Shown here in pieces: positions 1 to 64,000 of a stretch of 64,000 bases of DNA; position 1 is the stretch's first letter; each line of letters opens with the position of its first letter. Source of the stretch: Octopus vulgaris. Taxonomy: Eukaryota. The DNA lies in contig OX597842.1 of NCBI GenBank assembly GCA_951406725.2, forward strand, positions 31,806,001 to 31,870,000, written 5' to 3'. The notes below the pieces were generated by a model. That model worked only from the letters and a program-made list of their open reading frames with translations, did no database searches and was not told where the DNA came from. The position numbers were made by a program, and so were the translations under genes.

Positions 1-814
1 AAATGTAAAGAATTGTGGAAAGTGTTTCCAAAGCGTTCCACTTTGAAGAACAGAAATGAAAGAAAACCATCAGTGTTCTGGTGGTGCCATTAACACATTT
101 TTGGTTGGTCAGTAACCAAAATGGAATTGTTGAAGGATGTTGTGGGTAGGTAGTGGCAATGGTGGTGGTGGAGGTAGCTACACTGAATCCATATCAAGTT
201 TCAAAGAATTAAATCATGGAATGGAAGAGTTGAAGAAAACCAAGCTAACCTAAAAGTATGGTAGACAGGGCCATGAAGACACATCAAAGATTCCAACATT
301 CCAACTGAAGAATTCTAAGACACCAACAAATAAATTTACAAAATAATTCCATACAGTAAGAAGTCTTTGGCCACTTTAAACTATTGTAAATTTCTACTGA
401 TTGCCAACTTATAAGTGGATGTTTCACATTGCATTTTTCATAGATGAAACATTGACCCTGTTGGAGTAATTTCCATACCTAATCATTATATTTTGTAGTA
501 GGAATTCTGAATGAGAGGGGAAGACGTGAGATGACCATCAAAAATGGCCATCCAAAAGTTTTCAGCCACCTTACATAAACCAATCAAGATTCAGTGTTTT
601 AAAACAGAAAAAATGTCTATAATGAAAATTTATTACATAATGCACATTTCAAGAAGTTACTGTGCATTGTTAATATTCCATGTGGCTTCCCTTAGCTTTA
701 AAAATGTCTTCAATGCGCCTGGGAAGAGATGTGTACAAATCCATCTTTATAGGTATGAGATGCCATTCTTTGTGGTTGAGCTCCCATAGCTGGATTCATT
801 TGGCACTATTCAAG

Positions 815-1261
815 TTACCTCTCTCTCTCTTTACTCTTTTTACTTGTTTCAGTCATTTGACTGGGAAGAGATGTGTACAAATCCATCTTTATAGGTATGA
901 GATGCCATTCTTTGTGGTTGAGCTCCCATAGTTCTTCAAAATTGCATGGATTCTTCTGATGGACTCTCCTCTTTAGTTCTGTCCACATTTGCTTGATAAT
1001 ATTTAAGCCAGGACTCTGGGCTGGCCAGTCTTTCAATACAGTAACACTTTCATCAGCCAGATTCTGTTGTGTTGCATGCAAACTGAGGAATGGAGCTCCA
1101 TTAAGCTGAAAAATCTCTCCTTCATCCAAATTGTCCTTCAGCAACTGGATACATTTGGCACTATTCAAGTTACCATTAATTTTAACCAATTTTCTTGAAC
1201 CATCACTTTTTATGTATACCCAAAGCATCAGACTCTTTCCCACAAACTTCACTGTTTTCAT
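815..1261 (-). pseudogene. Tc1 DDE transposase C-terminal fragment
   Basis: Translation contains FQLNGAP and DWPAQSPGLNIIKQMWTELKRRV, matching Tc1 FQQDNAP and WPxQSPDLNPIE motifs with the catalytic acidic residues mutated. Confidence 0.9.
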
Positions 1262-1267
1262 TGTGTA

Positions 1268-1268
1268 A

Positions 1269-1302
<34 letters not shown>

Positions 1303-1530
1303 GTTTAACATCCGCTTTCCATGCTAGCATGGGTTGGACGGTTCAACTGGAGTCTGGGAAACTAGAAGGCTGCACCAGGCCCCAGTCTGATCTGGTAATG
1401 TTTCTATGGCTGGATGCCCTTCCTAACGCCAACCACTCTGTGAGTGTAGTGGGTGCTTTTTACGTGCCACCGGCACGGGGGCCAGGCGAGGCTGGCAACG
1501 GCCACGATCGAATGGTGCTCTTAACGTGCC
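1268..1530 (-). mobile_element. SINE with (CAT)n/(ATG)n tail inserted in the Tc1 element
   Basis: (cat)n followed by cgtttaacatccgctttccatgctagcatgggttggacgg. The same family recurs at ~27085, 28365, 34055, 35345 and 36310. Confidence 0.8.
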
Positions 1531-1839
1531 AACATATAAGTGAGAATTTGTCAGAAAGCCTCATCACATCTTCCCCTCTCATTCGGAACTTCTACTACAA
1601 AATACAATGATTAAGTATGGAATTAACTCCAACAGGGCCAATGTTTCATCTGTAAACAAACACGATGTGACAAATCCACTTATAAGTTGGCAATTACTAG
1701 AAATTTACAATTGTTTAAAGTGGCCAAAGACTTTTGCACAGTACTATATTTTTGTTTCTATTTCCTTCCTTTGTTGCAGAATATTTTTTTCGATGAATTC
1801 CAAAAATATCAACATAAAACAACAAATACGTCAACCAAC

Positions 1840-2067
1840 CTTTACTATTTCTGTGTCTTGAGGATAAACCACAAAGTTTACAACTTTGATCTGGCTTGAA
1901 TTTAGATCTGAGTAGTTTTTGACTGCTTCATACATAATTCCAGGTAGGTTTTCTATGGGGTACTTCAATTTTCCAGCTCCTATTATAGGAAATGCCAAGC
2001 ATTTTGCTCCCATTTTCTCCGCAGTGTGTAAGCATATGGTAATCATTTGAGTCAAGTTTGCCAGAAT
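1840..2067 (-). CDS. Macrodomain exon B, unit 1 (PARP9/14/15-like macrodomain, C-terminal half)
   Basis: 228 nt, acceptor tttttttag, donor gttggt, phase 0/0. ILANLTQMITICLHTAEKMGAKCLAFPIIGAGKLKYPIENLPGIMYEAVKNYSDLNSSQIKVVNFVVYPQDTEIVK contains the macrodomain hAFPxIGxG loop. Confidence 0.9.
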
Positions 2068-2497
2068 CTAAAAAAAATAATTGTTTAGTAATTGATAATG
2101 AACATTTTATTAAATTATTTCCTTATTACAGGAAGAAACCATTAAGTTGTAATAAATATATTCTCCTCTCACAACTCCTCTCACTCCTACCACTTCTAAA
2201 CATAACTGTCATTCCTATCACTCTTTAGTCCTGCAAGGGACAAGGCAACCTCACTCATGATGCTGCTACAATAAAACAGACCCCATCCACCGTGTAAAAT
2301 GGTTGGTGAATGAAGAGAGACAATGCAGACCCAAGAGGAGTCTTTAGTGTTGTTGAGGACATGACAACCTCTCTAGTGCTCGTGCCATGACAGAGAAAAA
2401 CTCACCAATACAGACAGTAAAACACAGAAATATGTTTTAATATAGTCTTATTTATCAGTCATATAACTGATACAGTTCTATATTTAAGAGATGAGGA

Positions 2498-2643
2498 ATT
2501 ATGTACATTATTTACATATGACAGATATTTGTCCTCATCTTGTTTGTTGCTAACACAACGTTTCAACTGATATACCCTCCAGCCTTCATCAGGTGTCTTA
2601 GGAAATTTCGAAGCTGGGTTCTCATTCCTAAGGTATTTTTCGA

Positions 2644-2687
<44 letters not shown>

Positions 2688-2970
2688 TCACTGTCTAGAA
2701 TTGAACTCAGAATCTAGGGATTAGTAGCCCACACTTTAACCACTATAGAGAGTGCGGGCTACTAACCCCAAGATTCCAAGTTTGATTCCAGGTAGTGACC
2801 TGAATAGTAATAATAATAATAACTTCGAAAAATACTTTAGGAATGAGAACCCAGGTTTGAAATTTCCCCAAGACACCTGATGAAGGCTGGAGGGTATATC
2901 AGCTGAAACGTTGTGTTAACAACAAATAAGATGAGGACAAATATCCGTCAAATGTAATAATATAAATAAT
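2498..2970. mobile_element. Foldback/MITE-like palindrome (~230-bp arms, very short loop)
   Basis: 2498-~2740 is the reverse complement of ~2750-2970 (gacagatatttgtcctcatc ... gatgaggacaaatatccgtc). Absent from the matching intron of unit 2. Confidence 0.85.
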
Positions 2971-3022
2971 GAACATGCATAAGGTTCTTCTCAATTATTA
3001 ACTGTTTCAATAAATCAATATC

Positions 3023-3237
3023 CTTTTTTACTTTAGGCACAAGGCCTGAAATTTTGTAGGAGGGGTCCAGTCGATTAGATCGACCCCAATACACAACTGG
3101 TACTTAATTTATTGACCCCAAAAGGATGAAAGGCAGAGTCGACATCCGTGGAATTTGAACTCAGAATGTAAAGACAGATGAAATATTGCTAAGCATTTCG
3201 CCCAGCATCCTAACATATCTGCCAGCTCACCGCCTTC
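3023..3237 (-). mobile_element. tRNA-derived SINE (family B) with 15-bp TSD
   Basis: caataaatcaatatc at 3008-3022 and 3238-3252. Empty site in unit 2 at ~15011-15025. Confidence 0.85.
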
Positions 3238-3269
3238 CAATAAATCAATATCATATGATTGATACTTAC

Positions 3270-3497
3270 TAAATCAGAGGAATATTCATCCCAGGGAGGT
3301 AATGCCAGATGAAATACATTCTTACAGTTGAGGTTATATCCTTTAGTGATGGCTATTTTAGATGTAGAAATACCTCGAGGATATTTCTGGTTACATTCAT
3401 CTTGTATCTCTGAACCAGCAGCAAAGAGAATAGATTTGGAGACAGCACCACTGTCAAGCTCAAGGTTTTTATTGGTGCTGTTAACGATGACATCAAC
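3270..3497 (-). CDS. Macrodomain exon A, unit 1
   Basis: 228 nt, acceptor ttttgtag, donor gtaagt, phase 0/0. VDVIVNSTNKNLELDSGAVSKSILFAAGSEIQDECNQKYPRGISTSKIAITKGYNLNCKNVFHLALPPWDEYSSDL has the macrodomain DVIVNxxN and GxVSxxIxxAAG motifs. Not in the ORF track. Confidence 0.92.
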
Positions 3498-3769
3498 CTA
3501 CAAAAGTAATTAATGGTAAACAACTAAGGAACATTCCATGGAGAGAAGAGAGATACATTGTTGCAGTTGATATTGTTGTTAAGAAAGGCTCTACAGAATG
3601 GCTGTAGTAAGTTTGAGGTTGTTAAAGTTAGCAAAAGATATACTCAAGATATCAGATGTGAAGGAAATAAGTTTGACTGAGAAAATGTTTTAATTAACTG
3701 TAATGATTCCTTATTTGGAAATGAAATAACATGAAAATATAAATAAGTTACATGAATCTATTTACTCAC

Positions 3770-3904
3770 AGATACATTAGAAATTGAATCAATCAATAGT
3801 TGTATGTTGATGCCAGCATTTTCTCCAGATGCCACATTATCTGGGTGCCACAGAAGAGGGTTCCTGTTGTGAACCAGGAAGGGATGCTTTCGATGATGCA
3901 GTGT
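3770..3904 (-). CDS. Probable linker/N-terminal macrodomain exon C, unit 1
   Basis: Acceptor tttttcag, donor gtgagt. Ends GENAGINIQLLIDSISNVS in phase 0, resembling the IxIxxGDI strand that precedes VDVIVN. The 5' frame is ambiguous. Confidence 0.65.
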
Positions 3905-4659
3905 CTGAAAAAAATAGACAAATATCAGTGTGTGTGTGTGTGTATCATTCACTTCTTTCAGTCATTCGAATGTGGCCATGCTGGGGCACCACCTTGAAGG
4001 CTTTTAGTTGAATGAATTAACCCCGTTATATCTTTTATCTTTTACTTCTTTCAGTCATTCGAATGTGGCCATGCTGGGGCACCACCTTGAAGAATTTTTA
4101 GTCAAATGAATCGACCCCAATACATTAATATTTTAAAGCCAGATACTTATTCTATCAGTCTCCTTTGATAAACCACTAAGTTATGGAAAGTGTGCTCTGG
4201 AACCCTATTACCACCATCTTTCTCCCCTCCAGATACTGTCATGCACCCTTGCATAAATATGAGGAGATCATGAGTCTCCCCTATATCCAGACAACTATGC
4301 TTGACCCTCTGGCAAACTTTAGAATTTCTACCCCTGGCATCAAGGCTCTTCCCCAACCCAATTCCATTGGGGGGTTTTATCCTTTTCCATTTTTTGCTTT
4401 GTTTTGCAAGATACTTGGTGACCTCACCAGTGCTGGTGCCATGAGAAAAGCACACTGTAAAATGGTTGGCAATATGAAGGGCAACCAGCCAGCCAGCCAT
4501 AGAAACCATGCCAAAGCTGAGCGTGGAGCCTAAAACAGATCTGGTGGTCATCAGATCCTGTCAAACTGTGTAACCCATGCCAGAGTAAATGATGGACATT
4601 AAATGAGGATGAGGATAATGATACAGTCCGTGAGTCTGTAAGTCAGAAAAACACGCACT

Positions 4660-5050
4660 CGTACATTTTTCAACAGAGTGGGTATATTACTTACTTGTAC
4701 TTGTGGCGACATTCACCCTGGGTGGGTTGTGTCGGCTTCTTCTACTCATGGAAGAAGTTTCGTGGGGATATGTGGATTTCACAAGCGGTCCCCAACAATC
4801 CCACATGTGGAGACATCCTGTTTGCCACAGATTGTACGCAGACACAGAGACAGAACGACTGGGGAGCTGCCAGTTACCAAAGCAGACACTCCGAGGATTT
4901 TCACCAGAGCCCCGTCTGCCGGGTTGTGGCCCTAATACCACTCAGTGTCAGACCAATCCGCCTTGGGTGGCACTACCAGGAACCGAAGTTCCCGACGGCA
5001 TAGCTCTGACACTACCCATTGCCAGTGTCCCCACCACGGAATGGGCATAT
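4660..5050 (+). repeat. Unclassified ~400-bp interspersed element, copy 1
   Basis: Similar in reverse complement to 10780-11195. Confidence 0.75.
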
Positions 5051-5574
5051 TAAGCGTAAACTATTCAGTATTATAAATCTATTTCAACCATTCTTACAAA
5101 TTTGTTTTGTACCTGATATTGGGTAATTAGGTGATTATCTAAGACTGTGCTCATCAGAGTGGTTGGTATGGAAAAGTTGCAGTAGCTTTCTGTCAGCAAG
5201 TTCCACATCTGGTTTGTGGAAGCTGTGAAAATAACTGAACAAATGAGAAGGAAGCAGTTAGAGAAGGGACCCTATAAAGAATATGTCCCTTGCCCCAAAT
5301 CCCTGAACAAGAAGTAATTACCTGCAAAGTGAGGTTTGGGAGGAGAGGATGGGACAAACACTCAAACAGTTAAACTCATGTCAATGCATTTATGAGTTGC
5401 ACTCAAAAAGTATCTGACTTTATTTTTCCTTCCCATGTGGGAAAAACCCTTTGGGTGAGCAGTGACTTCACCTTTCCTGTGCAACTGCAACTGCTCCTGG
5501 ACATTAAACCTAGAGTATAAACTTGTAGTGTGCACTGGACAGACCTTTGTGTTCATGCAAGATGACCAAATGTA

Positions 5575-5730
5575 TTGAGTAAAGATATTGCATCAAGTTT
5601 TACCAAAAGCTTGGTGACACTCAAGCTCAAAGCATCCAGAAAAGTTCAGCAGGCCTTCAGTAATGATGCCATGGCCAAAACTCAGATAAATAACTCGTAA
5701 AACCACTTCAGACAAAGCCACAACTCAGTG
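5575..5730 (+). mobile_element. Mariner transposase N-terminal fragment
   Basis: Reads like CIKFYQKLGDT...VQQAFSNDAMAKTQI, a mariner HTH region. Confidence 0.6.
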
Positions 5731-5971
5731 GAGTGTGAGGCATGCTCAGACCTTGCATAAATTGTTCACCTCACAACAAATTGTTTACCTTTTGAATGAA
5801 ATCCTTCATTTTCCTGTTTATTTATTACTCCTTCATTTTCGTCTTTATTTTGGAGATATTCATCAAATTTCTGTTAAAACAGAAAACAATCAGAATCACT
5901 TTTATGTTTTATTTTTTCATTCTTGCAAAAGGAAGAGATTTAATTCAACAAAACGAAACAAAATATTTGAA

Positions 5972-6570
5972 ATACAAGGTCTGATCAATAAGTATTTGAA
6001 CTGTTGCCTTAGTAAGGAAGCTAAAGTAAGCAGAGTGAAGCTGCTTGGCACAGATTGACCTTAGCTTACTTCCGTTGATTACAGTAGAGCTTGGAAATAA
6101 CATGTGTAACATGAAATTGAAATATCGACCATGACAGAAAAAGTTGTCATGGTGATACCTGCTCAATGGCACACACAAAATTGCAGAAAGTGTATGGAGA
6201 GGAGTGTATGAGCTGCACACAAGTGTACAAGTGGTTCAGACATTTCCAAAATTGCCGTAAAATGTCGAGAGTGACAAATGTTCGGGGAGACCCACAGACA
6301 ACATAAATGAGTAAAACGCTGCAGATGTGCATGCAGCTGTGAGGGGAAATCATTGAATCACCATCCTTGAGTTATCAGAGGATGTGCAGATTAGTTACAG
6401 TTCAGTTCAGTCGATTATCACTGAAGATTTGGGTGTGAGATGCATGTCTGCCAAGTTTGTGCCAAAACTGCTTTCAGTTGATGAAAAAGACATTTGGATT
6501 TCAGTTGCACAAAATCTCCTTGACTGTGTTGAGAACGGTGAAATCTTTTTGAAAACTTTGCATAGGTCTC
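5972..6570 (+). mobile_element. Mariner-like element, 5' TIR plus degenerate transposase
   Basis: Starts tacaaggtctgatcaataagt. Encodes ISYSSVQSIITEDLGVRCMSAKFVPKLLS, similar to the mariner WVPxxL motif. Confidence 0.85.
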
Positions 6571-6574
6571 TGAG

Positions 6575-6700
6575 CAGGTATCACGAAGCTTTTGACAAAA
6601 TTTGATGCAGATTCTCTTCTTCTTCATGGTCAATGCAACAACCACACACTACACACCTTCTTTCCAAGCACTGCTGTAAACAGTAGACGTGAGCTAGAAC
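6575..6700 (-). mobile_element. Mariner transposase N-terminal fragment, opposite strand
   Basis: Translation contains KRICIKFCQKLRDTCSETY. Confidence 0.6.
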
Positions 6701-7089
6701 GGGTATGTCAAACATGCAGCCCATTGCAAAACACCTGTGACCCACACAGACAGCCACCCTTTTCCCCTGAATGCATTGGCATCTTTGGATTTGGATCTGA
6801 TTACAAGCAAGAAGAAAGTTATACAATTATTCAGAGGCCCAGAGTTGCGAAATTTCCCATCAGCAAGCTAGCAATTGGCTAATCTGTGACTCCAGATGTT
6901 TTGTACATCAAATGTTACAGGTGTTTGAACATTGTGGAATGTACCTGTCAACGTTCATATGAGTTGATTTTCCTTTCTTCTCTTCATCATTCATTAAATT
7001 CTCATCTGGTAGACAGAGTTCATAGAGTGCTTTCAAGCCCTGCATTGCCTGTGTCCTGCGATTCTTGTCCCAGTGTGCTGCATTTCTGG

Positions 7090-9402
7090 TGAGTAGATTT
7101 ACAAATCTATTTTGTCTTTAAACTGAATGGAGGAGGGCGAGTGTTTCAAGAAAAATGGGAATTATAGTATTTTTGCACAACAGTGAGTGGAAAGATACAC
7201 TGAAAGAGTACAACTTGAAAAGACATTATGAAACATATCATCGATCTTATGATAAATATGGAGGTGGTTCAATGCATGTTTCAAGACTCAAGGAACTGAA
7301 GGCTAACTCAACACAGCAACAGACCTGTTTCACAGAAAAATCAGAAAGGGAATGTCGCTTCCGTTACAGAAAGCTATAAACTCCACCAAATGATCGCCAA
7401 GAATGGGAAATCTTACAGTGAAGGAGATTTCATAAAGCAATGCTTTGTAAAAAACGTCTGAAATTGTGTGTGCAGAGAAAGCATACTTATTCAAAGATAT
7501 CTCATTAACCAGGAACACTGTTGCTCAATGGATTGATGAAATGTCAGGTGATCTGAAGCAACAGTTGAAAGCTGCATCATCAAGATTTGAACATTTTGTA
7601 TTGCTATTGATGAGACCATTGACATCACTGGAAAAGCACAGCTCGCAGTCTTCATCGGGGCCTGTGACAGTGAATTTAATATTTATGAAGAACTGATTGA
7701 ACTGATCTCCATGCATGATACTACAACAAGCCAAAACATCTTTGAGAAAGTCGAACGGGTTCTGTATGATTATGGTTTTGATTTGAGTAAACTTGCACAC
7801 TTATCTATTCATGGTGCAGTGAATATAGTTGGCAGACATAATGTGTTTCTGCTAAGTTACAAACAAAAATAAAAAATTTGCATCTGGATCCATTAGTTGC
7901 ACATTTTCATTGCATTATTCATCAGCAAAATTTGTGCTCAAAGATTTTAAAATTGGATCTTGCGCTTAGTTTGGTCACAATGACAGTGAACTATATCAGA
8001 GGCCACGCTTTCAACCACTGTCAATTCAGTCAGTTGTTGAAAGATATGGATAATCAGTTCACTGATGTTCCATTCTTCACAGAAGTCTGCTGGTTTTCAT
8101 GCCACAAAGTGCAGAAAATATTTCATTCGTTGAAATAAGAAATAATTATGTTTTTGGAGATGAAAGGTCAAAAACAGATGAAACAAAAGATGAGAGGTGA
8201 TTCCAGGATCTGGCTTTTGCTGTGGACATTACTGCACAATTAACTAATCTCGATTTGTAATTACAAGGTAAAAACAAACCCATCACTCAGTTGTATGGTG
8301 ACATCAAGTGCTTCATTAGAAAATGAAGCTTATGGAAGTCACAGTTGTCAAATGAAAATTTAATCCATTTTCCTAAGTGCAAAGAGCTGAAAAACTGCAC
8401 TAATACTGAGTCTGTACTTAGCTTTGCTAAGTATGACAGTCACCTGGAATTTCAGGAAAGATCTCTCATCTTTTGAACATCTGTTTGCATTATTCTCAGC
8501 ACCATTCACCTTTGATGTTGCTAAGGCAAAAGAAAGTCTGCAGAGGAAGCTATTCAAAATGCAGTCAGATTCTTCACTCAGATCAAAGTATTTTGAAGTG
8601 GGGATAACTGGTTTCTTTTCATACCTTCCTGAAAACTTTAAAGACTTCAGAAAGTTTACCACAAGGATTATGGCAATGTTTCATTCTACCTGTGTGTGTA
8701 AACAGTTATTTTCCTTCATGAAATCAACAAAAACTTCTCAGAAAACAAGACTGACAATCAACACTTGTTATCTGTTTCTTTATTACCCACAAGGGGCTAA
8801 ACATAGAGAGGACAAACAAGGACAGACAAACGGATTAAGTCGATTACATCGACCCCAGTGCGTAACTGGTACTTAATTTATCGACCCCGAAAGGATGAAA
8901 GGCAAAGTCGACCTCGGCGGAATTTGAACTCAGAGCGTAACGGCAGACAAAATACGGCTACGCATTTCGCCCGGCGTGCTAACGGTTCTGCCAGCTCGCT
9001 GCCTTTTATCACTTGTTATCTCTGATCAAACTCAGAACTGCACAGACATTTCAGCCAGACAAACCAAAAATTTTCAGCAAAAAGGTGTCAAGCCTCACGA
9101 CAAAATACTGAAAATGTTTGAAAAGTTGTAACTAAATGTTCATTTTGAACTATTGTAAATTTTGTACGATATATTTGTTGCTGTTGCATTCACATCTATG
9201 TTGCCTATTTAAGCTTCATTTTTTTTCTTTTGGTTAAAGTACTTCATTACTTACCCAAAGTATGTTTCTAAGTTTAAGTAAGAAAAATATTCTGCAATAA
9301 TTTTTATGAAATGACTTCAATTGGAATTGAAGCGAGTGCAGCCCTTGTGACAACACAAATGTGGCCCATATGGCTCTTGGGAGCCCCTCACTCTGACATG
9401 CC
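7090..9402 (+). mobile_element. Degenerate hAT (Charlie/SPIN, GTF2IRD2-like) transposon
   Basis: Frameshifted pieces LKEYNLKRHYET, ISLTRNTVAQWIDEMSGDL, HCIIHQQNLCSK and a hAT dimerisation-like tail (MAMFHSTCVCKQLFSFMK). Probable 3' end tgacatgcctg near 9402. Confidence 0.88.
8774..9009 (-). mobile_element. SINE family B monomer with 12-bp TSD
   Basis: cacttgttatct at 8762-8773 and 9010-9021. tRNA-like head with a B-box (gagttcaaattcc). Confidence 0.9.
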
Positions 9403-9444
9403 TGAGCTAGAATGTTAAAACTTAGTGAGCATGCACAACAGAGT

Positions 9445-9540
9445 TCGAGGTCAATCTGTACCAAGTGGCATAACTCTGCATGCTTTAGCTTCATTACTCT
9501 GGCAACAGTCCAGATATTTATTGATCAGACTGTGAACTTA
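9445..9540 (-). mobile_element. Mariner 5' end fragment
   Basis: Reverse complement of ~5972-6062 with scattered mismatches. Confidence 0.75.
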
Positions 9541-10359
9541 ACGATTTATTTCTCATCAATAACAAACAAACGAGGAAAATTATTTTGTTATTCAGATCAA
9601 AGCTATTCCATGTATAACCGTCCATGTCTTCCAGAAGATATGAAACCTGTCTCAATATGGTAATACAGTGGATGCGGCAGAAAAACCTCTCACAATTTAC
9701 ATGGCCACTGATGTAGTGTTAGTGAAGTTAAACATGTGGCAATGGTGTCTTCATGTAGCTGAAGTTGTATTGTTTCTTCTCTCCACTCACCATTCTGATT
9801 AAAACTGCTGAGTCTTGTGTTTGCTGTTGAAATGTCTATCAAGAATGTTGAAGTTGAGGTTCTTTGGTGCATCTTGTGTAGCCAAGAATATTTGAGCAAC
9901 AAAAGCAGAGTACAAGGTAATTATTTTCATATTGTAAGCAAGAAGGAGGAGGTGGAAGAGGTCCAACAATTAGGATCATGGTCATTCTTAAGAGAGATGA
10001 CAAAGGAAAAGAGAAAAGATTCAAAAAGAAAGAACTTCACAAACAGTTCTACAGTGGACAGGAATTTCCCCAATTTCTTCATTACAGCATATGGACATAA
10101 AGAATGCCTTTTGGTATTAACACTGCTTCTGTTGCTATTAATTATCTTTAATAAGCCTTCAGGCTATTTGTGACATCACTGTCTATATATCGTTGACAGG
10201 GAGATTTGGCTGTTATGCTGCTACAGGGTGTCTGTCACTGATGAACTTGAGCAGGGCGAAAATACGTGATCTGGCAGTTCTGGTGCCTTTAGCAGATGAT
10301 TGTTGTCCACCAACAATATGCACCACATCTGCCTAAAAATTGACTTCAGTTTAAATTCA

Positions 10360-10668
10360 GTTTCACCACTCTGACTCTGAGTCCTCTACTGTTGGCACCT
10401 CTGACTCTGACTCTTCTGTATGTAATTAAGTAATTGTGGTCAACCTATCTCATAAAGCATATGCATACACTTGTACTTTGAGTAGGCCTATATGTTATAA
10501 CTGGTTTATATTAAAGAATGAAGGCATTGTGAGTCAGAGTCGGTATAGTTTTACCGACTCCAACTCCAGCTACCCCTTAATTGTTTCGACTCCATCTCCA
10601 ACTCCACAACTCTGACACTCTGACTCCAACTCCATGACTCAAACTTCAGCTCTGACTCCACAGTTCTG
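10360..10668. mobile_element. Degenerate non-autonomous DNA element with (GACTCC/GACTCT)n subterminal repeats
   Basis: Repeated gactcc/gactct hexamers ending ctccacagttctg. The class assignment is from recall. Confidence 0.45.
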
Positions 10669-10689
10669 GTTTATTCAACAAGCACACAG

Positions 10690-11195
10690 TGTAAATACCA
10701 TATGCAACATCTTATAGGATTGAGTACTACATACATAAATACAAGAACAGGGAGATAAACATACAAACAATGTCTACTGGCAGTCCCCAAAGTCCATACC
10801 CTTCTCACCGTGGTGGGGACGCTGACAACGGGTAGTGTCAGAGCTATGCCGTTGGGAACTTCGGTTCTTGGTAGGGCCACCCAAGGTGGATTGGTCTGAC
10901 ACAGAGTGGTATTAGGGCCACAACCCGGCAGACGGGGCTCTGGTGAAAATCCTTGGAGTGTCTGTTTCAGCAACCGGTGGCTCCTCGGTCATTCTGCCCC
11001 TGCATCTGCGTACTATCTGCGGCAAACAGGATGTCTCTACATGCGGAATTGTTGGGGACCACTTGTCAAATCCACATATCCCCACGAAACTTCTTCCATG
11101 AATCCTCAATGGCGAATACAATGCCTCGAGGGTGGTGGAAGAAGCCAACTCAACCCGTCCAGGGTGAATGTCACCGCAAGTACAAGTAAGTACTG
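10690..11195 (-). repeat. Unclassified interspersed element, copy 2 (longer, with AATAAA-containing 3' tail)
   Basis: Inverted homologue of 4660-5050. Confidence 0.75.
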
Positions 11196-11399
11196 GCAGA
11201 GAATGAGCAAATGAAAACATCACAGGATTTAAGGTCAATAACAAAAATAAGCAACAGAAAGACTTCAAAAACTCAGATAATATAAAAGACAGTGGCAATA
11301 ATATTAAAATGAATCATCAAAAAAGATCCAACAAAATGGATTACCGATTTCACAATGTTCCAGATACTAACAATCAAATGGAACATCATGAAAACAGAA

Positions 11400-11830
11400 T
11401 CAAAAAGTCATGAGATAAATATAAAAATTAATAGTACAAATAACTGTACAAGCTGTAGAAAATCCACTTGTCTGCTCATGAACCAATGTGTCCAAAAAAA
11501 CATAGTATACAAATAAACAATCTCCACCTCCCAACATAAATATGTGTACATAGGTGCCATGGAAAACCAATTCAAAGTCAGTTATCACAGCCACACGTTG
11601 TCATTCCGAAAAATAAACAGACAACACGCAACTTCACTGGCAGACCTCATATGGGGAATGAAAGAATCATAAATTAAATACAAAATGGAATGGTCAATAA
11701 TAAAAAATGCACACCTGTGTGGTTCGTTACTTGAGGAAGCATTGAGTATACTGATGAATAATGAGAACCTGGTAAACAAGCATGATGAGAAAATTCCAGA
11801 GTATAATCACTGTGCCAAATATGCATTTTC
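11400..11830 (+). mobile_element. Penelope-like retroelement GIY-YIG endonuclease remnant
   Basis: Hand translation CTSCRKSTCLLMNQCVQKNIVYK*TIST...VYIGAMENQFKVSYHSH...TSLADLIWGMKES*IKYKMEWSII shows the VY..YIG motif and two in-frame stops. Confidence 0.85.
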
Positions 11831-12000
11831 AAGATGGGACAGTGTATAAAAATATCTATAATTTAGTTTCCCCACTCCACCCATTCTTCCCATTCCACAT
11901 ATGTATGTGTGTGTGTATATGTTGGGGTGCTCAAGGATATGCCTATGCGAATGCATATGTGTAGGTAAATGAATGTATAGGTGTGAATGGGATTCTTGAT

Positions 12001-12019
12001 CAGAGAGAGAGAGAGAGAG

Positions 12020-12104
<85 letters not shown>
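12001..12104. repeat. (GA)n(GT)n microsatellite
   Basis: Direct reading. Confidence 0.95.
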
Positions 12105-12106
<2 letters not shown>

Positions 12107-12810
12107 ACATTCACAATCCAGCATTGCCATGGCAGGATTTGAAATCAGAATGCCAAGTACTGAAACGAACACCACAGAAGGTCTTCTGTCATTCTTCTAC
12201 TTCTATGAATCCAACAGAGAAGACGGACATTTTTATGAATTGTGAAGGAATAAAAGGTTAGTATGGCACCGGCAGGATTTGAACTGAGAATACTAAGGGC
12301 TGAAACAAAGATTAGAAGGTTTCCTATCTGCCAGTTTTGACGACAGCAGACTGTGATTTAAGAGACACTTGGCTGCTATTACTAGCAAGTCAAGGCACAG
12401 CATAGAAGCCCCTTAATTGATTCATCCAACTTTGAGAAGAAATGTAAAGAATTGTGGGAAAGAGTTTCCAAAGCGTTCCACTTTGAAGAACAGAAATGAA
12501 AGAAAACCATCAGTGTTCTGGTGGTGCCATTAACACATTTTTGGTTGGTCAGTAACCAAAATGGAATTGTTGAAGGATGTTGTGGGTAGGTAGTGGTAGT
12601 GGTGGTGGTGGAGGTAGCTACACTGAATCCATATCAAGTTACTAAGAATTAAATCATGGAATGGAAGAGTTGAAGAAAACCAAGCTAACCTAAAAGTATG
12701 GTAGACAGGGCCATGAGACACATCAAAGATTCCAACATTCCAACTGAAGAATTCTAAGACACCAATATATAAATTTACAGAAGGATTCCATATTTTTGTT
12801 TCTATTTCCT

Positions 12811-13690
12811 GGATAAAACACAGCAGAGGATCATGGACTGGCAACTCAAGCTGGCTGTGGACAAATGTACCACCATGCATTTTGGGAGGAAAAACTCAGC
12901 GTCTACTTACTCCCTCCACAACACTAATCTCAAAAAGTCTTCTTGTGAACGTGACCTGGGCATTATTGTCGACAGTGATTTGTGTTGGACAAAACACATT
13001 GCTAAAATTGCCAAGAAGGCTGAGGGTGTCTTGGCATCACTCACCAAGTCCTTTGTGAGCCACTCTCCGGCTATCTATCTGCAGCTTTATATAGCTATGG
13101 TGTGGCCTCAACTGGAATTTGCATCACTGGTCTGGAACCCCTATCTTTCTCAGGATATTAATCGTCTGGAAACCGTTCAGCGACGTGCAACTAAGAGAAT
13201 ACCCTCCATCAGGCATTTGCCATATTCTGAATGCCTTACTTCCCTGGGCATGGATACATTGAAACTCCGACGTCTGGCAGCTGACTTGGTAGACACTCAT
13301 AAAATTATTAACCATCTTACAAACAATAACTCTGAGCACCTTTTCAAACTCCACCTGTCTAACACCCGTGGACATGTTTACAAAGTCAGAAAACAGCACA
13401 GCTCCTTCCATGACTTTCGGAAACATTTTTTCACGCTGAGAGCTGCTGAAGCATGGAACAAACTGCCGGCATCAGTTGTTAGTTGTTGGAGCACTGCATC
13501 CTTCAAAACTTCCATGCTTCCTCAGATTTGCCAACACTACACCTGATCTTTCTCCCCTCCATACACACGCGAGCATGTATCTGACTCATACACTGTTCAC
13601 TTCCCAGACATTTGTACATTACTGCAGATGCTTTATACGCACTTTTGACAAGTTGTGGTGCACCTGAGCACTGTATACAATAATTTCCAT
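12811..13690 (+). mobile_element. CR1-clade LINE, 5'-truncated 3' end (RT C-terminus)
   Basis: The 237-aa ORF has KCTTMHFG, ERDLGIIVD, LETVQRRATK and NTRGH motifs. Followed by a 3' UTR ending in ttattattcat. Confidence 0.92.
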
Positions 13691-13699
13691 TATTATTCA

Positions 13700-14118
13700 T
13701 TTACTCTTTTACTCTTTACTCATTTACTTGTTTCAGTCATTTGACTGCGAAGCCATGCTGGAGCACCGCCTTTAGTCGAGTAACTCGGTCCCGGGTCTTA
13801 TTCTTTTTTTGTAAGCCCAGTACTTATTCTATCGGTCTCTTTTTGCCGAACCGCTAAGTGACGGGGACGTAAACACACCAGCATCAGTTGTCAAGCAATG
13901 CTAGAGGGACAAACACAGACACACAAACACACACACGCATATATATATATACATATATACGACAGGCTTCTCAGTTTCCGTCTACCAAATCCACTCACAA
14001 GGCATTGGTTGGCCCGGGGCTATAGCAGAAGACACTTGCCCAAGATGCCACGCAGTGGGATTGATCCCGGAACCATGTGGTTGGTTAGCAAGCTACTTAC
14101 CACACAGCCACTCCTGCG
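13700..14118 (-). mobile_element. SINE family A, full length (tRNA head, internal TA/TG microsatellite, TTACTCTT-type tail)
   Basis: Minus strand starts ggcgcaggagtggctgtgtggtaagtagc. The family recurs throughout the window. Confidence 0.9.
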
Positions 14119-14201
14119 CCTATTTAATGTAGAATTTTTTTTTTTTTGTAAATTCCAAAAATATCAACTTAAAACAACAAATGGAAAATAAACAAACCAA
14201 C

Positions 14202-14429
14202 CTTTACTATCTCTGTGTGTTTTGGAAAAACAAAGTAAACATCTTTGATGCAGCTTGAATTTTGATTTGAATAGTTTTTCACGAAGCTTCTATACATAGT
14301 TCTGGGCAGGTTTTCAATGGGATAATTCAATGTTCCAGCTCCTAATATAGGAAATGCAAGGCTTTTTGTTCCCATTCTCTCAGCAGCTTCCAGACAAGTG
14401 GTTATTATTTGAGTCAAGTTTGCCAGAAT
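14202..14429 (-). CDS. Macrodomain exon B, unit 2
   Basis: 228 nt, same splice sites and phase as 1840-2067. ILANLTQIITTCLEAAERMGTKSLAFPILGAGTLNYPIENLPRTMYRSFVKNYSNQNSSCIKDVYFVFPKHTEIVK. Confidence 0.88.
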
Positions 14430-15042
14430 CTAAAAAAAATAATTATTTAGTAATTGATAATGAACATTTTATTAAATTATTTCCTTATTACAGGAAGAAA
14501 CCATTAAGTTGTAATAAATATATCCTCCTCTCACAACTCCTCTCACTCCTACCACTTCTAAACACAACTGTCATTCCTATCACTCTTTAGTCCTGCAAGG
14601 GAACAAGGCAACCTCACTCATGAAGCTGCTACAATAAAACAGACCCAATCCACCGTGTAAAATGGTTGGTGAATGAAGAGAGACAATGCAGACCCAAGAG
14701 GAGTCTTTAGTGTTGTTGAGGACATGACAACCTCTCTAGTGCTCATGCCATGACAGAGAAAAACTCACTAATACAGACAGTAAAACAGAGAGAAATATGT
14801 TTTAATATAGTCTTATTTATCAGTCACATAACTGTTGTTAGGCCATGAGGCTTTTTTCCTTCTATTTATATATAAAAGTGTCCTGTTCATCGATATCTTC
14901 TGCTTCCTTCCAATGATAACTTGGAAGAACAAATATTAAACAGGATGCTGACATTTGCTTTATGATTCTCACACAACATGCATAAGGTTCTCTTCAAACA
15001 TTAACTGTTTCAATAAATCAATATCATATGATTGATACTTAC

Positions 15043-15270
15043 TGAATCAGAGGAATTTTCATCCCAGGGAGGTAATGCCAGATGAAATACATTCTTACAT
15101 TTGAGGTTATATCCTTTAGTGACGGCAATTTCAGATGCAGAAATACCTTGAGGATATTTCTGGTTACATTCATCTTGTATCTCTGAACCAGCAGCAAAGA
15201 GAATATATTTGGAGAAAAAACCCTTTTGAAGCTGGAGTTCTTTATTGGTGCTGTTAATGATGACATCAAC
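15043..15270 (-). CDS. Macrodomain exon A, unit 2
   Basis: 228 nt, acceptor ttttcaag, donor gtaagt. VDVIINSTNKELQLQKGFFSKYILFAAGSEIQDECNQKYPQGISASEIAVTKGYNLKCKNVFHLALPPWDENSSDS. Confidence 0.9.
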
Positions 15271-15520
15271 CTTGAAAAGTAATTAATGGTAAACAACTAA
15301 GGAACAGTCCATGGAGAGAAGAGAGATACATTGTTGCAGTTGATATTGTTGTTAAGAAAGGCTCTACAGAATGGCTGTAGTAAGTTTGAGGTTGTTAAAA
15401 TTAGCAAACGATATACTCAAGATATCAGATGTGAAGGAAATAAAATGTTTGAGTTTGACTGAGAAAATGTTTTAATTAACTTTAACGATTCCTCATTTGA
15501 AAATGAAATAACAATTAAAT

Positions 15521-15620
15521 NNNNNNNNNNNNNNNNNNNNNNNNNNNNNNNNNNNNNNNNNNNNNNNNNNNNNNNNNNNNNNNNNNNNNNNNNNNNNNNN
15601 NNNNNNNNNNNNNNNNNNNN
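15521..15620. other. Assembly gap (100 N)
   Basis: Run of n. Confidence 1.
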
Positions 15621-16500
15621 TCTTTCCCTTCTGCTCCCCTCTCTCTATAACGTCACTGCATCCCCTCTCTCCCTCTCTCCCTCTCTTCCCGCTTTCTGCC
15701 TTTCACCATCTCTTGCTCCTCTCTATGATTCCTCTATTTGTCTGTCTCTCTCTCTCTCGCTCTCTTTCTGTTGCGTCTATCACTCGCCCGCTTCCTCTCT
15801 CTCTCTCTCTCTGTTGCATCTATCTCCCGCACGACTGCTTTCCTTCCCCTCCCTCCCTCTCTCTCTGTTGCAGCTCTCTCTCCCCCTCTCGTTCTCTGCC
15901 TTCCTTTCTCACGTTTTTCTCTTGTTGCTCTCTCAGATTCCCTTGCCTGTCTCTCTCTTTCTTTCTCTCTCCCTCAATTGCATCTATCTTTCTCTCTCTC
16001 TCTCTCTGTCCTGCTGTCTTTCTTCCCTGTTGCCTCTCTCTCTTTCTTTCTTTCTCTCAGTTGCATCTATCTTTTCCCGCTTTCACTCTCTCTCTCTCTA
16101 TCTGTCCTGCTGTCTTTCTCCCCTGTTGCATTTATCTCCTCCCGCTTCCTCTCTATCCCTTTCTTTCTCACCCTTTCTCCGGCTTCCCCTGCACCCCCTC
16201 TCTCTCTCTTTCTCTCCTATCTATAATTCTACTCCCACTACCCCTCTTCCTCTCGGTTCAACTCTTTCACAACCACTGCATCCCTCTCCTTGTGACTACC
16301 TTACCTTCTTTACTCTCTCTCTCTCTGTCTTCCACCCCTCTTTCACTCTTACCATTCTTTCTACTGCACCTCTCCCTCTCTTACCACTCTTTCTCCTGCA
16401 CCTTTTACTCTCAAACACCTCTCTATAATAATCACTACTTTCCTCTGCCTATCCCTATTACTCCCTTACTGCTGTTACTCTTTCTCTCTCTCTCTCTTTT
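15621..16500. repeat. CT-rich low-complexity/polypyrimidine tract
   Basis: Degenerate (CT)n. The overlapping Ser/Leu-rich ORFs are compositional artefacts. Confidence 0.9.
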
Positions 16501-16949
16501 CGTTTCGGCTTCTTTCATTTTCCCCTTTACAAGCCGACAAGGGAAAACCTGCTAGAAAGAGCAGCCAGATATCACTCGAATCCTTCCTTAATTGACTTAA
16601 AGAAACAGACAAAAAGATGGATTGGATGAAAGACACCGGATTGACAACGTAGTCCAAGATACACTATGCCTGAATATAAAAAAAACGGGATGGTCACAGA
16701 TAGAACGTCTTTGATCGTAGGTTTGAGGTTTGTCTGGATCAGGACTGACCTGGGGTTAAATAATAACATCTATAGCCACTAATGCTAACTACTATACTGT
16801 ACATTAGACAATGTAGTCCTAGATACACTATGTCTGAATGAAAGACGGGATGGTCACAGCTGGAGCATCTTTTATGATCATAGGTGTATCTAGACCTAGA
16901 CTGACCTAGGGCTAAACAACAACAGTAACACTGAGCATCCCATAATCAG

Positions 16950-16950
16950 C

Positions 16951-16986
<36 letters not shown>

Positions 16987-16993
16987 TGTAGTG

Positions 16994-17025
<32 letters not shown>

Positions 17026-17230
17026 GGTAGTGGTGGTGGTAGTAGTAGTAGTAGCAGTAGTAGTAGTAGTAGTTGTTGTAGTGGTGGTGGTGGTGGTAGT
17101 AGTACTAGTAGTAGTAGTGATGGTGGTGGTAGTGATAGTAGTAGTAGTAGTTGTAGTAGTAGTAGTAATTGTAGTGGTGGTAGTAGTAGTAGTGGTAGTG
17201 GTGGTGGTAGTAGTAGTAGTAGTAATTGTA

Positions 17231-17263
<33 letters not shown>

Positions 17264-17272
17264 GTAATTGTA

Positions 17273-17303
<31 letters not shown>

Positions 17304-17470
17304 CAGTAGTAGTAGTGGTGGTGGTGGTAGTAGTAGTAGCAGCAGTAGTAGTAGTAGTGGTAGTAGTAGTAGTAGTTGTTGTAGTGGTGGTGGTGGTAGT
17401 AGTACTAGTAGTAGTAGTGATGGTGGTGGTAGTGATAGTAGTAGTAGTACTGATGATAGTAGTAGTGATG

Positions 17471-17506
<36 letters not shown>

Positions 17507-17811
17507 TAGTAACGCAAGCAGTGGTGGTGGTGGTGGTAGACGTTTCAGTCCCAGCTCAGCTGAGCTGATCGAGCAAGCCTTCGTCGGAACACGGGTATTT
17601 CCAAGTGTGACCATCCCATCTGTTTCTCCTTTTTTTTCTCTCTCTCTCTCTCTCTCTCGAAGGACCAGAACCATCCGAAGTGTCCTTCCTTTCGCGTGAT
17701 TTGAGGGCGGATTGGCCTGCTATTTCTTTTTCTATTATGCCGACTTTCCTTCGTCGGCTTCTAAAACAGATGGTGACGGTAGTAGTAGTAGTAGTAGTAG
17801 TAGTAGTAATG

Positions 17812-17865
<54 letters not shown>

Positions 17866-17868
17866 ATG

Positions 17869-17913
<45 letters not shown>

Positions 17914-17916
17914 ATG

Positions 17917-17957
<41 letters not shown>

Positions 17958-17961
17958 GGTG

Positions 17962-17997
<36 letters not shown>

Positions 17998-18360
17998 GTG
18001 ATGGTAGTAGTAGTAGTAGTAGTGGTGGTGGTGGTGGTGGTGGTGGTAGTAGTAGTAGTAGTAGTGATGGTGGTAGTGGTAGTAGTAGTTGTAGTAGTAG
18101 TAGTAGTGATGATTGTAGTAGTAGTAGTGGTGGTGGTGGTGGTGGTAGTAGTAGTAGTAGTAGTTGTAGTGATGGTGATGGTGGTATTGGTAGTAGTAGT
18201 TGTAGTAGTAGTAGTTTTAGTAGTAGTGATGATAGTAGTAGTAGTAGTGATTAAAGTGCAGGTGGTAGTATTGATAGTAATTGCCGTGCAGGTGCTAGTA
18301 GTAACAATAATGGTAGTAGTAGTAGTAGTGGTGGTTGTGGTGGTGGTGGTGGTTATGGCA
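16950..18360. repeat. Two compound (GTA/GTG)n trinucleotide arrays (16950-17540, 17775-18360)
   Basis: Direct reading. An internal higher-order copy is visible (17080-17140 vs 17380-17440). Confidence 0.95.
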
Positions 18361-18413
18361 GCAATTGCAATGCAGGTGGTTGCTTGGTCGGCAGCAGTAA
18401 GAGGGAGAATAAA

Positions 18414-18486
<73 letters not shown>

Positions 18487-18539
18487 AGAGACTACGGCTT
18501 TATGAGGGTCTTGATGCCGACTACTACTACTACTACTAC

Positions 18540-18574
<35 letters not shown>

Positions 18575-18629
18575 GTAATTTTACTATTTCTATTGCTACA
18601 TGCGGCTGCCTAGCATGATATTAGTGATA

Positions 18630-18631
18630 AT

Positions 18632-18668
<37 letters not shown>

Positions 18669-19600
18669 CATACATACATATGTATATATACATGCACACA
18701 TATATGCACACACATACAAATACACACATACATACACATATATATACACACACACACATATATATACATATATATATATATATAGACACACACACACACA
18801 TATCTATACACACATATACATATACACACACACACATATATATATATACACATATATACATATATATACAGACACATATATAAACACATATATATACACA
18901 CACACACATATATATAGAAACACACATATATACATATATATATACACACACACACATATAGAGAGAAAGAGACAGACACACACACATATATACATATATA
19001 TACACAGACACATATATAAACACATATATATACACACACACACATATATATAGAAACATACATATATACATATATATATACACACACACACATATAGAGA
19101 GAAAGAGACAGACACACACACATATATACATATATATACACAGACACATATATAAACACATATATATACACACACACACATATATATAGAAACACACATA
19201 TATACATATATATATACACACACACACATATAGAGAGAAAGAGACAGACACACACACATATATATATACACATATATACATATATATACACAGAACATAT
19301 ATAAACATATATATACACACACACACATATAGAAACACACATATATATACACACATATATACATATATATATACACACACACACATATATAGAGAGAGAC
19401 AGACACACATATACACACATACAGACACACACACATATATATACATATACACGCAAATATATACATATATATATACACACACACACATATATATACACAT
19501 ATATATATACATATATTTATATACATACATATACGTATATATATATACACACAAATATATATACATGCACACACAAACACACATATATATAACGTATATA
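18630..19600. repeat. Compound (TA)/(CA) microsatellite with a ~120-bp higher-order unit
   Basis: The block atagagagaaagagacagacacacac recurs at ~18958, 19093 and 19229. Confidence 0.9.
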
Positions 19601-19765
19601 TAGGTGCAATCATGGGTGTGTGGTAAGTAGCTTGTTTACCAACCACATGGTTCCAGGTTCAGTCCCACTGCGTGGCATCTTGGGCAAGTGTCTTCTGCTA
19701 TAGCCCCGGGCCGACCAATGTCTTGTGAGTGGATTTGGTAGACAGAAACTGAAAGAAGCCTCTCG

Positions 19766-19831
<66 letters not shown>

Positions 19832-20040
19832 TGTGTCTGTGTTTGTCCCTCTAGCATTGCTTGACAACCGATGCTGGTGTGTTTACGTCCCCGTCACTTA
19901 GCGGTTCGGCAAAAACAGACCGATAGAATAAGTACTGGGCTTACAAAGAATAAGTCCCGGGGTTGATTTGCTCGACTAAAGGCGGTGCTCCAGCATGGCC
20001 GCAGTCAAATGACTGAAACAAGTAAAAGAGTAAAGAGTAA
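19600..20040 (+). mobile_element. SINE family A, full length
   Basis: Matches 13700-14118. Confidence 0.9.
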
Positions 20041-20414
20041 AAGAGAGAGCCCAACCAAAGCCTTGTGAGTGGATTTGTAGAGATAGTAGTAGTAGTAGTA
20101 ATAGTAGTAGTAGTAGTGACGGTGGTGGTGGTGTTAGTAGTAGTAGTAGTAGTAGTTGTAATAGTAGAAACTGAAAGAAGCCCATCGTATATATATATAT
20201 ATGTGTGTATGTGTGTTTGATGATGGCTTAGCTAGCCAAAACTTCGAAGTTACTATCAACAGTATTCTTGTTTAAGAATAATAAATTTGTCCCCTACAAA
20301 AATATGAAACAGTGGTTCTCAACCTACTGAGGACCCCTTTTATTTAAATGAGTTCATTCCCACAGACCCCTTTTAATATGCTTATCATTATAGATATATG
20401 TGTGTGTGTGTGTA

Positions 20415-21065
<651 letters not shown>

Positions 21066-21424
21066 AAGGTGGTGGTGGTGATGATGATGATGAATACTTT
21101 CCCATTTTCCCATCCGTAGGGCAATATTGGTCAGAACAAAGTCCTGACCAGCTTCGGCTTTAATACGTTCAAACGGGTTTGATCACTCCTCTTACACCTA
21201 CCCTACAATGTCCTCCTAAAAATAACAAATCCCATCATTGAAACCCCCAAAACTATGAGATAATCCAGGATTAATTCAAAACAATGTGATTAGATAAGGA
21301 TTACAGTCGACAGAGTGAAGTAAATGCTCAAAGGAAAGGAATGACCCTACCATGCTAGAAATAACAGTTAAACCTCCCCTGAATTCCATGATGTTGTCTT
21401 AATGCTTTAACATTTAAATTACTC

Positions 21425-21624
21425 TTCTACTCTTTTACTTGTTTCAGTCATTTGACTGCGGCCATGCTGGAGCACCGCCTTTAGTCGATCAAATTGACCC
21501 CGGGACTTATTCTTTGTAAACCCAGTACCTATTCTATCGGTCTCTTTTGCCGAACCGCTAAGTGACGGGGACGTAAACACACCAGCATCGGTTGCCAAGC
21601 AATGCTAGGGGGACAAACACAGAT

Positions 21625-21660
<36 letters not shown>

Positions 21661-21858
21661 CATCATCATCATCATCGTTTATATACATATATACAACGGG
21701 CTTCTTTCAGTTTCCGTCTACCAAATCCACTCACAAGGCATTGGTCGGCCCGGGGCTATAGCAGAAGACACTTGCCCAAGATGCCAGGCAGTGGGACTGA
21801 ACCCGGAACCATGTGGTTGGTTAGCAAGCTACTTACCACACAGCCACTCCTGCGCCTA
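21425..21858 (-). mobile_element. SINE family A, full length
   Basis: Matches the family consensus seen in this window. Confidence 0.9.
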
Positions 21859-22186
21859 TTGGTCATAATTGGTCATATATGGACCAAATGTTCTACACAT
21901 TTTGTGTTCACACTGACCAGATCCAGCCTTTCACACCTACCCTACAATGTCATTCTGAAAAATATTGAAATCCCAAAGCTATGAGATAATCTGTGGTTAA
22001 TTGGAAACAATGCAAATAAAGAAGGATTAGATTTGAGAGAGAAATCCGAATGCTAGTGGGAAGGTGTTACAGTTCAGAGATGAAACACCTGGTTATAATT
22101 GGATACGGCCTGATGACATCGGTTCCACTTGGACAAAGTTCCATTCACTTTGTTCCTTCTCGAGCCATCATCATCATCAATGTTCG

Positions 22187-25100
22187 ACCGTGGTCGAGAC
22201 AATGGAATTTACCATGCTACACCAGACTTCACGGTCCATCATGGCATTACGGAGGTCCTGTTGCTTGATGCCTGTATCCCTGGAGATTAGATCAGGGTAG
22301 GAGAGTGTGCGCCCTCTGGTATCGCGACCGTGGTCGAGACAATGGAATTTACCATGCTACGCCAGACTTCACGGTCCATCATGGCATTACGAGGTTGTGC
22401 TGGATGCTGTCCGAATTCATCAGGGTTGGAGAGTGTGCGCCCTCTGGTATCGCGACCGTGGTCGAGACAATGGAATTTACCCTGCTACGCCAGACTTCAC
22501 GGTCCATCATGGCATTACGGAGGTCCTGTTGCTGGATGCTTGTATCCCTGGAGATTACATCAGGGTTGGAGAGTGTGCGCCCTCTGGTATCGCGACCGTG
22601 GTCGAGACAATGGAATTTACCCTGCTACGCCAGACTTCACGGTCCATCATAGCATTACGGAGGTCCTGTTGCTGGATGCCTGTATCCCTGGAGATTACAT
22701 CAGGGTAGGAGAGTGTGCACCCTCTGGTATCGCGACCGTGGTCGAGACAATGGAATTTACCATGCTACACCAGACTTCATGGTCCATCATGGCATTACGG
22801 AGGTCCTGTTGCTGGATGCCTGTATCCCTGGAGATTAGATCAGGGTAGGAGAGTGTGCACCCTCTGGTATCGCGACCGTGGTCGAGACAATGGAATTTAC
22901 CATGCTACGCCAGACTTCACGGTCCATCATGGCATTACGGAGGTCCTGTTGCTGGATGCCTGTATCCCTGGAGATTAGATCAGGGTAGGAGAGTGTGCAC
23001 CCTCTGGTATCGCGACCGTGGTCGAGACAATGGAATTTACCATGCTACGCCAGACTTCACGGTCCATCATAGCATTACGGAGGTCCTGTTGCTGGATGCC
23101 TGTATCCCTGGAGATTACATCAGGGTAGGAGAGTGTGCACCCTCTGGTATCGCGACCGTGGTCGAGACAATGGAATTTACCATGCTTACGCCAGACTTCA
23201 CGATCCCTCATATCATTATGGAGGTCCTGTTGCTGGATGCCTGTATCCCTGGATATTTCATCAGGGTAGGAGAGTGTGCGCCCTCTGGTATCGCGACCGT
23301 GGTCGAGACAATGGAATTTACCATGCTACGCCAGACTTCACGGTCCATCATGGCATTACGGAGGTCCTGTTGCTGGATGCCTGTATCCCTGGAGATTAGA
23401 TCAGGGTAGGAGAGTGTGCGCCCTCTGGTATCGCGACCGTGGTCGAGACAATGGAATTTACCATGCTACGCCAGACTTCATGGTCCATCATGGCATTACG
23501 GAGGTCCTGTTGCTGGATGTTTGTATCCCTGGAGATTACATCAGGGTAGGAGAGTGTGCGCCCTCTGGTATCGCGACCGTGGTCGAGACAATGGAATTTA
23601 CCATGCTACACCAGACTTCACGGTCCATCATGGCATTATGGAGGTCCTGTTGCTGGATGCCTATATCCCTGGATATTACATCAGGGTAGGAGAGTGTGCA
23701 CCCTCTGGTACCGCGACCGTGGTCGAGACAATGGAATTTACCATGCTACACCAGACTTCACGGTCCATCATGGCATTACGGAGGTCCTGTTGCTGGATGC
23801 CTGTATCCCTGGAGATTAGATCAGGGTAGGAGAGTGTGCGCCCTCTGGTATCGCGACCGTGGTCGAGACAATGGAATTTACCATGCTACGCCAGACTTCA
23901 CGGTCCATCATGGCATTACGGAGGTCCTGTTGCTGGATGCCTGTATCCCTGGAGATTAGATCAGGGTAGGAGAGTGTGCGCCCTCTGGTATCGCGACCGT
24001 GGTCGAGACAATGGAATTTACCATGCTACGCCAGACTTCACGGTCCATCATAGCATTACGGAGGTCCTGTTGCTGGATGCCTGTATCCCTGGAGATTACA
24101 TCAGGGTAGGAGAGTGTGCGCCCTCTGGTATCGCGACCGTGGTCGAGACAATGGAATTTACCATGCTACGCCAGACTTCACGGTCCATCATAGCATTACG
24201 GAGGTCCTGTTGCTGGATGCCTGTATCCCTGGAGATTACATCAGGGTAGGAGAGTGTGCGCCCTCTGGTATCGCGACCGTGGTCGAGACAATGGAATTTA
24301 CCATGCTACGCCAGACTTCACGGTCCATCATGGCATTACGGAGGTCCTGTTGCTGGATGCCTGTATCCCTGGAGATTAGATCAGGGTAGGAGAGTGTGCG
24401 CCCTCTGGTATCGCGACCGTGGTCGAGACAATGGAATTTACCATGCTACGCCAGACTTCACGGTCCATCATAGCATTACGGAGGTCCTGTTGCTGGATGC
24501 CTGTATCCCTGGAGATTACATCAGGGTAGGAGAGTGTGCGCCCTCTGGTATCGCGACCGTGGTCGAGACAATGGAATTTACCATGCTACGCCAGACTTCA
24601 CGGTCCATCATGGCATTACGGAGGTCCTGTTGCTGGATGCCTTTGTATCCCTGGAGATTACATCAGGGTAGGAGAGTGTGCGCCCTCTGGTATCGCGACC
24701 GTGGTCGAGACAATGGAATTTACCATGCTACGCCAGACTTCACGGTCCATCATGGCATTACGGAGGTCCTGTTGCTGGATGCCTGTATCCCTGGAGATTA
24801 GATCAGGGTAGGAGAGTGTGCGCCCTCTGGTATCGCGACCGTGGTCGAGACAATGGAATTTACCATGCTACGCCAGACTTCACGGTCCATCATGGCATTA
24901 CGGAGGTCCTGTTGCTGGATGCCTGTATCCCTGGAGATTACATCAGGGTAGGAGAGTGTGCGCCCTCTGGTATCGCGACCGTGGTCGAGACAATGGAATT
25001 TACCATGCTACACCAGACTTCACGGTCCATCATGGCATTATGGAGGTCCTGTTGCTGGATGCCTATATCCCTGGATATTACATCAGGGTAGGAGAGTGTG

Positions 25101-25250
25101 CGCCCTCTGGTATCGCGACCGTGGTCGAGACAATGGAATTTACCATGCTACACCAGACTTCATGGTCCATCATAGCATTACGGAGGTCCTGTTGCTGGAT
25201 GCCTGTATCCCTGGAGATTACATCAGGGTAGAAGAGTGTGCGCCCTCTGG
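22187..25250 (-). repeat. Tandem array of 22 copies of a 140-bp unit equal to the 3' end of an RTE LINE
   Basis: gaccgtggtcgagacaatgg recurs from 22187 to 25117 at mostly 140-bp spacing (one 127-bp unit, and 141/142-bp variants). Confidence 0.95.
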
Positions 25251-25605
25251 TATTGCAAGTAGATGGCTTCCAGAGGAGAAGAGTAGAAATTACCTTGTTT
25301 TCAGCTCTACAACATTGTCCAGCAAACTGGACTCTCCTACCTTTCACAAGAGATGACACAGGTGGTAGTTTCCCATATATTTGCATTTTGGTTGGATGGC
25401 GCTTCCACGAGAGATTTTGAGCTCTCATAAGGAGGCGAGTGTAGGTTCCATCCAACTGCCTCTCAAGCTTCTTTGATAACGTCCAGGTTTCTGAGCCATA
25501 GAGTAGAATTGGTTCAACTGTGGCTTTGAAAATTTCAAGTTTGAAGTCTCTACTTAGATTTGATGACCAGATCTTATGCATCGCATTACAGGCTGACCAG
25601 GCCAT
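25078..25605 (-). mobile_element. RTE-clade LINE, 5'-truncated (RT C-terminal region)
   Basis: Translation has IFKATVEPILLYGSETWTL, RRVQFAGQCCRA and RGRTLFYPDVISRD. The (GAT)n tail lies beyond the array at ~22168-22182. Confidence 0.9.
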
Positions 25606-25829
25606 ACCCTTTCTAGTTAGAAAATCTTTTCCATGCCTGGCTCATAAGGGCCGGTTTCCTGGTTTCTTGGCGTATAGGTTCCCCACCTGGATGGGACGCC
25701 GGTCCGTCACAGGTGAGCTGCAAGATGCAGGAGGAAAGAGTGAGAGAAAAGTTGTGGCGAAAGAGTCAGCAGAAGTTCGCCATTACCTTCTGTCAGAACC
25801 TCATGGAGCTTAGGTGTTTTCGCTCATAA

Positions 25830-26400
25830 ACACACACATTACCCAGTCTGAGATTCGAACCTGCGATCCCTCGACCATGAGTCCGCCGCTCTAACCACTA
25901 GGCCATGTGCCTCCACAAGATGCAGGAGGAAAGAGTGAGAGAAAGCTGTGACTGTGGAGGTGCGTGGCTCAGTGGTTAGAGTGTCAGCATCATGATCGTA
26001 AGATTGTGGTTTCGATTCCTGGACCGGGCGACGTGTTGTGTTCTTGAGCAAGACACTTCATTTCACATTGCTCCAGTCCACTCAGCTGGCAAAAATGAGT
26101 AACGCTGCGATGGACTGGAATCCAGTCCAGCTTGGGAACACATACGTCACGGAAACCGGGAAACCGGGCCCATGAGCCTGGCTAGGCTTTAAAAGGGCGC
26201 ATTTATTATTAGTGGAGGCACATGGCCTAGTGGTTAGAGCAGTGAGCTCACGGTCGAGGAATTGCGGGTTCGAATCTCAGACTGGGCGATGTGTGTGCTT
26301 TGCTCAAGAACACAACGCGTCGCCCGGTCTAGGAATCGAAACCACAATCTTACGATCATGATGCTGACACTCTATAACCACTACGCCACGCGCCTCCACA
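25830..26400. mobile_element. Cluster of tRNA-derived SINE heads in inverted arrangement
   Basis: gtggaggcacatggcctagtggttagagc...ggttcgaatc is on minus at ~25830-25915 and plus at ~26211-26290. A second head type is on plus at ~25955-26050 and minus at ~26310-26400. Confidence 0.75.
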
Positions 26401-26559
26401 TTCACTTTGGTGAGTGGAGAAAAAGCAACTTCTGGAGTTTATCAAGAACATATATACCTTAATATAAATATATCCTTTTAGGATTTAAAATGGCCAGGTC
26501 TGGCCCCTTGTACCAACCCTTCAATGTCATTCGAAGCTATGAGATAATCCATGATTGAT

Positions 26560-26782
26560 TACTCTTTTACTTGTTTCAGTCACTTGACCGCGGCCATGCT
26601 GGAGCACCGCGTTTAGTCGAGCAAATCGCGCCCCCAGGACTTATTCTTTGTAAGCCTAGTACTTTATTCTATCGGTTTCTTTTGCTGAACCGCTAAGTTA
26701 CAGGGACGTAAACACACCAGCATCGGTTGTCAAGCGATGTTGGTGGGGACAAACACAGACACACACAAACACACACACACAC

Positions 26783-26815
<33 letters not shown>
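26560..26815 (-). mobile_element. SINE family A, 3' half
   Basis: Matches the family. Confidence 0.85.
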
Positions 26816-26822
<7 letters not shown>

Positions 26823-27022
26823 CCAAAATAAGCAACAAGAATATCTTCGGTAATTTGGTACGATCGTTTCACGCTACATCATTTTATTAATGGGAAACCT
26901 CTATAAATGGCTGATGATTGCTCAACATTTTAAAACTTGTAATACTTACAATGTTTAATAAAATGATGTAGCGTGAAACGATCGTACCAAATTACTGAAG
27001 ATATTCTTGTTGCTTATTTTGA
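26823..27022. mobile_element. MITE-like element with ~65-bp terminal inverted repeats
   Basis: aaaataagcaacaagaatatcttc...tcattttatta at 26825-26888 is inverted at ~26955-27020. Confidence 0.7.
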
Positions 27023-27332
27023 TTATAGTCACTTCATGGATTTATATAGATAACACCATACAAAATTCTGGTGCATCTAACTTTAGTACCATCCATGCTA
27101 GCATGGGTTGGATGGTACGACCGGGGATCTGGGAAGCCAGAAGGCTGCACCAGGCTCCGGTCTTATCTGGCAAAGTTTCTACAACTGGATGCCCTTCCTA
27201 ACGCCAACAACTCCGTAAGTGTAGTGGGTGCTTTTTACGTGCCACCTGCACTGGTGCCAGACGAGGCTGGCATCGGCCACGGTCGGATTGGTGCATTTTA
27301 TGGAAGCCAGTCAAGGCGGCACTGGCTTCGGC

Positions 27333-27410
<78 letters not shown>

Positions 27411-27569
27411 TATACGACAGGCTTCTTTCAGTTTCCGTCTACCAAATCCACTCACAAGGCTTCGGTCAGCCCAAGGCTATACTAGAAGGTGCCACGCAGT
27501 GGGACTGAACCCAGGACCATGGGGTTGGTAAACAATCTACTTACCACACAGCCACTCCTGCACCTAGGC

Positions 27570-28030
27570 AAAATTTTATTCAGAATTTGAAACTGGTTGT
27601 CTACAAATGTAGTCAATTTGGAGAAAAAAAGTCTTGCCATCGTGAAATGTGTGGAAAATATTTGACTAAGAATTAGAAACTAGATATTTATAGACATAGT
27701 TATGCTAGAGAAGAGTCCTTATCTGTGTGAAGTATTTGGGAAATCTTTCATTATAAACTTAAAGCTGGTTATCTATAAACGTGTTTGGAGAAGAAAAAAA
27801 ACCCTTATCACTGTGCAGTATCTAGTACAGTCTTTCAGTAAGATTCAAAACTGGGGATCTACAAATATTGGCATTGGAGAAATTCCTTGAATTTGTGAAA
27901 TTTGCGAGGAATATTTCTTCAAGAATTTTAAACTTGTTATCTACAAACCTTATAAAATTTTTAAAAAACTTTAAATTTGTGAAATGTATGGGAAATATCT
28001 CATTATGAATTTTAAACTAGTTATCAACAA
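27570..28030 (+). pseudogene. Decayed C2H2 zinc-finger-like tandem repeats (~84-bp period)
   Basis: Fragments such as GEKKSCHREMCGKYL and EKSPYLCEVFGKSFIINLKLVIYKR, with stops and frameshifts. Confidence 0.7.
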
Positions 28031-28114
28031 ATCTTCTACTATAGCCTCGGGCCGACCGAAGCCTTGTGAGTGGATTTGGCAGACGGAAACTGAAAGAAGC
28101 TTGTCATATATATG

Positions 28115-28187
<73 letters not shown>

Positions 28188-28487
28188 TGAAAGGTGCAGG
28201 AGTGGCTGTGTGGTAAGTAGATTGCTTCCCAACCACATGGTTACAGGTTCGGTCCCACTGTGTGGCACCTTGGGTAAGTGTTTTCTACTATAGCATCAGG
28301 CCAACCAAAGCCTTGTGAGTGGATTTGGTAGATGGAAACTGAACGAAGCCCATAGTATATATCATCATAATCATCGTTTAATGTCCGTTTTCCATGCTAG
28401 CATGGGTTGGACGGTTCGACCGGGGTCTGGGAAGCCAGGAGGCTGCGCCAAGCTCCAGTCTGATTCTACAGCTGGATGCCCTTCCTA

Positions 28488-28791
28488 ACATCATCATTGT
28501 TTGACCGTGGTCGAGACAATGGAATTTACCATGCTACGCCAGACTTCACAGTCCGTCATAGCATTACGGAGGTCCTGTTGCTGGATGCCTGTATCCCTGG
28601 AGATTACATCAGGGTAGGAGAGTGTGCGCCCTCTGGTATTGCGAGTAGATGGCTTCCAGAGGAGTACAGTAGAAATTACCTCGTTTTCAGCTCTACAATA
28701 ATGTCCAGCAAACTGGACTCTTCTACCTTTCACAAGAGATGACACAGGTGGTAGTTTCCCATGTATTTGCATTTTGGTTGGATGACGCTTC
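28488..28791 (-). mobile_element. Short RTE LINE 3' fragment (same family as 25078-25605) inserted in a SINE
   Basis: Has a single, non-amplified copy of the 140-bp end plus (GAT)n tail. The SINE sequence resumes at ccgtgagtgtagtgggtgc. Confidence 0.85.
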
Positions 28792-29669
28792 CGTGAGTGT
28801 AGTGGGTGCTTTTTACGTGCCACTGGCACAGGTGTCACAACAACAATTTCCATTTGATTTTTATTTTGATGTTGAAGTACTTGACTCAAAGGGTCTCCTC
28901 AAGCACAGCAGGCTGTCCTGTGATCCAAGGCACTTTGGATGGACTGGGGCCTCTACGTGGAGCTGGAGCAAGAAACAGCCACGAACTCATGTTATTTGTC
29001 GGGTCTTCGCAGTCAGAGCATATCTCCAGAGGTCGTGTGTGTGTATGTGTTTGTCTCCCCCACATCGCTTGACAATCAATGCTGGTGTGTTTATGTCCCT
29101 CTAACTTAGCAGTTTGGCAAAAGAAACCTATAGAATAAGTACTAGGCTTACAAAGAATAAATCCTGGGGTTGATTTGCTCGACTAAAGGTGGTGCTCCAG
29201 TATGGCCACAGTCAAACAACTGAAACAAGTAAAGAAAGCAAAGGAAAGAATATATTTCAGAGCAGGAATGGATTTTTAAGACAAGTTTCAAATTCTTGAA
29301 GAAACATTTTCCAAATATTTCAAAATGCAAGGCTTTTTCTTCAAACTATATAATAATAACGTAAGGTGTACTAGCCATCTGAATGTGGCTAGCCACTGGG
29401 GGTGGGGTGTTACTGATGCTTTTAGCCCCAGGCGATCAACGTCACCAGATGGACTTTAGACACTATCTCAGTGCCCTTGTGTTATTTGCAAAGGGAGGTC
29501 ATCCTCCCTCGAAGACCTAAGTACTACATACGGACTATAGTTTCAAGGTAATTGCCTCTCGTCAACGCATGGTAAGCACCGGTCTTCGATGAAGGAGTCC
29601 CCTTGCAAATAATATATAATGTTTTTCACAGCAACCACTGTCACTGATTTAGAAAAACTGTCTGAAAGC

Positions 29670-30310
29670 AATAATAATAATGAAATTATTGTATACAGTG
29701 CTCAGGTGCCCCACAACTTGTCAAAAACTGCGTATAAAGCATCTGCCTGGGGAGTGAACAGTGTATGAGTCAAATAGATGCTTGCTTGTGTGTATGGAGG
29801 GGAGAAAGCTCAGGTGTGGTGTTGGCGAATCTCAGGAAGCATGGAAGTTTTCAAGGATGCAGTGATCCGACAACCAACAACTGATGCCGGCAGTTTGTTC
29901 CATGCTTCAGCAAGTCTCAGCGTGGAAAAATGTTTCCGAAAGCCACGGAAGGAGCGGTGCTGTTTTCTGACTTTGTAAACATGTCCATGGGTGTGAGACG
30001 GGTGGAGTCTGAAAAGGTGGTCAGAGTTATTGTTTGTAAGAGGGTTAATAATTGTCTGGGTGTCTGCCAAGTCAGCTGCCAGACGTCGGAGTTTGAATGT
30101 GTCGATGGCCAGGGAAGAAGTAAGGCGTTAGAGAATATGGCAAATGCCTGATGGAGGCTATTCTCTTGGTTGCAGGGCTTGCTTGCAGACGATTAATATG
30201 GTGGGCAAGATAGGGGTTGCAGACGGGTGATGCAAATTGCAGGTGAGGCCGCAGGTAGATAGCCGGAGAGCGGCTGACAAAGGACTTGGCGAGTGATGCG
30301 AAGACACCGT
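29670..30310 (-). mobile_element. CR1 LINE 3' fragment
   Basis: Reverse-complement homologue of ~13050-13690. Confidence 0.9.
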
Positions 30311-30329
30311 CGGCCTATTTGTAGACAGC

Positions 30330-31680
30330 TAGTTCCAAAGTCTTTGCTCCAATTTTACTAGGTTTGTAGATAACCAGCATCACATTTCCAATAAACCGTT
30401 TTCCAAATATTTCAATACGGAAGGGTTTTGCTTCAATCTTACTTTACATGTAGATAACCGATATCAAAGTCTTAAGAAAATATTTTCCACACATTTCACA
30501 AATTTAAGGCATTTCTTCAATGTCAATATTTATAGATAACCAATTGAAGATTCTTTCTAAAAGATTCTTCCAAATATTTCCCACTGAAAATTATTTTTAT
30601 CAAGTGTAACAATATTTATAAATATCTATTTCTAATTCTCAATCAAATATTTTCCCTACATTTTAAAAGAAGACATTTTTTCTCCAAATTGACTACGTTT
30701 TTATACACAACCTGTTTCGGATTCTAAATGAAATTTCTCATATATTTCACAACAGAAAGGGTTTGTTTTAATTATGTATGTTCATATATGACTAGTTTCC
30801 AATTCTTAATGAAACATTTTCCAAAATCTTGAAGTATTTCTCAAATTTAAGGCATTTCTCAATATTTGTAAATAACCAATTTCAAATTCTTTCTAAAAGA
30901 TTCTTCCAAATATTTCCCACTGAAAATTATTTTTATCTAGTGTAACAATATTTATAAATATCTATTTCTAATTCTCAATCAAATATTTTCCACACATTTT
31001 ACAAGAAGACATTTTTTCTCCAAATTGACTACGTTTTTATACACAGACTTTTTTGAATTCTAAATGAAATTTCCCCATATATTTCACAACAGAAGGGGTT
31101 TGTTTTAATTATGTATGTTTATACATGACTAGTTTCCAATTCTTAATGAAACATTTTCCAAAATCTTCACTGTGATACGAGTTTTACTTGAATCTCTGTT
31201 TGTAGGTAACAGTTTCAAAGTCTTGACTCTTTCGTTACCAACCTGGCTGAAACAGGCTCTGGCTCTTTAGTCTTGTTTTCATAAGTTTTGAATTCAAATC
31301 TTCCACTAAATCTTAGTCACAATCTATGGTCCTAACTCTAACTTAATGATAACGATGTTATTTTACTAAATTCTTTGTTATATTTGAAATAATAGGAAGA
31401 AACACAGAGCATCTCGAAATAAATACAGTAACGAAGGTCTTAATGAAGTGTTTCATAATGGTGAGCTTCTACAATCTTAGTATGTTTATAAAAAAAACCA
31501 GTTTGTAGTAATTCTTAATGAAATATTTTCAAACTATTTCGTAGTTGATAAGGAATTTTCTCCAACGGTCTTTTTAGATAAGACTTTTCAAAGATTTAAT
31601 GAAACAGTTGATAAATATTTTGTAGTTTTAAGGATTTTCGCCAATGTCACTACGCTTGTAGATAAACACTTTCAAATTTT
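30330..31680 (-). pseudogene. Decayed C2H2 zinc-finger-like repeats with an internal ~350-bp duplication
   Basis: Minus strand reads KPFCCEIYEKF and EAKPFRIEIFGKRFIGNVMLVIYK. 30490-30850 resembles 30850-31170. Confidence 0.65.
31226..31440. mobile_element. Degenerate MITE
   Basis: Short inverted ends tttcgttac ... gtaacgaa. A distinct sequence interrupting the ZNF-like repeats. Confidence 0.45.
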
Positions 31681-31852
31681 TAACGTGATAAGAAGCTTGC
31701 TTCCCAACCACATGGTTCCAGGTCTAGTTCCACTACATGGCACTCCAGACAAGAGTTTTCTAATATCACCTCTAGCAAAGCAAAGCCTCGTGAGAGAATT
31801 TGGTAAGCAGAAACTGAGAGAAGCCCGTCAAACATATGTGTGTATGTATGGA

Positions 31853-32390
31853 GAGTTAGCTAAAGGAGAACGACCTCCACATAAACCAAAAAGGAGGTAT
31901 AAGGACTTGCTGAAGGCTTCCTTAAGAGATGCTTGCATCTCTCCAAACACATGGGAAGGCATAGCTATTGATCGTAGCAGGTGGAGAAGGATTGTGCATG
32001 AGGGGACAGCCACTTTTGAGAAATCTCGAATTGCACATGAGAAAGTAAGGAGGGATGTCAGGAAGGGCATCGCTGTTACACTTCCAGAAGGGAAGGGTCT
32101 TCCTTTGATTCTGACATGCAATGTCTGTGCAAGACCCTGCCTCAGTAAAGCTGGACTCATGAGTCGTCTTCGTAGTCAAAAAACGAGACAGATGAGTGAC
32201 CACCTGGCCACTGGTGGTGGTGTAACACACCATACTAATCATATCTGTCGGGCATGTGGAAGAGAGGTAATTCGGCAGGAGGACTTAAATGACATGCAAA
32301 GGTACATGAAGCCCAGTTACAACTACAGCCGGCCATTACCGGTAAAGGTTTTAGTTGCCAATTTTGTACAAGACATTGTAGATCTTTAGC
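31853..32390 (+). mobile_element. RTE/BovB-like LINE C-terminal fragment with zinc-knuckle remnants
   Basis: Translation has YGELAKGERPPHKPKRRYKDLLKASL, WEGIAIDRSRWR and CNVCARPCLSKAGL. Confidence 0.85.
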
Positions 32391-32763
32391 TGGGCTAAAA
32401 AGTCACATTCGATCACAGCATCAATAACAGTTAAGCTTTGTGCAATGGCCATACTCGATAACGAGGGGGCAGCCATAATAATAATGAATGTATATACAGT
32501 TTTATCAACACCATCTCAGTTACAACTGTGATGTTGTTGATAAAACATGTTCTTTGTCTATCTCTTTATCCTCTCGGAGATTTTGGATAAAAAGAAAATT
32601 ATACAAATGAATTCTTCAAATTTAACTAAATTCTATATTTTTATGCAGCTGAAGATTGCTCTACATTTTAAAAATTGATGTAATGTTTGCAATGTTCAAT
32701 TAAATGGAGTCGCATGAAACGATCGTACTGCATTGCCCCTGGATATCCTTGTTGCTTACTTTG

Positions 32764-32808
<45 letters not shown>

Positions 32809-32840
32809 ACAAAGTGTACGTACGCCGCTATATATATATA

Positions 32841-33230
32841 TAAAATAAGATACAAAATGGGACAAGAACGCAAAACATCTGGACAACAAGGTGATACAAA
32901 AAGGGACAACAAAACAGCCAGATAGATGATACAAAGAAAACAAGGACGGGTCATTCGAAGCCTTTTATCTTCAGTCAAGAACCGGATCATCCTCACAATT
33001 TCGGCTGATTAATCTTGAGATTGCAGGGGGTTGGCCAGATTGGAGCAATCTCAAGATTAATCAGCCGAAATTGCGAGGATGATCCGGTTCTTGACTGAGA
33101 ATAAAAGTCTTCGAATGACCAGTCCTTGTTTTTTTGTATCATCTCTCTGGATGTTTTGTTGTTCCATTTTGTATCACCTTGTTGTCCAGATGTTTTGCGT
33201 TCTTGTCCCATTTTGTATTTTATTTTATAT
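32841..33230. mobile_element. Foldback element, ~185-bp arms and 20-nt loop, flanked by (TA)n
   Basis: 32841-33024 is the reverse complement of 33045-33230. Confidence 0.85.
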
Positions 33231-33235
33231 ATATT

Positions 33236-33640
33236 ACTCTTTTACTTGTTTCAGTCATTTGAGTGCAGCCATGCTGGAGCACCGCCTTTAGTCGAGCAAA
33301 TCGAACCCGGGACTTATTCTTTGTAAGCCCAGTACTTATTCTATCGGTCTGTTTTTGCCGAACCGCTAAGTGACGGGGACGTAAACACACCAGCATCGGT
33401 TGTCAAGCAATGCTAGGGGGACAAACACAGACACACAAACATATACACACACACTTATATATATATATATATACATATATACGACAGGCTTCTTTCAGTT
33501 TCCGTCTACCAAATCCACTCACAAGGCATTGGTCGGCCCGGGGCTATAGCAGAAGACACTTGCCCAAGATGCCACGCAGTGGGTCTGAACCCAGAACCAT
33601 GTGGTTGGTTAGCAAGCTACTTACCACACAGCCACTCCTG

Positions 33641-33642
<2 letters not shown>
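33236..33642 (-). mobile_element. SINE family A
   Basis: Matches the family. Confidence 0.9.
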
Positions 33643-33680
<38 letters not shown>

Positions 33681-33837
33681 CATCACTATTTAATCTATAA
33701 CTTCCAATGTAGTTATTTTAATTAAATTATTTCTTGATTTATAAAAAATGTATTAATTTTCTAAATCCCTTTACAGAAATTAAAATTATCAATACACACG
33801 GTAAATAATTTTTCAAAATTAAATACATTAACAAATC

Positions 33838-34030
33838 ATAATGATATCACATAACAAATACATAACAAATATGGTATCACATAATGATATCACATAACAA
33901 ATCATGATATCACATAACAAATTATAATGATATCACATAATAAATATGATAATAAATATATCACATAAATATCACATAACAAATATGGTATCACATAATG
34001 ATATCACATAACAAATCATAACAATATCAC
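33838..34030. repeat. AT-rich minisatellite (atgatatcacataacaaat)
   Basis: Recurrent tatcacataa motif. Confidence 0.85.
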
Positions 34031-34229
34031 GGCTATTTAACTTCACCACTTAACTTCCGTTTTTCCATGCTGGCATGGGTTGGACAGTTGGAAAAGAGTT
34101 GGTCAGCAGAAGAACTGCCCAGGCCCCATTTGTCTGTTTTAGTGTGGTTTCTATGGCTGGATGCCCTTCCTGATGTCAAGTACTTTTACGGGGTGTGCTG
34201 GGTGCTTTCCATGTGGCGGCAGCACCAGT

Positions 34230-35240
34230 GTTTTACATTTGGCACCAGCCTGGCTGCCCTGTATGTGGCACCGGCACCGGCTGCCTCATGTGTGACACCA
34301 GCTCGGCCGCCTCGTATGTCACAAGGGCCCAACCACCTCATATGTGACACCAGCCCGGCCGCCTCGTATGTGACACTGGCCCAGCAACCTCATATGTGAC
34401 ACCAGCGGGGCCACCTCATACGTGACACCAGCCCAGCTGCCTCATATGTCACAAAGGCCCAGCCACCTCATACGTGGCACCAGCCAGGCCGCCTCGTATG
34501 TCACAAGGGCCCAGCCACCTCATACGTGGCACCAGCCAGGATGCCTCATATGTGACACTGGCCCTGCCACCTCATACGTGACACCAGCTGGGCCGCCTCG
34601 TATGTCACAAGGGCCCAGCCACCTCATACGTGACACCAGATGGGCCACCTCATACGTGGAACCAGCCAGGCCGCCTCGTATATCACAAGGGCCCAGCCAC
34701 CTCATACGTGGCACCAGCTAGGCCGCCTCATATGTGCCACCAGCCAGGCTGCCTCGTATGTCACAAGGGCCCATCCACCTCATACGTGACACCAGCTGGG
34801 CCACCTCATATGTGGCACCAGTCAGGCCGCCTTGTGCATGGCACTGGCCCAGTTGCCTCATATGTCATACTGGCCCAGCCACCTCATACGTGGCACCAGC
34901 CTAGCCACCTCGTATGTGACACTGGCCTAGCCACCTCATACGTGGCACCAGCTGGGCCACCTCATACGTGGCACCAAACCAGCCACTTCGTATATGGCAC
35001 CGGTCCAGTTGCTTTGCACGTGGCACCAGCCCGGCTGCTGCATACGTAGTACTGGCCCGACAGCCTCCTCCATGGCATTGTCCTGGCAGCCTCGTACATG
35101 GCACTGGCCTGGCCGACTCATATGTGGCACACTCAGCCGCTTTGTACGTGGTACCAGCCCAGTCACTTTGCGCATGACACCGGACCAGCCGCTTTGTATG
35201 TGGCGCTAGGCCAGCCATCCCATCTTTGTACGTGGCACCA
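34230..35240. repeat. GC-rich ~21-bp minisatellite (cctcatacgtggcaccagcca and variants)
   Basis: Direct reading. Lies directly after a SINE segment. Confidence 0.85.
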
Positions 35241-35842
35241 GCAGAGACATCATGTGAACCGATGAAATAATTCGTTAGTTTTCCCAGACTCTATCCACTG
35301 AGCTATTCAATGTTCTTCCGTATTCAAATACGCAACAGACCTCATGATCACCATCATCATCGTCATCAACATCTGCTTTCCGTGCTGGCATGGGTTGGAC
35401 AGTTTGACATGACGGTGGCACACAAAAAGCACTGTTCAAATGACGGGCGACATGAAAGCAGTGACAGTTGACCGAGACCTTTGGTGATGTGTCATACTCG
35501 AGAAGACCGGTCAAGCCAAGTGAGATCATAGTTTTGGCCAATGCTGGTGTCACGTTCCTGGTACCCGTGGTGGTGACACATAAAGAGCACCCATTGAATG
35601 ACGGGCCCCATGGAGGCAGTGACAGGTGACCGACACCTTTGGCGGTATACCATGCTTGAGAAGACCGGTCAAGCCAAGTGAGATCATAGTTTTGGCCAAT
35701 GCTGGTGAAACGCACCTGGTACCCGTGGTGGTGTCACGCACCTGGTACCCATGTCGGTGTCACATAGAGAGCACCCTTCGAATGATGGGCCCCATGGAGG
35801 CAGCGACAGGTGGCCAACACCTTTGCCGGCATACCATGCTTG

Positions 35843-36252
35843 AGGCGGCGAGCTGGCAGAATCGTTAGCACGCTGGACAAAATGCTTAGCGGTATTTCAT
35901 CTGCCGTTATGTTCTGAGTTCAAATTCCACCGAGGTCAACTTTGCCTTACATCCTTTCGGGGTCAATTAAATAAGTACCAGTTACGCACTGGGGTCGATA
36001 TAATCGACTTAATCCGTTTGTCTGTCCTTGTTTGTCCCCCCTGAGTTTAGCCCCTTGTGGGTAGTAAAGAAATAGGTATTTCGTCTGCCGCTATGTTCTG
36101 AGTTCAAATTCCACCGAGGTCGACTTTGCCTTACATCCTTTCGGGGTCGATTAAATTAAGTACCAGTTACTCACTGGGGTCAGTATAATCGATTTAATCT
36201 GTTTGTCTGTCCCCACTCTGTGTAGCCCCTTGTGGGCAGTAAAGAAATAGGT
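35843..36252 (+). mobile_element. SINE family B dimer (head plus two bodies) with 12-bp TSD
   Basis: ataccatgcttg at 35831-35842 and 36253-36264. Confidence 0.85.
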
Positions 36253-36868
36253 ATACCATGCTTGTGAAGACCGGTCAAGCCAAGTGAGATCATAGTCAAG
36301 GCCAGTGCTGTGTCACATCAATGACGCCCATGCCAGTGGAACGTAAAATGCACCCACCATACTCTTGGAGTGGTTGGCATCAGGAAGGGCATCCAGCTGT
36401 AGAAACCTTGCCAAATCAGACGGGAACCTGATGCAGCTCCCTGGCTTACCAGTTTGGACAATGGACATTAAATGATGATGATGGTGATGAGGATAATGAT
36501 GATGACGACGATGATGATGATGATGATGATGATGATGAATATTATGGTGATGGGGAGGATGATGGAACTGGAGCAATGTGAAATAAAGTGTCTTGCTCAA
36601 GAACACAACACACAGCCCGGTCCAGGATCCGAACTCACTACCTCATGCTTGTGAACCTGACACTCTAACCACTGAACCATGCGCCTTCACGATTTTCAGA
36701 CACCAAGCAGGACAAAGAACAAGACCTGTCCCAGGGCAAAGCAACCCAGGAAAGACAATGGCCATCCAATACAGACACAGTGAAGACAATCCATCTCTGT
36801 TCAGAGGGGATGGTCAACCAACTGAAACGGTTTTACACGGAAAAATTAATGACATAACGATGTTATAG

Positions 36869-37525
36869 TGTGGCTGTGCGGTAAGAAGCTTGCTTACCAA
36901 CCACATGGTTCCGGGTTCAGTCCCACTGCGTGGCACCTTGGGCAAATGTCTTCTACTATAGCCTTGGGCCGACCAAAGCCTTGTGATTGGATTTGGTAGA
37001 CGGAAACTGAAAGAAGCCTGTCATATATGTATATATATATTAAGGAGTGGCTGTGTGGTAAGTAGCTTCCTTACCAACCACATGGTTCCGGGTTCAGTCC
37101 CACTGCGTGGCATCTTGGGCAAGTGTCTTCTACTATAGCCTTGGGCCGACCAAAGCCTTGTGATTGGATTTGGTAGACGGAAACTGAAAGAAGCCTGTCA
37201 TATATGTATATATATATTAAGGAGTGGCTGTGTGGTAAGTAGCTTCCTTACCAACCACATGGTTCCGGGTTCAGTCCCACTGCGTGGCATCTTGGGCAAG
37301 TGTCTTCTACTATAGCCTTGGGCCGACCAAAGCCTTGTGAGTGGATTTGGTAGACGGAAACTGAAAGAAGCCTGTCGTATATATGTATATATATATATGT
37401 ATGTTATGTATGTTTGTGTGTCTAGGCTAACAAAGAATAAGTCCTGGGCTCGATTTGCTCGACTAAAGGTGGTGCTCCAGCATGGCCACAGTCAAATGAC
37501 TGAAACAAGTAAAAAAAAAATACAT
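36869..37525 (+). mobile_element. SINE family A with its 5' half in three tandem copies (~177 bp)
   Basis: gtggctgtg(c/t)ggtaag starts at ~36870, 37046 and 37223. Confidence 0.85.
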
Positions 37526-37951
37526 AAGTACAAGTGTGGCTGTGCGGTAAGAAGCTTGCTTCCCAACCACATGGTTCCAGGTTCAGTCCCTCCGCATGGC
37601 ACCTTGGGCAAGTATCTTCTAATATAACCTCAGGCTGGTCAAAGCCTTGTGAGAGGATTTGAAAGACGGAAACTGAAAGAAGCCTGTCGTGTGTGTGTAT
37701 AGATACACAGATGGATGGATGGATGGATGGATGGATAAACAGATATTTAGACAGACAGACAGACAGATTGAAACCAACACCACAAGGTTGGGAAGCAAGC
37801 TTCTTAACCAGTCTGCCACACCCGTGCCACCCCAAGGTGCCATGCAGTGGGACTGAACCCGGAACCATGTGGTTGGTAAGCAAGCTACTTACCACACAGC
37901 CACGCATTTCGTTCCCCCTCCACTCACTGACTCTTCCACACACCCACCTCC

Positions 37952-38485
37952 CATCGATTACATCGACCCCAGTGAGTAACTGGTATTTAATTTATCGACC
38001 CCGAAAGGATGAAAGGCAAAGTCGACCTCGGCGGAATTTGAACTCAGAACGTAACGGCAGACGAAATACCTATTTCTTTACTACCCACAAGGGGCTAAAC
38101 ACAGAGGGGACAAACAAGGGCAGACAGAGGGATTAAATCGATTATACCGACCCCAGTGAGTAACTGGTACTTAATTTAATCGACCTCGAAAGGATGAAAG
38201 GCAAAGTCAACCTCGTGGAATTTGAACTCAGAATGTAGTGGCAGACGAAATACCTATTTCTTTACTACCCACAAGGGGCTAAACATAGAGGGGACAAACA
38301 AGGACAGACATAGGTATTAAGTCGATTACATCGACCCCAGTGCGTAACTGGTACTTAATTTATCGACCCCGAAAGGATGAAAGACAAAGTCGACCTCGGT
38401 GGAATTTGAACTCAGAACGTAACGACAGACGAAATACCGCTAAGTATTTCACCCAGTGTGCTAACGTTTCTACCAGCTGGCCACC
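37952..38485 (-). mobile_element. SINE family B trimer
   Basis: Junction gcagacgaaatacc|tatttctttac at ~38069 and ~38251. Confidence 0.85.
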
Positions 38486-38964
38486 TGGCAGAAACAATAC
38501 CCTCCCTACACACACACACACACAAACACCCATCCCCCGTATCCCTCCGATACACCATATACTATACTAAAAGTCATCTCTCTCTCTCTCTCTCTACCCG
38601 CTCCATCCACAAACCACTCGCTACTGACAGCCATCACTCACTCTTACCAATCACCACCGCCGTTCCCCTCACATACACTCGTAACCAACCTGATGCTTTC
38701 TCCCTCCTTCCCTTTCTTCTCTCTATCTATCTCTCTCTCTTATTCATCTTCTCGTAAATGTTGCCGTGTTGATACCAACACATCGTGAGAGATGTGAAGT
38801 TGCTCTGGCCAGCAATGATACAACACTTCCTGTCCAAAGCCGGTACCATCATGAGATGCACCAAGTACGTTCTGTGGAGAGGTTGGCAAATGGGCGAACG
38901 GCTAGAGACGTCATTTTAGAGAGTGTGTGTGTGTGTGTCTTTCTATGTGTATGTTTGTGTAGTT

Positions 38965-39620
<656 letters not shown>

Positions 39621-39799
39621 TACATGACCAGACAGACAGACCCAGATCTCTCTCTATATATATAAATATATATAAGAAATGGAAATAAACTATATGCTTA
39701 ATATATACCCATTGTTTTCAAGGAATTCTATACCCCCAAAATACTAAGGTATTGAACCAGTTCTTCCTTGGATGCAACACTCCCTTCACGAGGTTAACA

Positions 39800-39810
39800 T
39801 ATCCTCTAAT

Positions 39811-39873
<63 letters not shown>

Positions 39874-39991
39874 TCACACATCAATACGCAGGTTAATGTC
39901 AGATTTAGAATGTAAATATGTATGTATACAGGTGTGTAGAAATTCAATATATGTTGGATATTGTGTTCGTATTAGCGAAAAATCACAGCTG

Positions 39992-40046
<55 letters not shown>

Positions 40047-40128
40047 ATGTGCGTGTGAAAATGTATGTTAAATACAACATCTGTTAACAAGTTCGCTGAG
40101 AGAGGAGAGGTTGGGGTGACATTTAAAT

Positions 40129-40165
<37 letters not shown>

Positions 40166-41700
40166 CTAGTAAATATGCTAATAGACACACACAAATGTGT
40201 GTGTGTGTATGTCTGATTAAATACGGTGATTTACATACATTATACAAATGTAAAGGCATGTTTGTGTATATATATGTGTGTGAGTGTATATATGTATATT
40301 TATTATAAATGTTTACATACATAAACACACATTCACACGCTTACATTTACATACACACATACATACATACATACAAAGGCAGTTACATATATATAAATTT
40401 ATACTTAAGAATACACATACACACACACATATATATACTTATATACACACACACACACACAATATATATATATATATATAAATACACACACATACACAAC
40501 ATATATATATATATACACACACACACAACATATATATATATATACACACACACAACATATATATATATATATATATATACACAACATATATATATATATA
40601 TATACACACACACAACATATATATATATATATATACTTATATACACACACACACACACACAACATATATATATATATATATATATACACATACACAACAT
40701 ATATATATATATACACACACACACAACATATATATATATATACACATACATACATAGTCGGCGTACATATATACATATATATTATAAAAACAGCAATGAA
40801 ATTGTGGAAAAAAACATTAATACAAACTCTGAGGAGCCGTGAGTTCGCGTCGAGTAACATCACTGCGTATCATAATAAATCGTGGGGCACATTATATGTA
40901 CTAAACACCACGTCAACCAGCGATTCCGAGATCATGGGCCATAGATCAAATCCTTGCTTAAGCCTAGCTATATGTATATAAGTATGCTACCTACATACAT
41001 ATATAGATACGTATATACACATCCATCGATTAATATATGCGTGTGAATATATATTTATATATACATGTGTGTATATAGAGAGAGAAATTTATATTTTTAT
41101 GAGAAAATTATATATATGTATTTATATGTATACATACATATATATATTTATATATATAGTTATATATATATATAAATTATATATATCTAATTATAAATTT
41201 ACGTGTACGAATATATATATACATATATGTACATATATATAAATATATATATGCCTGTGTATATATAAATTATATATATATAATTATAAATTTAAAGATC
41301 CGTGTAGACATATATATAATTATAGATCATATATATATTATAGATTTACACATAAATTTTACATGTATACATTTATATATTCATGGGTGTGTATGTATGT
41401 GTATATACACATACCATTATAGATTTATATATACATGTTACATGTATACGTTTATATATTCAAGGGAGTGTATATATGTATATATATATATCTATATACA
41501 TATAGCTAGCTATTCAATATATACATATGAATTTATGTATATTCCTGCATGTATATATAAATTTACTTGAACATGTGCGCGTATATATACATATATATAT
41601 ATATTACATACGTACGTGTGTGTGTATATGGAAATGTATGTATATATATATATATATATATATATAGTATGTATATACGTTATTCTATACAATATTCTAG
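39800..41700. repeat. TA/CA-rich microsatellite field
   Basis: Direct reading. Confidence 0.9.
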
Positions 41701-42069
41701 TAAAACAAGGGAACAATATTCTTGTATCATTGTTGTTGTTAGTTCCCTCTGTTCATTAGCAATTAGCGTTAATTGAGATAGGAGTGGGAGGGGCACGAAA
41801 GGGCTGCAGTGAGAGGAGGTAAAAATCGGTGGTTGTATTATTATTATTATTGTTGTTGTTGCTGGTGGTGGTTGTAGCGGTGGGAGGAGAGTCCGTACAA
41901 GGAGTGGTGACTGTGGTAGTTTGGCGGTGGCGTCGGCGGTGGGGTCGGCGTCGGCGTCGGCGGTGGTGGCGACGACGGGGCGAATTGGTAGTAGTGGGAG
42001 TAAGGTGTGTAGACGTAGTAGTTGTAGTTGTAGTGTGGGGGTGGTGGCGATGGTGAAGGAAGGAAGCAA

Positions 42070-42102
<33 letters not shown>

Positions 42103-43159
42103 CAATGAAGGAGGGAAAGAGATAGAGTAAAAAAATATAGAGAACGGGAGAGAGATAGAGAAATAATAGGGAGAGGGAGGGTGTCAGGTAGATAAATAAT
42201 GAGTGAAGGAGGGAGGGTGTAAGAGCGAACGTGATGGAGGGAGAGTAAAAGGAATTGAGAGAGGGTGTTAGAGAGATAGAGATAAAGTGAGAGGGAGGGT
42301 GTGTTAAGGAAAGGAACGAGAGAGAGAAATGTATATATATAGAGAGAGGGTGTCAGAGAGCAAAGGATTGAAAGAGAGGGAAAGGTGTGTGAGCAAGTGT
42401 GAGAGAGTAAGAGAAAGAGAGAAGGGGAGGGTGAGAGTGAGAGTGAAAGAAAGAAATATTAATACAGGGAGAAAGAGTGTCAGAGAGATAGAGATTGAGG
42501 GAGAGGGAAGTTGTCAGAGAAAAGTGATAGAAAGAGAGGAAGGTATGTGTGAGGGGGAATGAGAAAGAGAGAGAGAGAGTCAAATAGATATGAAGAAAAA
42601 GTGAGAGACAAGGAGTGTCAGAGAGATAGATAGATAGAAAGAGGAAGTGAGGGAGAGGCGAGAGTGGTAGTAACAGTAATAATATTAATGATGGTGGTGG
42701 CGGTGATTGTGGTGGTGGTGGTGGTTGAGAGAGTTGACGTATATACGAGACAGACAGGAGGAATAGGAGAAGTAGTATTCGTAATCGTGGTAGGAGTGTT
42801 GCGATGCGAGTGGTAGTGGCAGTGGCAAGGACCACAAACAGAGAGAGGGGGAACAGCGAAAGAGAGAGAAAAGGATACAGACGTTTAGAGAGAGAAAGAG
42901 AGCAGCTGCAGTAGTAGCCGTCGTGACGGTGGTAGTAGTCGGAGTAGTCATGTGAACTGTAGTAGTAGTTCTAGTAGTCGTCGTAGTGGCAGTGTCATTG
43001 ACGCCAAGTTCAGTGCCCTGGGTCAGGCCCAGATAACACTCCTTGGATAGTTGGCCTCTCCGACCATGACCTCACGTCTAAATTTAGGAGCAACTTATAC
43101 CTGCCTTGGACTACATCATCCAAACACTGGCTTTACCTGCATTATGTGTGATTTCGAGG

Positions 43160-43800
43160 GACATTTGGCTATTTTTTCTACCATATCTAACAACCGTGTT
43201 CAGACTCAATGCGTTACAGAGTACAATGTAATTTGAGGGTGATTTGGCTGTTGTTTCTAGCATGGCAGAGTCACCACCGTTTTTAAGACAGCACAGTGTA
43301 ATTTGAATGAGATTTGGCTGTTATTTCTAGCATAGTAGGGTCAACGCCTTTTTAATGACAACTGAGTATAATTTGAGGGAGATTTGGCTGTCGTTTCTAG
43401 CATGGCAGGGTCACCACCGTTTTTAAGACAGCACAGTTTAATTTCAGAGAGATTTAGCTGTTATTTCTGGCATAGTAGGGTCACCACCTTACTTTGTAAT
43501 GACAACAGTGTAAATTGAGTGAGATTTGGCTGTTATTTCTCGCATGATACGATCAGTACCTTCCTTTTTTAAGACAGTAGAGTGTAATTTGAGGGAAATA
43601 TGGCTGTTATTTCTAGCATAGTAGAGTCACCGCTTTTTATTAAACAGTATATTGTAATATGGGGGGGATTTGGCTGTTATTTCTAGCATTGTGCAATCAC
43701 TACCTTCCTCTTTTAAGATGATACAATTTAATTTTTGAGGGATTTGGCTGTTGTTTCTGGCATGATAGAGTCACCACCTTCTTTTTGAAAGACACGGTAG
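43160..43800. repeat. Old diverged ~62-70-bp tandem repeats with core gagatttggctgttatttctagca
   Basis: About 10 diverged, mutually homologous units. Confidence 0.85.
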
Positions 43801-45128
43801 ATTTAGCTGCTATTTCTAGCATTGTAGATTCCCTCCCTTTTTTAAGACAATATAGCGAAATTGAAGGGAGATTTGGCTGTTGTTTCTAGCATTGTAGATT
43901 CCCTCCCTTTTTAAGACAATATAGCGAAATTGAAAGGAGATTTGGCTGTTGTTTCTAGCATTGTAGATTCCCTCCCTTTTTGAGACAATATAGCGAAATT
44001 GAAGGGAGATTTGGCTGTTGTTTCTAGCATTGTAGATTCCCTCCCTTTTTAAGACAATATAGCGAAATTTAAGGGAGATTTGGCTGTTGTTTCTAGCATT
44101 GTAGATTCCCTCCTTTTTGAGACAATATAGCGAAATTGAAAGGAGATTTGGCTGTTGTTTCTAGCATTGTAGATTCCCTCCTTTTTGAGACAATATAGCG
44201 AAATTGAAAGGAGATTTGGCTGTTGTTTCTAGCATTGTAGATTCCCTCCTTTTTAAGACATTATAGCGAAATTTAAGGGAGATTTGGCTGTTGTTTCTAG
44301 CATTGTAGATTCCCTCCCTTTTTAAGACAATATAGCGAAATTTAAGGGAGATTTGGCTGTTGTTTCTAGCATTGTAGATTCCCTCCCTTTTTGAGACAAT
44401 ATAGCGAAATTAAGGGAGATTTGGCTGTTGTTTCTAGCATTGTAGATTCCCTCCCTTTTTGAGACAATATAGCGAAATTGAAAGGAGATTTGGCTGTTGT
44501 TTCTAGCATTGTAGATTCCCTCCTTTTTAAGACAATATAGCGAAATTTAAGGGAGATTTGGCTGTTGTTTCTAGCATTGTAGATTCCCTCCCTTTTTAAG
44601 ACAATATAGCGAAATTTAAGGGAGATTTGGCTGTTGTTTCTAGCATTGTAGATTCCCTCCCTTTTTAAGACAATATAGCGAAATTTAAGGGAGATTTGGC
44701 TGTTGTTTCTAGCATTGTAGATTCCCTCCCTTTTTGAGACAATATAGCGAAATTGAAAGGAGATTTGGCTGTTGTTTCTAGCATTGTAGATTCCCTCCCT
44801 TTTTAAGACAATATAGCGAAATTTAAGGGAGATTTGGCTGTTGTTTCTAGCATTGTAGATTCCCTCCTTTTTGAGACAATATAGCGAAATTTAAGGGAGA
44901 TTTGGCTGTTGTTTCTAGCATTGTAGATTCCCTCCCTTTTTGAGACAATATAGCGAAATTGAAAGGAGATTTGGCTGTTGTTTCTAGCATTGTAGATTCC
45001 CTCCCTTTTTGAGACAATATAGCGAAATTGAAAGGAGATTTGGCTGTTGTTTCTAGCATTGTAGATTCCCTCCCTTTTTGAGACAATATAGCGAAATTTA
45101 AGGGACATTTGGCTGTTGTTTCTAGCAT
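43800..45128. repeat. Satellite A, ~69-bp unit, ~19 copies
   Basis: Unit gagatttggctgttgtttctagcattgtagattccctccctttttaagacaatatagcgaaatt(t/g)aagg. Confidence 0.95.
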
Positions 45129-45689
45129 TCTGTGCATCCTTCGAGAGGATCCACTTATGTTGTTTAACCCCAGGTCGACTCTGTTCGAGCCGATCGATGA
45201 TCCGGTGTTCTAGCCATGACCATCCTGCTTTAGTTTGGGGCGCAAGGTTCTATTCAGGGATCGAACACACGACGGCCTTTTTTTTCCATTCAGTGTGTCC
45301 TTTATTTAAAGACCATATTCTGTGCTTTAAGGGTGATTTAGCTGCTATTTCTCGCCGCCCGAGCGACCACACAGCGGCTGTGGTGGTGACGGCGGCGGCG
45401 GCTACAGGTGGTCGTGGTAGCGGTGGGAGTTAAGTCACAAGGCGATGGTAGTAGTAAGAGTAGATGTGGTAATGGTAGTAGCAGCAACGGCTGCAATTCG
45501 GGCGCCGGCTTTTAGCGCCCCGTCATCTATGAACAAAGAGGTTCCATCCGTGACTGTCCCATCGATTTATCTCATCATCAACGTCACCAGGAATCACAGT
45601 TTCGTGTATCGTGCTTGAGACGAATACGTATTCGTGGTGTTTGAGGGAGATTTGGTTGCTATTTCTAAGTGATCGGGCGACCACGTACA

Positions 45690-46505
<816 letters not shown>

Positions 46506-46839
46506 TTATCAATGGAAAAGGTCTCTGTCCCCTTGAAGCCTGCAAATCCTCAAGGTTCTACCCTGTTCTTCAGCCCTAGGCTAAGTCCTGATCGCGCTCA
46601 AAGCCGTCTGTCGTTATCGGGGGACGGAATCCCGCTTACAAAAAGCCACGTCTGTCTCTCTTAACGCCTGTCCTTCCCCTTTTAAACACCCTACAGTATG
46701 ATTACAGATCGATTTAGCTTCTATTTTTAGCTGGCCATTCACCTGGTCATCTTTTATTTTGAGACTAAGACGTTCTTTGGATGTTAACACAACCCAGACC
46801 GGTTGCCCTGCATTTTTTTTTTATTAAGGTGTGATTCCA

Positions 46840-47455
46840 AAGAGGTTTGGCTGTTATTTCTAGCCGACCCATCGCTTGGTCTTCTGCAAGGAGTGATTTG
46901 AGGGAGATTTGCCTACTTTTTGTAACCAGATCAGCCGTCCTTCCTTTTTTTTTTAAATACGAAAGTCTGATTACGAGGGTATTTAGCTGTTATTTCTAGC
47001 TGATCTATCGCTTGGCCGCCTGTGAGGTGTGAACTAGTGGAGATTTGGCTGCTATATCTAGCAGATCAGCTGTTCTTCCATTTTTTAGAAATACTAAATT
47101 CTTATTACAAGAGTATTTAGCTGTTATTTCTAGCTGATCTATCGCTTGGCCGCCTGTGAGGTGTGAACTGACGGAGATTTGGCTGCTATATCTAGCAGAT
47201 TAACTCTCCTTCCATCTCTTTGAAGAAACTACAGTGTGATTACAGGGGCATTTAGCTGCAATTTCTAGCAAGTCGATCATTTAGCTGCTTTATTTCTAGC
47301 AAAAATCCGGGGTTAGCTGCTTTTCCTTGTCCCTCGCCTGGCCTTCTTTTTGATCTGCAAGACTACAATGTATGCTTTAAGGTTTGAAATTTGGCTGTTA
47401 TTTCTAGAGATGACATGCTCTCCTTCCTTTTTTAAAAAATATTAAGATGTGATTT
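46840..47455. repeat. Diverged alternating X/Y dimer repeat sharing the satellite core
   Basis: X units (tgatctatcgcttggccgcctgtgaggtgtgaact) alternate with Y units (agatcagctgttcttccattttttagaaatac). Confidence 0.8.
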
Positions 47456-50400
47456 GATCTGCAGGAGATTTAGCTGCTATTTCTAGCTTGTTCCTAGCCT
47501 GGCCTTCTGTAAGGTTTGATCTGCAGGAGATTTAGCTGCTATTTCTAGCTTGTCGCTTGCCTGGCCTTCTGTAAGGTTTGATCTGCAGGAGATTTAGCTG
47601 CTATTTCTAGCTTGTCCCTCGCCTGGCCTTCTGAAAGGTTTGATCTGCAGGAGATTTAGCTGCTATTTCTAGCTTTCCCTAGCCTGGCCTCCTGTAAGGT
47701 TTGATCTGCAGGAGATTTAGCTGCTATTTCTAGCTTTCCCTAGCCTGGCCTTCTGTAAGGTTTGATCTGCAGGAGATTTAGCTGCTATTTCTAGCTTGTC
47801 CCTTGCCTGGACTTCTGTAAGGTTTGATCTGCAGGAGATTTAGCTGCTATTTCTAGCTTGTCCCTAGCCTGGCCTTCTGTAAGGTTTGATCTGCAGGAGA
47901 TTTAGCTGCTATTTCTAGCTTGTCCCTAGCCTGGCCTTCTGTAAGGTTTGATCTGCAGGCGATTTAGCTGCTATTTCTAGCTTGTCCCTTGCCTGGCCTT
48001 CTGTAAGGTTTGATCTGCAGGAGATTTAGCTGCTATTTCTAGCTTGTCCCTCGCCTGGCCTTCTGTAGGGTTTGATCTGCAGGAGATTTAGCTGCTATTT
48101 CTAGCTTGTCACTTCCCTGGCCTTCTGTAAGGTTTGATCTGCAGGAGATTTAGCTGCTATTTCTAGCTTGTCCCTAGCCTGGCCTTCTGTAAGGTTTGAT
48201 CTGAAGGAGATTTAGCTGCTATTTCTAGCTTGTCCCTCGCCTGGCCTTCTGTAAGGTTTGATCTGCAGGAGATTTAGCTGCTATTTCTAGCTTGTCCCTA
48301 GCCTGGCCTTCTGTAAGGTTTGATCTGAAGGAGATTTAGCTGCTATTTCTAGCTTGTCACTTCCCTGGCCTTCTGTAAGGTTTGATCTGCAGGAGATTTA
48401 GCTGCTATTTCTAGCTTGTCCCTCGCCTGGCCTTCTGTAAGGTTTGATCTGCAGGAGATTTAGCTGCTATTTCTAGCTTGTCCCTCGCCTGGCCTTTTGT
48501 AAGGTTTGATCTGCAGGAGATTTAGCTGCTATTTCTAGCTTGTCCCTCGCCTGGCCTTCTGTAAGGTTTGATCTGCAGGAGATTTAGCTGCTATTTCTAG
48601 CTTGACCCTCACCTGGCCTTCTGTAAGGTTTGATCTGCTGGAGACTTAGCTGCAATTTCTAGCTTGTACCTCGCCTGGCCTTCTGCAAGGTTTGATCTGC
48701 AGGAGATTTAGCTGCTATTTCTAGCTTGTCCCTCACCTGGCCTTCTATAAGGTTTGATCTGCAGGAGATTTAGCTGCTATTTCTAGCTTGTCCCTCGCCT
48801 GGCCTTCTGTAAGGTTTGATCTGCAGGAGATTTAGCTGCTATTTCTAGCTTGTCCCTTGCCTGGCCTTCTGTAAGGTTTGATCTGCAGGAGATTTAGCTG
48901 CTATTTCTAGCTTGTCCTAGCCTGGCCTTCTGTAAGGTTTGATCTGCAGGAGATTTAGCTGCTATTTCTAGCTTGTCCTAGCCTGGCCTTCTGTAAGGTT
49001 TGATCTGCAGGAGATTTAGCTGCTATTTCTAGCTTGTCCCTCGCCTGGCCTTCTGTAAGGTTTGATCTGCAGGAGATTTAGCTGCTATTTCTAGCTTGTC
49101 CCTCGCCTGGCCTTCTGTAAGGTTTGATCTGCAGGAGATTTAGCTGCTATTTCTAGCTTGTCCCTCGCCTGGCCTTCTGTAAGGTTTGATCTGCAGGAGA
49201 TTTAGCTGCTATTTCTAGCTTGTCCCTTGCCTGGCCTTCTGTAAGGTTTGATCTGCAGGAGATTTAGCTGCTATTTCTAGCTTGTCCCTAGCCTGGCCTT
49301 CTGTAAGGTTTGATCTGCAGGAGATTTAGCTGCTATTTCTAGCTTGTCCCTTCCCTGGCCTTCTGTAAGGTTTGATCTGCAGGAGATTTAGCTGCTATTT
49401 CTAGCTTGTCCCTCGCCTGGCCTTCTGTAAGGTTTGATCTGCAGGAGATTTAGCTGCTATTTCTAGCTTGTCCCTCGCCTGGCCTTCTGTAAGGTTTGAT
49501 CTGCAGGAGATTTAGCTGCTATTTCTAGCTTTCCCTAGCCTGGCCTTCTGTAAGGTTTGATCTGCAGGAGATTTAGCTGCTATTTCTAGCTTGTCCATCG
49601 CCTGGCCTTCTGTAAGGTTTGATCTGCAGGAGATTTAGCTGCTATTTCTAGCTTGTCCCTAGCCTGGCCTTCTGTAAGGTTTGATCTGCAGGAGATTTAG
49701 CTGCTATTTCTAGCTTGTCCCTAGCCTGGCCTTCTGTAAGGTTTGATCTGAAGGAGATTTAGCTGCTATTTCTAGCTTGTCCCTAGCCTGGCCTTCTGTA
49801 AGGTTTGATCTGAAGGAGATTTAGCTGCTATTTCTAGCTTTCCCTAGCCTGGCCTTCTGTAAGGTTTGATCTGCAGGAGATTTAGCTGCTATTTCTCGCT
49901 TGTCCCTCGCCTGGCCTTCTGTAAGGTTTGATCTGCAGGAGATTTAGCTGCTATTTCTAGCTTGTCCCTCGCCTGGCCTTCTGTAATGTTTGATCTGCAG
50001 GAGATTTAGCTGCTATTTCTAGCTTGTCCCTCGCCTGGCCTTCTGTAAGGTTTGACCTGCAGGAGATTTAGCTGCCATTTCTAGCTTTCCCTAGCCTGGC
50101 CTTCTGTAAGGTTTGATCTGCAGGAGATTTAGCTGCTATTTCTAGCTTGTCCCTAGCCTGGCCTTCTGTAAGGTTTGATCTGCTGGAGATTTAGCTGCTA
50201 TTTCTAGCTTGTCCCTCGCCTGGCCTTCTGTAAGGTTGATCTGCAGGAGATTTAGTTGCTATTTCTAGCTTGTCCCTCGCCTGGCCTACTGTAAGGTTTG
50301 ACCTGCAGGAGATTTAGCTGCTATTTCTAGCTTGTCCCTCGCCTGGCCTTCTGTAAGGTTTGATCTGCAGGAGATTTAGCTGCTATTTCTAGCTTGTCCC

Positions 50401-53298
50401 TAGCCTGGCCTTCTGTAAGGTTTGATCTGCAGGAGATTTAGCTGCTATTTCTAGCTTGTCCCTCGCCTGGCCTTCTGTAAGGTTTGATCTGCAGGAGATT
50501 TAGCTGCTATTTCTAGCTTGTCCCTAGCCTGGCCTTCTGTAAGGTTTGATCTGCAGGAGATTTAGCTGCTATTTCTAGCTTGTCCCTAGCCTGGCCTTCT
50601 GTAAGGTTTGATCTGAAGGAGATTTAGCTGCTATTTCTAGCTTGTCCCTAGCCTGGCCTTCTGTAAGGTTTTATCTGCAGGAGATTTAGCTGCTATTTCT
50701 AGCTTGTCCCTAGCCTGGCCTTCTGTAAGGTTTGATCTGAAGGACATTTAGCTGCTATTTCTAGCTTGTCCCTCCCCTGGCCTTCTGTAAGGTTTGATCT
50801 GTAGGAGATTTAGCAGCTATTTCTAGCTTGTCCCTCGCCTGGCCTTCTGTAAGGTTTGATCTGCAGGAGATTTAGCTGCTATTTCTAGCTTGTCACTTCC
50901 CTGGCCTTCTGTAAGGTTTGATCTGAAGGACATTTAGCTGCTATTTCTAGCTTGTCCCTCCCCTGGCCTTCTGTAAGGTTTGATCTGAAGGAGATTTAGC
51001 TGCTATTTCTAGCTTGTCCCTCGCCTGGCCTTCTGTTAGGTTTGATCTGCAGGAGATTTAGCTGCTATTTCTAGCTTGTCCCTCGCCTGGCCTTCTGTAA
51101 GGTTTGATCTGCAGGAGATTTAGCTGCTATTTCTAGCTTGTCCCTAGCCTGGCCTTCTGTAGGGTTTGATCTGCAGGAGATTTAGCTGCTATTTCTAGCT
51201 TGTCCCTCGCCTGGCCTTCTGTAAGGTTTGATCTGAAGGAGATTTAGCTGCTATTTCTAGCTTGTCCCTCGCCTGGCCTTCTGTAAGGTTTGATCTGCAG
51301 GAGATTTAGCTGCTATTTCTAGCTTGTCCCTCGCCTGGCCTTCTGTAAGGTTTGATCTGAAGGAGATTTAGCTGCTATTTCTAGCTTGTCCCTAGCCTGG
51401 CCTTCTGTAAGGTTTGATCTGAAGGAGATTTAGCTGCTATTTCTAGCTTGTCCCTAGCCTGGCCTTCTGTAAGGTTTGATCCGACAGGAGATTTAGCTGC
51501 TATTTCTAGCTTGTCCCTTGTCCTGGCCTTCTGTAAGGTTTGATCTGAAGGAGATTTAGCTGCTATTTCTAGCTTGTCCCTAGCCTGGCCTTCTGTAAGG
51601 TTTGATCTGCAAGGAGATTTAGCTGCTATTTCTAGCTTGTCCCTCGCCTGGCCTTCTGTAAGGTTTGATCTGCAGGAGATTTCGCTGCAATTTCTAGCTT
51701 GTCCCTCGCCTAGCCTTCTGTAAGGTTTGATCTGAAGGAGATTTAGCTGCTATTTCTAGCTTGTCCCTCGCCTGGCCTTCTGTAAGGTTTGATCTGCAGG
51801 AGATTTAGCTGCTATTTCTAGTTTGTCCCTTGCCTGGCCTTCTGTAAGGTTTGATCTGCAGGAGATTTAGCTGCTATTTCTAGCTTGTCCCTCGCCTCGC
51901 ATTCTGCAAGTTTTGATCTGCAGGAGTTTTAGCTGCTATTTCTAGCTTGTCCCTCGCCTGGCCTTCTATAATGTTTGATCTGCAGGAGATTTAGCTGCTA
52001 TTTCTAGCTTGTGTCTCGCCTCGCCTTCTGTATGGTTTGATCTGCAGGAGATTTAGCTGCTATTTCTAGCTTGTCCCTAGCCTGGCCTTCTGTAAGGTTT
52101 GATCTGTAGGAGATTTAGCTGCTATTTCTAGCTTGTCCCTCGCCTGCCTTCTGTAAGGTTTGATCTGCAGGAGATTTAGCTGCTATTTCTAGCTTGTCCC
52201 TCACCTGGCCTTCTGTAAGGTTTGACCTGCAGGAGATTTAGCTGCCATTTCTAGCTTTCCCTAGCGTGGCCTTCTGTAAGGTTTGATCTGCAGGAGATTT
52301 AGCTGCTATTTCTAGCTTTCCCTAACCTGGCCTTCTGTAAGTTTGATCTGCAGGAGATTTAGCTGCTATTTCTGGCTTGTACCTAGCCTCGCCTTCTGTA
52401 AGGTTTGATCTGCAGGAGATTTAGCTGCTATTTCTAGCTTTCCCTAGCCTGGCCTTCTGTAAGGTTTGATTTATAGGAGATTTAGATGCTATTTCTAGCT
52501 TGTCCCTCGCCTGGCCTTCTGTAAGGTTTGATCTGCAGGAGATTTAGCTGCTATTTCTAGCTTGTCCCTCGCCTGGCCTTTTAAAGGTTTGATCTGCAGG
52601 AGATTTAGCTGCTATTTCTAGCTTGTCCCTCGCCTGGCCTTCTGTAAGGTTTGATTTATAGGAGATTTAGCTGCTATTTCTAGCTTTCCCTTGCCTGGCC
52701 TTCTGTAAATTTTGATCTGCAGGAGATTTAGCTGCTATTTCTACCTTGTCCCCCGCCTGGCCTTCTGTAAGGTTTGATCTGCAGGAGATTTAGCTGCTAT
52801 TTCTAGCTTTCCCTCGCCTGGCCTTCTGTAAGGTTTGATCTGTAGGAGATTTAGCTGCTATTTCTAGCTTTCCCTCGCCTGGCCTTCTGTAAGGTTTGAT
52901 CTGCAGGAGATTTAGCTGCTATTTCTAGCTTTCCCTCGCCTGGCTTTCTGTAAGGTTTGATTTATAGGAGATTTAGCTGCTATTTCTAGCTTTCCCTAGC
53001 CTGGCCTTCTGTAAGGTTTGATTTATAGGAGATTTAGATGCTATTTCTAGCTTGTCCCTCGCCTCGCCTTCTGTAAGGTTTGATCTGCAGGAGATTTAGC
53101 TGCTATTTCTAGCTTGTCCCTCGCCTGGCCTTCTGTAAGGTTTGATCTGCAGGAGATTTAGCTGCTATTTCTAGCTTGTCCCTCGCCTGGCCTTCTGTAA
53201 GGTTTGATCTGCAGGAGATTTAGCTGCTATTTCTAGCTTGTCCCTCGCCTGGCCTTCTGTAAGGTTTGATCAGCAGGAGATTTAGCTGCTATTTCTAG
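47455..53298. repeat. Satellite B, 61-62-bp unit, roughly 94 copies
   Basis: Unit gagatttagctgctatttctagcttgtccctcgcctggccttctgtaaggtttgatctgcag. Copy number estimated from array length divided by unit length. Confidence 0.97.
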
Positions 53299-53340
53299 CA
53301 CATAAAGGCAGTGATTTACAGCAGAAGCAGCAGCAGCTGC

Positions 53341-53384
<44 letters not shown>

Positions 53385-53624
53385 GACTTGCTTTTTTAAC
53401 CATCGGCAAACCATAATCAAGCAAAAACTGTAACCAAATTAGCTTTGCAGCCCCTCTTTCGGCGGGCGGGTGGGGGGGGGGGACAGTAAGCATGATTTGA
53501 GGAAGATTTAGCTGCTACTTTCAGCAGCGCAACCGGCTACACTTTTAAGGCAGTACAATGGAATTTGAGGGAGATTCAGCTGTTGTTTCTAGCAAGCAGA
53601 GAAACCACGTGAGTGGTCGCGATG

Positions 53625-54760
<1,136 letters not shown>

Positions 54761-54939
54761 TGAAGGGAAACAGAACCATTTTACGCTTCGTAGTCCATGG
54801 GAGGCAACTCTTTCTTCAGAGTTACTTCCCATGGATTAGCTTCAATCATTTGGAAACGAAAATGTTGGAATATTATTAGGGACCAAAAAGTGATTTTTCT
54901 GTAGAAAATAAAATAGTTTGATCATGAAACAAAGAACCT

Positions 54940-55111
54940 TTGTGCATGTATGTGTGTGTGTGTGTGTGTGTGAGAATGTGCTTATAAATGATGTGTGTGT
55001 ATGTGTGTGTGTGTATGTGAGTATGCATCTTAGTGTGTGTGTGTGTGTTTGTGTAAATGTGTGCATGTGTGTGTGTGTGTGTGAGTCAGAATGTGCTTAT
55101 AAATTATGTGT

Positions 55112-55154
<43 letters not shown>

Positions 55155-55375
55155 TGTGTGTATGTGAGTATGCATCTTAGTGTGTGTGTGTTTGTTTGTG
55201 TAAATGCGTGCATGTATGTGTGTGTGTGTGTGTGTGCGTGTGTGTGAGTCAGAATGTGCTTATAAATGATGTGTGTGTATGTGAGTATGCATCTTAGTGT
55301 GTGTGTGTGTGTGTAAATGTGTGCATGTATGTGTGTGTGTGTGTGTGTGTGTGAGTCAGAATGTCCCTTGATATC
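54940..55375. repeat. TG-based composite minisatellite
   Basis: Recurrent gtgagtcagaatgtgcttataaat(g/t)atgtg blocks. Confidence 0.85.
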
Positions 55376-55477
55376 TTCCTATGGTCGTTTCCGCTGGATA
55401 GCACTGGGATCTTTTCGGTTTGACCGGCAGTGTTTTAAAATAATTTCCACATAACTAAAAAATTTTAAACTTCATAT

Positions 55478-56285
55478 ACTCTTTTACTCTTTTACTCTTT
55501 TACTTGTTTCAGTCATTTGACTGCGGCCATGCTGGAGCACCGCCTTTAATCGAGCAACTCGACCCCGGGACTTATTCTTTTTGTAAGCCCAGTACTTATT
55601 CTATCGGTCTGTTTTTGCCGAACCGCTAAGTCACGGGGACGTAAACACACCAGCATCGGTTGTCAAGCAATGCTAGGGGGACAAACACAGACACGCAAAC
55701 ACATACACAAACACACATTATATATATATATATATATATATATACGACAGGCTTCTTTCAGTTTCCGTCTACCAAATCCACTCACAAGGCATTGGTCGGC
55801 CCGGGGCTATAGTAGAAGACACTTGCCCAAGATGCCACACAGTGGGACTGAACCCGAAACCATGCGGTTGGTTAGCAAGCTACTTACCAGATAGCCACTC
55901 TTTACCAACCACATGGTTCTGGGTTCAGTCCCACTGCATGGCATCTTCAGCAAGTGTCTTCTGCTGTAGCCTCGGGCCAACCAATGCCTTGTGAGTGGAT
56001 TTGGTAGACGGAAACTGAAAGAAGTCTGTCGTATATATGTATATATATATATATATATATGCGTGTGTGTGTGTTTGTGTGTCTGTGTTTGTCCCCCTAG
56101 CATTGCTTGACAACCGATGCTGGTGTGTTTATGTCCCCGTCACTTAGCGGTTCGGCAAAAAGTGACCGATAGAATAAGTACTGGGCTTACAAAAGAATAA
56201 GTCCCGGGGTCGATTTGATCGACTAAAGGCGGTGCTCCAGCATGGCCGCAGTCAAATGACTGAAACAAGTAAAAGAGTAAAAGAG
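55478..56285. mobile_element. Two SINE family A copies head-to-head
   Basis: Minus copy 55478-~55895 abuts plus copy ~55901-56285. Confidence 0.9.
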
Positions 56286-56289
56286 ATAT

Positions 56290-56329
<40 letters not shown>

Positions 56330-56689
56330 ACATAAACACTCACGCACATATGTATATATAGAAAAGCCAGATGTTTAATATGTTTAATCTTGACCTTTCA
56401 TTATTTCCCTGGACTCCAAGGTAAACAGTGCTCATGGAAACGACGGAATGTCATGGTCTTTTATAATAATTTTGATTGTGCAAGAGGTTAGTCTGGGGCA
56501 GCACCACCACTCCAACAACAGCTTATACTACAACAACACTGCAACACATAAACACTACCACCAACACCACAACACTGCTACAATGTCACCACACAATGCT
56601 ACTACAACCTTTACTACCAACACTCTTACAACTACAACAGCAACACTAGTACAATGGCATCAGGTCAGAACAGTATTGCGCTACCTCCC

Positions 56690-56891
56690 TGACACTATGC
56701 TACCACCGCCGCCACTGCCGCCACCATGATCACCATCAACACCACCACCGCCACAGCCGCTACCACCACAATGGTCACCACCATAGTCACCCTTACCAAT
56801 ACTGCCATCACCACCACCACCAACAACAACAACAACACCACTATCATAACTACCAACACCAGAACTACAATCACCACTAACAACAACATTA

Positions 56892-56924
<33 letters not shown>

Positions 56925-57065
56925 CCACTATCATAACTACCAACACCAGAACTACAATCACCACTAACAACACCAACACAACCACCACCACCAACAACAA
57001 CAACAACAACACCACTATCATAACTACCAACACCAGAACTACAATCACCACTAACAACAACATTA

Positions 57066-57098
<33 letters not shown>

Positions 57099-57152
57099 CC
57101 ACTATCATAACTACCAACACCAGAACTACAATCACCACTAACAACACCAACA

Positions 57153-57185
<33 letters not shown>

Positions 57186-57870
57186 CCACTATCATAACTA
57201 CCAACACCAGAACTACAATCACCACTAACAACACCAACACAACCACCACCACCAACAACAACAACAACAACACCACTATCATAACTACCAACACCAGAAC
57301 TACAATCACCACTAACAACAACATTACAACCACCACCACCATAATCACCACCATCACCAATACCACTACCATGAACATCACAACCAACACCACCACCATA
57401 ATCACCATCAACAATACCACTACAACCACCACCACCACCATCACCACTACAACCACCACAACCACCATCACCGCTACCACCGCTACCACCACCAACACCA
57501 CCACCACCACCAACACCACCACAACCAACACCACCACCACCACCACCACCACCACACCACCACAACCAACACCACCACCACCACCACAACCACCACCACC
57601 ACCACTACCACTACGACCACAACCACCGCTACAACCACAACCACTACCACCACCACCACCACTAACACCAACACCACCACCACCACCACCACAACCACCA
57701 CCAACACCACCACCACCACCACCACCACTACAACCACAACCACTACCACCACCACCACCACTAACACCAACACCACCACCACCACCACCGTCACCAGCAC
57801 CAGCACTACCACCACCACCACCACCACCACCACCACCACCACCACCACAACCACCACCGCCACCATCATA
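56690..57870. repeat. (CCA/CAA/CTA)n repeat with six ~87-bp higher-order units
   Basis: agaactacaatcaccactaacaac recurs six times between ~56860 and ~57300. Confidence 0.9.
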
Positions 57871-58119
57871 ATCACCAGCGATGATGCCATTGTGGCTGTA
57901 ATGTGTGTGTGTGGTGGGATGGTGGGGTGGTTGGATGGTTGGGTGGTTGCGGCAGAGGAGCAGAGTGGTGGTTTGACGTTTGGTGTTCACCGATTAAACT
58001 TTCTCAGCCTTGAGTCACATGGAAAGGGGGAGGATATCATGGAGCAGGGGAGAGATGGAGAGGACATTATCTCGTAATAGAGGGGGTAATTATGTAATTA
58101 ATGCGGGGGGGGGGACGTC

Positions 58120-59640
58120 TAGGTATGTGTGTGTGTGTGTGTGTGAGAATGTGATTATAGATGATGTGTGTGTGTGTGTGTGTAAATGTGTGCATATAGG
58201 TGTGTGTGTGTGTGTGAGTCAGAATGTGCTTATAAATGATGTGTGTGTATGTGTGTGTGTGTAAATGTGTGCATGTATGTGTGTGTGTGTGAGTCAGAAT
58301 GTGCTTATAAATGATGTGTGTGTATGTGTGTGTGTGTGTAAATGTGTGCATGTATGTGTGTGTGTGTGAGTCAGAATGTGCTTATAAATTATGTGTGTGT
58401 GTGTGTGTTTGTGTAAATGTGTGCATGTATGTGTGTGTGTGTCTGTGTGTCACAATGTGCTTATAAATAATGTGTGTGTGTGAGAGTATGCTACTAAGTG
58501 GGTGTGTGTGTAAGTGTGTAATTCAGAAGTGTGTGTGTGTGTGTGAGATGTCTACTGTGGGAGTATGTGTGTCTGTGTATGTGTGTGTGTGAATGTGCTT
58601 ATAAATAATGTGTGTGTGAGAGAGAGAGTATGCATCTAAGTGTGTGTGTGTGTGTGTGTGTGTGTGTCACAGTGTGCTTAAAAATAATGTGTGTGCGTGA
58701 AAGTATGCTTCTAAATGAGTGTGTGTGTAAGTGTGTAATTCTGAAGTGTGTGTGTGTGTGAGATGTCTACTGTGGGAGTACGTGTGTGTGTGTATGTGTG
58801 TGTGTGTAAATGTGTGCGTGTGTGTGTGTAAATATGCGAGATGTCTGCTGTGGGAGTACCTGTGTGTGTATATGTGCATGTGTGAGTGTATGTGTATGTG
58901 TATCTCTTTTACTCTTTTACTTGTTTCAGTCAGTTGACTGCGGCCATGCTGGAGCACCGCCTTTAGTCGAGCAAATCGACCCCGGGACTTATTCTTTTTG
59001 TAAGCCCAGTACTTATACTATCGGTCTCTTTTGACGAACCGCTAAGTGACGGGGACGTAAACACACCAGCATCGGTTGTCAAGCAATGCTAGGGAGACAA
59101 ACACAGACACACAAACATACACACACACACATATATATATATACATATATACGACAGGCTTCTTTCAGTTTCCGTCTACCAAATCCACTCACAAGGCTTT
59201 GGTCGGCCCGGGGCTATAGCAGAAGACACTTGCCCAAGATGCCACGCAGTGGGACTGAACCCGGAACCATGTGGTTGGTTAGCAAGCTACTTACCACAGA
59301 GCAACTCCTGCGCCTTGTGTGTTGTAACTATGTGTATGTGATGATGTGTGTGTGTGTGTGTCACAATGTGCTTATAGATAATATGTATGCGTAAGAGTAT
59401 CCTCTAAGTGAGTGTGTGTGTGTGTGTAGATATGCGAGATGTCTGCTGTGGGAGTACCTGTGTGTGTGTGCAAACGTGCATGTGTGAGTGTGTGTGAATG
59501 TGTGTCATAAGTATGTGTATGTGTGTCTGTATAATACATATGTGTCTGTGTATATGTGCGTGTGTGTGCGTGCATGTGTGTGTGTGTGTGCTCCTGTGTG
59601 CACGTGAGCGTGATTGTGCGGAGGGTGTGTCCACGTGCAT
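58120..59640. repeat. TG-based composite minisatellite interrupted by SINE A (58905-59313)
   Basis: Same blocks as 54940-55375. Confidence 0.85.
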
Positions 59641-59679
59641 TTGTCATTTTCTATCTCTGTTTGTTTGTCTTTATCATTT

Positions 59680-60265
59680 CACTTCAGTCATTTGACTGTG
59701 GCCATGCTGGAGCACAGCCTTTAGTCGAGCAAATCGACCCCAGGACTTATTCTCTGTAATCCTTGTATTTATTCTATCAGTCTCTTTTGCCAAACCGCTA
59801 AGTTACGGGGACGTAAACACACCAAGCGATAGTGGGGGACAAACACAGACACATGTATATATATATAGGCGCAGGAGTGGCTGTGTGGTAAGTAGCTTGC
59901 TAACCAACCACATGGTTCCGGGTTCAGTCCCACTGCGTGGCATCTTGGGCAAGTGTCTTCTACTATAGCCCCGGGCCGACCAAAGCCTTGTGAGTGGATT
60001 TGGTAGATAGAAACTGAAAGAAGCCGGTCATATATATGTATGCATATATATATGTATGTGTGTGTGTTTGTGTGTCTGTGTTTGTCCCCCTAGCATTGCT
60101 TGACAACCGATGCTGGTGTGTTTACGTCCCCGTCACCTAGCGGTTCGGCAAAAGAGACTGATAGAATAAGTACTGGGCTTACAAAGAATAAGTCCCGGGG
60201 TCGATTTGCTCGACTAAAGGCGGTGCTCCAGCATGGCCGCAGTCAAATGACTGAAACAAGTAAAA

Positions 60266-60313
<48 letters not shown>

Positions 60314-60480
60314 ACAACAGGCTTCTTTCAGTTTCCGTCTACCGATTCCACTCACAAGACTTTGATTGGCCCGAGACTATAGTAGAAAACACTTGCCCAA
60401 GGTGCTACACAGTGGGACTGAACCCAGAACCATGTGGTTGGTAAGCAAGCTACTTACCACACAGCTACTCCTGCACCTAT
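59680..60480. mobile_element. Cluster of SINE family A copies (minus partial, plus full, minus partial)
   Basis: Family matches at 59680-59850 (-), 59865-60270 (+) and 60310-60480 (-). Confidence 0.85.
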
Positions 60481-60603
60481 ATATTTATTGTTGGATGTGG
60501 TGACAAGTAGATGAAGTCTCGGTTCATAGAATCAGTGCAGGTTTAGTTCCCGGTGTCTAGGTTGTGAATGGATTTACACAGAGCTGGATAATGTAAGGGG
60601 GAA

Positions 60604-61080
<477 letters not shown>

Positions 61081-61162
61081 AACAAAATGTGTTGTTGGTC
61101 GTGGTGACAAGTAGATGAAATTTCTGTTCATAGAATTAGTGCATGTTTAGTTTGAGCAACTT

Positions 61163-61946
61163 AGGTGGCAAGTTGGCAGAAACGTTAGCACGCTGGGTGA
61201 AATACTTAGCGGTATTTTGTCTGCCATTACGTTCTGAGTTCAAATTCCGCCGAGGTTGACTTTGCCTTTCATCCTTTCGGGGTCAATTAAATAAGTACCA
61301 GTTACGCACTGGGGTCGATGTAATCGACTTAATCCGTTTGTCTGTCCTTGTTTATCCCCTCTGTGTTTAGCCCCTTGTGGGTAGTAAAGAAATAGGTATT
61401 TCTTCAGCCGTTATGTTCTGAGTTCAAATTCCGTCGAGGTCAACTTTGCTTTTCATCCTTTCGGGGTCGATAAATTAAGTACCAGTTATGCACTGATGTT
61501 GATGTAATTGACTTAATCCGTTTGTGTGTCCTTGTTTGTACCCTCTGTGTTTAGGCCCTTGTGGGTAGTAAAGAAATAGGTATTTCGTCTGCCATTTATG
61601 TTCTGAGTTCAAATTCCGCCGAGTCGACTTTGCTTTTCATGTTTACAGGGTCGATAAATTAAGTCCCAGTTACGCACTGGGGTCGATGTAATCGACTTAA
61701 TGCCTTTGTCTGTCCTTGTTTGTCCCCTCTGTGTTGAGCCCCTTGTGGGTTGTAAAGAAATAGGTATTTCGTCTGCCGCTATGTTCTGAGTTCAAATTCA
61801 GCCGAGGTCGACTTTGCTTTTCATCCTTTCGGGGTTGATTAAATAAGTACCAGTTACGCACTGGGGTCGATGTAATCGACTTAATCCGTTTGTCTGTCCT
61901 TGTTTGTCCCCTCTATGTTTAACCCCTTGTGGGTAGCAAAGAAATA
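61163..61946 (+). mobile_element. SINE family B tetramer (head plus four bodies)
   Basis: Junction aaagaaata|ggtatttc at ~61395, 61579 and 61762. Confidence 0.85.
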
Positions 61947-62549
61947 AGAATTAGTGCAGGTTTAGTTTTTGGTGTTTAGGTTGTGAATGGATTTATGCAC
62001 AGCAGGAGAATGTTAAGGAGAAATGAAGGGTGATATAATCTGCTTAACAAAATGTGTTGCTGGTCGTGGTGACACACAGAGGAAGTCTCTGTTCATAGAA
62101 TTAGTGCACATTTAGTTTGAGCTACTTAGGCGATGAGTGGATGACGGATGGTTGGAGAATGTTAGAGAAGAATGAGAAGATATATCAGCTGTGTGACAAT
62201 GGATGCTTCTCCACACAATTGCAATCGAGGAACTGATATAAAGAAGGGAGAGAAAAGGGGACAGAAGTGAACCCTGGGACATCACCACAATTGCTAGAAT
62301 GAATGATAGAAAAAACAACATCTACACAAGCTGCAATAGAATAATCACTTGTAAAAGTGGTACAGATGGTTCTGGAGTATAATATTCGGAGGTGGGGGGG
62401 GTGTTAAAGGTGTTTGTATCAATATAAATACATAAGTCCTTAGTTCACCTGGATATGCGTACCTTGGCAGGTGTCATAAGGGAGGGTGTGTAAGTGAAAG
62501 ATAGCTTATCTTGTTAACCAAAGACAAACACTCTGGAGTGGATTATGTA

Positions 62550-63300
<751 letters not shown>

Positions 63301-63559
63301 TGTTTACTGTTTATGTCCAGTTAGAATAAAAACAGTTTTTGCCTTGATCTGAAAGGTTACACTACGAAACTTTGTAGAGTACAAATTTGTTTATCACAAA
63401 CAAAAACAATTATCGATATTAACTGTGAAGTTTTTATCAGTTAAGCAATCGTCAGAGTGCAGCCCAACAATGGTTTAACAACATTTCATTTATGCTCAAG
63501 AATGATATATATATATATATATAAGCATATATGTAAGTGTGTATATATATGTATATATA

Positions 63560-63950
63560 TGTGGCTGTGTGGTAAGTAGCTTGCTTACGTACCACATGGT
63601 TCCGGGTTCAGTCCCACTGTGTGGCACCTTGGGCAAGTGTCTTCTACTATAGCCTCGGGCCGACCAAAGCCTTGTGAGTGGATTTGGTAGACAGAAACTG
63701 AAAGAAGCCCGTCGTATATATGTATATATATATATGTGTGTGTGTGTGTGTTTGTGTGTGTGTGTTTGTCCCCCTAGCATTGCTTGACAACCGATGCTGG
63801 TGTGTTTATGTCCCCGTTACTTTGCGGTTCAGCAAAAGAGACCGATAGAATAAGTACTGGGCCTACAAAAGAATAAATCCTGGGATCGATTTGATCGACT
63901 AAAAAGGTGGTGCTCCAGCATGGCCTCAGTCAAATAACTGAAACAAGTAA
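63560..63950 (+). mobile_element. SINE family A
   Basis: Matches the family. Confidence 0.9.
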
Positions 63951-64000
63951 AATTGTAATAGTAATATAATAAGAGAAAATAATAGTTTTAATAGTTTTTA

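What the first reader, a model, noticed from the sequence alone, without database searches (positions are those of the whole stretch)
1840..15270. Tandemly duplicated ~12.4-kb macrodomain module (PARP9/14/15-like), largely missed by the ORF track
Seen: two copies of the exon pair A (VDVI(V/I)NSTN...) and B (...AFPI(I/L)GAG...), each with canonical splice sites, an open frame and homologous introns. Known: multi-macrodomain PARP9/14/15 proteins bind ADP-ribose and act in antiviral/innate immunity. Inferred: this is either an expanding macrodomain array within one gene or a tandem cluster of immune-related paralogues in an invertebrate.
Basis: partly seen in the sequence, partly recalled or inferred. 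Interest (0 to 1): 0.75.

Follow-up and report, generated by a model that had tools for sequence, protein, structure and literature searches.

The report
Octopus PARP14-like macrodomain exon array
The region holds real, tandemly repeated exon cassettes for ADP-ribose-binding macrodomains: a catalytic-domain-less, partly damaged copy of a gene from the large PARP14-like family of the common octopus, already in the public annotation, so it is largely ordinary.

Summary
On the minus strand, exon pairs A2/B2 (15043-15270, 14202-14429) and A1/B1 (3270-3497, 1840-2067) are 228-nt phase-0 exons with AG/GT sites. Each joined pair scores as Pfam Macro (71 and 69 bits, cut-off 22). A third pair lies 24 kb left of the window.

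The genome is Octopus vulgaris chromosome 29. The public model CAI9744149.1 maps exactly onto this locus. Each cassette has four exons (L, C, A, B), 675 nt in frame. It models as a macrodomain closest to human PARP14 macrodomain 2 (pLDDT 90, TM 0.89).

The gene ends in a short exon with an in-frame stop. No PARP catalytic, WWE or macro1 exon lies within about 100 kb, and none of the catalytic exons is on chromosome 29. It is therefore a macro-only paralogue, not a PARP.

The locus is collinear for at least 75 kb with chr1:9.368-9.446 Mb, with 0.92% intron divergence. The block starts exactly at the assembly gap at 15521-15620, so it may be a young duplication or a misplaced haplotype. This copy carries a 2-bp deletion with a stop in exon C1.

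Chromosome 1 holds about 17 PARP14-like genes with 2-7 cassettes each. Macro exons diverge faster than introns, through gene conversion between cassettes.

The parts
15043..15270 (-). Exon A2: first half of macrodomain unit 2 (VDVIINSTN...SSDS), 228 nt, phase 0/0. Its 3' splice site reads CAAG here, against GTAG in the other units and in the chr1 copy.
14202..14429 (-). Exon B2: second half of macrodomain unit 2 (ILANLTQ...AFPILGAG...TEIVK), 228 nt. It carries a 3-bp insertion and a cluster of substitutions found only in this copy (MYRSFVKNY against MYEAVKNY).
5789..5870 (-). Exon L1: linker exon (KFDEYLQNKDENEGVINKQENEGFHSK plus 1 nt), 82 nt, phase 0 to 1, with AG/GT sites. It joins B2 to C1.
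3770..3904 (-). Exon C1: linker plus the first beta strand of unit 1 (...GINIQLLIDSISNVS). It is 135 nt instead of 137: a 2-bp deletion relative to C0 and to O. sinensis shifts the frame.
3837..3839 (-). Premature TAA created by the 2-bp deletion in exon C1, when the exon is read in the frame delivered by L1 (...EPSSVAPR*).
3270..3497 (-). Exon A1: first half of macrodomain unit 1 (VDVIVNSTN...SSDL), 228 nt, phase 0/0.
1840..2067 (-). Exon B1: second half of macrodomain unit 1 (ILANLTQ...AFPIIGAG...TEIVK), 228 nt, phase 0/0. It is identical to the chr1 copy.
15521..15620 (.). Assembly gap of 100 N. It is the upstream edge of the block collinear with chr1:9.368-9.446 Mb. It lies where exon C2 is expected; C2 is intact in the chr1 copy at C1:9368030-9368167.
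16471..16518 (-). First coding exon (MKEAETKRERERKSNS) of the public model CAI9744149.1. It lies across the gap in GA-rich low-complexity DNA, and I doubt that it is a real exon.
2068..3269 (-). A-B intron of unit 1, 1202 nt. It is homologous to the 613-nt and 610-nt introns of units 2 and 0, with about 590 nt of inserted repeat.
14430..15042 (-). A-B intron of unit 2, 613 nt. It is 98.9% identical to the unit 0 intron, although the flanking exons are only 86% identical.
5871..14201 (-). Large intron between B2 and L1. It is not duplicated and holds decayed transposon fragments: HTH_48 of a Mos1-type transposase at 6121-6306(+), and DUF4371 at 7591-7872(+) below Pfam's cut-off.

Best explanation
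Window 1840-15270 (minus strand) holds two of the three tandem macrodomain cassettes of a macro-only paralogue of the PARP14-like family on Octopus vulgaris chromosome 29. The locus is partly annotated as CAI9744149.1.

Shown: a cassette is four exons. L is 82 or 46 nt (phase 0 to 1), C is 137 nt (1 to 0), and A and B are 228 nt each (0 to 0). With the 82-nt L that makes 675 nt in frame, so cassettes can be gained, lost or exchanged without breaking the reading frame. C+A+B models with high confidence as a macrodomain whose nearest relative, by sequence and by fold, is human PARP14 macrodomain 2. After unit 0 the gene ends in a linker-type exon with an in-frame stop (KFNEYFQEILANGSAA*, C29:31775320-31775367). 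No ADP-ribosyltransferase, WWE or macro1 exons were found near it.

Shown: the locus is one copy of a large segmental duplication. It matches chr1:9.368-9.446 Mb with 0.92% intron divergence; a related locus lies at chr1:207.02-207.06 Mb, known only from exon-level protein matches. Both sit inside an expansion of about 17 genes on chromosome 1, in which cassette number varies from 2 to 7. Macro exons diverge faster than their introns, through short gene-conversion tracts between cassettes.

Inferred: the product would be a multivalent reader of mono-ADP-ribose with no writer or eraser activity, acting as an adaptor or competitor in ADP-ribosylation signalling of the antiviral or stress type. 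The chromosome 29 copy itself looks impaired, with a stop in exon C1, a weakened acceptor at A2 and private changes in B2.
For: Macro HMM scores of 71 and 69 bits against a cut-off of 22. Best PDB sequence match is PARP14 macrodomain 2, 3q71, E=5e-22. The AlphaFold model has pLDDT 90 and pTM 0.87, and its top Foldseek hits are 4d86, 3q71, 3vfq and 5o2d, with TM 0.85-0.89 (0.89 and rmsd 1.6 A for the first three). Exon limits and phases were read from the DNA. CAI9744149.1 (P0157) maps letter for letter onto the locus, and its contig length equals that of C29. The orthologous-type gene XP_029635758.1 of O. sinensis reads Nt-C-A-B-L-C-A-B-T, and its terminal exon is 100% conserved here. The O. 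vulgaris chr1 model CAI9716701.1 reads C-A-B-L-C-A-B-L-C-A-B. No catalytic, WWE, macro1 or N-terminal exon lies in window -100000..+104000. The family's catalytic exons are all on chr1 apart from one weak chr6 match, and none is on C29. Collinearity with chr1:9368195-9446372 is 97-99.7%. Substitutions are 3.27% in exons against 0.92% in non-exonic DNA, Fisher p=5e-15. Of the differences in A0, 16 of 20 carry the state of another unit, as do 13 of 17 in B0; the 5' part of B0 equals B1. Exon identity is below intron identity in 30 of 36 unit pairs, and pooled pN/pS for exon A is 1.14. Protein A0A6P7SCI3 (= XP_029635758.1) was detected in O. vulgaris skin mucus with 8 peptides, 4 of them unique (PMC11431876 supplements; identity).
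Against: No transcript data could be consulted, so the connectivity B2-L1-C1-A1 at this copy is inferred from phases and from relatives. In frame, exon C1 of this copy stops translation, and the public model skips B2, L1 and C1. The 5' end is unknown: exon C2 falls in the gap, and the annotated first exon is doubtful. ADP-ribose binding is not shown; the second phosphate-binding loop reads GAGKLKYP against GTGNLGFP in human macrodomain 2. A pN/pS near 1 also fits relaxed constraint. Placement on chromosome 29 rests on a scaffold gap on one side and on a young 4-kb transposon on the other, so the copy may be allelic rather than paralogous.
Confidence: 0.75

Rival explanations
1. Assembly artefact of placement. 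The block from window 15520 to about -59500 is not a chromosome 29 locus. It is the uncollapsed second haplotype of chr1:9.368-9.446 Mb, inserted into the chr29 scaffold during Hi-C curation. The macro array stays real, but this 'paralogue' would be an allele.
For: Non-exonic divergence from the chr1 copy is 0.92%, below the 1.22% heterozygosity reported for this individual. The assembly paper states that 495 small scaffolds were placed by hand (PMC10700109). The block begins exactly at the 100-N gap. Its other end coincides with a young transposon that has many 96-99% identical copies. Sequence to the right of the gap is chr29-specific satellite and repeat.
Against: The same gap-free contig runs on for at least 24 kb past the end of collinearity. 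Window -80000..-75001 has no chr1:9.4x counterpart; it matches chr1:207.07 Mb at 93%. Searches give only weak support, because transposon matches filled the scored candidates. The region belongs to a true multi-copy duplication, with a third locus at chr1:207.02-207.06 Mb. purge_dups was applied to the assembly.
Confidence: 0.4
2. The chromosome 29 copy, whether locus or allele, is a decaying non-functional duplicate. Its open A and B exons merely reflect its youth.
For: A 2-bp deletion in exon C1 gives an immediate TAA. The A2 acceptor is changed from TAG to AAG. All six substitutions that separate B2 from the chr1 copy, plus a 3-bp insertion, are private to this copy. Exon C2 and the 5' exons are not recoverable. 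The public model can only keep an open frame by skipping three exons and by using an internal acceptor. pN/pS is at or above 1.
Against: Unit 0 (L0-C0-A0-B0-T) is fully intact, with its splice sites. At about 1% divergence, open frames say nothing either way. The differences in A0 and B0 are conversion tracts that keep the frame open.
Confidence: 0.35
3. The units are separate single-macrodomain genes in a tandem cluster, each with its own start and stop.
For: The units are 12-28 kb apart. Some public octopus models are single-unit proteins that end in ...TEIVKVG by reading into the intron (P0011).
Against: No start or terminal exon lies between the units. The linker exons L1 and L0 have phases that fit B to C. 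Exon A starts at VDV and lacks the first beta strand, which exon C supplies. Multi-unit models exist in O. sinensis and O. vulgaris.
Confidence: 0.05
4. The array is the macro part of a complete PARP14-like enzyme whose catalytic exons lie further downstream than I searched.
For: In the chr1 copy, catalytic exons lie on the same strand about 79-87 kb beyond the terminal exon, at C1:9495114-9503228.
Against: No catalytic exon of the family is found anywhere on C29. None lies within 75 kb downstream of B0. The exon after B0 carries an in-frame TAA, conserved in O. sinensis and in both O. vulgaris copies. Collinearity with chr1 ends about 49 kb before the position of those catalytic exons.
Confidence: 0.05

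Closest known systems
Human PARP14 (ARTD8) macrodomain 2 (PDB 3Q71, 5O2D; MD1-MD2 in 4D86 and 3VFQ)
   Same: It is the best match by sequence (E=5e-22) and by predicted fold (TM 0.89, rmsd 1.6 A, 30% identity). The DV(I/V)VNS start, the (V/I)FH(L/V)..P.W strand and the AFP.IG.G loop are shared.
   Different: Human PARP14 has MD1-MD2-MD3 plus RRM/KH, WWE and ART domains in one protein. Here only MD2-like domains are present, repeated, with no ART. The loop reads GAGKLKYP, not GTGNLGFP. Binding is untested.
Octopus sinensis LOC115211026, 'PARP14-like isoform X2' (XP_029635758.1 / A0A6P7SCI3, 441 aa)
   Same: It has the same architecture: C-A-B, L, C-A-B, then the terminal exon KFNEYFQEILANGSAA*. 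Its locus is collinear with this one at 92-98% DNA identity. It is macro-only. The protein has been detected in octopus skin mucus.
   Different: It has two units, not three. No counterpart of unit 2 plus L1 is seen in its locus. Its exon C is intact. Its unit-a exons differ by 11-14% from unit 1 of the near-identical chr1:9.4 Mb copy, although the introns differ by only 2.4%. Its true O. vulgaris orthologue is probably chr1:207.02-207.06 Mb (CAI9716701.1).
Octopus PARP14-like / 'PARP15' enzymes on chromosome 1 (e.g. XP_029633869.1, CAI9716753.1, CAI9714770.1)
   Same: The same L-C-A-B cassettes at 69-78% protein identity and 89-94% DNA identity, with the same exon structure.
   Different: They carry macro1 upstream, and a PARP catalytic domain (Pfam PF00644, 64-66 bits) preceded by a WWE-like stretch downstream. 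This locus has none of these.
Tandem PARP14-like clusters in amphioxus and sponges, and rapid evolution of macroPARP macrodomains in vertebrates (Perina 2014 and Daugherty 2014, as summarised in PMC13224862; PMC4038475)
   Same: Lineage-specific tandem duplication of PARP14-like genes, with fast evolution concentrated in the macrodomains.
   Different: Here the duplication is also within genes (2-7 MD2-like cassettes). Diversification appears to run through exon-sized gene conversion. I found no paper that describes the octopus expansion.
Vertebrate PARP9 (a partial PARP14 duplicate without transferase activity)
   Same: A PARP14 derivative that has lost writer activity and keeps macrodomains as readers (PMC13224862).
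   Different: PARP9 keeps an inactive ART fold and an MD1-type macrodomain. This gene has neither.

Membership tests
Macro domain (Pfam PF01661) | Sequence scores above the curated gathering threshold of the family HMM | tested here: met
   A1+B1 scores 71.1 bits and A2+B2 68.9 bits against a cut-off of 22, covering profile positions 1-113 of 118.
Macro domain (Pfam PF01661) | Three-layer alpha/beta/alpha macro fold | tested here: met
   The AlphaFold2 model of C1(part)+A1+B1 has pLDDT 90.0 and pTM 0.87. The top 50 Foldseek PDB hits listed are all macrodomain structures, or designs built on one, with TM up to 0.89.
Macro domain (Pfam PF01661) | Binds or hydrolyses ADP-ribose | not testable with these tools
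   Only motif conservation is seen (VDVI[VI]NSTN, AFPI[IL]GAG). This needs a biochemical assay.
macroPARP (PARP9/14/15-type) proteins | Macrodomain belongs to one of the macroPARP macrodomain clades (MD1-MD3) | tested here: met
   The best PDB matches are PARP14 MD2 (81 bits) and PARP9 MD2 (59 bits), against 45-46 bits for PARP14 MD1 and MD3. Foldseek gives the same order. No formal phylogeny was made.
macroPARP (PARP9/14/15-type) proteins | C-terminal PARP/ART catalytic domain in the same gene | tested here: not met
   No match lies in window -100000..+104000. A family catalytic query finds 17 loci on chr1 and none on C29. The Pfam PARP model also finds none on C29. The gene ends in an exon with an in-frame stop.
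macroPARP (PARP9/14/15-type) proteins | MD1-type (hydrolase-type) macrodomain at the head of the macro array | tested here: not met
   The macro1 segment of CAI9716753.1 gives only weak cross-matches to A exons (27-37% identity) in the 204 kb examined. The Pfam scan finds only the three A-type exons on C29.
macroPARP (PARP9/14/15-type) proteins | WWE domain and N-terminal RRM/KH region | tested here: not met
   tblastn with full-length octopus relatives (P0003, P0006, P0007) finds none of these parts in the 204 kb.
Octopus PARP14-like macro2 cassette family (defined here) | Four-exon L-C-A-B cassette, A and B of 228 nt in phase 0, conserved splice sites (TAG|GTT...|GTAAGT; TAG|ATT...|GTTGGT) | tested here: met
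   All three chr29 units share this structure, as do three chr1 units and five of six O. sinensis units; the sixth, o36_b, has a shifted end to exon B. At least 40 further places on chr1 match the unit at 89-98% DNA identity.

The most novel reading that the evidence does not exclude
Octopuses may have turned the PARP14 macrodomain-2 cassette into a modular, rapidly diversifying recognition repertoire. In this reading, a frame-neutral four-exon cassette is amplified to arrays of 2-7 within about 17 tandem genes. Its exons are kept different, or made different, by exon-sized gene conversion under diversifying selection, while the introns are homogenised. That is the exon-versus-intron pattern known from MHC peptide-binding exons. 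Macro-only genes such as this one would then serve as secreted or cytosolic ADP-ribose readers or decoys in an arms race with viral macrodomains or ADP-ribosylating effectors.
Probability: 0.25. Interest if true: 0.6.

Novelty: new member of a known kind. Interest (0 to 1): 0.35.

Why it matters
For annotation, the public model at this locus (CAI9744149.1) is probably chimeric, and the locus may be a misplaced haplotype or a very young duplicate. This is useful to anyone who counts immune genes in the octopus assembly.

For biology, it points to an apparently undescribed, large, octopus-specific expansion of PARP14-like genes. Their macrodomain-2 cassettes vary in number from 2 to 7 and diverge faster than their introns. 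This extends to a mollusc the picture of macroPARPs as fast-evolving players in host-pathogen conflict. It also offers a natural set of MD2 variants for asking what macrodomain 2 recognises.

None of this overturns current knowledge.

Tried and rejected
1. The Pfam PARP model run on the six-frame genome found only C11, C24, C6 and C17. I first read this as absence of macroPARP enzymes near the macro clusters. A query with the family's own catalytic region then found 17 loci on chr1. The HMM scan is therefore insensitive to these split, divergent exons. The absence on C29 still stands with the better query.

2. I first took chr1:9.37-9.42 Mb to be the orthologue of the O. sinensis gene. CAI9716701.1 maps to chr1:207.02-207.06 Mb and carries the O. 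sinensis-type unit-a exons, so the chr1:9.4 Mb and chr29 copies are paralogous duplicates of that locus.

3. The second duplicated piece (1-353 / 12440-12792) was checked in three frames for a hidden exon. None was found; it looks like intron with repeats.

4. I tried to follow the collinearity further, and to collect 30 family units for a family-wide comparison of exons and introns. I used O. sinensis loci instead.

5. Two DNA probes beyond the block were swamped by young transposons and gave no clear answer.

6. P0001 and P0157 could not be located by exact look-up.

7. Literature searches for an octopus or mollusc PARP14 expansion found nothing specific.

8. A simple point-mutation model of positive selection was set aside. 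Synonymous differences are also raised in the exons, and most differences carry the state of another cassette, which points to gene conversion.

Full report
OBSERVATION. Reading the DNA gives four exons of exactly 228 nt: A2 15043-15270, B2 14202-14429, A1 3270-3497 and B1 1840-2067. Each is open and in phase 0 at both ends. Each is preceded by AG and followed by GT (GTAAGT after A, GTTGGT after B). A self-comparison shows three homologous stretches between the two copies: 1-353 with 12440-12792 (96.6%), 1775-2469 with 14128-14834 (89.0%), and 3235-3731 with 15008-15513 (92.1%). So the exon pairs and their introns really are duplicated, at a spacing of 11.8-12.4 kb. The roughly 8 kb in between (3937-12110) is not duplicated. 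It is intron with decayed transposon pieces: an HTH_48 match above Pfam's cut-off, and DDE_3 and DUF4371 matches below it. Copy 2 ends at a 100-N assembly gap (15521-15620). A third A/B pair lies outside the window at -24515..-24288 and -25353..-25126.

IDENTITY OF THE DOMAIN. The joined peptides A1+B1 and A2+B2 score 71.1 and 68.9 bits on Pfam Macro, against a cut-off of 22. With the upstream exon C added, the best solved relatives by sequence are human PARP14 macrodomain 2 (3q71, E=5e-22), then PARP9 macrodomain 2; PARP14 macrodomains 1 and 3 score far lower. An AlphaFold2 model built on a 21-sequence alignment has pLDDT 90.0 and pTM 0.87. Its top Foldseek hits are the PARP14 MD2 structures 4d86, 3q71, 3vfq and 5o2d; the first three give TM 0.89 and rmsd 1.6 A, and 5o2d gives TM 0.85 and rmsd 1.9 A.

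ORGANISM AND EXISTING ANNOTATION. The window is G000:C29:31806001-31870000 of a 2.80-Gb genome. A search of 1.8 billion representative proteins gives octopus proteins as the top hits. They are named 'PARP14-like' or 'PARP15' in O. sinensis and O. vulgaris. One O. vulgaris protein, CAI9744149.1 (P0157, 421 aa, 'Hypothetical predicted protein / Macro domain-containing protein'), sits on a contig of 34,562,309 bp, which is the length of C29. It maps letter for letter onto this locus: a first exon at 16471-16518, the second half of A2, then A1, B1, a linker exon at -18814..-18770, exon C0, A0, part of B0, and a last exon at -32357..-32286. The genome is therefore Octopus vulgaris (assembly GCA_951406725.1, PMC10700109), and the locus is already in the public annotation. 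The model nevertheless looks forced. It starts across a scaffold gap in GA-rich DNA, uses an acceptor inside A2, and skips B2 and two further exons.

GENE ANATOMY. Aligning full-length relatives to 204 kb around the window reveals two more exon types. L1 (5789-5870, KFDEYLQNK...FHSK plus 1 nt, phase 0 to 1) and C1 (3770-3904) lie between B2 and A1. L0 and C0 lie before A0. Exon C supplies a linker and the first beta strand (...GI.I.L..DSISN.S) that exon A lacks. L (82 nt) + C (137) + A (228) + B (228) makes 675 nt, a frame-neutral cassette. Octopus relatives read B-L-C-A-B repeatedly: four cassettes in XP_029633869.1 and three in CAI9716701.1. That supports one gene with an internal array, not separate genes. 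After B0 comes a linker-type exon, KFNEYFQEILANGSAA followed by TAA (C29:31775320-31775367). It is 100% identical to the C-terminus of O. sinensis XP_029635758.1 ('PARP14-like isoform X2', 441 aa, macro-only). A preserved donor-like GT follows 4 nt after the stop.

WHAT IS MISSING. Within window -100000..+104000 there is no macro1, WWE, N-terminal or ART exon. A query with the family's own catalytic region finds 17 loci on chr1 and none on C29. The general Pfam PARP model misses these octopus exons altogether, so only the family query is informative. This gene is a macro-only derivative of the PARP14-like family and fails the membership test for a macroPARP enzyme.

RELATION TO OTHER COPIES. 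The block from window 15520 down to about -59,480 is collinear with chr1:9,368,195-9,446,372 at 97.3-99.7% identity. The chr1 copy holds everything in order: C2', A2', B2', L1', C1', A1', B1', L0', C0', A0', B0' and T'. A related locus at chr1:207.02-207.06 Mb, seen here only as exon-level protein matches, encodes CAI9716701.1. It carries the O. sinensis-type unit exons and is probably the true orthologue of the O. sinensis gene. The O. sinensis locus (CM016859.1:205.35-205.42 Mb) is collinear with the chr29 and chr1:9.4 Mb copies from upstream of exon C1 to beyond the terminal exon. It shows no counterpart of unit 2 plus L1.

IS THE CHR29 COPY A REAL LOCUS? Three points favour a misplaced second haplotype. 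Non-exonic divergence from chr1:9.4 Mb is 0.92% (327 of 35,489 sites), below the 1.22% heterozygosity reported for the sequenced animal. The assembly paper also reports that 495 small scaffolds were placed by hand. The block starts exactly at the gap and ends at a young transposon. Two points go the other way. The same gap-free contig continues into sequence with no chr1:9.4x match, which instead matches chr1:207.07 Mb at 93%. The region is also demonstrably multi-copy. I leave this at about 40% haplotype and 60% true duplication. Read depth would settle it.

STATE OF THIS COPY. Exon C1 has a 2-bp deletion relative to C0 and to O. sinensis, which gives TAA at 3837-3839 in the frame coming from L1. 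The chr1 copy has, at the same site, an in-frame 18-bp deletion between two TGTGGCA repeats. The A2 acceptor reads AAG instead of TAG. B2 has a private 3-bp insertion with a cluster of private substitutions. Exon C2 falls in the gap. Unit 0 and the terminal exon are intact. This copy, or allele, therefore looks partly disabled.

MODE OF EVOLUTION. Between the chr29 and chr1:9.4 Mb copies, substitutions are 3.27% in exons and 0.92% elsewhere (odds ratio 3.6, Fisher p=5e-15). Of the 59 exonic differences, 55 lie in A and B exons. In A0, 16 of 20 differences carry the state of another cassette, as do 13 of 17 in B0. The first ~50 nt of B0 (alignment positions 1-52) are identical to B1. These are short gene-conversion tracts between cassettes.

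The same picture holds across nine units: three from chr1 and six from three O. sinensis loci. These nine give 36 pairwise comparisons that are not statistically independent of one another. Exon identity is below intron identity in 30 of the 36 pairs. Pooled identities are 96.1% for the C-A intron, 90.6% for exon A, 91.9% for the A-B intron and 87.3% for exon B. The extreme case is units 2 and 0: their intron is 98.9% identical and exon B 81%.

Pooled pN/pS for exon A is 1.14. Averaged over a domain with many invariant core positions, this suggests positive or diversifying pressure at some sites, but relaxed constraint is not excluded. Against plain decay, nearly all of the 48 A-type exons on chr1 are open. 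My rough estimate, which is an inference, is that neutral drift at this divergence would leave only about a quarter to a third of them intact.

FAMILY PICTURE. On chr1 there are 19 macro1 exons, 48 A-type exons and 17 catalytic 3' exons, in four clusters: 5.3-5.8, 7.5-9.5, 206-207.2 and 215.8-216.6 Mb. The usual order is macro1, then 2-7 A/B cassettes, then the catalytic exons. One stretch (206.61-206.77 Mb, plus strand) has macro1, seven cassettes and catalytic exons with nothing else between them, which suggests an eight-macrodomain gene.

FUNCTION (INFERRED). PARP14 MD2 is an ADP-ribose-binding module; in human PARP14 the hydrolase activity is assigned to a single macrodomain, MD1 (PMC10499325, PMC10221186). 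A protein made only of MD2-like domains would read mono-ADP-ribosylated targets multivalently, and could act as an adaptor or as a competitor of the full-length enzymes. The O. sinensis-type macro-only protein (A0A6P7SCI3) was identified in O. vulgaris skin mucus with 8 peptides, 4 of them unique. It was more abundant in aquarium-kept animals (PMC11431876). At least one member of this subfamily is therefore translated. This does not show that the chr29 copy is expressed.

NOVELTY. Tandem duplication of PARP14-like genes in invertebrates, and fast evolution of macroPARP macrodomains, are both established (PMC13224862, PMC4038475, PMC10221186). I found no paper on the octopus expansion, nor on intragenic MD2 arrays. 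The finding is a new member of a known kind, with a modestly interesting pattern of exon-focused diversification.

Noticed in passing
window 15621-64000: To the right of the gap the window is mostly satellite and low-complexity DNA. It includes (AGT)n/(GTA)n at 16951-18248, CA/TA-rich arrays at 18632-19591, (AT)n at 20651-21035, a 140-bp satellite at 22185-25253 (22 copies, 96%), a GC-rich 26/78/156-bp repeat at 34327-35035, a 69/137-bp satellite at 43799-45129, a 62-bp satellite at 47453-53299 (95 copies), and a (CCA)n-like array at 56805-57865. A probe from 28000-34000 matched only repeats, some of them specific to chr29.
   Followed up: partly
window 36870-37396, 37953-38438, 61211-61946: Tandem copies of 177-bp and 184-bp units that look like tRNA-derived SINEs. 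Related pieces occur inside the macro-gene introns, for example at 3061-3235 and 8838-9005.
   Followed up: no
C29:31775320-31775367 (window -30680..-30633): The terminal exon is a linker-type exon with an in-frame TAA 4 nt before a preserved donor-like GTAAAT. The same stop is present in O. sinensis and in the chr1 copy, so the truncation that makes the gene macro-only predates the species split.
   Followed up: partly
window 3837-3850 and C1:9379823-9379942: Two different deletions hit the same spot of exon C1 in the two O. vulgaris copies: 2 bp (frameshift) on chr29, and 18 bp (in frame, between TGTGGCA direct repeats) on chr1. O. sinensis has the full-length exon.
   Followed up: yes
window 16471-16518, 15043-15180 and outside the window: The public model CAI9744149.1 looks chimeric. 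Its first exon lies across a scaffold gap in GA-rich DNA, it enters A2 at an internal AG, it skips B2, L1 and C1, and it leaves B0 early for an exon at -32357..-32286 instead of the conserved terminal exon.
   Followed up: partly
G000:C1:206613272-206771770 (+): One macro1 exon, seven macro2-like A exons and catalytic exons lie in a row on one strand with nothing else between them. This is possibly a single PARP14-like gene with eight macrodomains.
   Followed up: no
G000 genome-wide: The Pfam PARP HMM run on six-frame DNA missed all 17 catalytic loci of the octopus PARP14-like family, while a family protein query found them. HMM-on-genome absences for split, divergent exons should be treated with caution.
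   Followed up: yes
window 14430-15042 versus window -25125..-24516: The A-B introns of units 2 and 0 are 98.9% identical, while the flanking exon B is only 81% identical. Introns appear to be homogenised while exons are kept or made different.
   Followed up: partly
L019 (window -59479..-55458) and C1:9442370-9446372: A roughly 4-kb young transposon with dozens of 96-99% identical copies genome-wide marks the end of the chr29/chr1 collinearity.
   Followed up: no
window 815-1270(-), 6121-6306(+), 7591-7872(+), 12773-13546(+): Open frames inside the large introns are transposon remnants: DDE_3 (below cut-off), HTH_48 of a Mos1-type transposase (above cut-off) and DUF4371 (below cut-off). The 257-aa frame at 12773-13546 has no Pfam match.
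   Followed up: partly

Follow-up and report, generated by a model that had tools for sequence, protein, structure and literature searches.

Two neighbouring units on the minus strand of the Octopus vulgaris genome raise the question of how a protein-coding exon can differ between copies far more than the intron next to it. The units lie within the analysed window of 64,000 nucleotides (contig OX597842.1, positions 31,806,001 to 31,870,000). An earlier note on this DNA had attributed the contrast to homogenisation of the intron by gene conversion or unequal crossover, or to import of the exon from an older paralogue, which would make the units mosaics.

Units 1 and 2 lie next to each other, and each is one copy of a cassette of four exons (K, L, A, B) encoding a macro domain of the PARP14 macro domain 2 type. 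Exons A and B match Pfam Macro PF01661 (E 1e-19). Among solved structures the closest is macro domain 2 of human PARP14 (3Q71, E 3e-19), and related gene models encode PARP14/15-like Octopus proteins that combine RRM, macro and PARP catalytic parts. Exon K (5789..5870, 82 nt, KFDEYLQNKDENEGVINKQENEGFHSK+G, minus strand), located by a tblastn search in which protein P0001 of O. sinensis was the query, and by its sequence and splice sites, serves in related mRNAs as the linker after exon B of the preceding cassette. In unit 1, the linker exon L (3770..3904) has 135 nt, compared with 137 nt in most copies, and its frame is broken by a 2-bp deletion near 3839/3840. It is followed by the family-conserved 272-nt intron L-A (3498..3769; pi about 0.03) and by exon A (3270..3497, 228 nt, phase 0-0; VDVIVNSTNKNLELDSGAVSK...), which encodes the N-terminal half of the macro domain between the acceptor ag/GTTGATGTC and the donor TTA/gtaagtat. 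Exon B (1840..2067, 228 nt, phase 0-0; ILANLTQMITICLHTAEK...TEIVK), defined by its translation and splice sites (tttttag/ATTCTGGCA ... AAAG/gttggttg), encodes the C-terminal half. The intron A-B that separates these exons (2068..3269, 1202 nt) is homologous to that of unit 2 only in the conserved family part at 2068-2469 and in about 85 bp at its 5' end; the remainder (2470-3237) consists of a MITE-like insertion (about 2470-2960), palindromic and containing an (ATT)n run, and a SINE-like insertion (3023-3237) with a 15-bp target duplication, CAATAAATCAATATC. Unit 2, also on the minus strand, has an open exon B (14202..14429, 228 nt; ILANLTQIITTCLEAAER...HTEIVK), a standard family intron A-B of 613 nt (14430..15042) and exon A (15043..15270, 228 nt). 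Its L-A intron and the following assembly gap occupy 15271..15620, the N run at 15521-15620 falling in the expected place of exon L.

Comparison of the two units confirmed that exon B is far more diverged than the adjacent intron. The exons differ by 45 substitutions over 225 ungapped sites (80.0% identity) and by two compensating 3-nt in-frame indels, while the 3' intron segment (2068-2469 vs 14430-14834) carries 9 substitutions over 402 sites (97.8% identity; Fisher p = 8.5e-14). The exon B differences are both synonymous and non-synonymous, as had been noted (dS 0.47 and dN 0.18, against about 0.02 in the intron), and the peptides quoted as an example, ITICLHTAEK and ITTCLEAAER, are correct. 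The change in divergence is indeed sharp, but it is not located at the splice acceptor: the best single change-point falls between 2044 and 2045, 23 nt inside exon B (maximum chi-squared scan, permutation p <= 0.0005), and the exonic positions 2045-2067 are identical in both units. Exon A (3270-3497 vs 15043-15270) also diverges above the level of its flanks: identity is 90.8%, and non-synonymous differences (19) outnumber synonymous ones (2). As a yardstick of background divergence for both units, a non-coding block about 1.5 kb downstream of unit 1 (1..353) was compared with its partner downstream of unit 2 (12440..12792), homology running on to about -270 / 12110. The blocks are 96.6% identical, so it is the exons that stand out, the intron being at the background level of divergence. 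Unit 2 and the unit upstream of it repeat the pattern, differing at 7 of 590 intron sites, with exon B only 79% identical.

The genome contains at least 51 such cassettes, partly in tandem inside PARP14-like genes and spaced 12-27 kb, and one O. sinensis RefSeq model includes five in series. Forty O. vulgaris cassettes were analysed, 31 of which are cleanly alignable. Both macro exons are open in 39 of the 40, and the exon set (82+137+228+228 nt) is frame-neutral. Occasional cassette copies are broken; these could still serve as donors. Homology within the family has an abrupt start, about 25-30 bp before exon L, and stops about 55 bp beyond exon B. Genome matches to the 403-bp conserved intron part occur only beside copies of cassette exon B (40/40 scored), and a comparison of this part with Rfam gave no match. 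Large insertions or a replaced middle part were found in the introns of 9 of the 40 copies.

The contrast is not limited to the two units, since it holds over all 31 cleanly alignable copies: the introns have a pi of about 0.03 (upstream) and 0.030 (A-B), against 0.093 for exon A and 0.113 for exon B. For exon L, pi is 0.18. Throughout the family, exon B starts with 25 nt that are as uniform as the intron (pi 0.027), and about half of the sites of this exon are variable. Its median dS of 0.23 (bootstrap CI of the mean 0.17-0.32) greatly exceeds the K_intron of 0.039, and positive selection alone is therefore insufficient as an explanation. Family-wide dN/dS is 0.5 in exon B; in exon A it is 1.3, with a bootstrap interval of dN-dS that spans zero. 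Nor can the uniform intron reflect an event between units 1 and 2 only, because a different chromosome carries at least 11 copies whose introns match that of unit 1 as well as, or better than, the unit 2 intron does (98% vs 97% identity).

Exon B is a patchwork in which short multi-nucleotide motifs recur in varied combinations among copies and the nearest relative shifts along the exon. This bears out the view of the units as mosaics but contradicts import of the whole exon from one older paralogue. At 38 of the 45 differences between units 1 and 2, both alleles occur in other copies. A dense block of silent change at unit 1 codons 8-16 (10 changes in 27 nt) had no donor among the sampled copies except the neighbouring unit. 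Signals of recombination reach significance in all segments (PHI test, p 0.002-0.03; exon B p = 0.002), and four-gamete failures point the same way, with a minimum of 6.6-7.9 recombination events per 100 bp in the exons; the proposed involvement of gene conversion is thus upheld. Exon and intron histories are decoupled, K_intron being uncorrelated with dS_B, dN_B or dN_A (rho -0.05 to -0.08). Even among near-identical duplicates, 99-100% alike across alignable 1-kb flanks (five groups, seven comparisons), the exons differ by 3.1% and non-coding DNA by 1.0% (p 6e-13). About 80% of these differences, exonic and non-coding alike, pre-exist in other copies; for the exons the figure is 84%. This is consistent with an exchange that is still under way.

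Comparison between species points to different ages of exon variants and introns. The introns of the two O. bimaculoides cassettes analysed show 92-93% identity to all O. vulgaris introns, which agree with one another at 97%; for exon B, identity is 88.6% within O. vulgaris and 88-89% between the species. The ratio of polymorphic to fixed sites is 118:1 in exon B vs 116:22 in the intron (p 9e-6), and that of shared polymorphisms to fixed differences is 14:0 vs 1:8 (p 1.8e-5). The alternative haplotypes CCT GGA ATT / CCC AGA ACA and GTT GTA AAC / GAT GTT TAC are identical in both species, silent sites included, while the A-B intron carries species-specific fixed differences. The upstream (L-A) intron has six polymorphisms common to both species and no fixed difference, which indicates that the introns are not all alike in behaviour. 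Outside the cassettes, the O. vulgaris PARP14-like paralogues are 92-98% alike, vs 78-89% to O. bimaculoides.

The explanation we favour, and consider reasonably probable, is that the intron similarity is young, resulting from conversion or a recent burst, whereas older exon variants have been retained and shuffled by short-tract conversion. Over a module of about 1.5 kb, bounded by the exon L acceptor and a point about 55 bp beyond exon B, sequence would still pass between copies through ectopic gene conversion and unequal exchange. In the introns, exchange together with recent duplication would have left all copies about 97% alike in a species-specific manner. The exons would retain a store of older alternative motifs rather than lose it, and short tracts would recombine these into new combinations. 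Retention is probably due to selection, most plausibly because cassettes with differing ligand-facing residues are favoured; such diversifying selection would be expected of an antiviral macro-PARP. Silent divergence of exon B about ten times that of its own intron would then follow because synonymous differences ride with the retained motifs. We infer both the maintenance of exon diversity by selection and the leading part of conversion, rather than of a very recent duplication burst, in intron uniformity. Given the likeness of the paralogues outside the cassettes, a recent lineage-specific burst alone, without special homogenisation, could nevertheless explain much of this uniformity, in which case exon diversity would have had to be re-imported by conversion. 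The process is of a known kind; the family is new for it.

It is unlikely that all copies arose from a single ancestor in a recent burst, with about 3% neutral divergence, and that their exons then evolved rapidly under positive selection, a course that has been proposed for venom toxin genes with conserved introns. Exon A agrees with such a history, since the differences between units 1 and 2 there correspond to a dS of 0.042, equal to intron divergence, and an omega of 2.7; dN exceeds dS in 479 of 666 pairs, variation is about equal over the three codon positions, and the remaining parts of the paralogues look young too. However, silent divergence of exon B is 6-20 times that of the intron, which selection on the protein cannot yield, and neither the prior presence of 38 of the 45 differences in other copies nor the haplotypes shared with O. 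bimaculoides and the 14:0 ratio of shared to fixed sites in exon B fit this history.

Somewhat less likely still is that the introns are constrained by a function, for example in the control of splicing across the cassette array, as an intronic RNA or as a partner sequence for RNA editing, and that the exons show the true age of the duplicates. The sharp edges of family homology are consistent with constraint, as is the interspecies identity of 92-93% in cassette introns compared with 78-89% in other non-coding parts of the same genes, and the frame-neutral exon set would permit cassette skipping. Yet the non-coding block far outside the module is equally similar between the units, nine of 40 copies tolerate gross intron changes, no Rfam family was matched, and there is no clear A/G excess of the kind expected from editing. 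Constraint also sits poorly with the fixed differences between A-B introns of the two species, and leaves unexplained why young duplicates differ mostly by variants copied from other paralogues.

Exon-targeted mutagenesis, in which error-prone repair or transcription-associated hypermutation lifts silent and replacement changes together, appears very improbable. The joint rise of dS and dN in exon B, dense clusters such as that at unit 1 codons 8-16, and the threefold excess of exon over non-coding differences in very young duplicates would agree with it. The exon transition/transversion spectrum is, however, the same as that of the introns, most exon differences of young duplicates pre-exist elsewhere, motif haplotypes are common to both species, and the intron-like uniformity of the first 23-25 nt of exon B would not be predicted by targeting of the whole exon.

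Chimeric copies could arise within a repeated family in a long-read assembly, and the C29 segment is an inverted, 99% identical duplicate of C1:9.37-9.41 Mb, hence hard to assemble, with an N gap inside unit 2; but a mosaic of mis-joined reads is highly improbable, given that the independently placed C1 duplicates show an equal exon/intron contrast, that it holds over the 31 alignable cassettes, and that matching exon motif variants and intron type occur in cassettes of O. sinensis and O. bimaculoides, whose genomes were assembled separately.

Some features of the cassettes resemble other variable gene families. In venom toxin genes (snake PLA2, conotoxins), introns are much more conserved than coding exons and silent rates of the variable exons are raised, which is usually credited to accelerated substitution. 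The octopus introns and exons behave similarly, but the differences are mostly reused variants, some of them common across species, which indicates retention and shuffling. Arthropod Dscam has alternative-exon arrays of tandem, variable, frame-neutral units with a conserved flanking intron, as found here; unlike in Dscam, the octopus cassettes are 12-27 kb apart and the RefSeq model joins several serially instead of choosing one.

Although the pattern had been described as the reverse of the usual, for genes of this type it is a documented signature of duplicates undergoing gene conversion with selection on the coding sequence (PMC3924837). In primate opsins and RNASE1, introns are homogenised by conversion and divergence peaks in the selected exons; the usual explanation is conversion combined with selection against conversion in the exon, and the Teshima and Innan model describes the divergence peak under gene conversion (reviewed in PMC3924837). 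As in the primate red/green opsin and colobine RNASE1 duplicates, octopus paralogue introns are closer within a species than to orthologues, coding differences are kept and common across species, and exon divergence peaks between homogenised introns. Those systems have two or three copies and a few fixed functional substitutions, whereas the octopus has at least 51 copies and variation that is combinatorial instead of being fixed between two forms. Like MHC class I/II, plant R-gene clusters and similar immune multigene families (covered in part by PMC3924837), the cassettes are clustered paralogues in which short-tract conversion makes new haplotypes, with variants common across species and occasional broken copies as possible donors. 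Unlike in those families, the diversity was measured among paralogous cassettes of one genome and not among population alleles, and the encoded protein is not a surface receptor but a module that binds ADP-ribose inside the cell; selection on it is inferred.

The macro-PARPs are known for recurrent positive selection on macro domains and frequent duplication and loss (PMC4038475). The text of that study uses the term 'gene conversion' 0 times and does not describe conversion or an intron/exon contrast. Vertebrate PARP9/14/15 and the octopus genes belong to one protein family and have the macro domain in common; the best match among solved structures is macro domain 2 of human PARP14. Vertebrates have a small number of such genes, carrying two or three fixed macro domains, unlike the octopus, which has dozens of macro-2-type cassettes, some of them serial within a gene.

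Exons A and B of the cassette lie on the minus strand of this region of the 2.8-Gb Octopus vulgaris assembly (C29:31806001-31870000) and are each 228 nt long in phase 0-0. Exon A is located at 3270-3497 in the first unit (unit 1) and at 15043-15270 in the second (unit 2), and exon B at 1840-2067 and 14202-14429, respectively. The unit 1 cassette also includes two short linker exons on the same strand, exon L (3770-3904) and exon K (5789-5870). The splice sites are conserved, with exon A bounded by ag/GTTGATGTC ... TTA or TCA/gtaagtat and exon B by tttttag/ATTCTGGCA ... AAAG/gttggttg, and the standard lengths of exons K, L, A and B (82, 137, 228 and 228 nt) keep the reading frame.

Exons A and B match the Pfam Macro profile PF01661 with 71 bits in unit 1 and 68.9 bits in unit 2 (cut-off 22, E 1e-19), covering profile positions 1-113 of 118. 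In a phmmer search against PDB, the closest solved structure was macro domain 2 of human PARP14 (3Q71, E 3e-19), and the PARP14 macro 1-2 structure 3VFQ was also matched (E 6e-31). The phmmer alignment places DVIVNS opposite DVVVNS and AFPIIGAGKLKYP opposite AFPAIGTGNLGFP. Judging from the sequence alignment, the conserved N-terminal Asp with the 'VNS.N' strand and the 'AFP..G.G' phosphate loop appear to correspond to those of solved macro domains, and exons A and B together encode one predicted macro domain. Related proteins are annotated as PARP14- or PARP15-like in O. vulgaris, O. sinensis and O. bimaculoides. Four octopus PARP14-like proteins (P0001, P0003, P0006 and P0007) contain the cassette, 55-69% identical where it matches, along with macro 1 and a C-terminal PARP domain. 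In the O. sinensis RefSeq model XP_029633869.1, a PARP catalytic domain follows a series of five cassettes. Five serial cassettes in this predicted mRNA would argue against strict mutual exclusion of the Dscam type. A tblastn search of window positions -30000 to 64000, negative positions being upstream of the window start, found no catalytic, WWE or macro 1 exons.

An earlier note on this DNA claimed that exon B is far more diverged between the two units than the adjoining intron, with a break at the splice acceptor. The contrast is real and statistically strong: exon B differs at 45 of 225 positions and by two 3-nt indels (80.0% identity), against 9 of 402 positions in the adjacent intron (2068-2469 versus 14430-14834; 97.8% identity; Fisher p 8.5e-14). 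The break was misplaced, the best change-point being at 2044/2045, 23 nt inside exon B (permutation p <= 0.0005), and the first 23 nt of exon B are the same in both units. As had been noted, synonymous and non-synonymous changes are both present in exon B (dS 0.47, dN 0.18). Exon A likewise departs from its surroundings, by 19 non-synonymous against two synonymous changes (dN 0.114, dS 0.042). The two units share 96.6% of positions in non-coding DNA 1.5 kb downstream (1-353 versus 12440-12792) and about 95% in the L-A intron, which sets the background divergence at 3-5%, and the exons stand out from it.

The A-B intron of unit 1 is twice as long as that of unit 2 owing to two insertions: a MITE-like near-perfect palindrome of about 490 bp around an (ATT)n run (about 2470-2960), and a SINE-like element of about 215 bp with a 15-bp target-site duplication (3023-3237), whose family is also found at 8769-9005, 35843-36078, 38067-38486 and 61163-61952. 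Exon L of unit 1 contains a 2-bp deletion at 3839/3840 (CCCAGA/TAATG; CCCAGAACTAATG in other copies), which breaks the frame, and a C1 copy that is 99% identical to unit 1 has an 18-bp in-frame deletion of exon L over the same spot, which may reflect a second deletion that compensates the first, or an error of assembly. A 100-bp run of N (15521-15620) falls exactly at the expected site of unit 2 exon L, and next to it CT-rich simple and tandem repeats extend for about 3 kb (15.6-18.4 kb).

A six-frame search revealed at least 51 exon A/exon B pairs in the O. vulgaris genome. Three cassettes are located on C29, and the others in clusters on C1 at 5.3-5.75, 7.5-9.4, 206-207 and 215.8-216.4 Mb. 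Forty of the at least 51 cassettes were analysed, and both macro exons are open in 39 of them. Among the 31 copies with an uninterrupted A-B intron of about 600 bp, nucleotide diversity (pi) is 0.093 in exon A and 0.113 in exon B, against 0.030 in the A-B intron and about 0.03 in the last 270 bp of the L-A intron; for exon L, taken from 29 copies, it is 0.18. Inclusion of long-intron copies gives an intron value of 0.108, which is misleadingly high and, as clustering indicates, due to seven copies with insertions or a replaced core. At least 11 C1 copies match the 403-bp intron segment of unit 1 at 98% identity, and unit 2 matches it at 97%. The intron similarity is therefore not pairwise, and what was initially taken for an event between two units is instead a contrast running through the whole family, as seen in 31 copies.

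The possibility that the intron is a dispersed transposon was rejected, as all 40 scored genome-wide matches of the 403-bp segment adjoin a cassette exon B. No Rfam match was found in window positions 1-16000, which include the intron segment. Family-wide homology begins about 25-30 bp upstream of exon L, after a dinucleotide microsatellite, and stops about 55 bp past exon B. In many copies a (CA)n, (TG)n or (TA)n microsatellite lies about 35-50 bp upstream of exon L (for example, at about 3925-3950), and it may serve as a boundary or hotspot for exchange. A second type of A-B intron is present in the cluster L064-L073 (C1:215.8-216.4 Mb), at C1:5.445 Mb and in the O. sinensis locus L078; it has only its first 40 bp and last 45-100 bp in common with the usual type, around an unrelated core of about 740 bp or more, so not every cassette intron has been homogenised. 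Locus L041 (C1:8.900 Mb) has a frameshifted exon B of 227 nt and L071 (C1:216.343 Mb) a stop codon in exon L; both may be pseudo-cassettes able to act as conversion donors.

As family medians, dS is 0.085 and dN 0.108 in exon A, dS is 0.232 and dN 0.115 in exon B, and K is 0.039 in the A-B intron and 0.045 in the upstream intron. The mean dS of exon B without near-duplicates is 0.236 (bootstrap interval 0.17-0.32), far above the intron, and omega is 0.5. The extreme pair is unit 2 and the upstream unit at C29:31.781 Mb, with introns differing at 7 of 590 positions and exon B 79% identical with dS 0.45. Omega of exon A is 2.4-3.9 in pairs around the window and 1.3 family-wide, where the dN-dS interval includes zero. 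The pattern of toxin genes, with dN/dS above 1 and silent divergence close to that of introns, is partly seen in exon A (dS 0.042 against K 0.05 between units 1 and 2) and is not seen in exon B (dS 0.23-0.47 against K 0.02-0.04, omega 0.4-0.5). Accelerated evolution after a recent burst of duplication would fit exon A, but it fails for exon B, given the silent divergence, the alleles reused among copies and the haplotypes common to two species that are described below. Positive selection alone cannot account for exon B.

The age of these differences was addressed by comparison with two O. bimaculoides cassettes (L076 and L079) and two O. sinensis loci. The A-B intron is 97.0% identical among O. 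vulgaris copies and 92-93% (92.0-93.2 for the two cassettes, range 90.5-94.3) between O. bimaculoides and every O. vulgaris copy, whereas for exon B the values are 88.6% within O. vulgaris and 88-89% between the species. In the intron, 22 of 575 sites separate L076 from all O. vulgaris copies, and 8 of 574 are fixed relative to both O. bimaculoides copies. The intron tree unites O. vulgaris with O. sinensis in a single clade on a long stem, while on the exon trees L079 nests inside O. vulgaris/O. sinensis. The ratio of sites polymorphic in O. vulgaris to those fixed between species is 118:1 in exon B and 116:22 in the intron (p 9e-6). Counting as shared those sites that differ between the two O. 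bimaculoides copies with both alleles segregating in O. vulgaris, the ratio of shared polymorphisms to fixed differences is 14:0 in exon B and 1:8 in the adjacent intron (p 1.8e-5; two O. bimaculoides copies); 5 of the 14 are at third codon positions. The haplotypes CCT GGA ATT / CCC AGA ACA (PGI/PRT) and GTT GTA AAC / GAT GTT TAC (VVN/DVY) are letter-identical in O. vulgaris and O. bimaculoides and occur in varying combinations. Since such linked silent changes are unlikely to have arisen independently, the exon variants are older than the species split, whereas the intron similarity within O. vulgaris is younger. Functional constraint on the introns, which would also keep them alike, is opposed by these fixed species-specific differences, by the equal similarity of DNA outside the module and by the large insertions or core replacements tolerated in 9 of 40 introns.

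A 31-bp indel at A-B intron positions 474-504 is present in eight O. vulgaris copies (e.g. L049, L051-L056 and L074) and in L076 of O. bimaculoides. Either the polymorphism is old or slippage has deleted the stretch more than once; being flanked by a 7-bp direct repeat, AGTTGTG, it could recur and was dropped as a trans-specific marker.

Evidence for exchange of sequence among copies comes from the structure of the exon B alignment, in which short multi-nucleotide motifs (GAGKL/GAGTL/GSGVL/GA-EM, PGI/PRT, VVN/DVY and several C-terminal tails) recur in varied combinations. Each of the four segments gives a significant PHI result (p 0.002-0.03). Within exons, 252-405 pairs of sites fail the four-gamete test, and the minimum number of recombination events per 100 bp is 6.6-7.9 in exons versus 1.5-2.9 in introns. 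Neither exon B distance nor replacement distance can be predicted from intron distance (Spearman rho -0.05 to -0.08), and replacement distances of exons A and B are unrelated (rho 0.05). The nearest relative of unit 1 exon B is the upstream C29 unit in the first third, C1:5.752 or 216.054 in the middle, and C1:9.195, 8.056 or 216.054 in the last third. Given this change of nearest relative, and with no copy closer than 89%, import of exon B in one piece from an older paralogue was rejected; the earlier note had offered import from an older paralogue as one option. Its view of the units as mosaics is borne out by the PHI results, the four-gamete failures and the reused variants. Units 1 and 2 differ at 45 sites in exon B; at 38 of these, both alleles occur in other, non-duplicate copies, and the private alleles number seven in unit 2 and none in unit 1.

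Codons 8-16 of unit 1 exon B (about 2020-2046) contain 10 changes in 27 nt (ATG ATT ACC ATA TGC TTA CAC ACT GCG), mostly silent. Outside unit 1 this block occurs only in its C1 twin and in the C29 unit upstream, with no other donor among the 40 copies; L079 has the same CLHTA peptide in other codons.

Exchange is still going on, to judge from near-identical duplicates. These (seven comparisons in five groups) differ by 3.1% in exons versus 1.0% in non-coding sequence (p 6e-13), and 84% of the exon and 77% of the non-coding differences are variants pre-existing in other copies, as predicted by conversion from paralogues and not by new mutation. Between unit 1 and its C1 twin, exon A differs at seven sites, six of them replacements, and no base substitutions were found in exon B or in family-shared intron sequence. 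Mutagenesis targeted to exons would raise their divergence directly, but most differences are templated by other copies and the substitution spectrum is normal and alike in exons and introns, which lends no support to editing-related or otherwise unusual mutagenesis. A/G changes due to RNA editing in exons were likewise rejected, the transition/transversion ratio and the A/G share being similar in exons and introns. Misassembly is contradicted by recurrence of the pattern in independently placed C1 duplicates and in 31 copies, and by the same exon motifs and intron type in the separately assembled O. sinensis and O. bimaculoides cassettes.

Cassette exons and introns differ in genealogy and sequence has been exchanged among the copies; this result is robust. 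The contrast first noticed between two units stands, while its scope and cause are revised: it is now read as the mark, across a whole family, of conversion that left exon diversity in place within a large array of PARP14-like macro-domain cassettes. In the most economical model, gene conversion would homogenise the neutral parts while the selected coding parts keep or accumulate differences, leaving a peak of divergence at the exons and introns that cluster by species. Such an outcome of conversion is known from primate opsins and RNASE1 (PMC3924837). The octopus family resembles the opsin type in that O. vulgaris introns are closer to each other than to those of the two O. bimaculoides copies, in that exon B coding variants are common to both species and older than the intron coalescence, and in the direct signs of exchange among copies. 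Motif shuffling would add a further layer, in which the cassettes are similar to immune multigene families. The six polymorphisms common to both species in the L-A intron may count against this model. Elsewhere, too, the O. vulgaris paralogues are 92-98% alike versus 78-89% to O. bimaculoides, so a recent burst of duplication may explain much of the intron uniformity, in which case older exon motifs may have been re-imported by conversion.

The most variable residues are 11-22, 33 and 68 of exon A and 14-19, 33, 43, 54-55 and 60 of exon B. In the alignment with PARP14 macro 2 (3Q71), they would adjoin two loops corresponding to its ligand-binding loops. In mammals, positive selection has repeatedly acted on the macro domains of macro-PARPs (PMC4038475). 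By analogy with this precedent, and from the position of the variable residues beside the putative loops, diversifying selection on the cassette exons is plausible.

The process itself is of a known kind, the octopus family being a new example; no paper on octopus or molluscan PARP14-like expansions was found in the literature searched, and the array is apparently undescribed so far. Macro-PARPs are among the fastest-evolving vertebrate antiviral genes, and cephalopods are not known to have adaptive immunity. In octopus, a macro domain of the vertebrate antiviral kind has been multiplied into dozens of variable cassettes, and the exon/intron contrast is among the clearest signs at the sequence level that diversity as such may be what is retained. 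Were this confirmed, the interplay of conversion and selection in a large array could be studied conveniently in this family, which would also be a candidate locus of invertebrate immune diversity. It is conceivable, and in our opinion rather unlikely, that more than 50 hypervariable macro-domain cassettes make up a germline library within the PARP14-like genes, actively diversified by conversion that shuffles ligand-loop motifs, with uniform introns sustaining exchange and possibly variable splicing inclusion. Such a library would represent an invertebrate combinatorial repertoire for reading or removing ADP-ribose marks, directed against viral macrodomains or ADP-ribosylating effectors, and the uniform introns would be part of the mechanism, as homology substrate or splice control, rather than a by-product. 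Because trees built from octopus PARP14-like genes combine different histories, recombination has to be taken into account before orthology calls and dN/dS estimates can be trusted.

The region C29:31.776-31.822 Mb is an inverted copy of C1:9.368-9.409 Mb, 99% identical over 20 kb aligned. This duplicate spans window positions of about -30000 to 16000 and involves loci L031, L032, L046 and L060; judging by the three-cassette layout, whose spacing (11.77 kb, then about 27.5 kb) is the same in both copies, it reaches about 40 kb. Either a segment was duplicated between chromosomes very recently, or a haplotype was left uncollapsed on another scaffold; the duplicate marks the region as one deserving an assembly check. 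A third near-identical copy of the upstream unit is located at C1:207.056 Mb. The right half of the window consists mostly of repeats, with strong GC/AT skews at 42-60 kb. Satellite arrays are present at 22185-25253 (140 bp x 22), 43799-45129 (69 bp x 19), 47453-53299 (62 bp x 95; 5.8 kb, 95% matches) and 56809-57865 (87 bp x 12).

Follow-up and report, generated by a model that had tools for sequence, protein, structure and literature searches.

Replacement-rich differences between two Octopus vulgaris macrodomain exons as a probable draw from a variant pool shared among paralogous cassettes

Two neighbouring copies of a macrodomain exon on chromosome 29 of Octopus vulgaris differ at 15 non-synonymous codons and at only two synonymous ones. 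We read this pattern, with a probability of roughly 0.65, as a draw from a pool of variants that is shuffled among the many cassettes of a PARP14-like family and kept diverse by selection. The count had been made in a first-pass annotation of the same DNA and was reproduced by our codon comparison, as was, exactly, the placing of eight of the 15 replacement codons within codons 5-22.

The window, that is, the whole stretch of 64,000 nucleotides that was analysed, carries two adjacent cassettes on its minus strand, with exon order L-Z-A-B and a spacing of 11.8 kb. Its features are listed here, and exons are numbered below by cassette (A1, A2 and so on).

1..15520: window part of an inverted twin block shared with chromosome 1; the block is at least 37 kb long and 98-99.3% identical to chromosome 1 positions 9368195-9405000
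1840..2067, minus strand: cassette 1 exon B (76 codons), which supplies the macrodomain's second half, with loop 2 FPIIGAGKLKYP
3270..3497, minus strand: cassette 1 exon A (76 codons, phase 0/0), which encodes the first half of an MD2-like macrodomain; AG acceptor at 3498-3499, GTAAGT donor below 3270
3432..3467, minus strand: exon A1 codons 11-22 (NLELDSGAVSKS), covering loop 1 and the beginning of helix 1
3498..3731, minus strand: stretch of conserved intron lying upstream of exon A1; differs from 15271-15513 by about 4%, family diversity also about 4%
3770..3904, minus strand: exon Z of cassette 1; linker and first beta-strand (...INIQLLIDSISNVS)
5789..5870, minus strand: 82-nt linker exon L (KFDEYLQNKDENEGVINKQENEGFHSK), lying between the two cassettes
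14202..14429, minus strand: exon B of cassette 2, with a private complex change from MYEA-V to MYRSFV at about 14284-14291
14430..15042, minus strand: A-B intron of cassette 2, 613 bp, conserved family-wide (diversity 2.8%)
15043..15270, minus strand: exon A of cassette 2, identified by splice sites, translation and Macro match
15205..15240, minus strand: codons 11-22 of exon A2 (ELQLQKGFFSKY), characterised by codon comparison, the chromosome 1 twin and allele sharing
15521..15620: assembly gap of 100 N, which removes exon Z of cassette 2 and ends the block shared with chromosome 1

Exons A1 (VDVIVNSTNKNLELDSGAVSKS...) and A2 (VDVIINSTNKELQLQKGFFSKY...), each bounded by an AG acceptor and a GTAAGT donor, differ at 21 of 228 nucleotides. 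The non-synonymous codons are 5, 11, 13, 15, 16, 18, 19, 22, 41, 45, 47, 50, 57, 72 and 76; the synonymous-only codons are 12 (CTT/CTC) and 48 (ATA/ATT). Twelve of the 21 differences lie within the 36 nt of codons 11-22, a clustering that can be taken as real given a binomial P of 1.7e-5. The replacement excess in this pair taken alone is weak and not significant: a Nei-Gojobori count (Sd = 2, Nd = 19) gives dN/dS of 2.9-3.7, with P = 0.12 at kappa 1 and 0.05 at kappa 3. The F-F pair of exon A2 is in part very recent: F18 is private to A2 (the chromosome 1 twin carries S18, and thus S-F), and the F19 base, together with the third base of codon 15, is found only in A2 and that twin.

Both exons match the Pfam Macro family (PF01661) from profile position 1, with E-values of 1.7e-11 (A1) and 3.6e-9 (A2). 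Exon A alone scores 44.5 and 37.0 bits, over profile positions 1-68/70 and against a gathering cut-off of 22 bits, and full cassettes of relatives score 70-312 bits. Among solved structures the best relative is macrodomain 2 of human PARP14, the top PDB matches being to PARP14 MD2 or MD1-2. These matches place the variable segment in the loop-1/helix-1 region after an NxxN-type motif (here NSTN), as had been proposed from the letters alone, and in characterised macrodomains this loop lines the diphosphate and distal-ribose site. It had also been proposed that the changes alter ligand specificity. Both window copies have D2, N6 and N9 of NSTN, G17 and the motif FP(I/L)(I/L)GAGxLxYP, all of them conserved across the family, and with the ADP-ribose core residues retained a change of ligand is not indicated. 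Loop 1 of the window copies has a single glycine (DSGAV in A1, QKGFF in A2) where the canonical sequence is GGG, and loop 2 is shortened to GA(E/K)-M in 12 of 27 cassettes. The AlphaFold model is of low confidence (pLDDT 45).

The window exons are part of a PARP14/15-like multi-macrodomain gene fragment, and they belong to a large family. At least 51 copies of the cassette are present in the O. vulgaris genome, mostly in clusters on chromosome 1, with at least 51 matches each to exon A and exon B and conserved splice sites (AG...GTAAGTAT); one paralogue exon is identical to O. vulgaris protein CAI9714769.1. In intact relatives, several tandem cassettes follow a canonical macrodomain and precede a PARP catalytic domain (PF00644, present in five relatives). 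In O. sinensis XP_029633869.1, five Macro-matching stretches, namely a truncated canonical macrodomain and four cassettes, the second lacking exon B, are followed by the catalytic domain.

How, then, did A1 and A2 come to differ? One explanation, close to that of the first-pass annotation, is that the two are recent tandem duplicates whose loop has since acquired point substitutions under diversifying selection on specificity for ADP-ribose. It draws on flanking introns that are only about 4% diverged where codons 11-22 differ at 12 of 36 bases, on the pairwise dN/dS of 2.9, and on the alignment of the segment to macrodomain loop 1, with loop codons falling in a class with omega above 1 (see below). 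However, a divergence of about 3-4% is the rule for introns throughout nearly the whole family, so that its low value between A1 and A2 is no proof that they are sisters; in the exon tree they stand apart. Moreover, of the 21 differing bases, 19 show both alleles again in a set of 44 other paralogues. The non-significant pair test, a replacement excess equally high outside the loop and the conserved ADP-ribose core likewise tell against this explanation, as does the finding that selected macrodomain surfaces in primates avoid the ADP-ribose site (Daugherty et al. 2014), and we consider it unlikely.

As independent substitutions since duplication, the A1/A2 differences are ruled out by the 19 shared alleles and the non-sister placement.

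Sharing of alleles extends beyond this pair. Between the recent chromosome 29 and chromosome 1 twins, both alleles are found elsewhere at 30 of 32 differences, exon B blocks combine freely, and 28% of site pairs fail the four-gamete test. For every putative conversion we looked for a near-identical single donor tract and found none, the best having 3 mismatches in 108 nt, and in a PHI-like test within the exon incompatibility did not fall off as sites lay further apart (P = 0.5). The same states may therefore have arisen by recurrent mutation.

Across the family, exons are 3-4 times as diverse as introns. Taken in order along 22 cassettes, diversity is 4.3% in the intron ahead of exon A, 8.6% in exon A, 2.8% in the following intron and 11.7% in exon B, and over 49 copies exon A reaches 10.4% against 4.0% in the upstream intron. 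By codon position diversity is 0.131, 0.095 and 0.086, with 0.038-0.060 at 4-fold sites. A tree-free estimate gives piN/piS = 1.64 (piN 11.6%, piS 7.1%), and M0 gives omega = 1.35 (omega = 1 rejected, P = 0.02), or 0.94 for exons A and B together in 27 sequences. M2a is preferred over M1a both for exon A in 48 sequences (2dlnL = 129.8, P = 7e-29) and for A+B in 27 sequences (2dlnL = 83.3, P = 8e-19), though sequence exchange is a known source of false positives in such single-tree tests, and exchange between copies inflates these P values. Tree-free counts are marginal, with 91 non-synonymous to 26 synonymous variable sites (P = 0.15) and 31 to 5 among common variants (P = 0.05).

Diversifying selection is supported for the family, where omega exceeds 1 and a class of sites has omega of 3-5; as a statement about A1 and A2 alone, the form in which it was first made, it falls short of significance at P = 0.05-0.12, and the family result does not amount to support for altered ligand specificity. 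The class with omega of 3-5 includes loop codons 10/11, 13, 15/16, 19 and 22. Selected sites also lie beyond the loop, at 29, 30, 33, 47, 57, 59, 65, 68 and 76 and in exon B, and piN/piS inside the loop (1.74) is little different from that in the rest (1.61). Loop 1 and helix 1 are the densest hot spot, but others exist and the signal is not specific to the loop. About a quarter of codons are hypervariable, concentrated beside the ADP-ribose loop and shuffled among copies, and about 30% have omega near 0.01-0.2.

It could be argued that the window copies sit in a dead duplicate gene and that their replacement-rich differences are neutral decay. The reading frame of cassette 1 is disrupted as assembled: compared with every other paralogue, exon Z1 has lost 2 bp between 3840 and 3839, which puts an in-frame TAA, a premature stop in the spliced frame, at 3837-3839, whereas the chromosome 1 twin reads through 370 aa. 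The sole annotated chromosome 29 model (421 aa, 'Hypothetical predicted protein') is aberrant, in that it omits the loop of copy 2 and splices A2 to A1, and it has no PARP catalytic domain; nor did tblastn find a PARP catalytic or WWE exon from 40 kb before the window to 30 kb after it. Copy 2 has private oddities in F18 and the RSF of exon B, and the two-copy dN/dS is not significantly different from 1. The window copies are thus probably no intact gene as assembled, and the condition that the first-pass annotation had named as counting against its own proposal, pseudogene decay, bears on them, the gene of the F-F copy being broken as assembled.

Exons A1, B1, A2 and B2 are nevertheless intact, and the presence of introns shows that the cassettes are not a processed copy. 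Decay leaves unexplained why exons should be 3-4 times more diverse than introns, why codon positions 1 and 2 should vary more than position 3 and why 19 of the 21 differences should pre-exist in other cassettes, and it sits poorly with the strong constraint on about 30% of codons. No stop codon occurs in exon A or B among the 51 matches listed of each, and among 161 derived alleles none is a stop where 5.8 are expected (P = 0.003). As the twins are 99% identical, the Z1 frameshift may post-date nearly all of the differences; it may also be an assembly error. Decay is accordingly an improbable source of the pattern.

The twin block raises a further question. Window positions 1-15520 are a 99% inverted twin of chr1:9.37-9.40 Mb, and the chromosome 29 block could be a haplotig or misplaced contig of chromosome 1 at 9.37-9.41 Mb, so that the locus is single-copy and the differences allelic. 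This would fit an identity of 98-99.3% over at least 37 kb that stops exactly at the 100-N gap, to the right of which there is no chromosome 1 counterpart, and if the block were a mis-scaffolded haplotig the 'recent duplicates' would be alleles. Twin flanks differ by 0.69%, exons A1, A2 and B2 by 3.1%, 2.2% and 2.6%, and exon B of cassette 1 by nothing. In a third cassette, however, exon A is 8.8% and exon B 7.5% different between the twins (1.5% for the intron), and homology is lost after exon B; the deletion in Z1 is of 2 bp against 18 bp; and a third related segment at chr1:207.05 Mb indicates that true segmental duplication occurs in the family. We regard misassembly as possible, although the less likely option, and it leaves the meaning of the comparison of copy 1 with copy 2 unchanged.

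Exon divergence might also be raised with no part played by selection, through mutation that targets exons, such as a process tied to transcription or A-to-I editing. The synonymous diversity of exon A (7.1%) is itself above intron diversity, and on the coding strand A/G and C/T dimorphisms number 32:15 in exons and 14:24 in introns, an A/G excess that base composition does not explain. Yet 4-fold sites of conserved codons have an intron-like diversity of 3.8%, hypervariable codons are interleaved with conserved ones, and the differing sites carry alleles already present in other paralogues, which suggests that these are templated and not new. Such a process is very improbable as the cause.

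We therefore favour the shared pool. Its variants, for the most part non-synonymous and largely of two states, would sit on a core that is conserved (D2, N6, G17, the FH motif and the loop-2 glycines). They would be carried from cassette to cassette by unequal exchange or ectopic gene conversion, which would also keep introns nearly uniform, and selection for diversity would stop the exon variants from being homogenised. With exchange levelling the introns and selection holding the exon variants, exons would come to be 3-4 times more diverse; replacement diversity would exceed silent diversity and be densest at loop 1 and on one face of helices 1-2, adjoining the ADP-ribose site. The 15:2 pattern would then be a sample from the family pool with a few private changes, and no record of events since duplication. 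The frameshift, the exon layout, the number of copies, the sharing of alleles, the diversity profile and the outcome of the codon models are observed directly; gene conversion as the shuffling process, and selection as the force that maintains the variants, are what we infer from these patterns.

Macro-PARPs (PARP14, PARP9 and PARP15) rank with the fastest-evolving vertebrate antiviral genes. The octopus family resembles them in the Macro fold, with its best PDB match in PARP14, in relatives with tandem macrodomains followed by a PARP catalytic domain, and in fast evolution concentrated in macrodomains together with gene turnover, which in vertebrates is read as host-virus conflict. It differs in the multiplication of one MD2-like cassette, inside genes as well as across clusters, to 51 copies or more, in exons that are more diverse than introns, with variants common to and shuffled among paralogues, and, at the window locus, in having no catalytic domain nearby. 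The parallel with positive selection in mammalian macro-PARPs drawn in the first-pass annotation runs the opposite way: in primate PARP14 the selected macrodomain surfaces are distinct from the ADP-ribose site (Daugherty et al. 2014), whereas the octopus hot spot abuts the ADP-ribose loop. PARP14-like clusters in lancelet and sponges (Perina et al. 2014, as cited in PMC13224862) are similar in being lineage-specific tandem duplications in invertebrates; as they are described there, the reports concern a handful of whole-gene paralogues, unlike the octopus cassettes. Our literature search turned up neither a cephalopod expansion nor intragenic cassette arrays, and no account of exons exceeding introns in diversity.

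Parallels in pattern also come from elsewhere. Homogenised introns with diversified exons are known in the peptide-binding exons of MHC class I/II and in snake-venom PLA2 and conotoxin genes, whose mosaics are attributed to gene conversion with balancing or diversifying selection. The octopus family appears to share with them the more uniform introns, the excess of replacement over silent diversity, the variants found across loci and the mosaics. The fold and presumed function are other (an intracellular ADP-ribose reader is predicted for the octopus), and the octopus variation lies among germline paralogues of one genome.

By analogy, an innate-immune role in host-virus conflict may be suggested for the octopus family. 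A more ambitious reading is that dozens of cassettes, including arrays that lack a catalytic domain such as those of chromosome 29 and chromosome 1, form a germline repertoire that feeds pocket-surface variants into expressed macro-PARP genes via gene conversion. We think this doubtful. If it were true, the diversification of immune receptors from donor cassettes would have a counterpart inside invertebrate cells, and conflict with viral macrodomains or other antagonists would be what drives it.

Within a large exchanging family, a count of non-synonymous and synonymous differences between two copies is unreadable as post-duplication substitutions. A cephalopod family of at least 50 cassettes offers a natural mutational scan of the macrodomain surface with its core conserved, and it would put ADP-ribose readers among the lineage-specific innate-immune expansions of molluscs.

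The two copies of exon A, A1 (3270-3497) and A2 (15043-15270), lie on the minus strand, each flanked by an AG acceptor and a GTAAGT donor. Codon comparison of the pair reveals 21 differing bases, giving 15 replacement and 2 silent codons, with eight of the replacements within codons 5-22; these are exactly the counts that the first-pass annotation had taken to suggest diversifying selection on ligand specificity. The 36 nt of codons 11-22 hold 12 of the 21 differences (P = 1.7e-5). Each exon aligns to the Pfam Macro profile from position 1 and has human PARP14 macrodomain 2 as its nearest relative of solved structure. The cluster falls at the NSTN motif and loop 1, the region that had been proposed, and at helix 1. 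A low-confidence AlphaFold2 model from a 12-row alignment (pLDDT 45), of which only the order of secondary-structure elements was used, predicts an arrangement that agrees with this placement. According to the macrodomain literature, loops 1 and 2 surround the diphosphate and distal ribose. Taken alone, the pair has a dN/dS of 2.9, with P of 0.05-0.12 on only two silent differences.

A search by tblastn with octopus macro-PARP proteins, together with a listing of open reading frames, defines a four-exon cassette (L-Z-A-B), represented in the window as follows.

Cassette exons in the window
5789-5870, minus strand: exon L, linker, 82 nt
3770-3904, minus strand: exon Z1, linker and first strand
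3270-3497, minus strand: exon A1, 228 nt
15043-15270, minus strand: exon A2, 228 nt
1840-2067, minus strand: exon B1, 228 nt
14202-14429, minus strand: exon B2, 228 nt

Read along the minus strand, A2 and B2 (cassette 2) are followed by L and then by Z1, A1 and B1 (cassette 1), and a third cassette is found some 24 kb ahead of the window. In O. sinensis, XP_029633869.1 (1142 aa) carries a truncated canonical macrodomain, four cassettes (of which the second is without exon B) and, after them, a PARP catalytic domain, and another protein (P0164) has a canonical first macrodomain with NAAN...GG followed by two cassettes. No exon for a PARP catalytic or WWE domain was found by tblastn between 40 kb before and 30 kb after the window start. 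Downstream of cassette 1, an intron region contains a 151-aa minus-strand open reading frame (818-1270) that by eye looks like the C-terminal portion of a Tc1/mariner-type transposase.

Can the window copies, on chromosome 29 (chr29), be functional? As assembled, exon Z1 lacks 2 bp found in all other paralogues, a frameshift because of which the spliced A2-B2-L-Z1-A1-B1 runs into TAA. The corresponding segment on chromosome 1 (the chr1 twin) has an 18-bp in-frame deletion in exon Z and reads through 370 aa. The two deletions in exon Z (3770-3904) overlap, and the 18 bp on chr1 lie between GTGGCA direct repeats. Exon Z2 is lost in a 100-N gap where the block shared by chr29 and chr1 ends. The only chr29 gene model, an ab initio prediction of 421 aa, is oddly structured: it begins in exon A2 past the loop, joins A2 directly to A1 and lacks a catalytic domain. 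For cassette 2, no protein or transcript-derived match exceeded 85% identity. The copy 2 loop carries the F-F pair, whose F18 is S in the chr1 twin. Exon B2 also carries, at 14284-14291, a private complex change from MYEA-V to MYRSFV (a 3-bp insertion and four substitutions), seen neither in the chr1 twin of copy 2 nor in 25 other cassettes examined.

At the level of the genome, exon A and exon B each have at least 51 matches, mostly on chromosome 1 (5.3-9.4, 206-207 and 215-216 Mb), and one paralogous exon matches the O. vulgaris protein CAI9714769.1 exactly. There are no stops among the exon A and exon B matches listed, and splice sites are conserved. Among the loci read, exon B of L005 ends in stops and exon A of L048 is divergent at its 5' end. 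None of 161 distinct derived alleles creates a stop, against 5.8 expected without constraint (P = 0.003).

Loop 2, in exon B, takes two forms among 27 cassettes (loci L001-L030): GAGxL(K/R/N)YP in 15 and GA(E/K)-M(K/N)YP in 12, the latter without the second glycine and one residue shorter. These length forms suggest two pocket configurations within the family.

Simple divergence of copies 1 and 2 after a duplication is not borne out. Of the 21 differing bases, 19 have both alleles represented among 44 other paralogues, and the exon tree separates the pair, copy 1 grouping with L002 and L003 and copy 2 with L009, L017 and L030. Apart from its chr1 twin, no other paralogue shares copy 2's third base of codon 15 or first base of F19; its F18 base is seen in one other place among the paralogues. 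The introns flanking A1 and A2 are 4% diverged, and we considered whether so low a value makes the copies sisters. We reject this, since the upstream intron shows about 4% diversity over the full set of 49 copies, against 10.4% for exon A. The 15:2 count of the pair samples variants that are shared and shuffled, in a copy that may be defunct.

Evidence for selection comes instead from the family as a whole. Among 22 aligned cassettes, diversity is 4.3% in the upstream intron, 8.6% in exon A, 2.8% in the 610-bp A-B intron and 11.7% in exon B. Across codon positions 1, 2 and 3 diversity is 0.131, 0.095 and 0.086, and at 4-fold sites it is 0.038-0.060, near intron values. Averaged over pairs, piN is 11.6% and piS 7.1%; their ratio is 1.64 overall, 1.74 within the loop and 1.61 outside it. 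Codon models over all paralogues, as had been recommended, also favour selection: IQ-TREE (GY+F3X4, 48 distinct exon A sequences) gives an omega of 1.35, and our own pruning code, which reproduces the IQ-TREE likelihood, rejects omega = 1 for exon A (P = 0.02) and prefers M2a over M1a (2dlnL = 129.8), assigning 28% of sites an omega of 4.9 (sites 10, 11, 13, 15, 16, 22, 29, 30, 33, 45, 47, 57, 59, 65, 68 and 76). For exons A and B together (27 sequences) M2a is again preferred (2dlnL = 83.3; 30% of sites at omega 3.1), adding sites 19, 25, 90, 91, 109, 132, 136, 143 and 145. These tests assume a single tree; since the four-gamete test fails for 28% of informative site pairs, their P values are inflated. 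Counts made without a tree are only marginal, both for variable sites (N 91 : S 26, P = 0.15) and for common variants (N:S 31 : 5, P = 0.05). The robust evidence is therefore that exons are more diverse than introns and that piN exceeds both piS and 4-fold diversity. Diversifying selection is well supported for the macrodomain cassette family, loop included, though the pair alone does not show it, and the first-pass interpretation is borne out in part.

In the alignment of these 22 cassettes (L003-L030), coding-strand A/G versus C/T dimorphisms number 32:15 in exons A and B and 14:24 in flanking introns (hand-calculated chi-square of about 8.3, P of about 0.004), which base composition does not explain. 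The exon excess may stem from selection for polar or charge swaps, or may be linked to cephalopod A-to-I editing.

The twin bears on how variants came to be shared. The segment from 21.7 kb before the window start to 15520 is an inverted twin of C1:9368195-9405000 on chromosome 1, at 98-99.3% identity, with 98 substitutions over 14.3 kb compared (0.69%). This chr29 block may be a haplotig instead of a true duplicate; DNA searches probing the limits of the chr29/chr1 block matched only transposable elements. Differences between the twins number 7 in A1, 5 in A2, 6 plus a 3-bp indel in B2 and none in B1, and are mostly replacements in the exons. Between the third cassette and its twin, divergence is 8.8% in exon A and 7.5% in exon B but 1.5% in the intron and about 1% upstream. 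At 30 of the 32 exon A sites that differ between the twins, both alleles are already present in other paralogues, which points to templated replacement, not new mutation. If a conversion tract spanned a whole cassette, exons would be expected to change by about 9% and introns, being nearly uniform in this family, by about 2-3%, which matches what is observed. Exon B further shows discrete blocks in all combinations (GAGxL or GA(E/K)-M; VVNF or DVYF; YP-QDTEIVK or LPEEDREIAK). Among 50 paralogues searched for a donor, none offered a near-identical tract, let alone an exact one, and a PHI-like permutation test for recombination within exon A was negative (P = 0.5). The evidence for exchange is therefore allele sharing and the twin comparisons, not distance decay, and gene conversion between cassettes is something that we infer rather than regard as proven.

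The third cassette has three related copies, at C1:207055577 (L019), C1:9407584 (L021) and C29:31781485 (L010, on chromosome 29); in exon A, L019 and L021 differ by 5 bases and L010 differs from each by 19-20. The locus has therefore undergone segmental duplication more than once.

The surrounding sequence also holds large satellites.

Satellites in the window
22185-25253: 140-bp unit, 22 copies, 96% matches
37953-38438 and 61211-61946: 184-bp unit, two arrays
43799-45129: 69-bp unit, 19 copies
47453-53299: 62-bp unit, 95 copies

Some 3 kb of microsatellite and low-complexity sequence lie at 16.9-21 kb, just past the assembly gap (15521-15620). Positions 1-2500 of L036, a locus upstream of the window (C29:31766001-31768500), hold a transposable element present in at least 40 copies in the genome (94-98% identity). 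Its divergence is similar to that of cassette introns, a hint that the burst of this element and the expansion of the cassettes are of similar age.

Positive selection and turnover are established for mammalian macro-PARPs, to which the first-pass annotation likened the pattern, but the macrodomain surfaces under selection in mammals are separate from the ADP-ribose site (Daugherty et al. 2014, for primate PARP14). Clusters of PARP14-like genes have been reported in lancelet and sponges (Perina et al. 2014, as cited in PMC13224862). A PARP14-like protein is among those listed for O. vulgaris skin mucus in one proteomic study, and we found no papers on a cephalopod macro-PARP expansion. Uniform introns, diverse exons and shared variants are features of MHC and venom-gene families, and in these respects the octopus cassette family resembles them.
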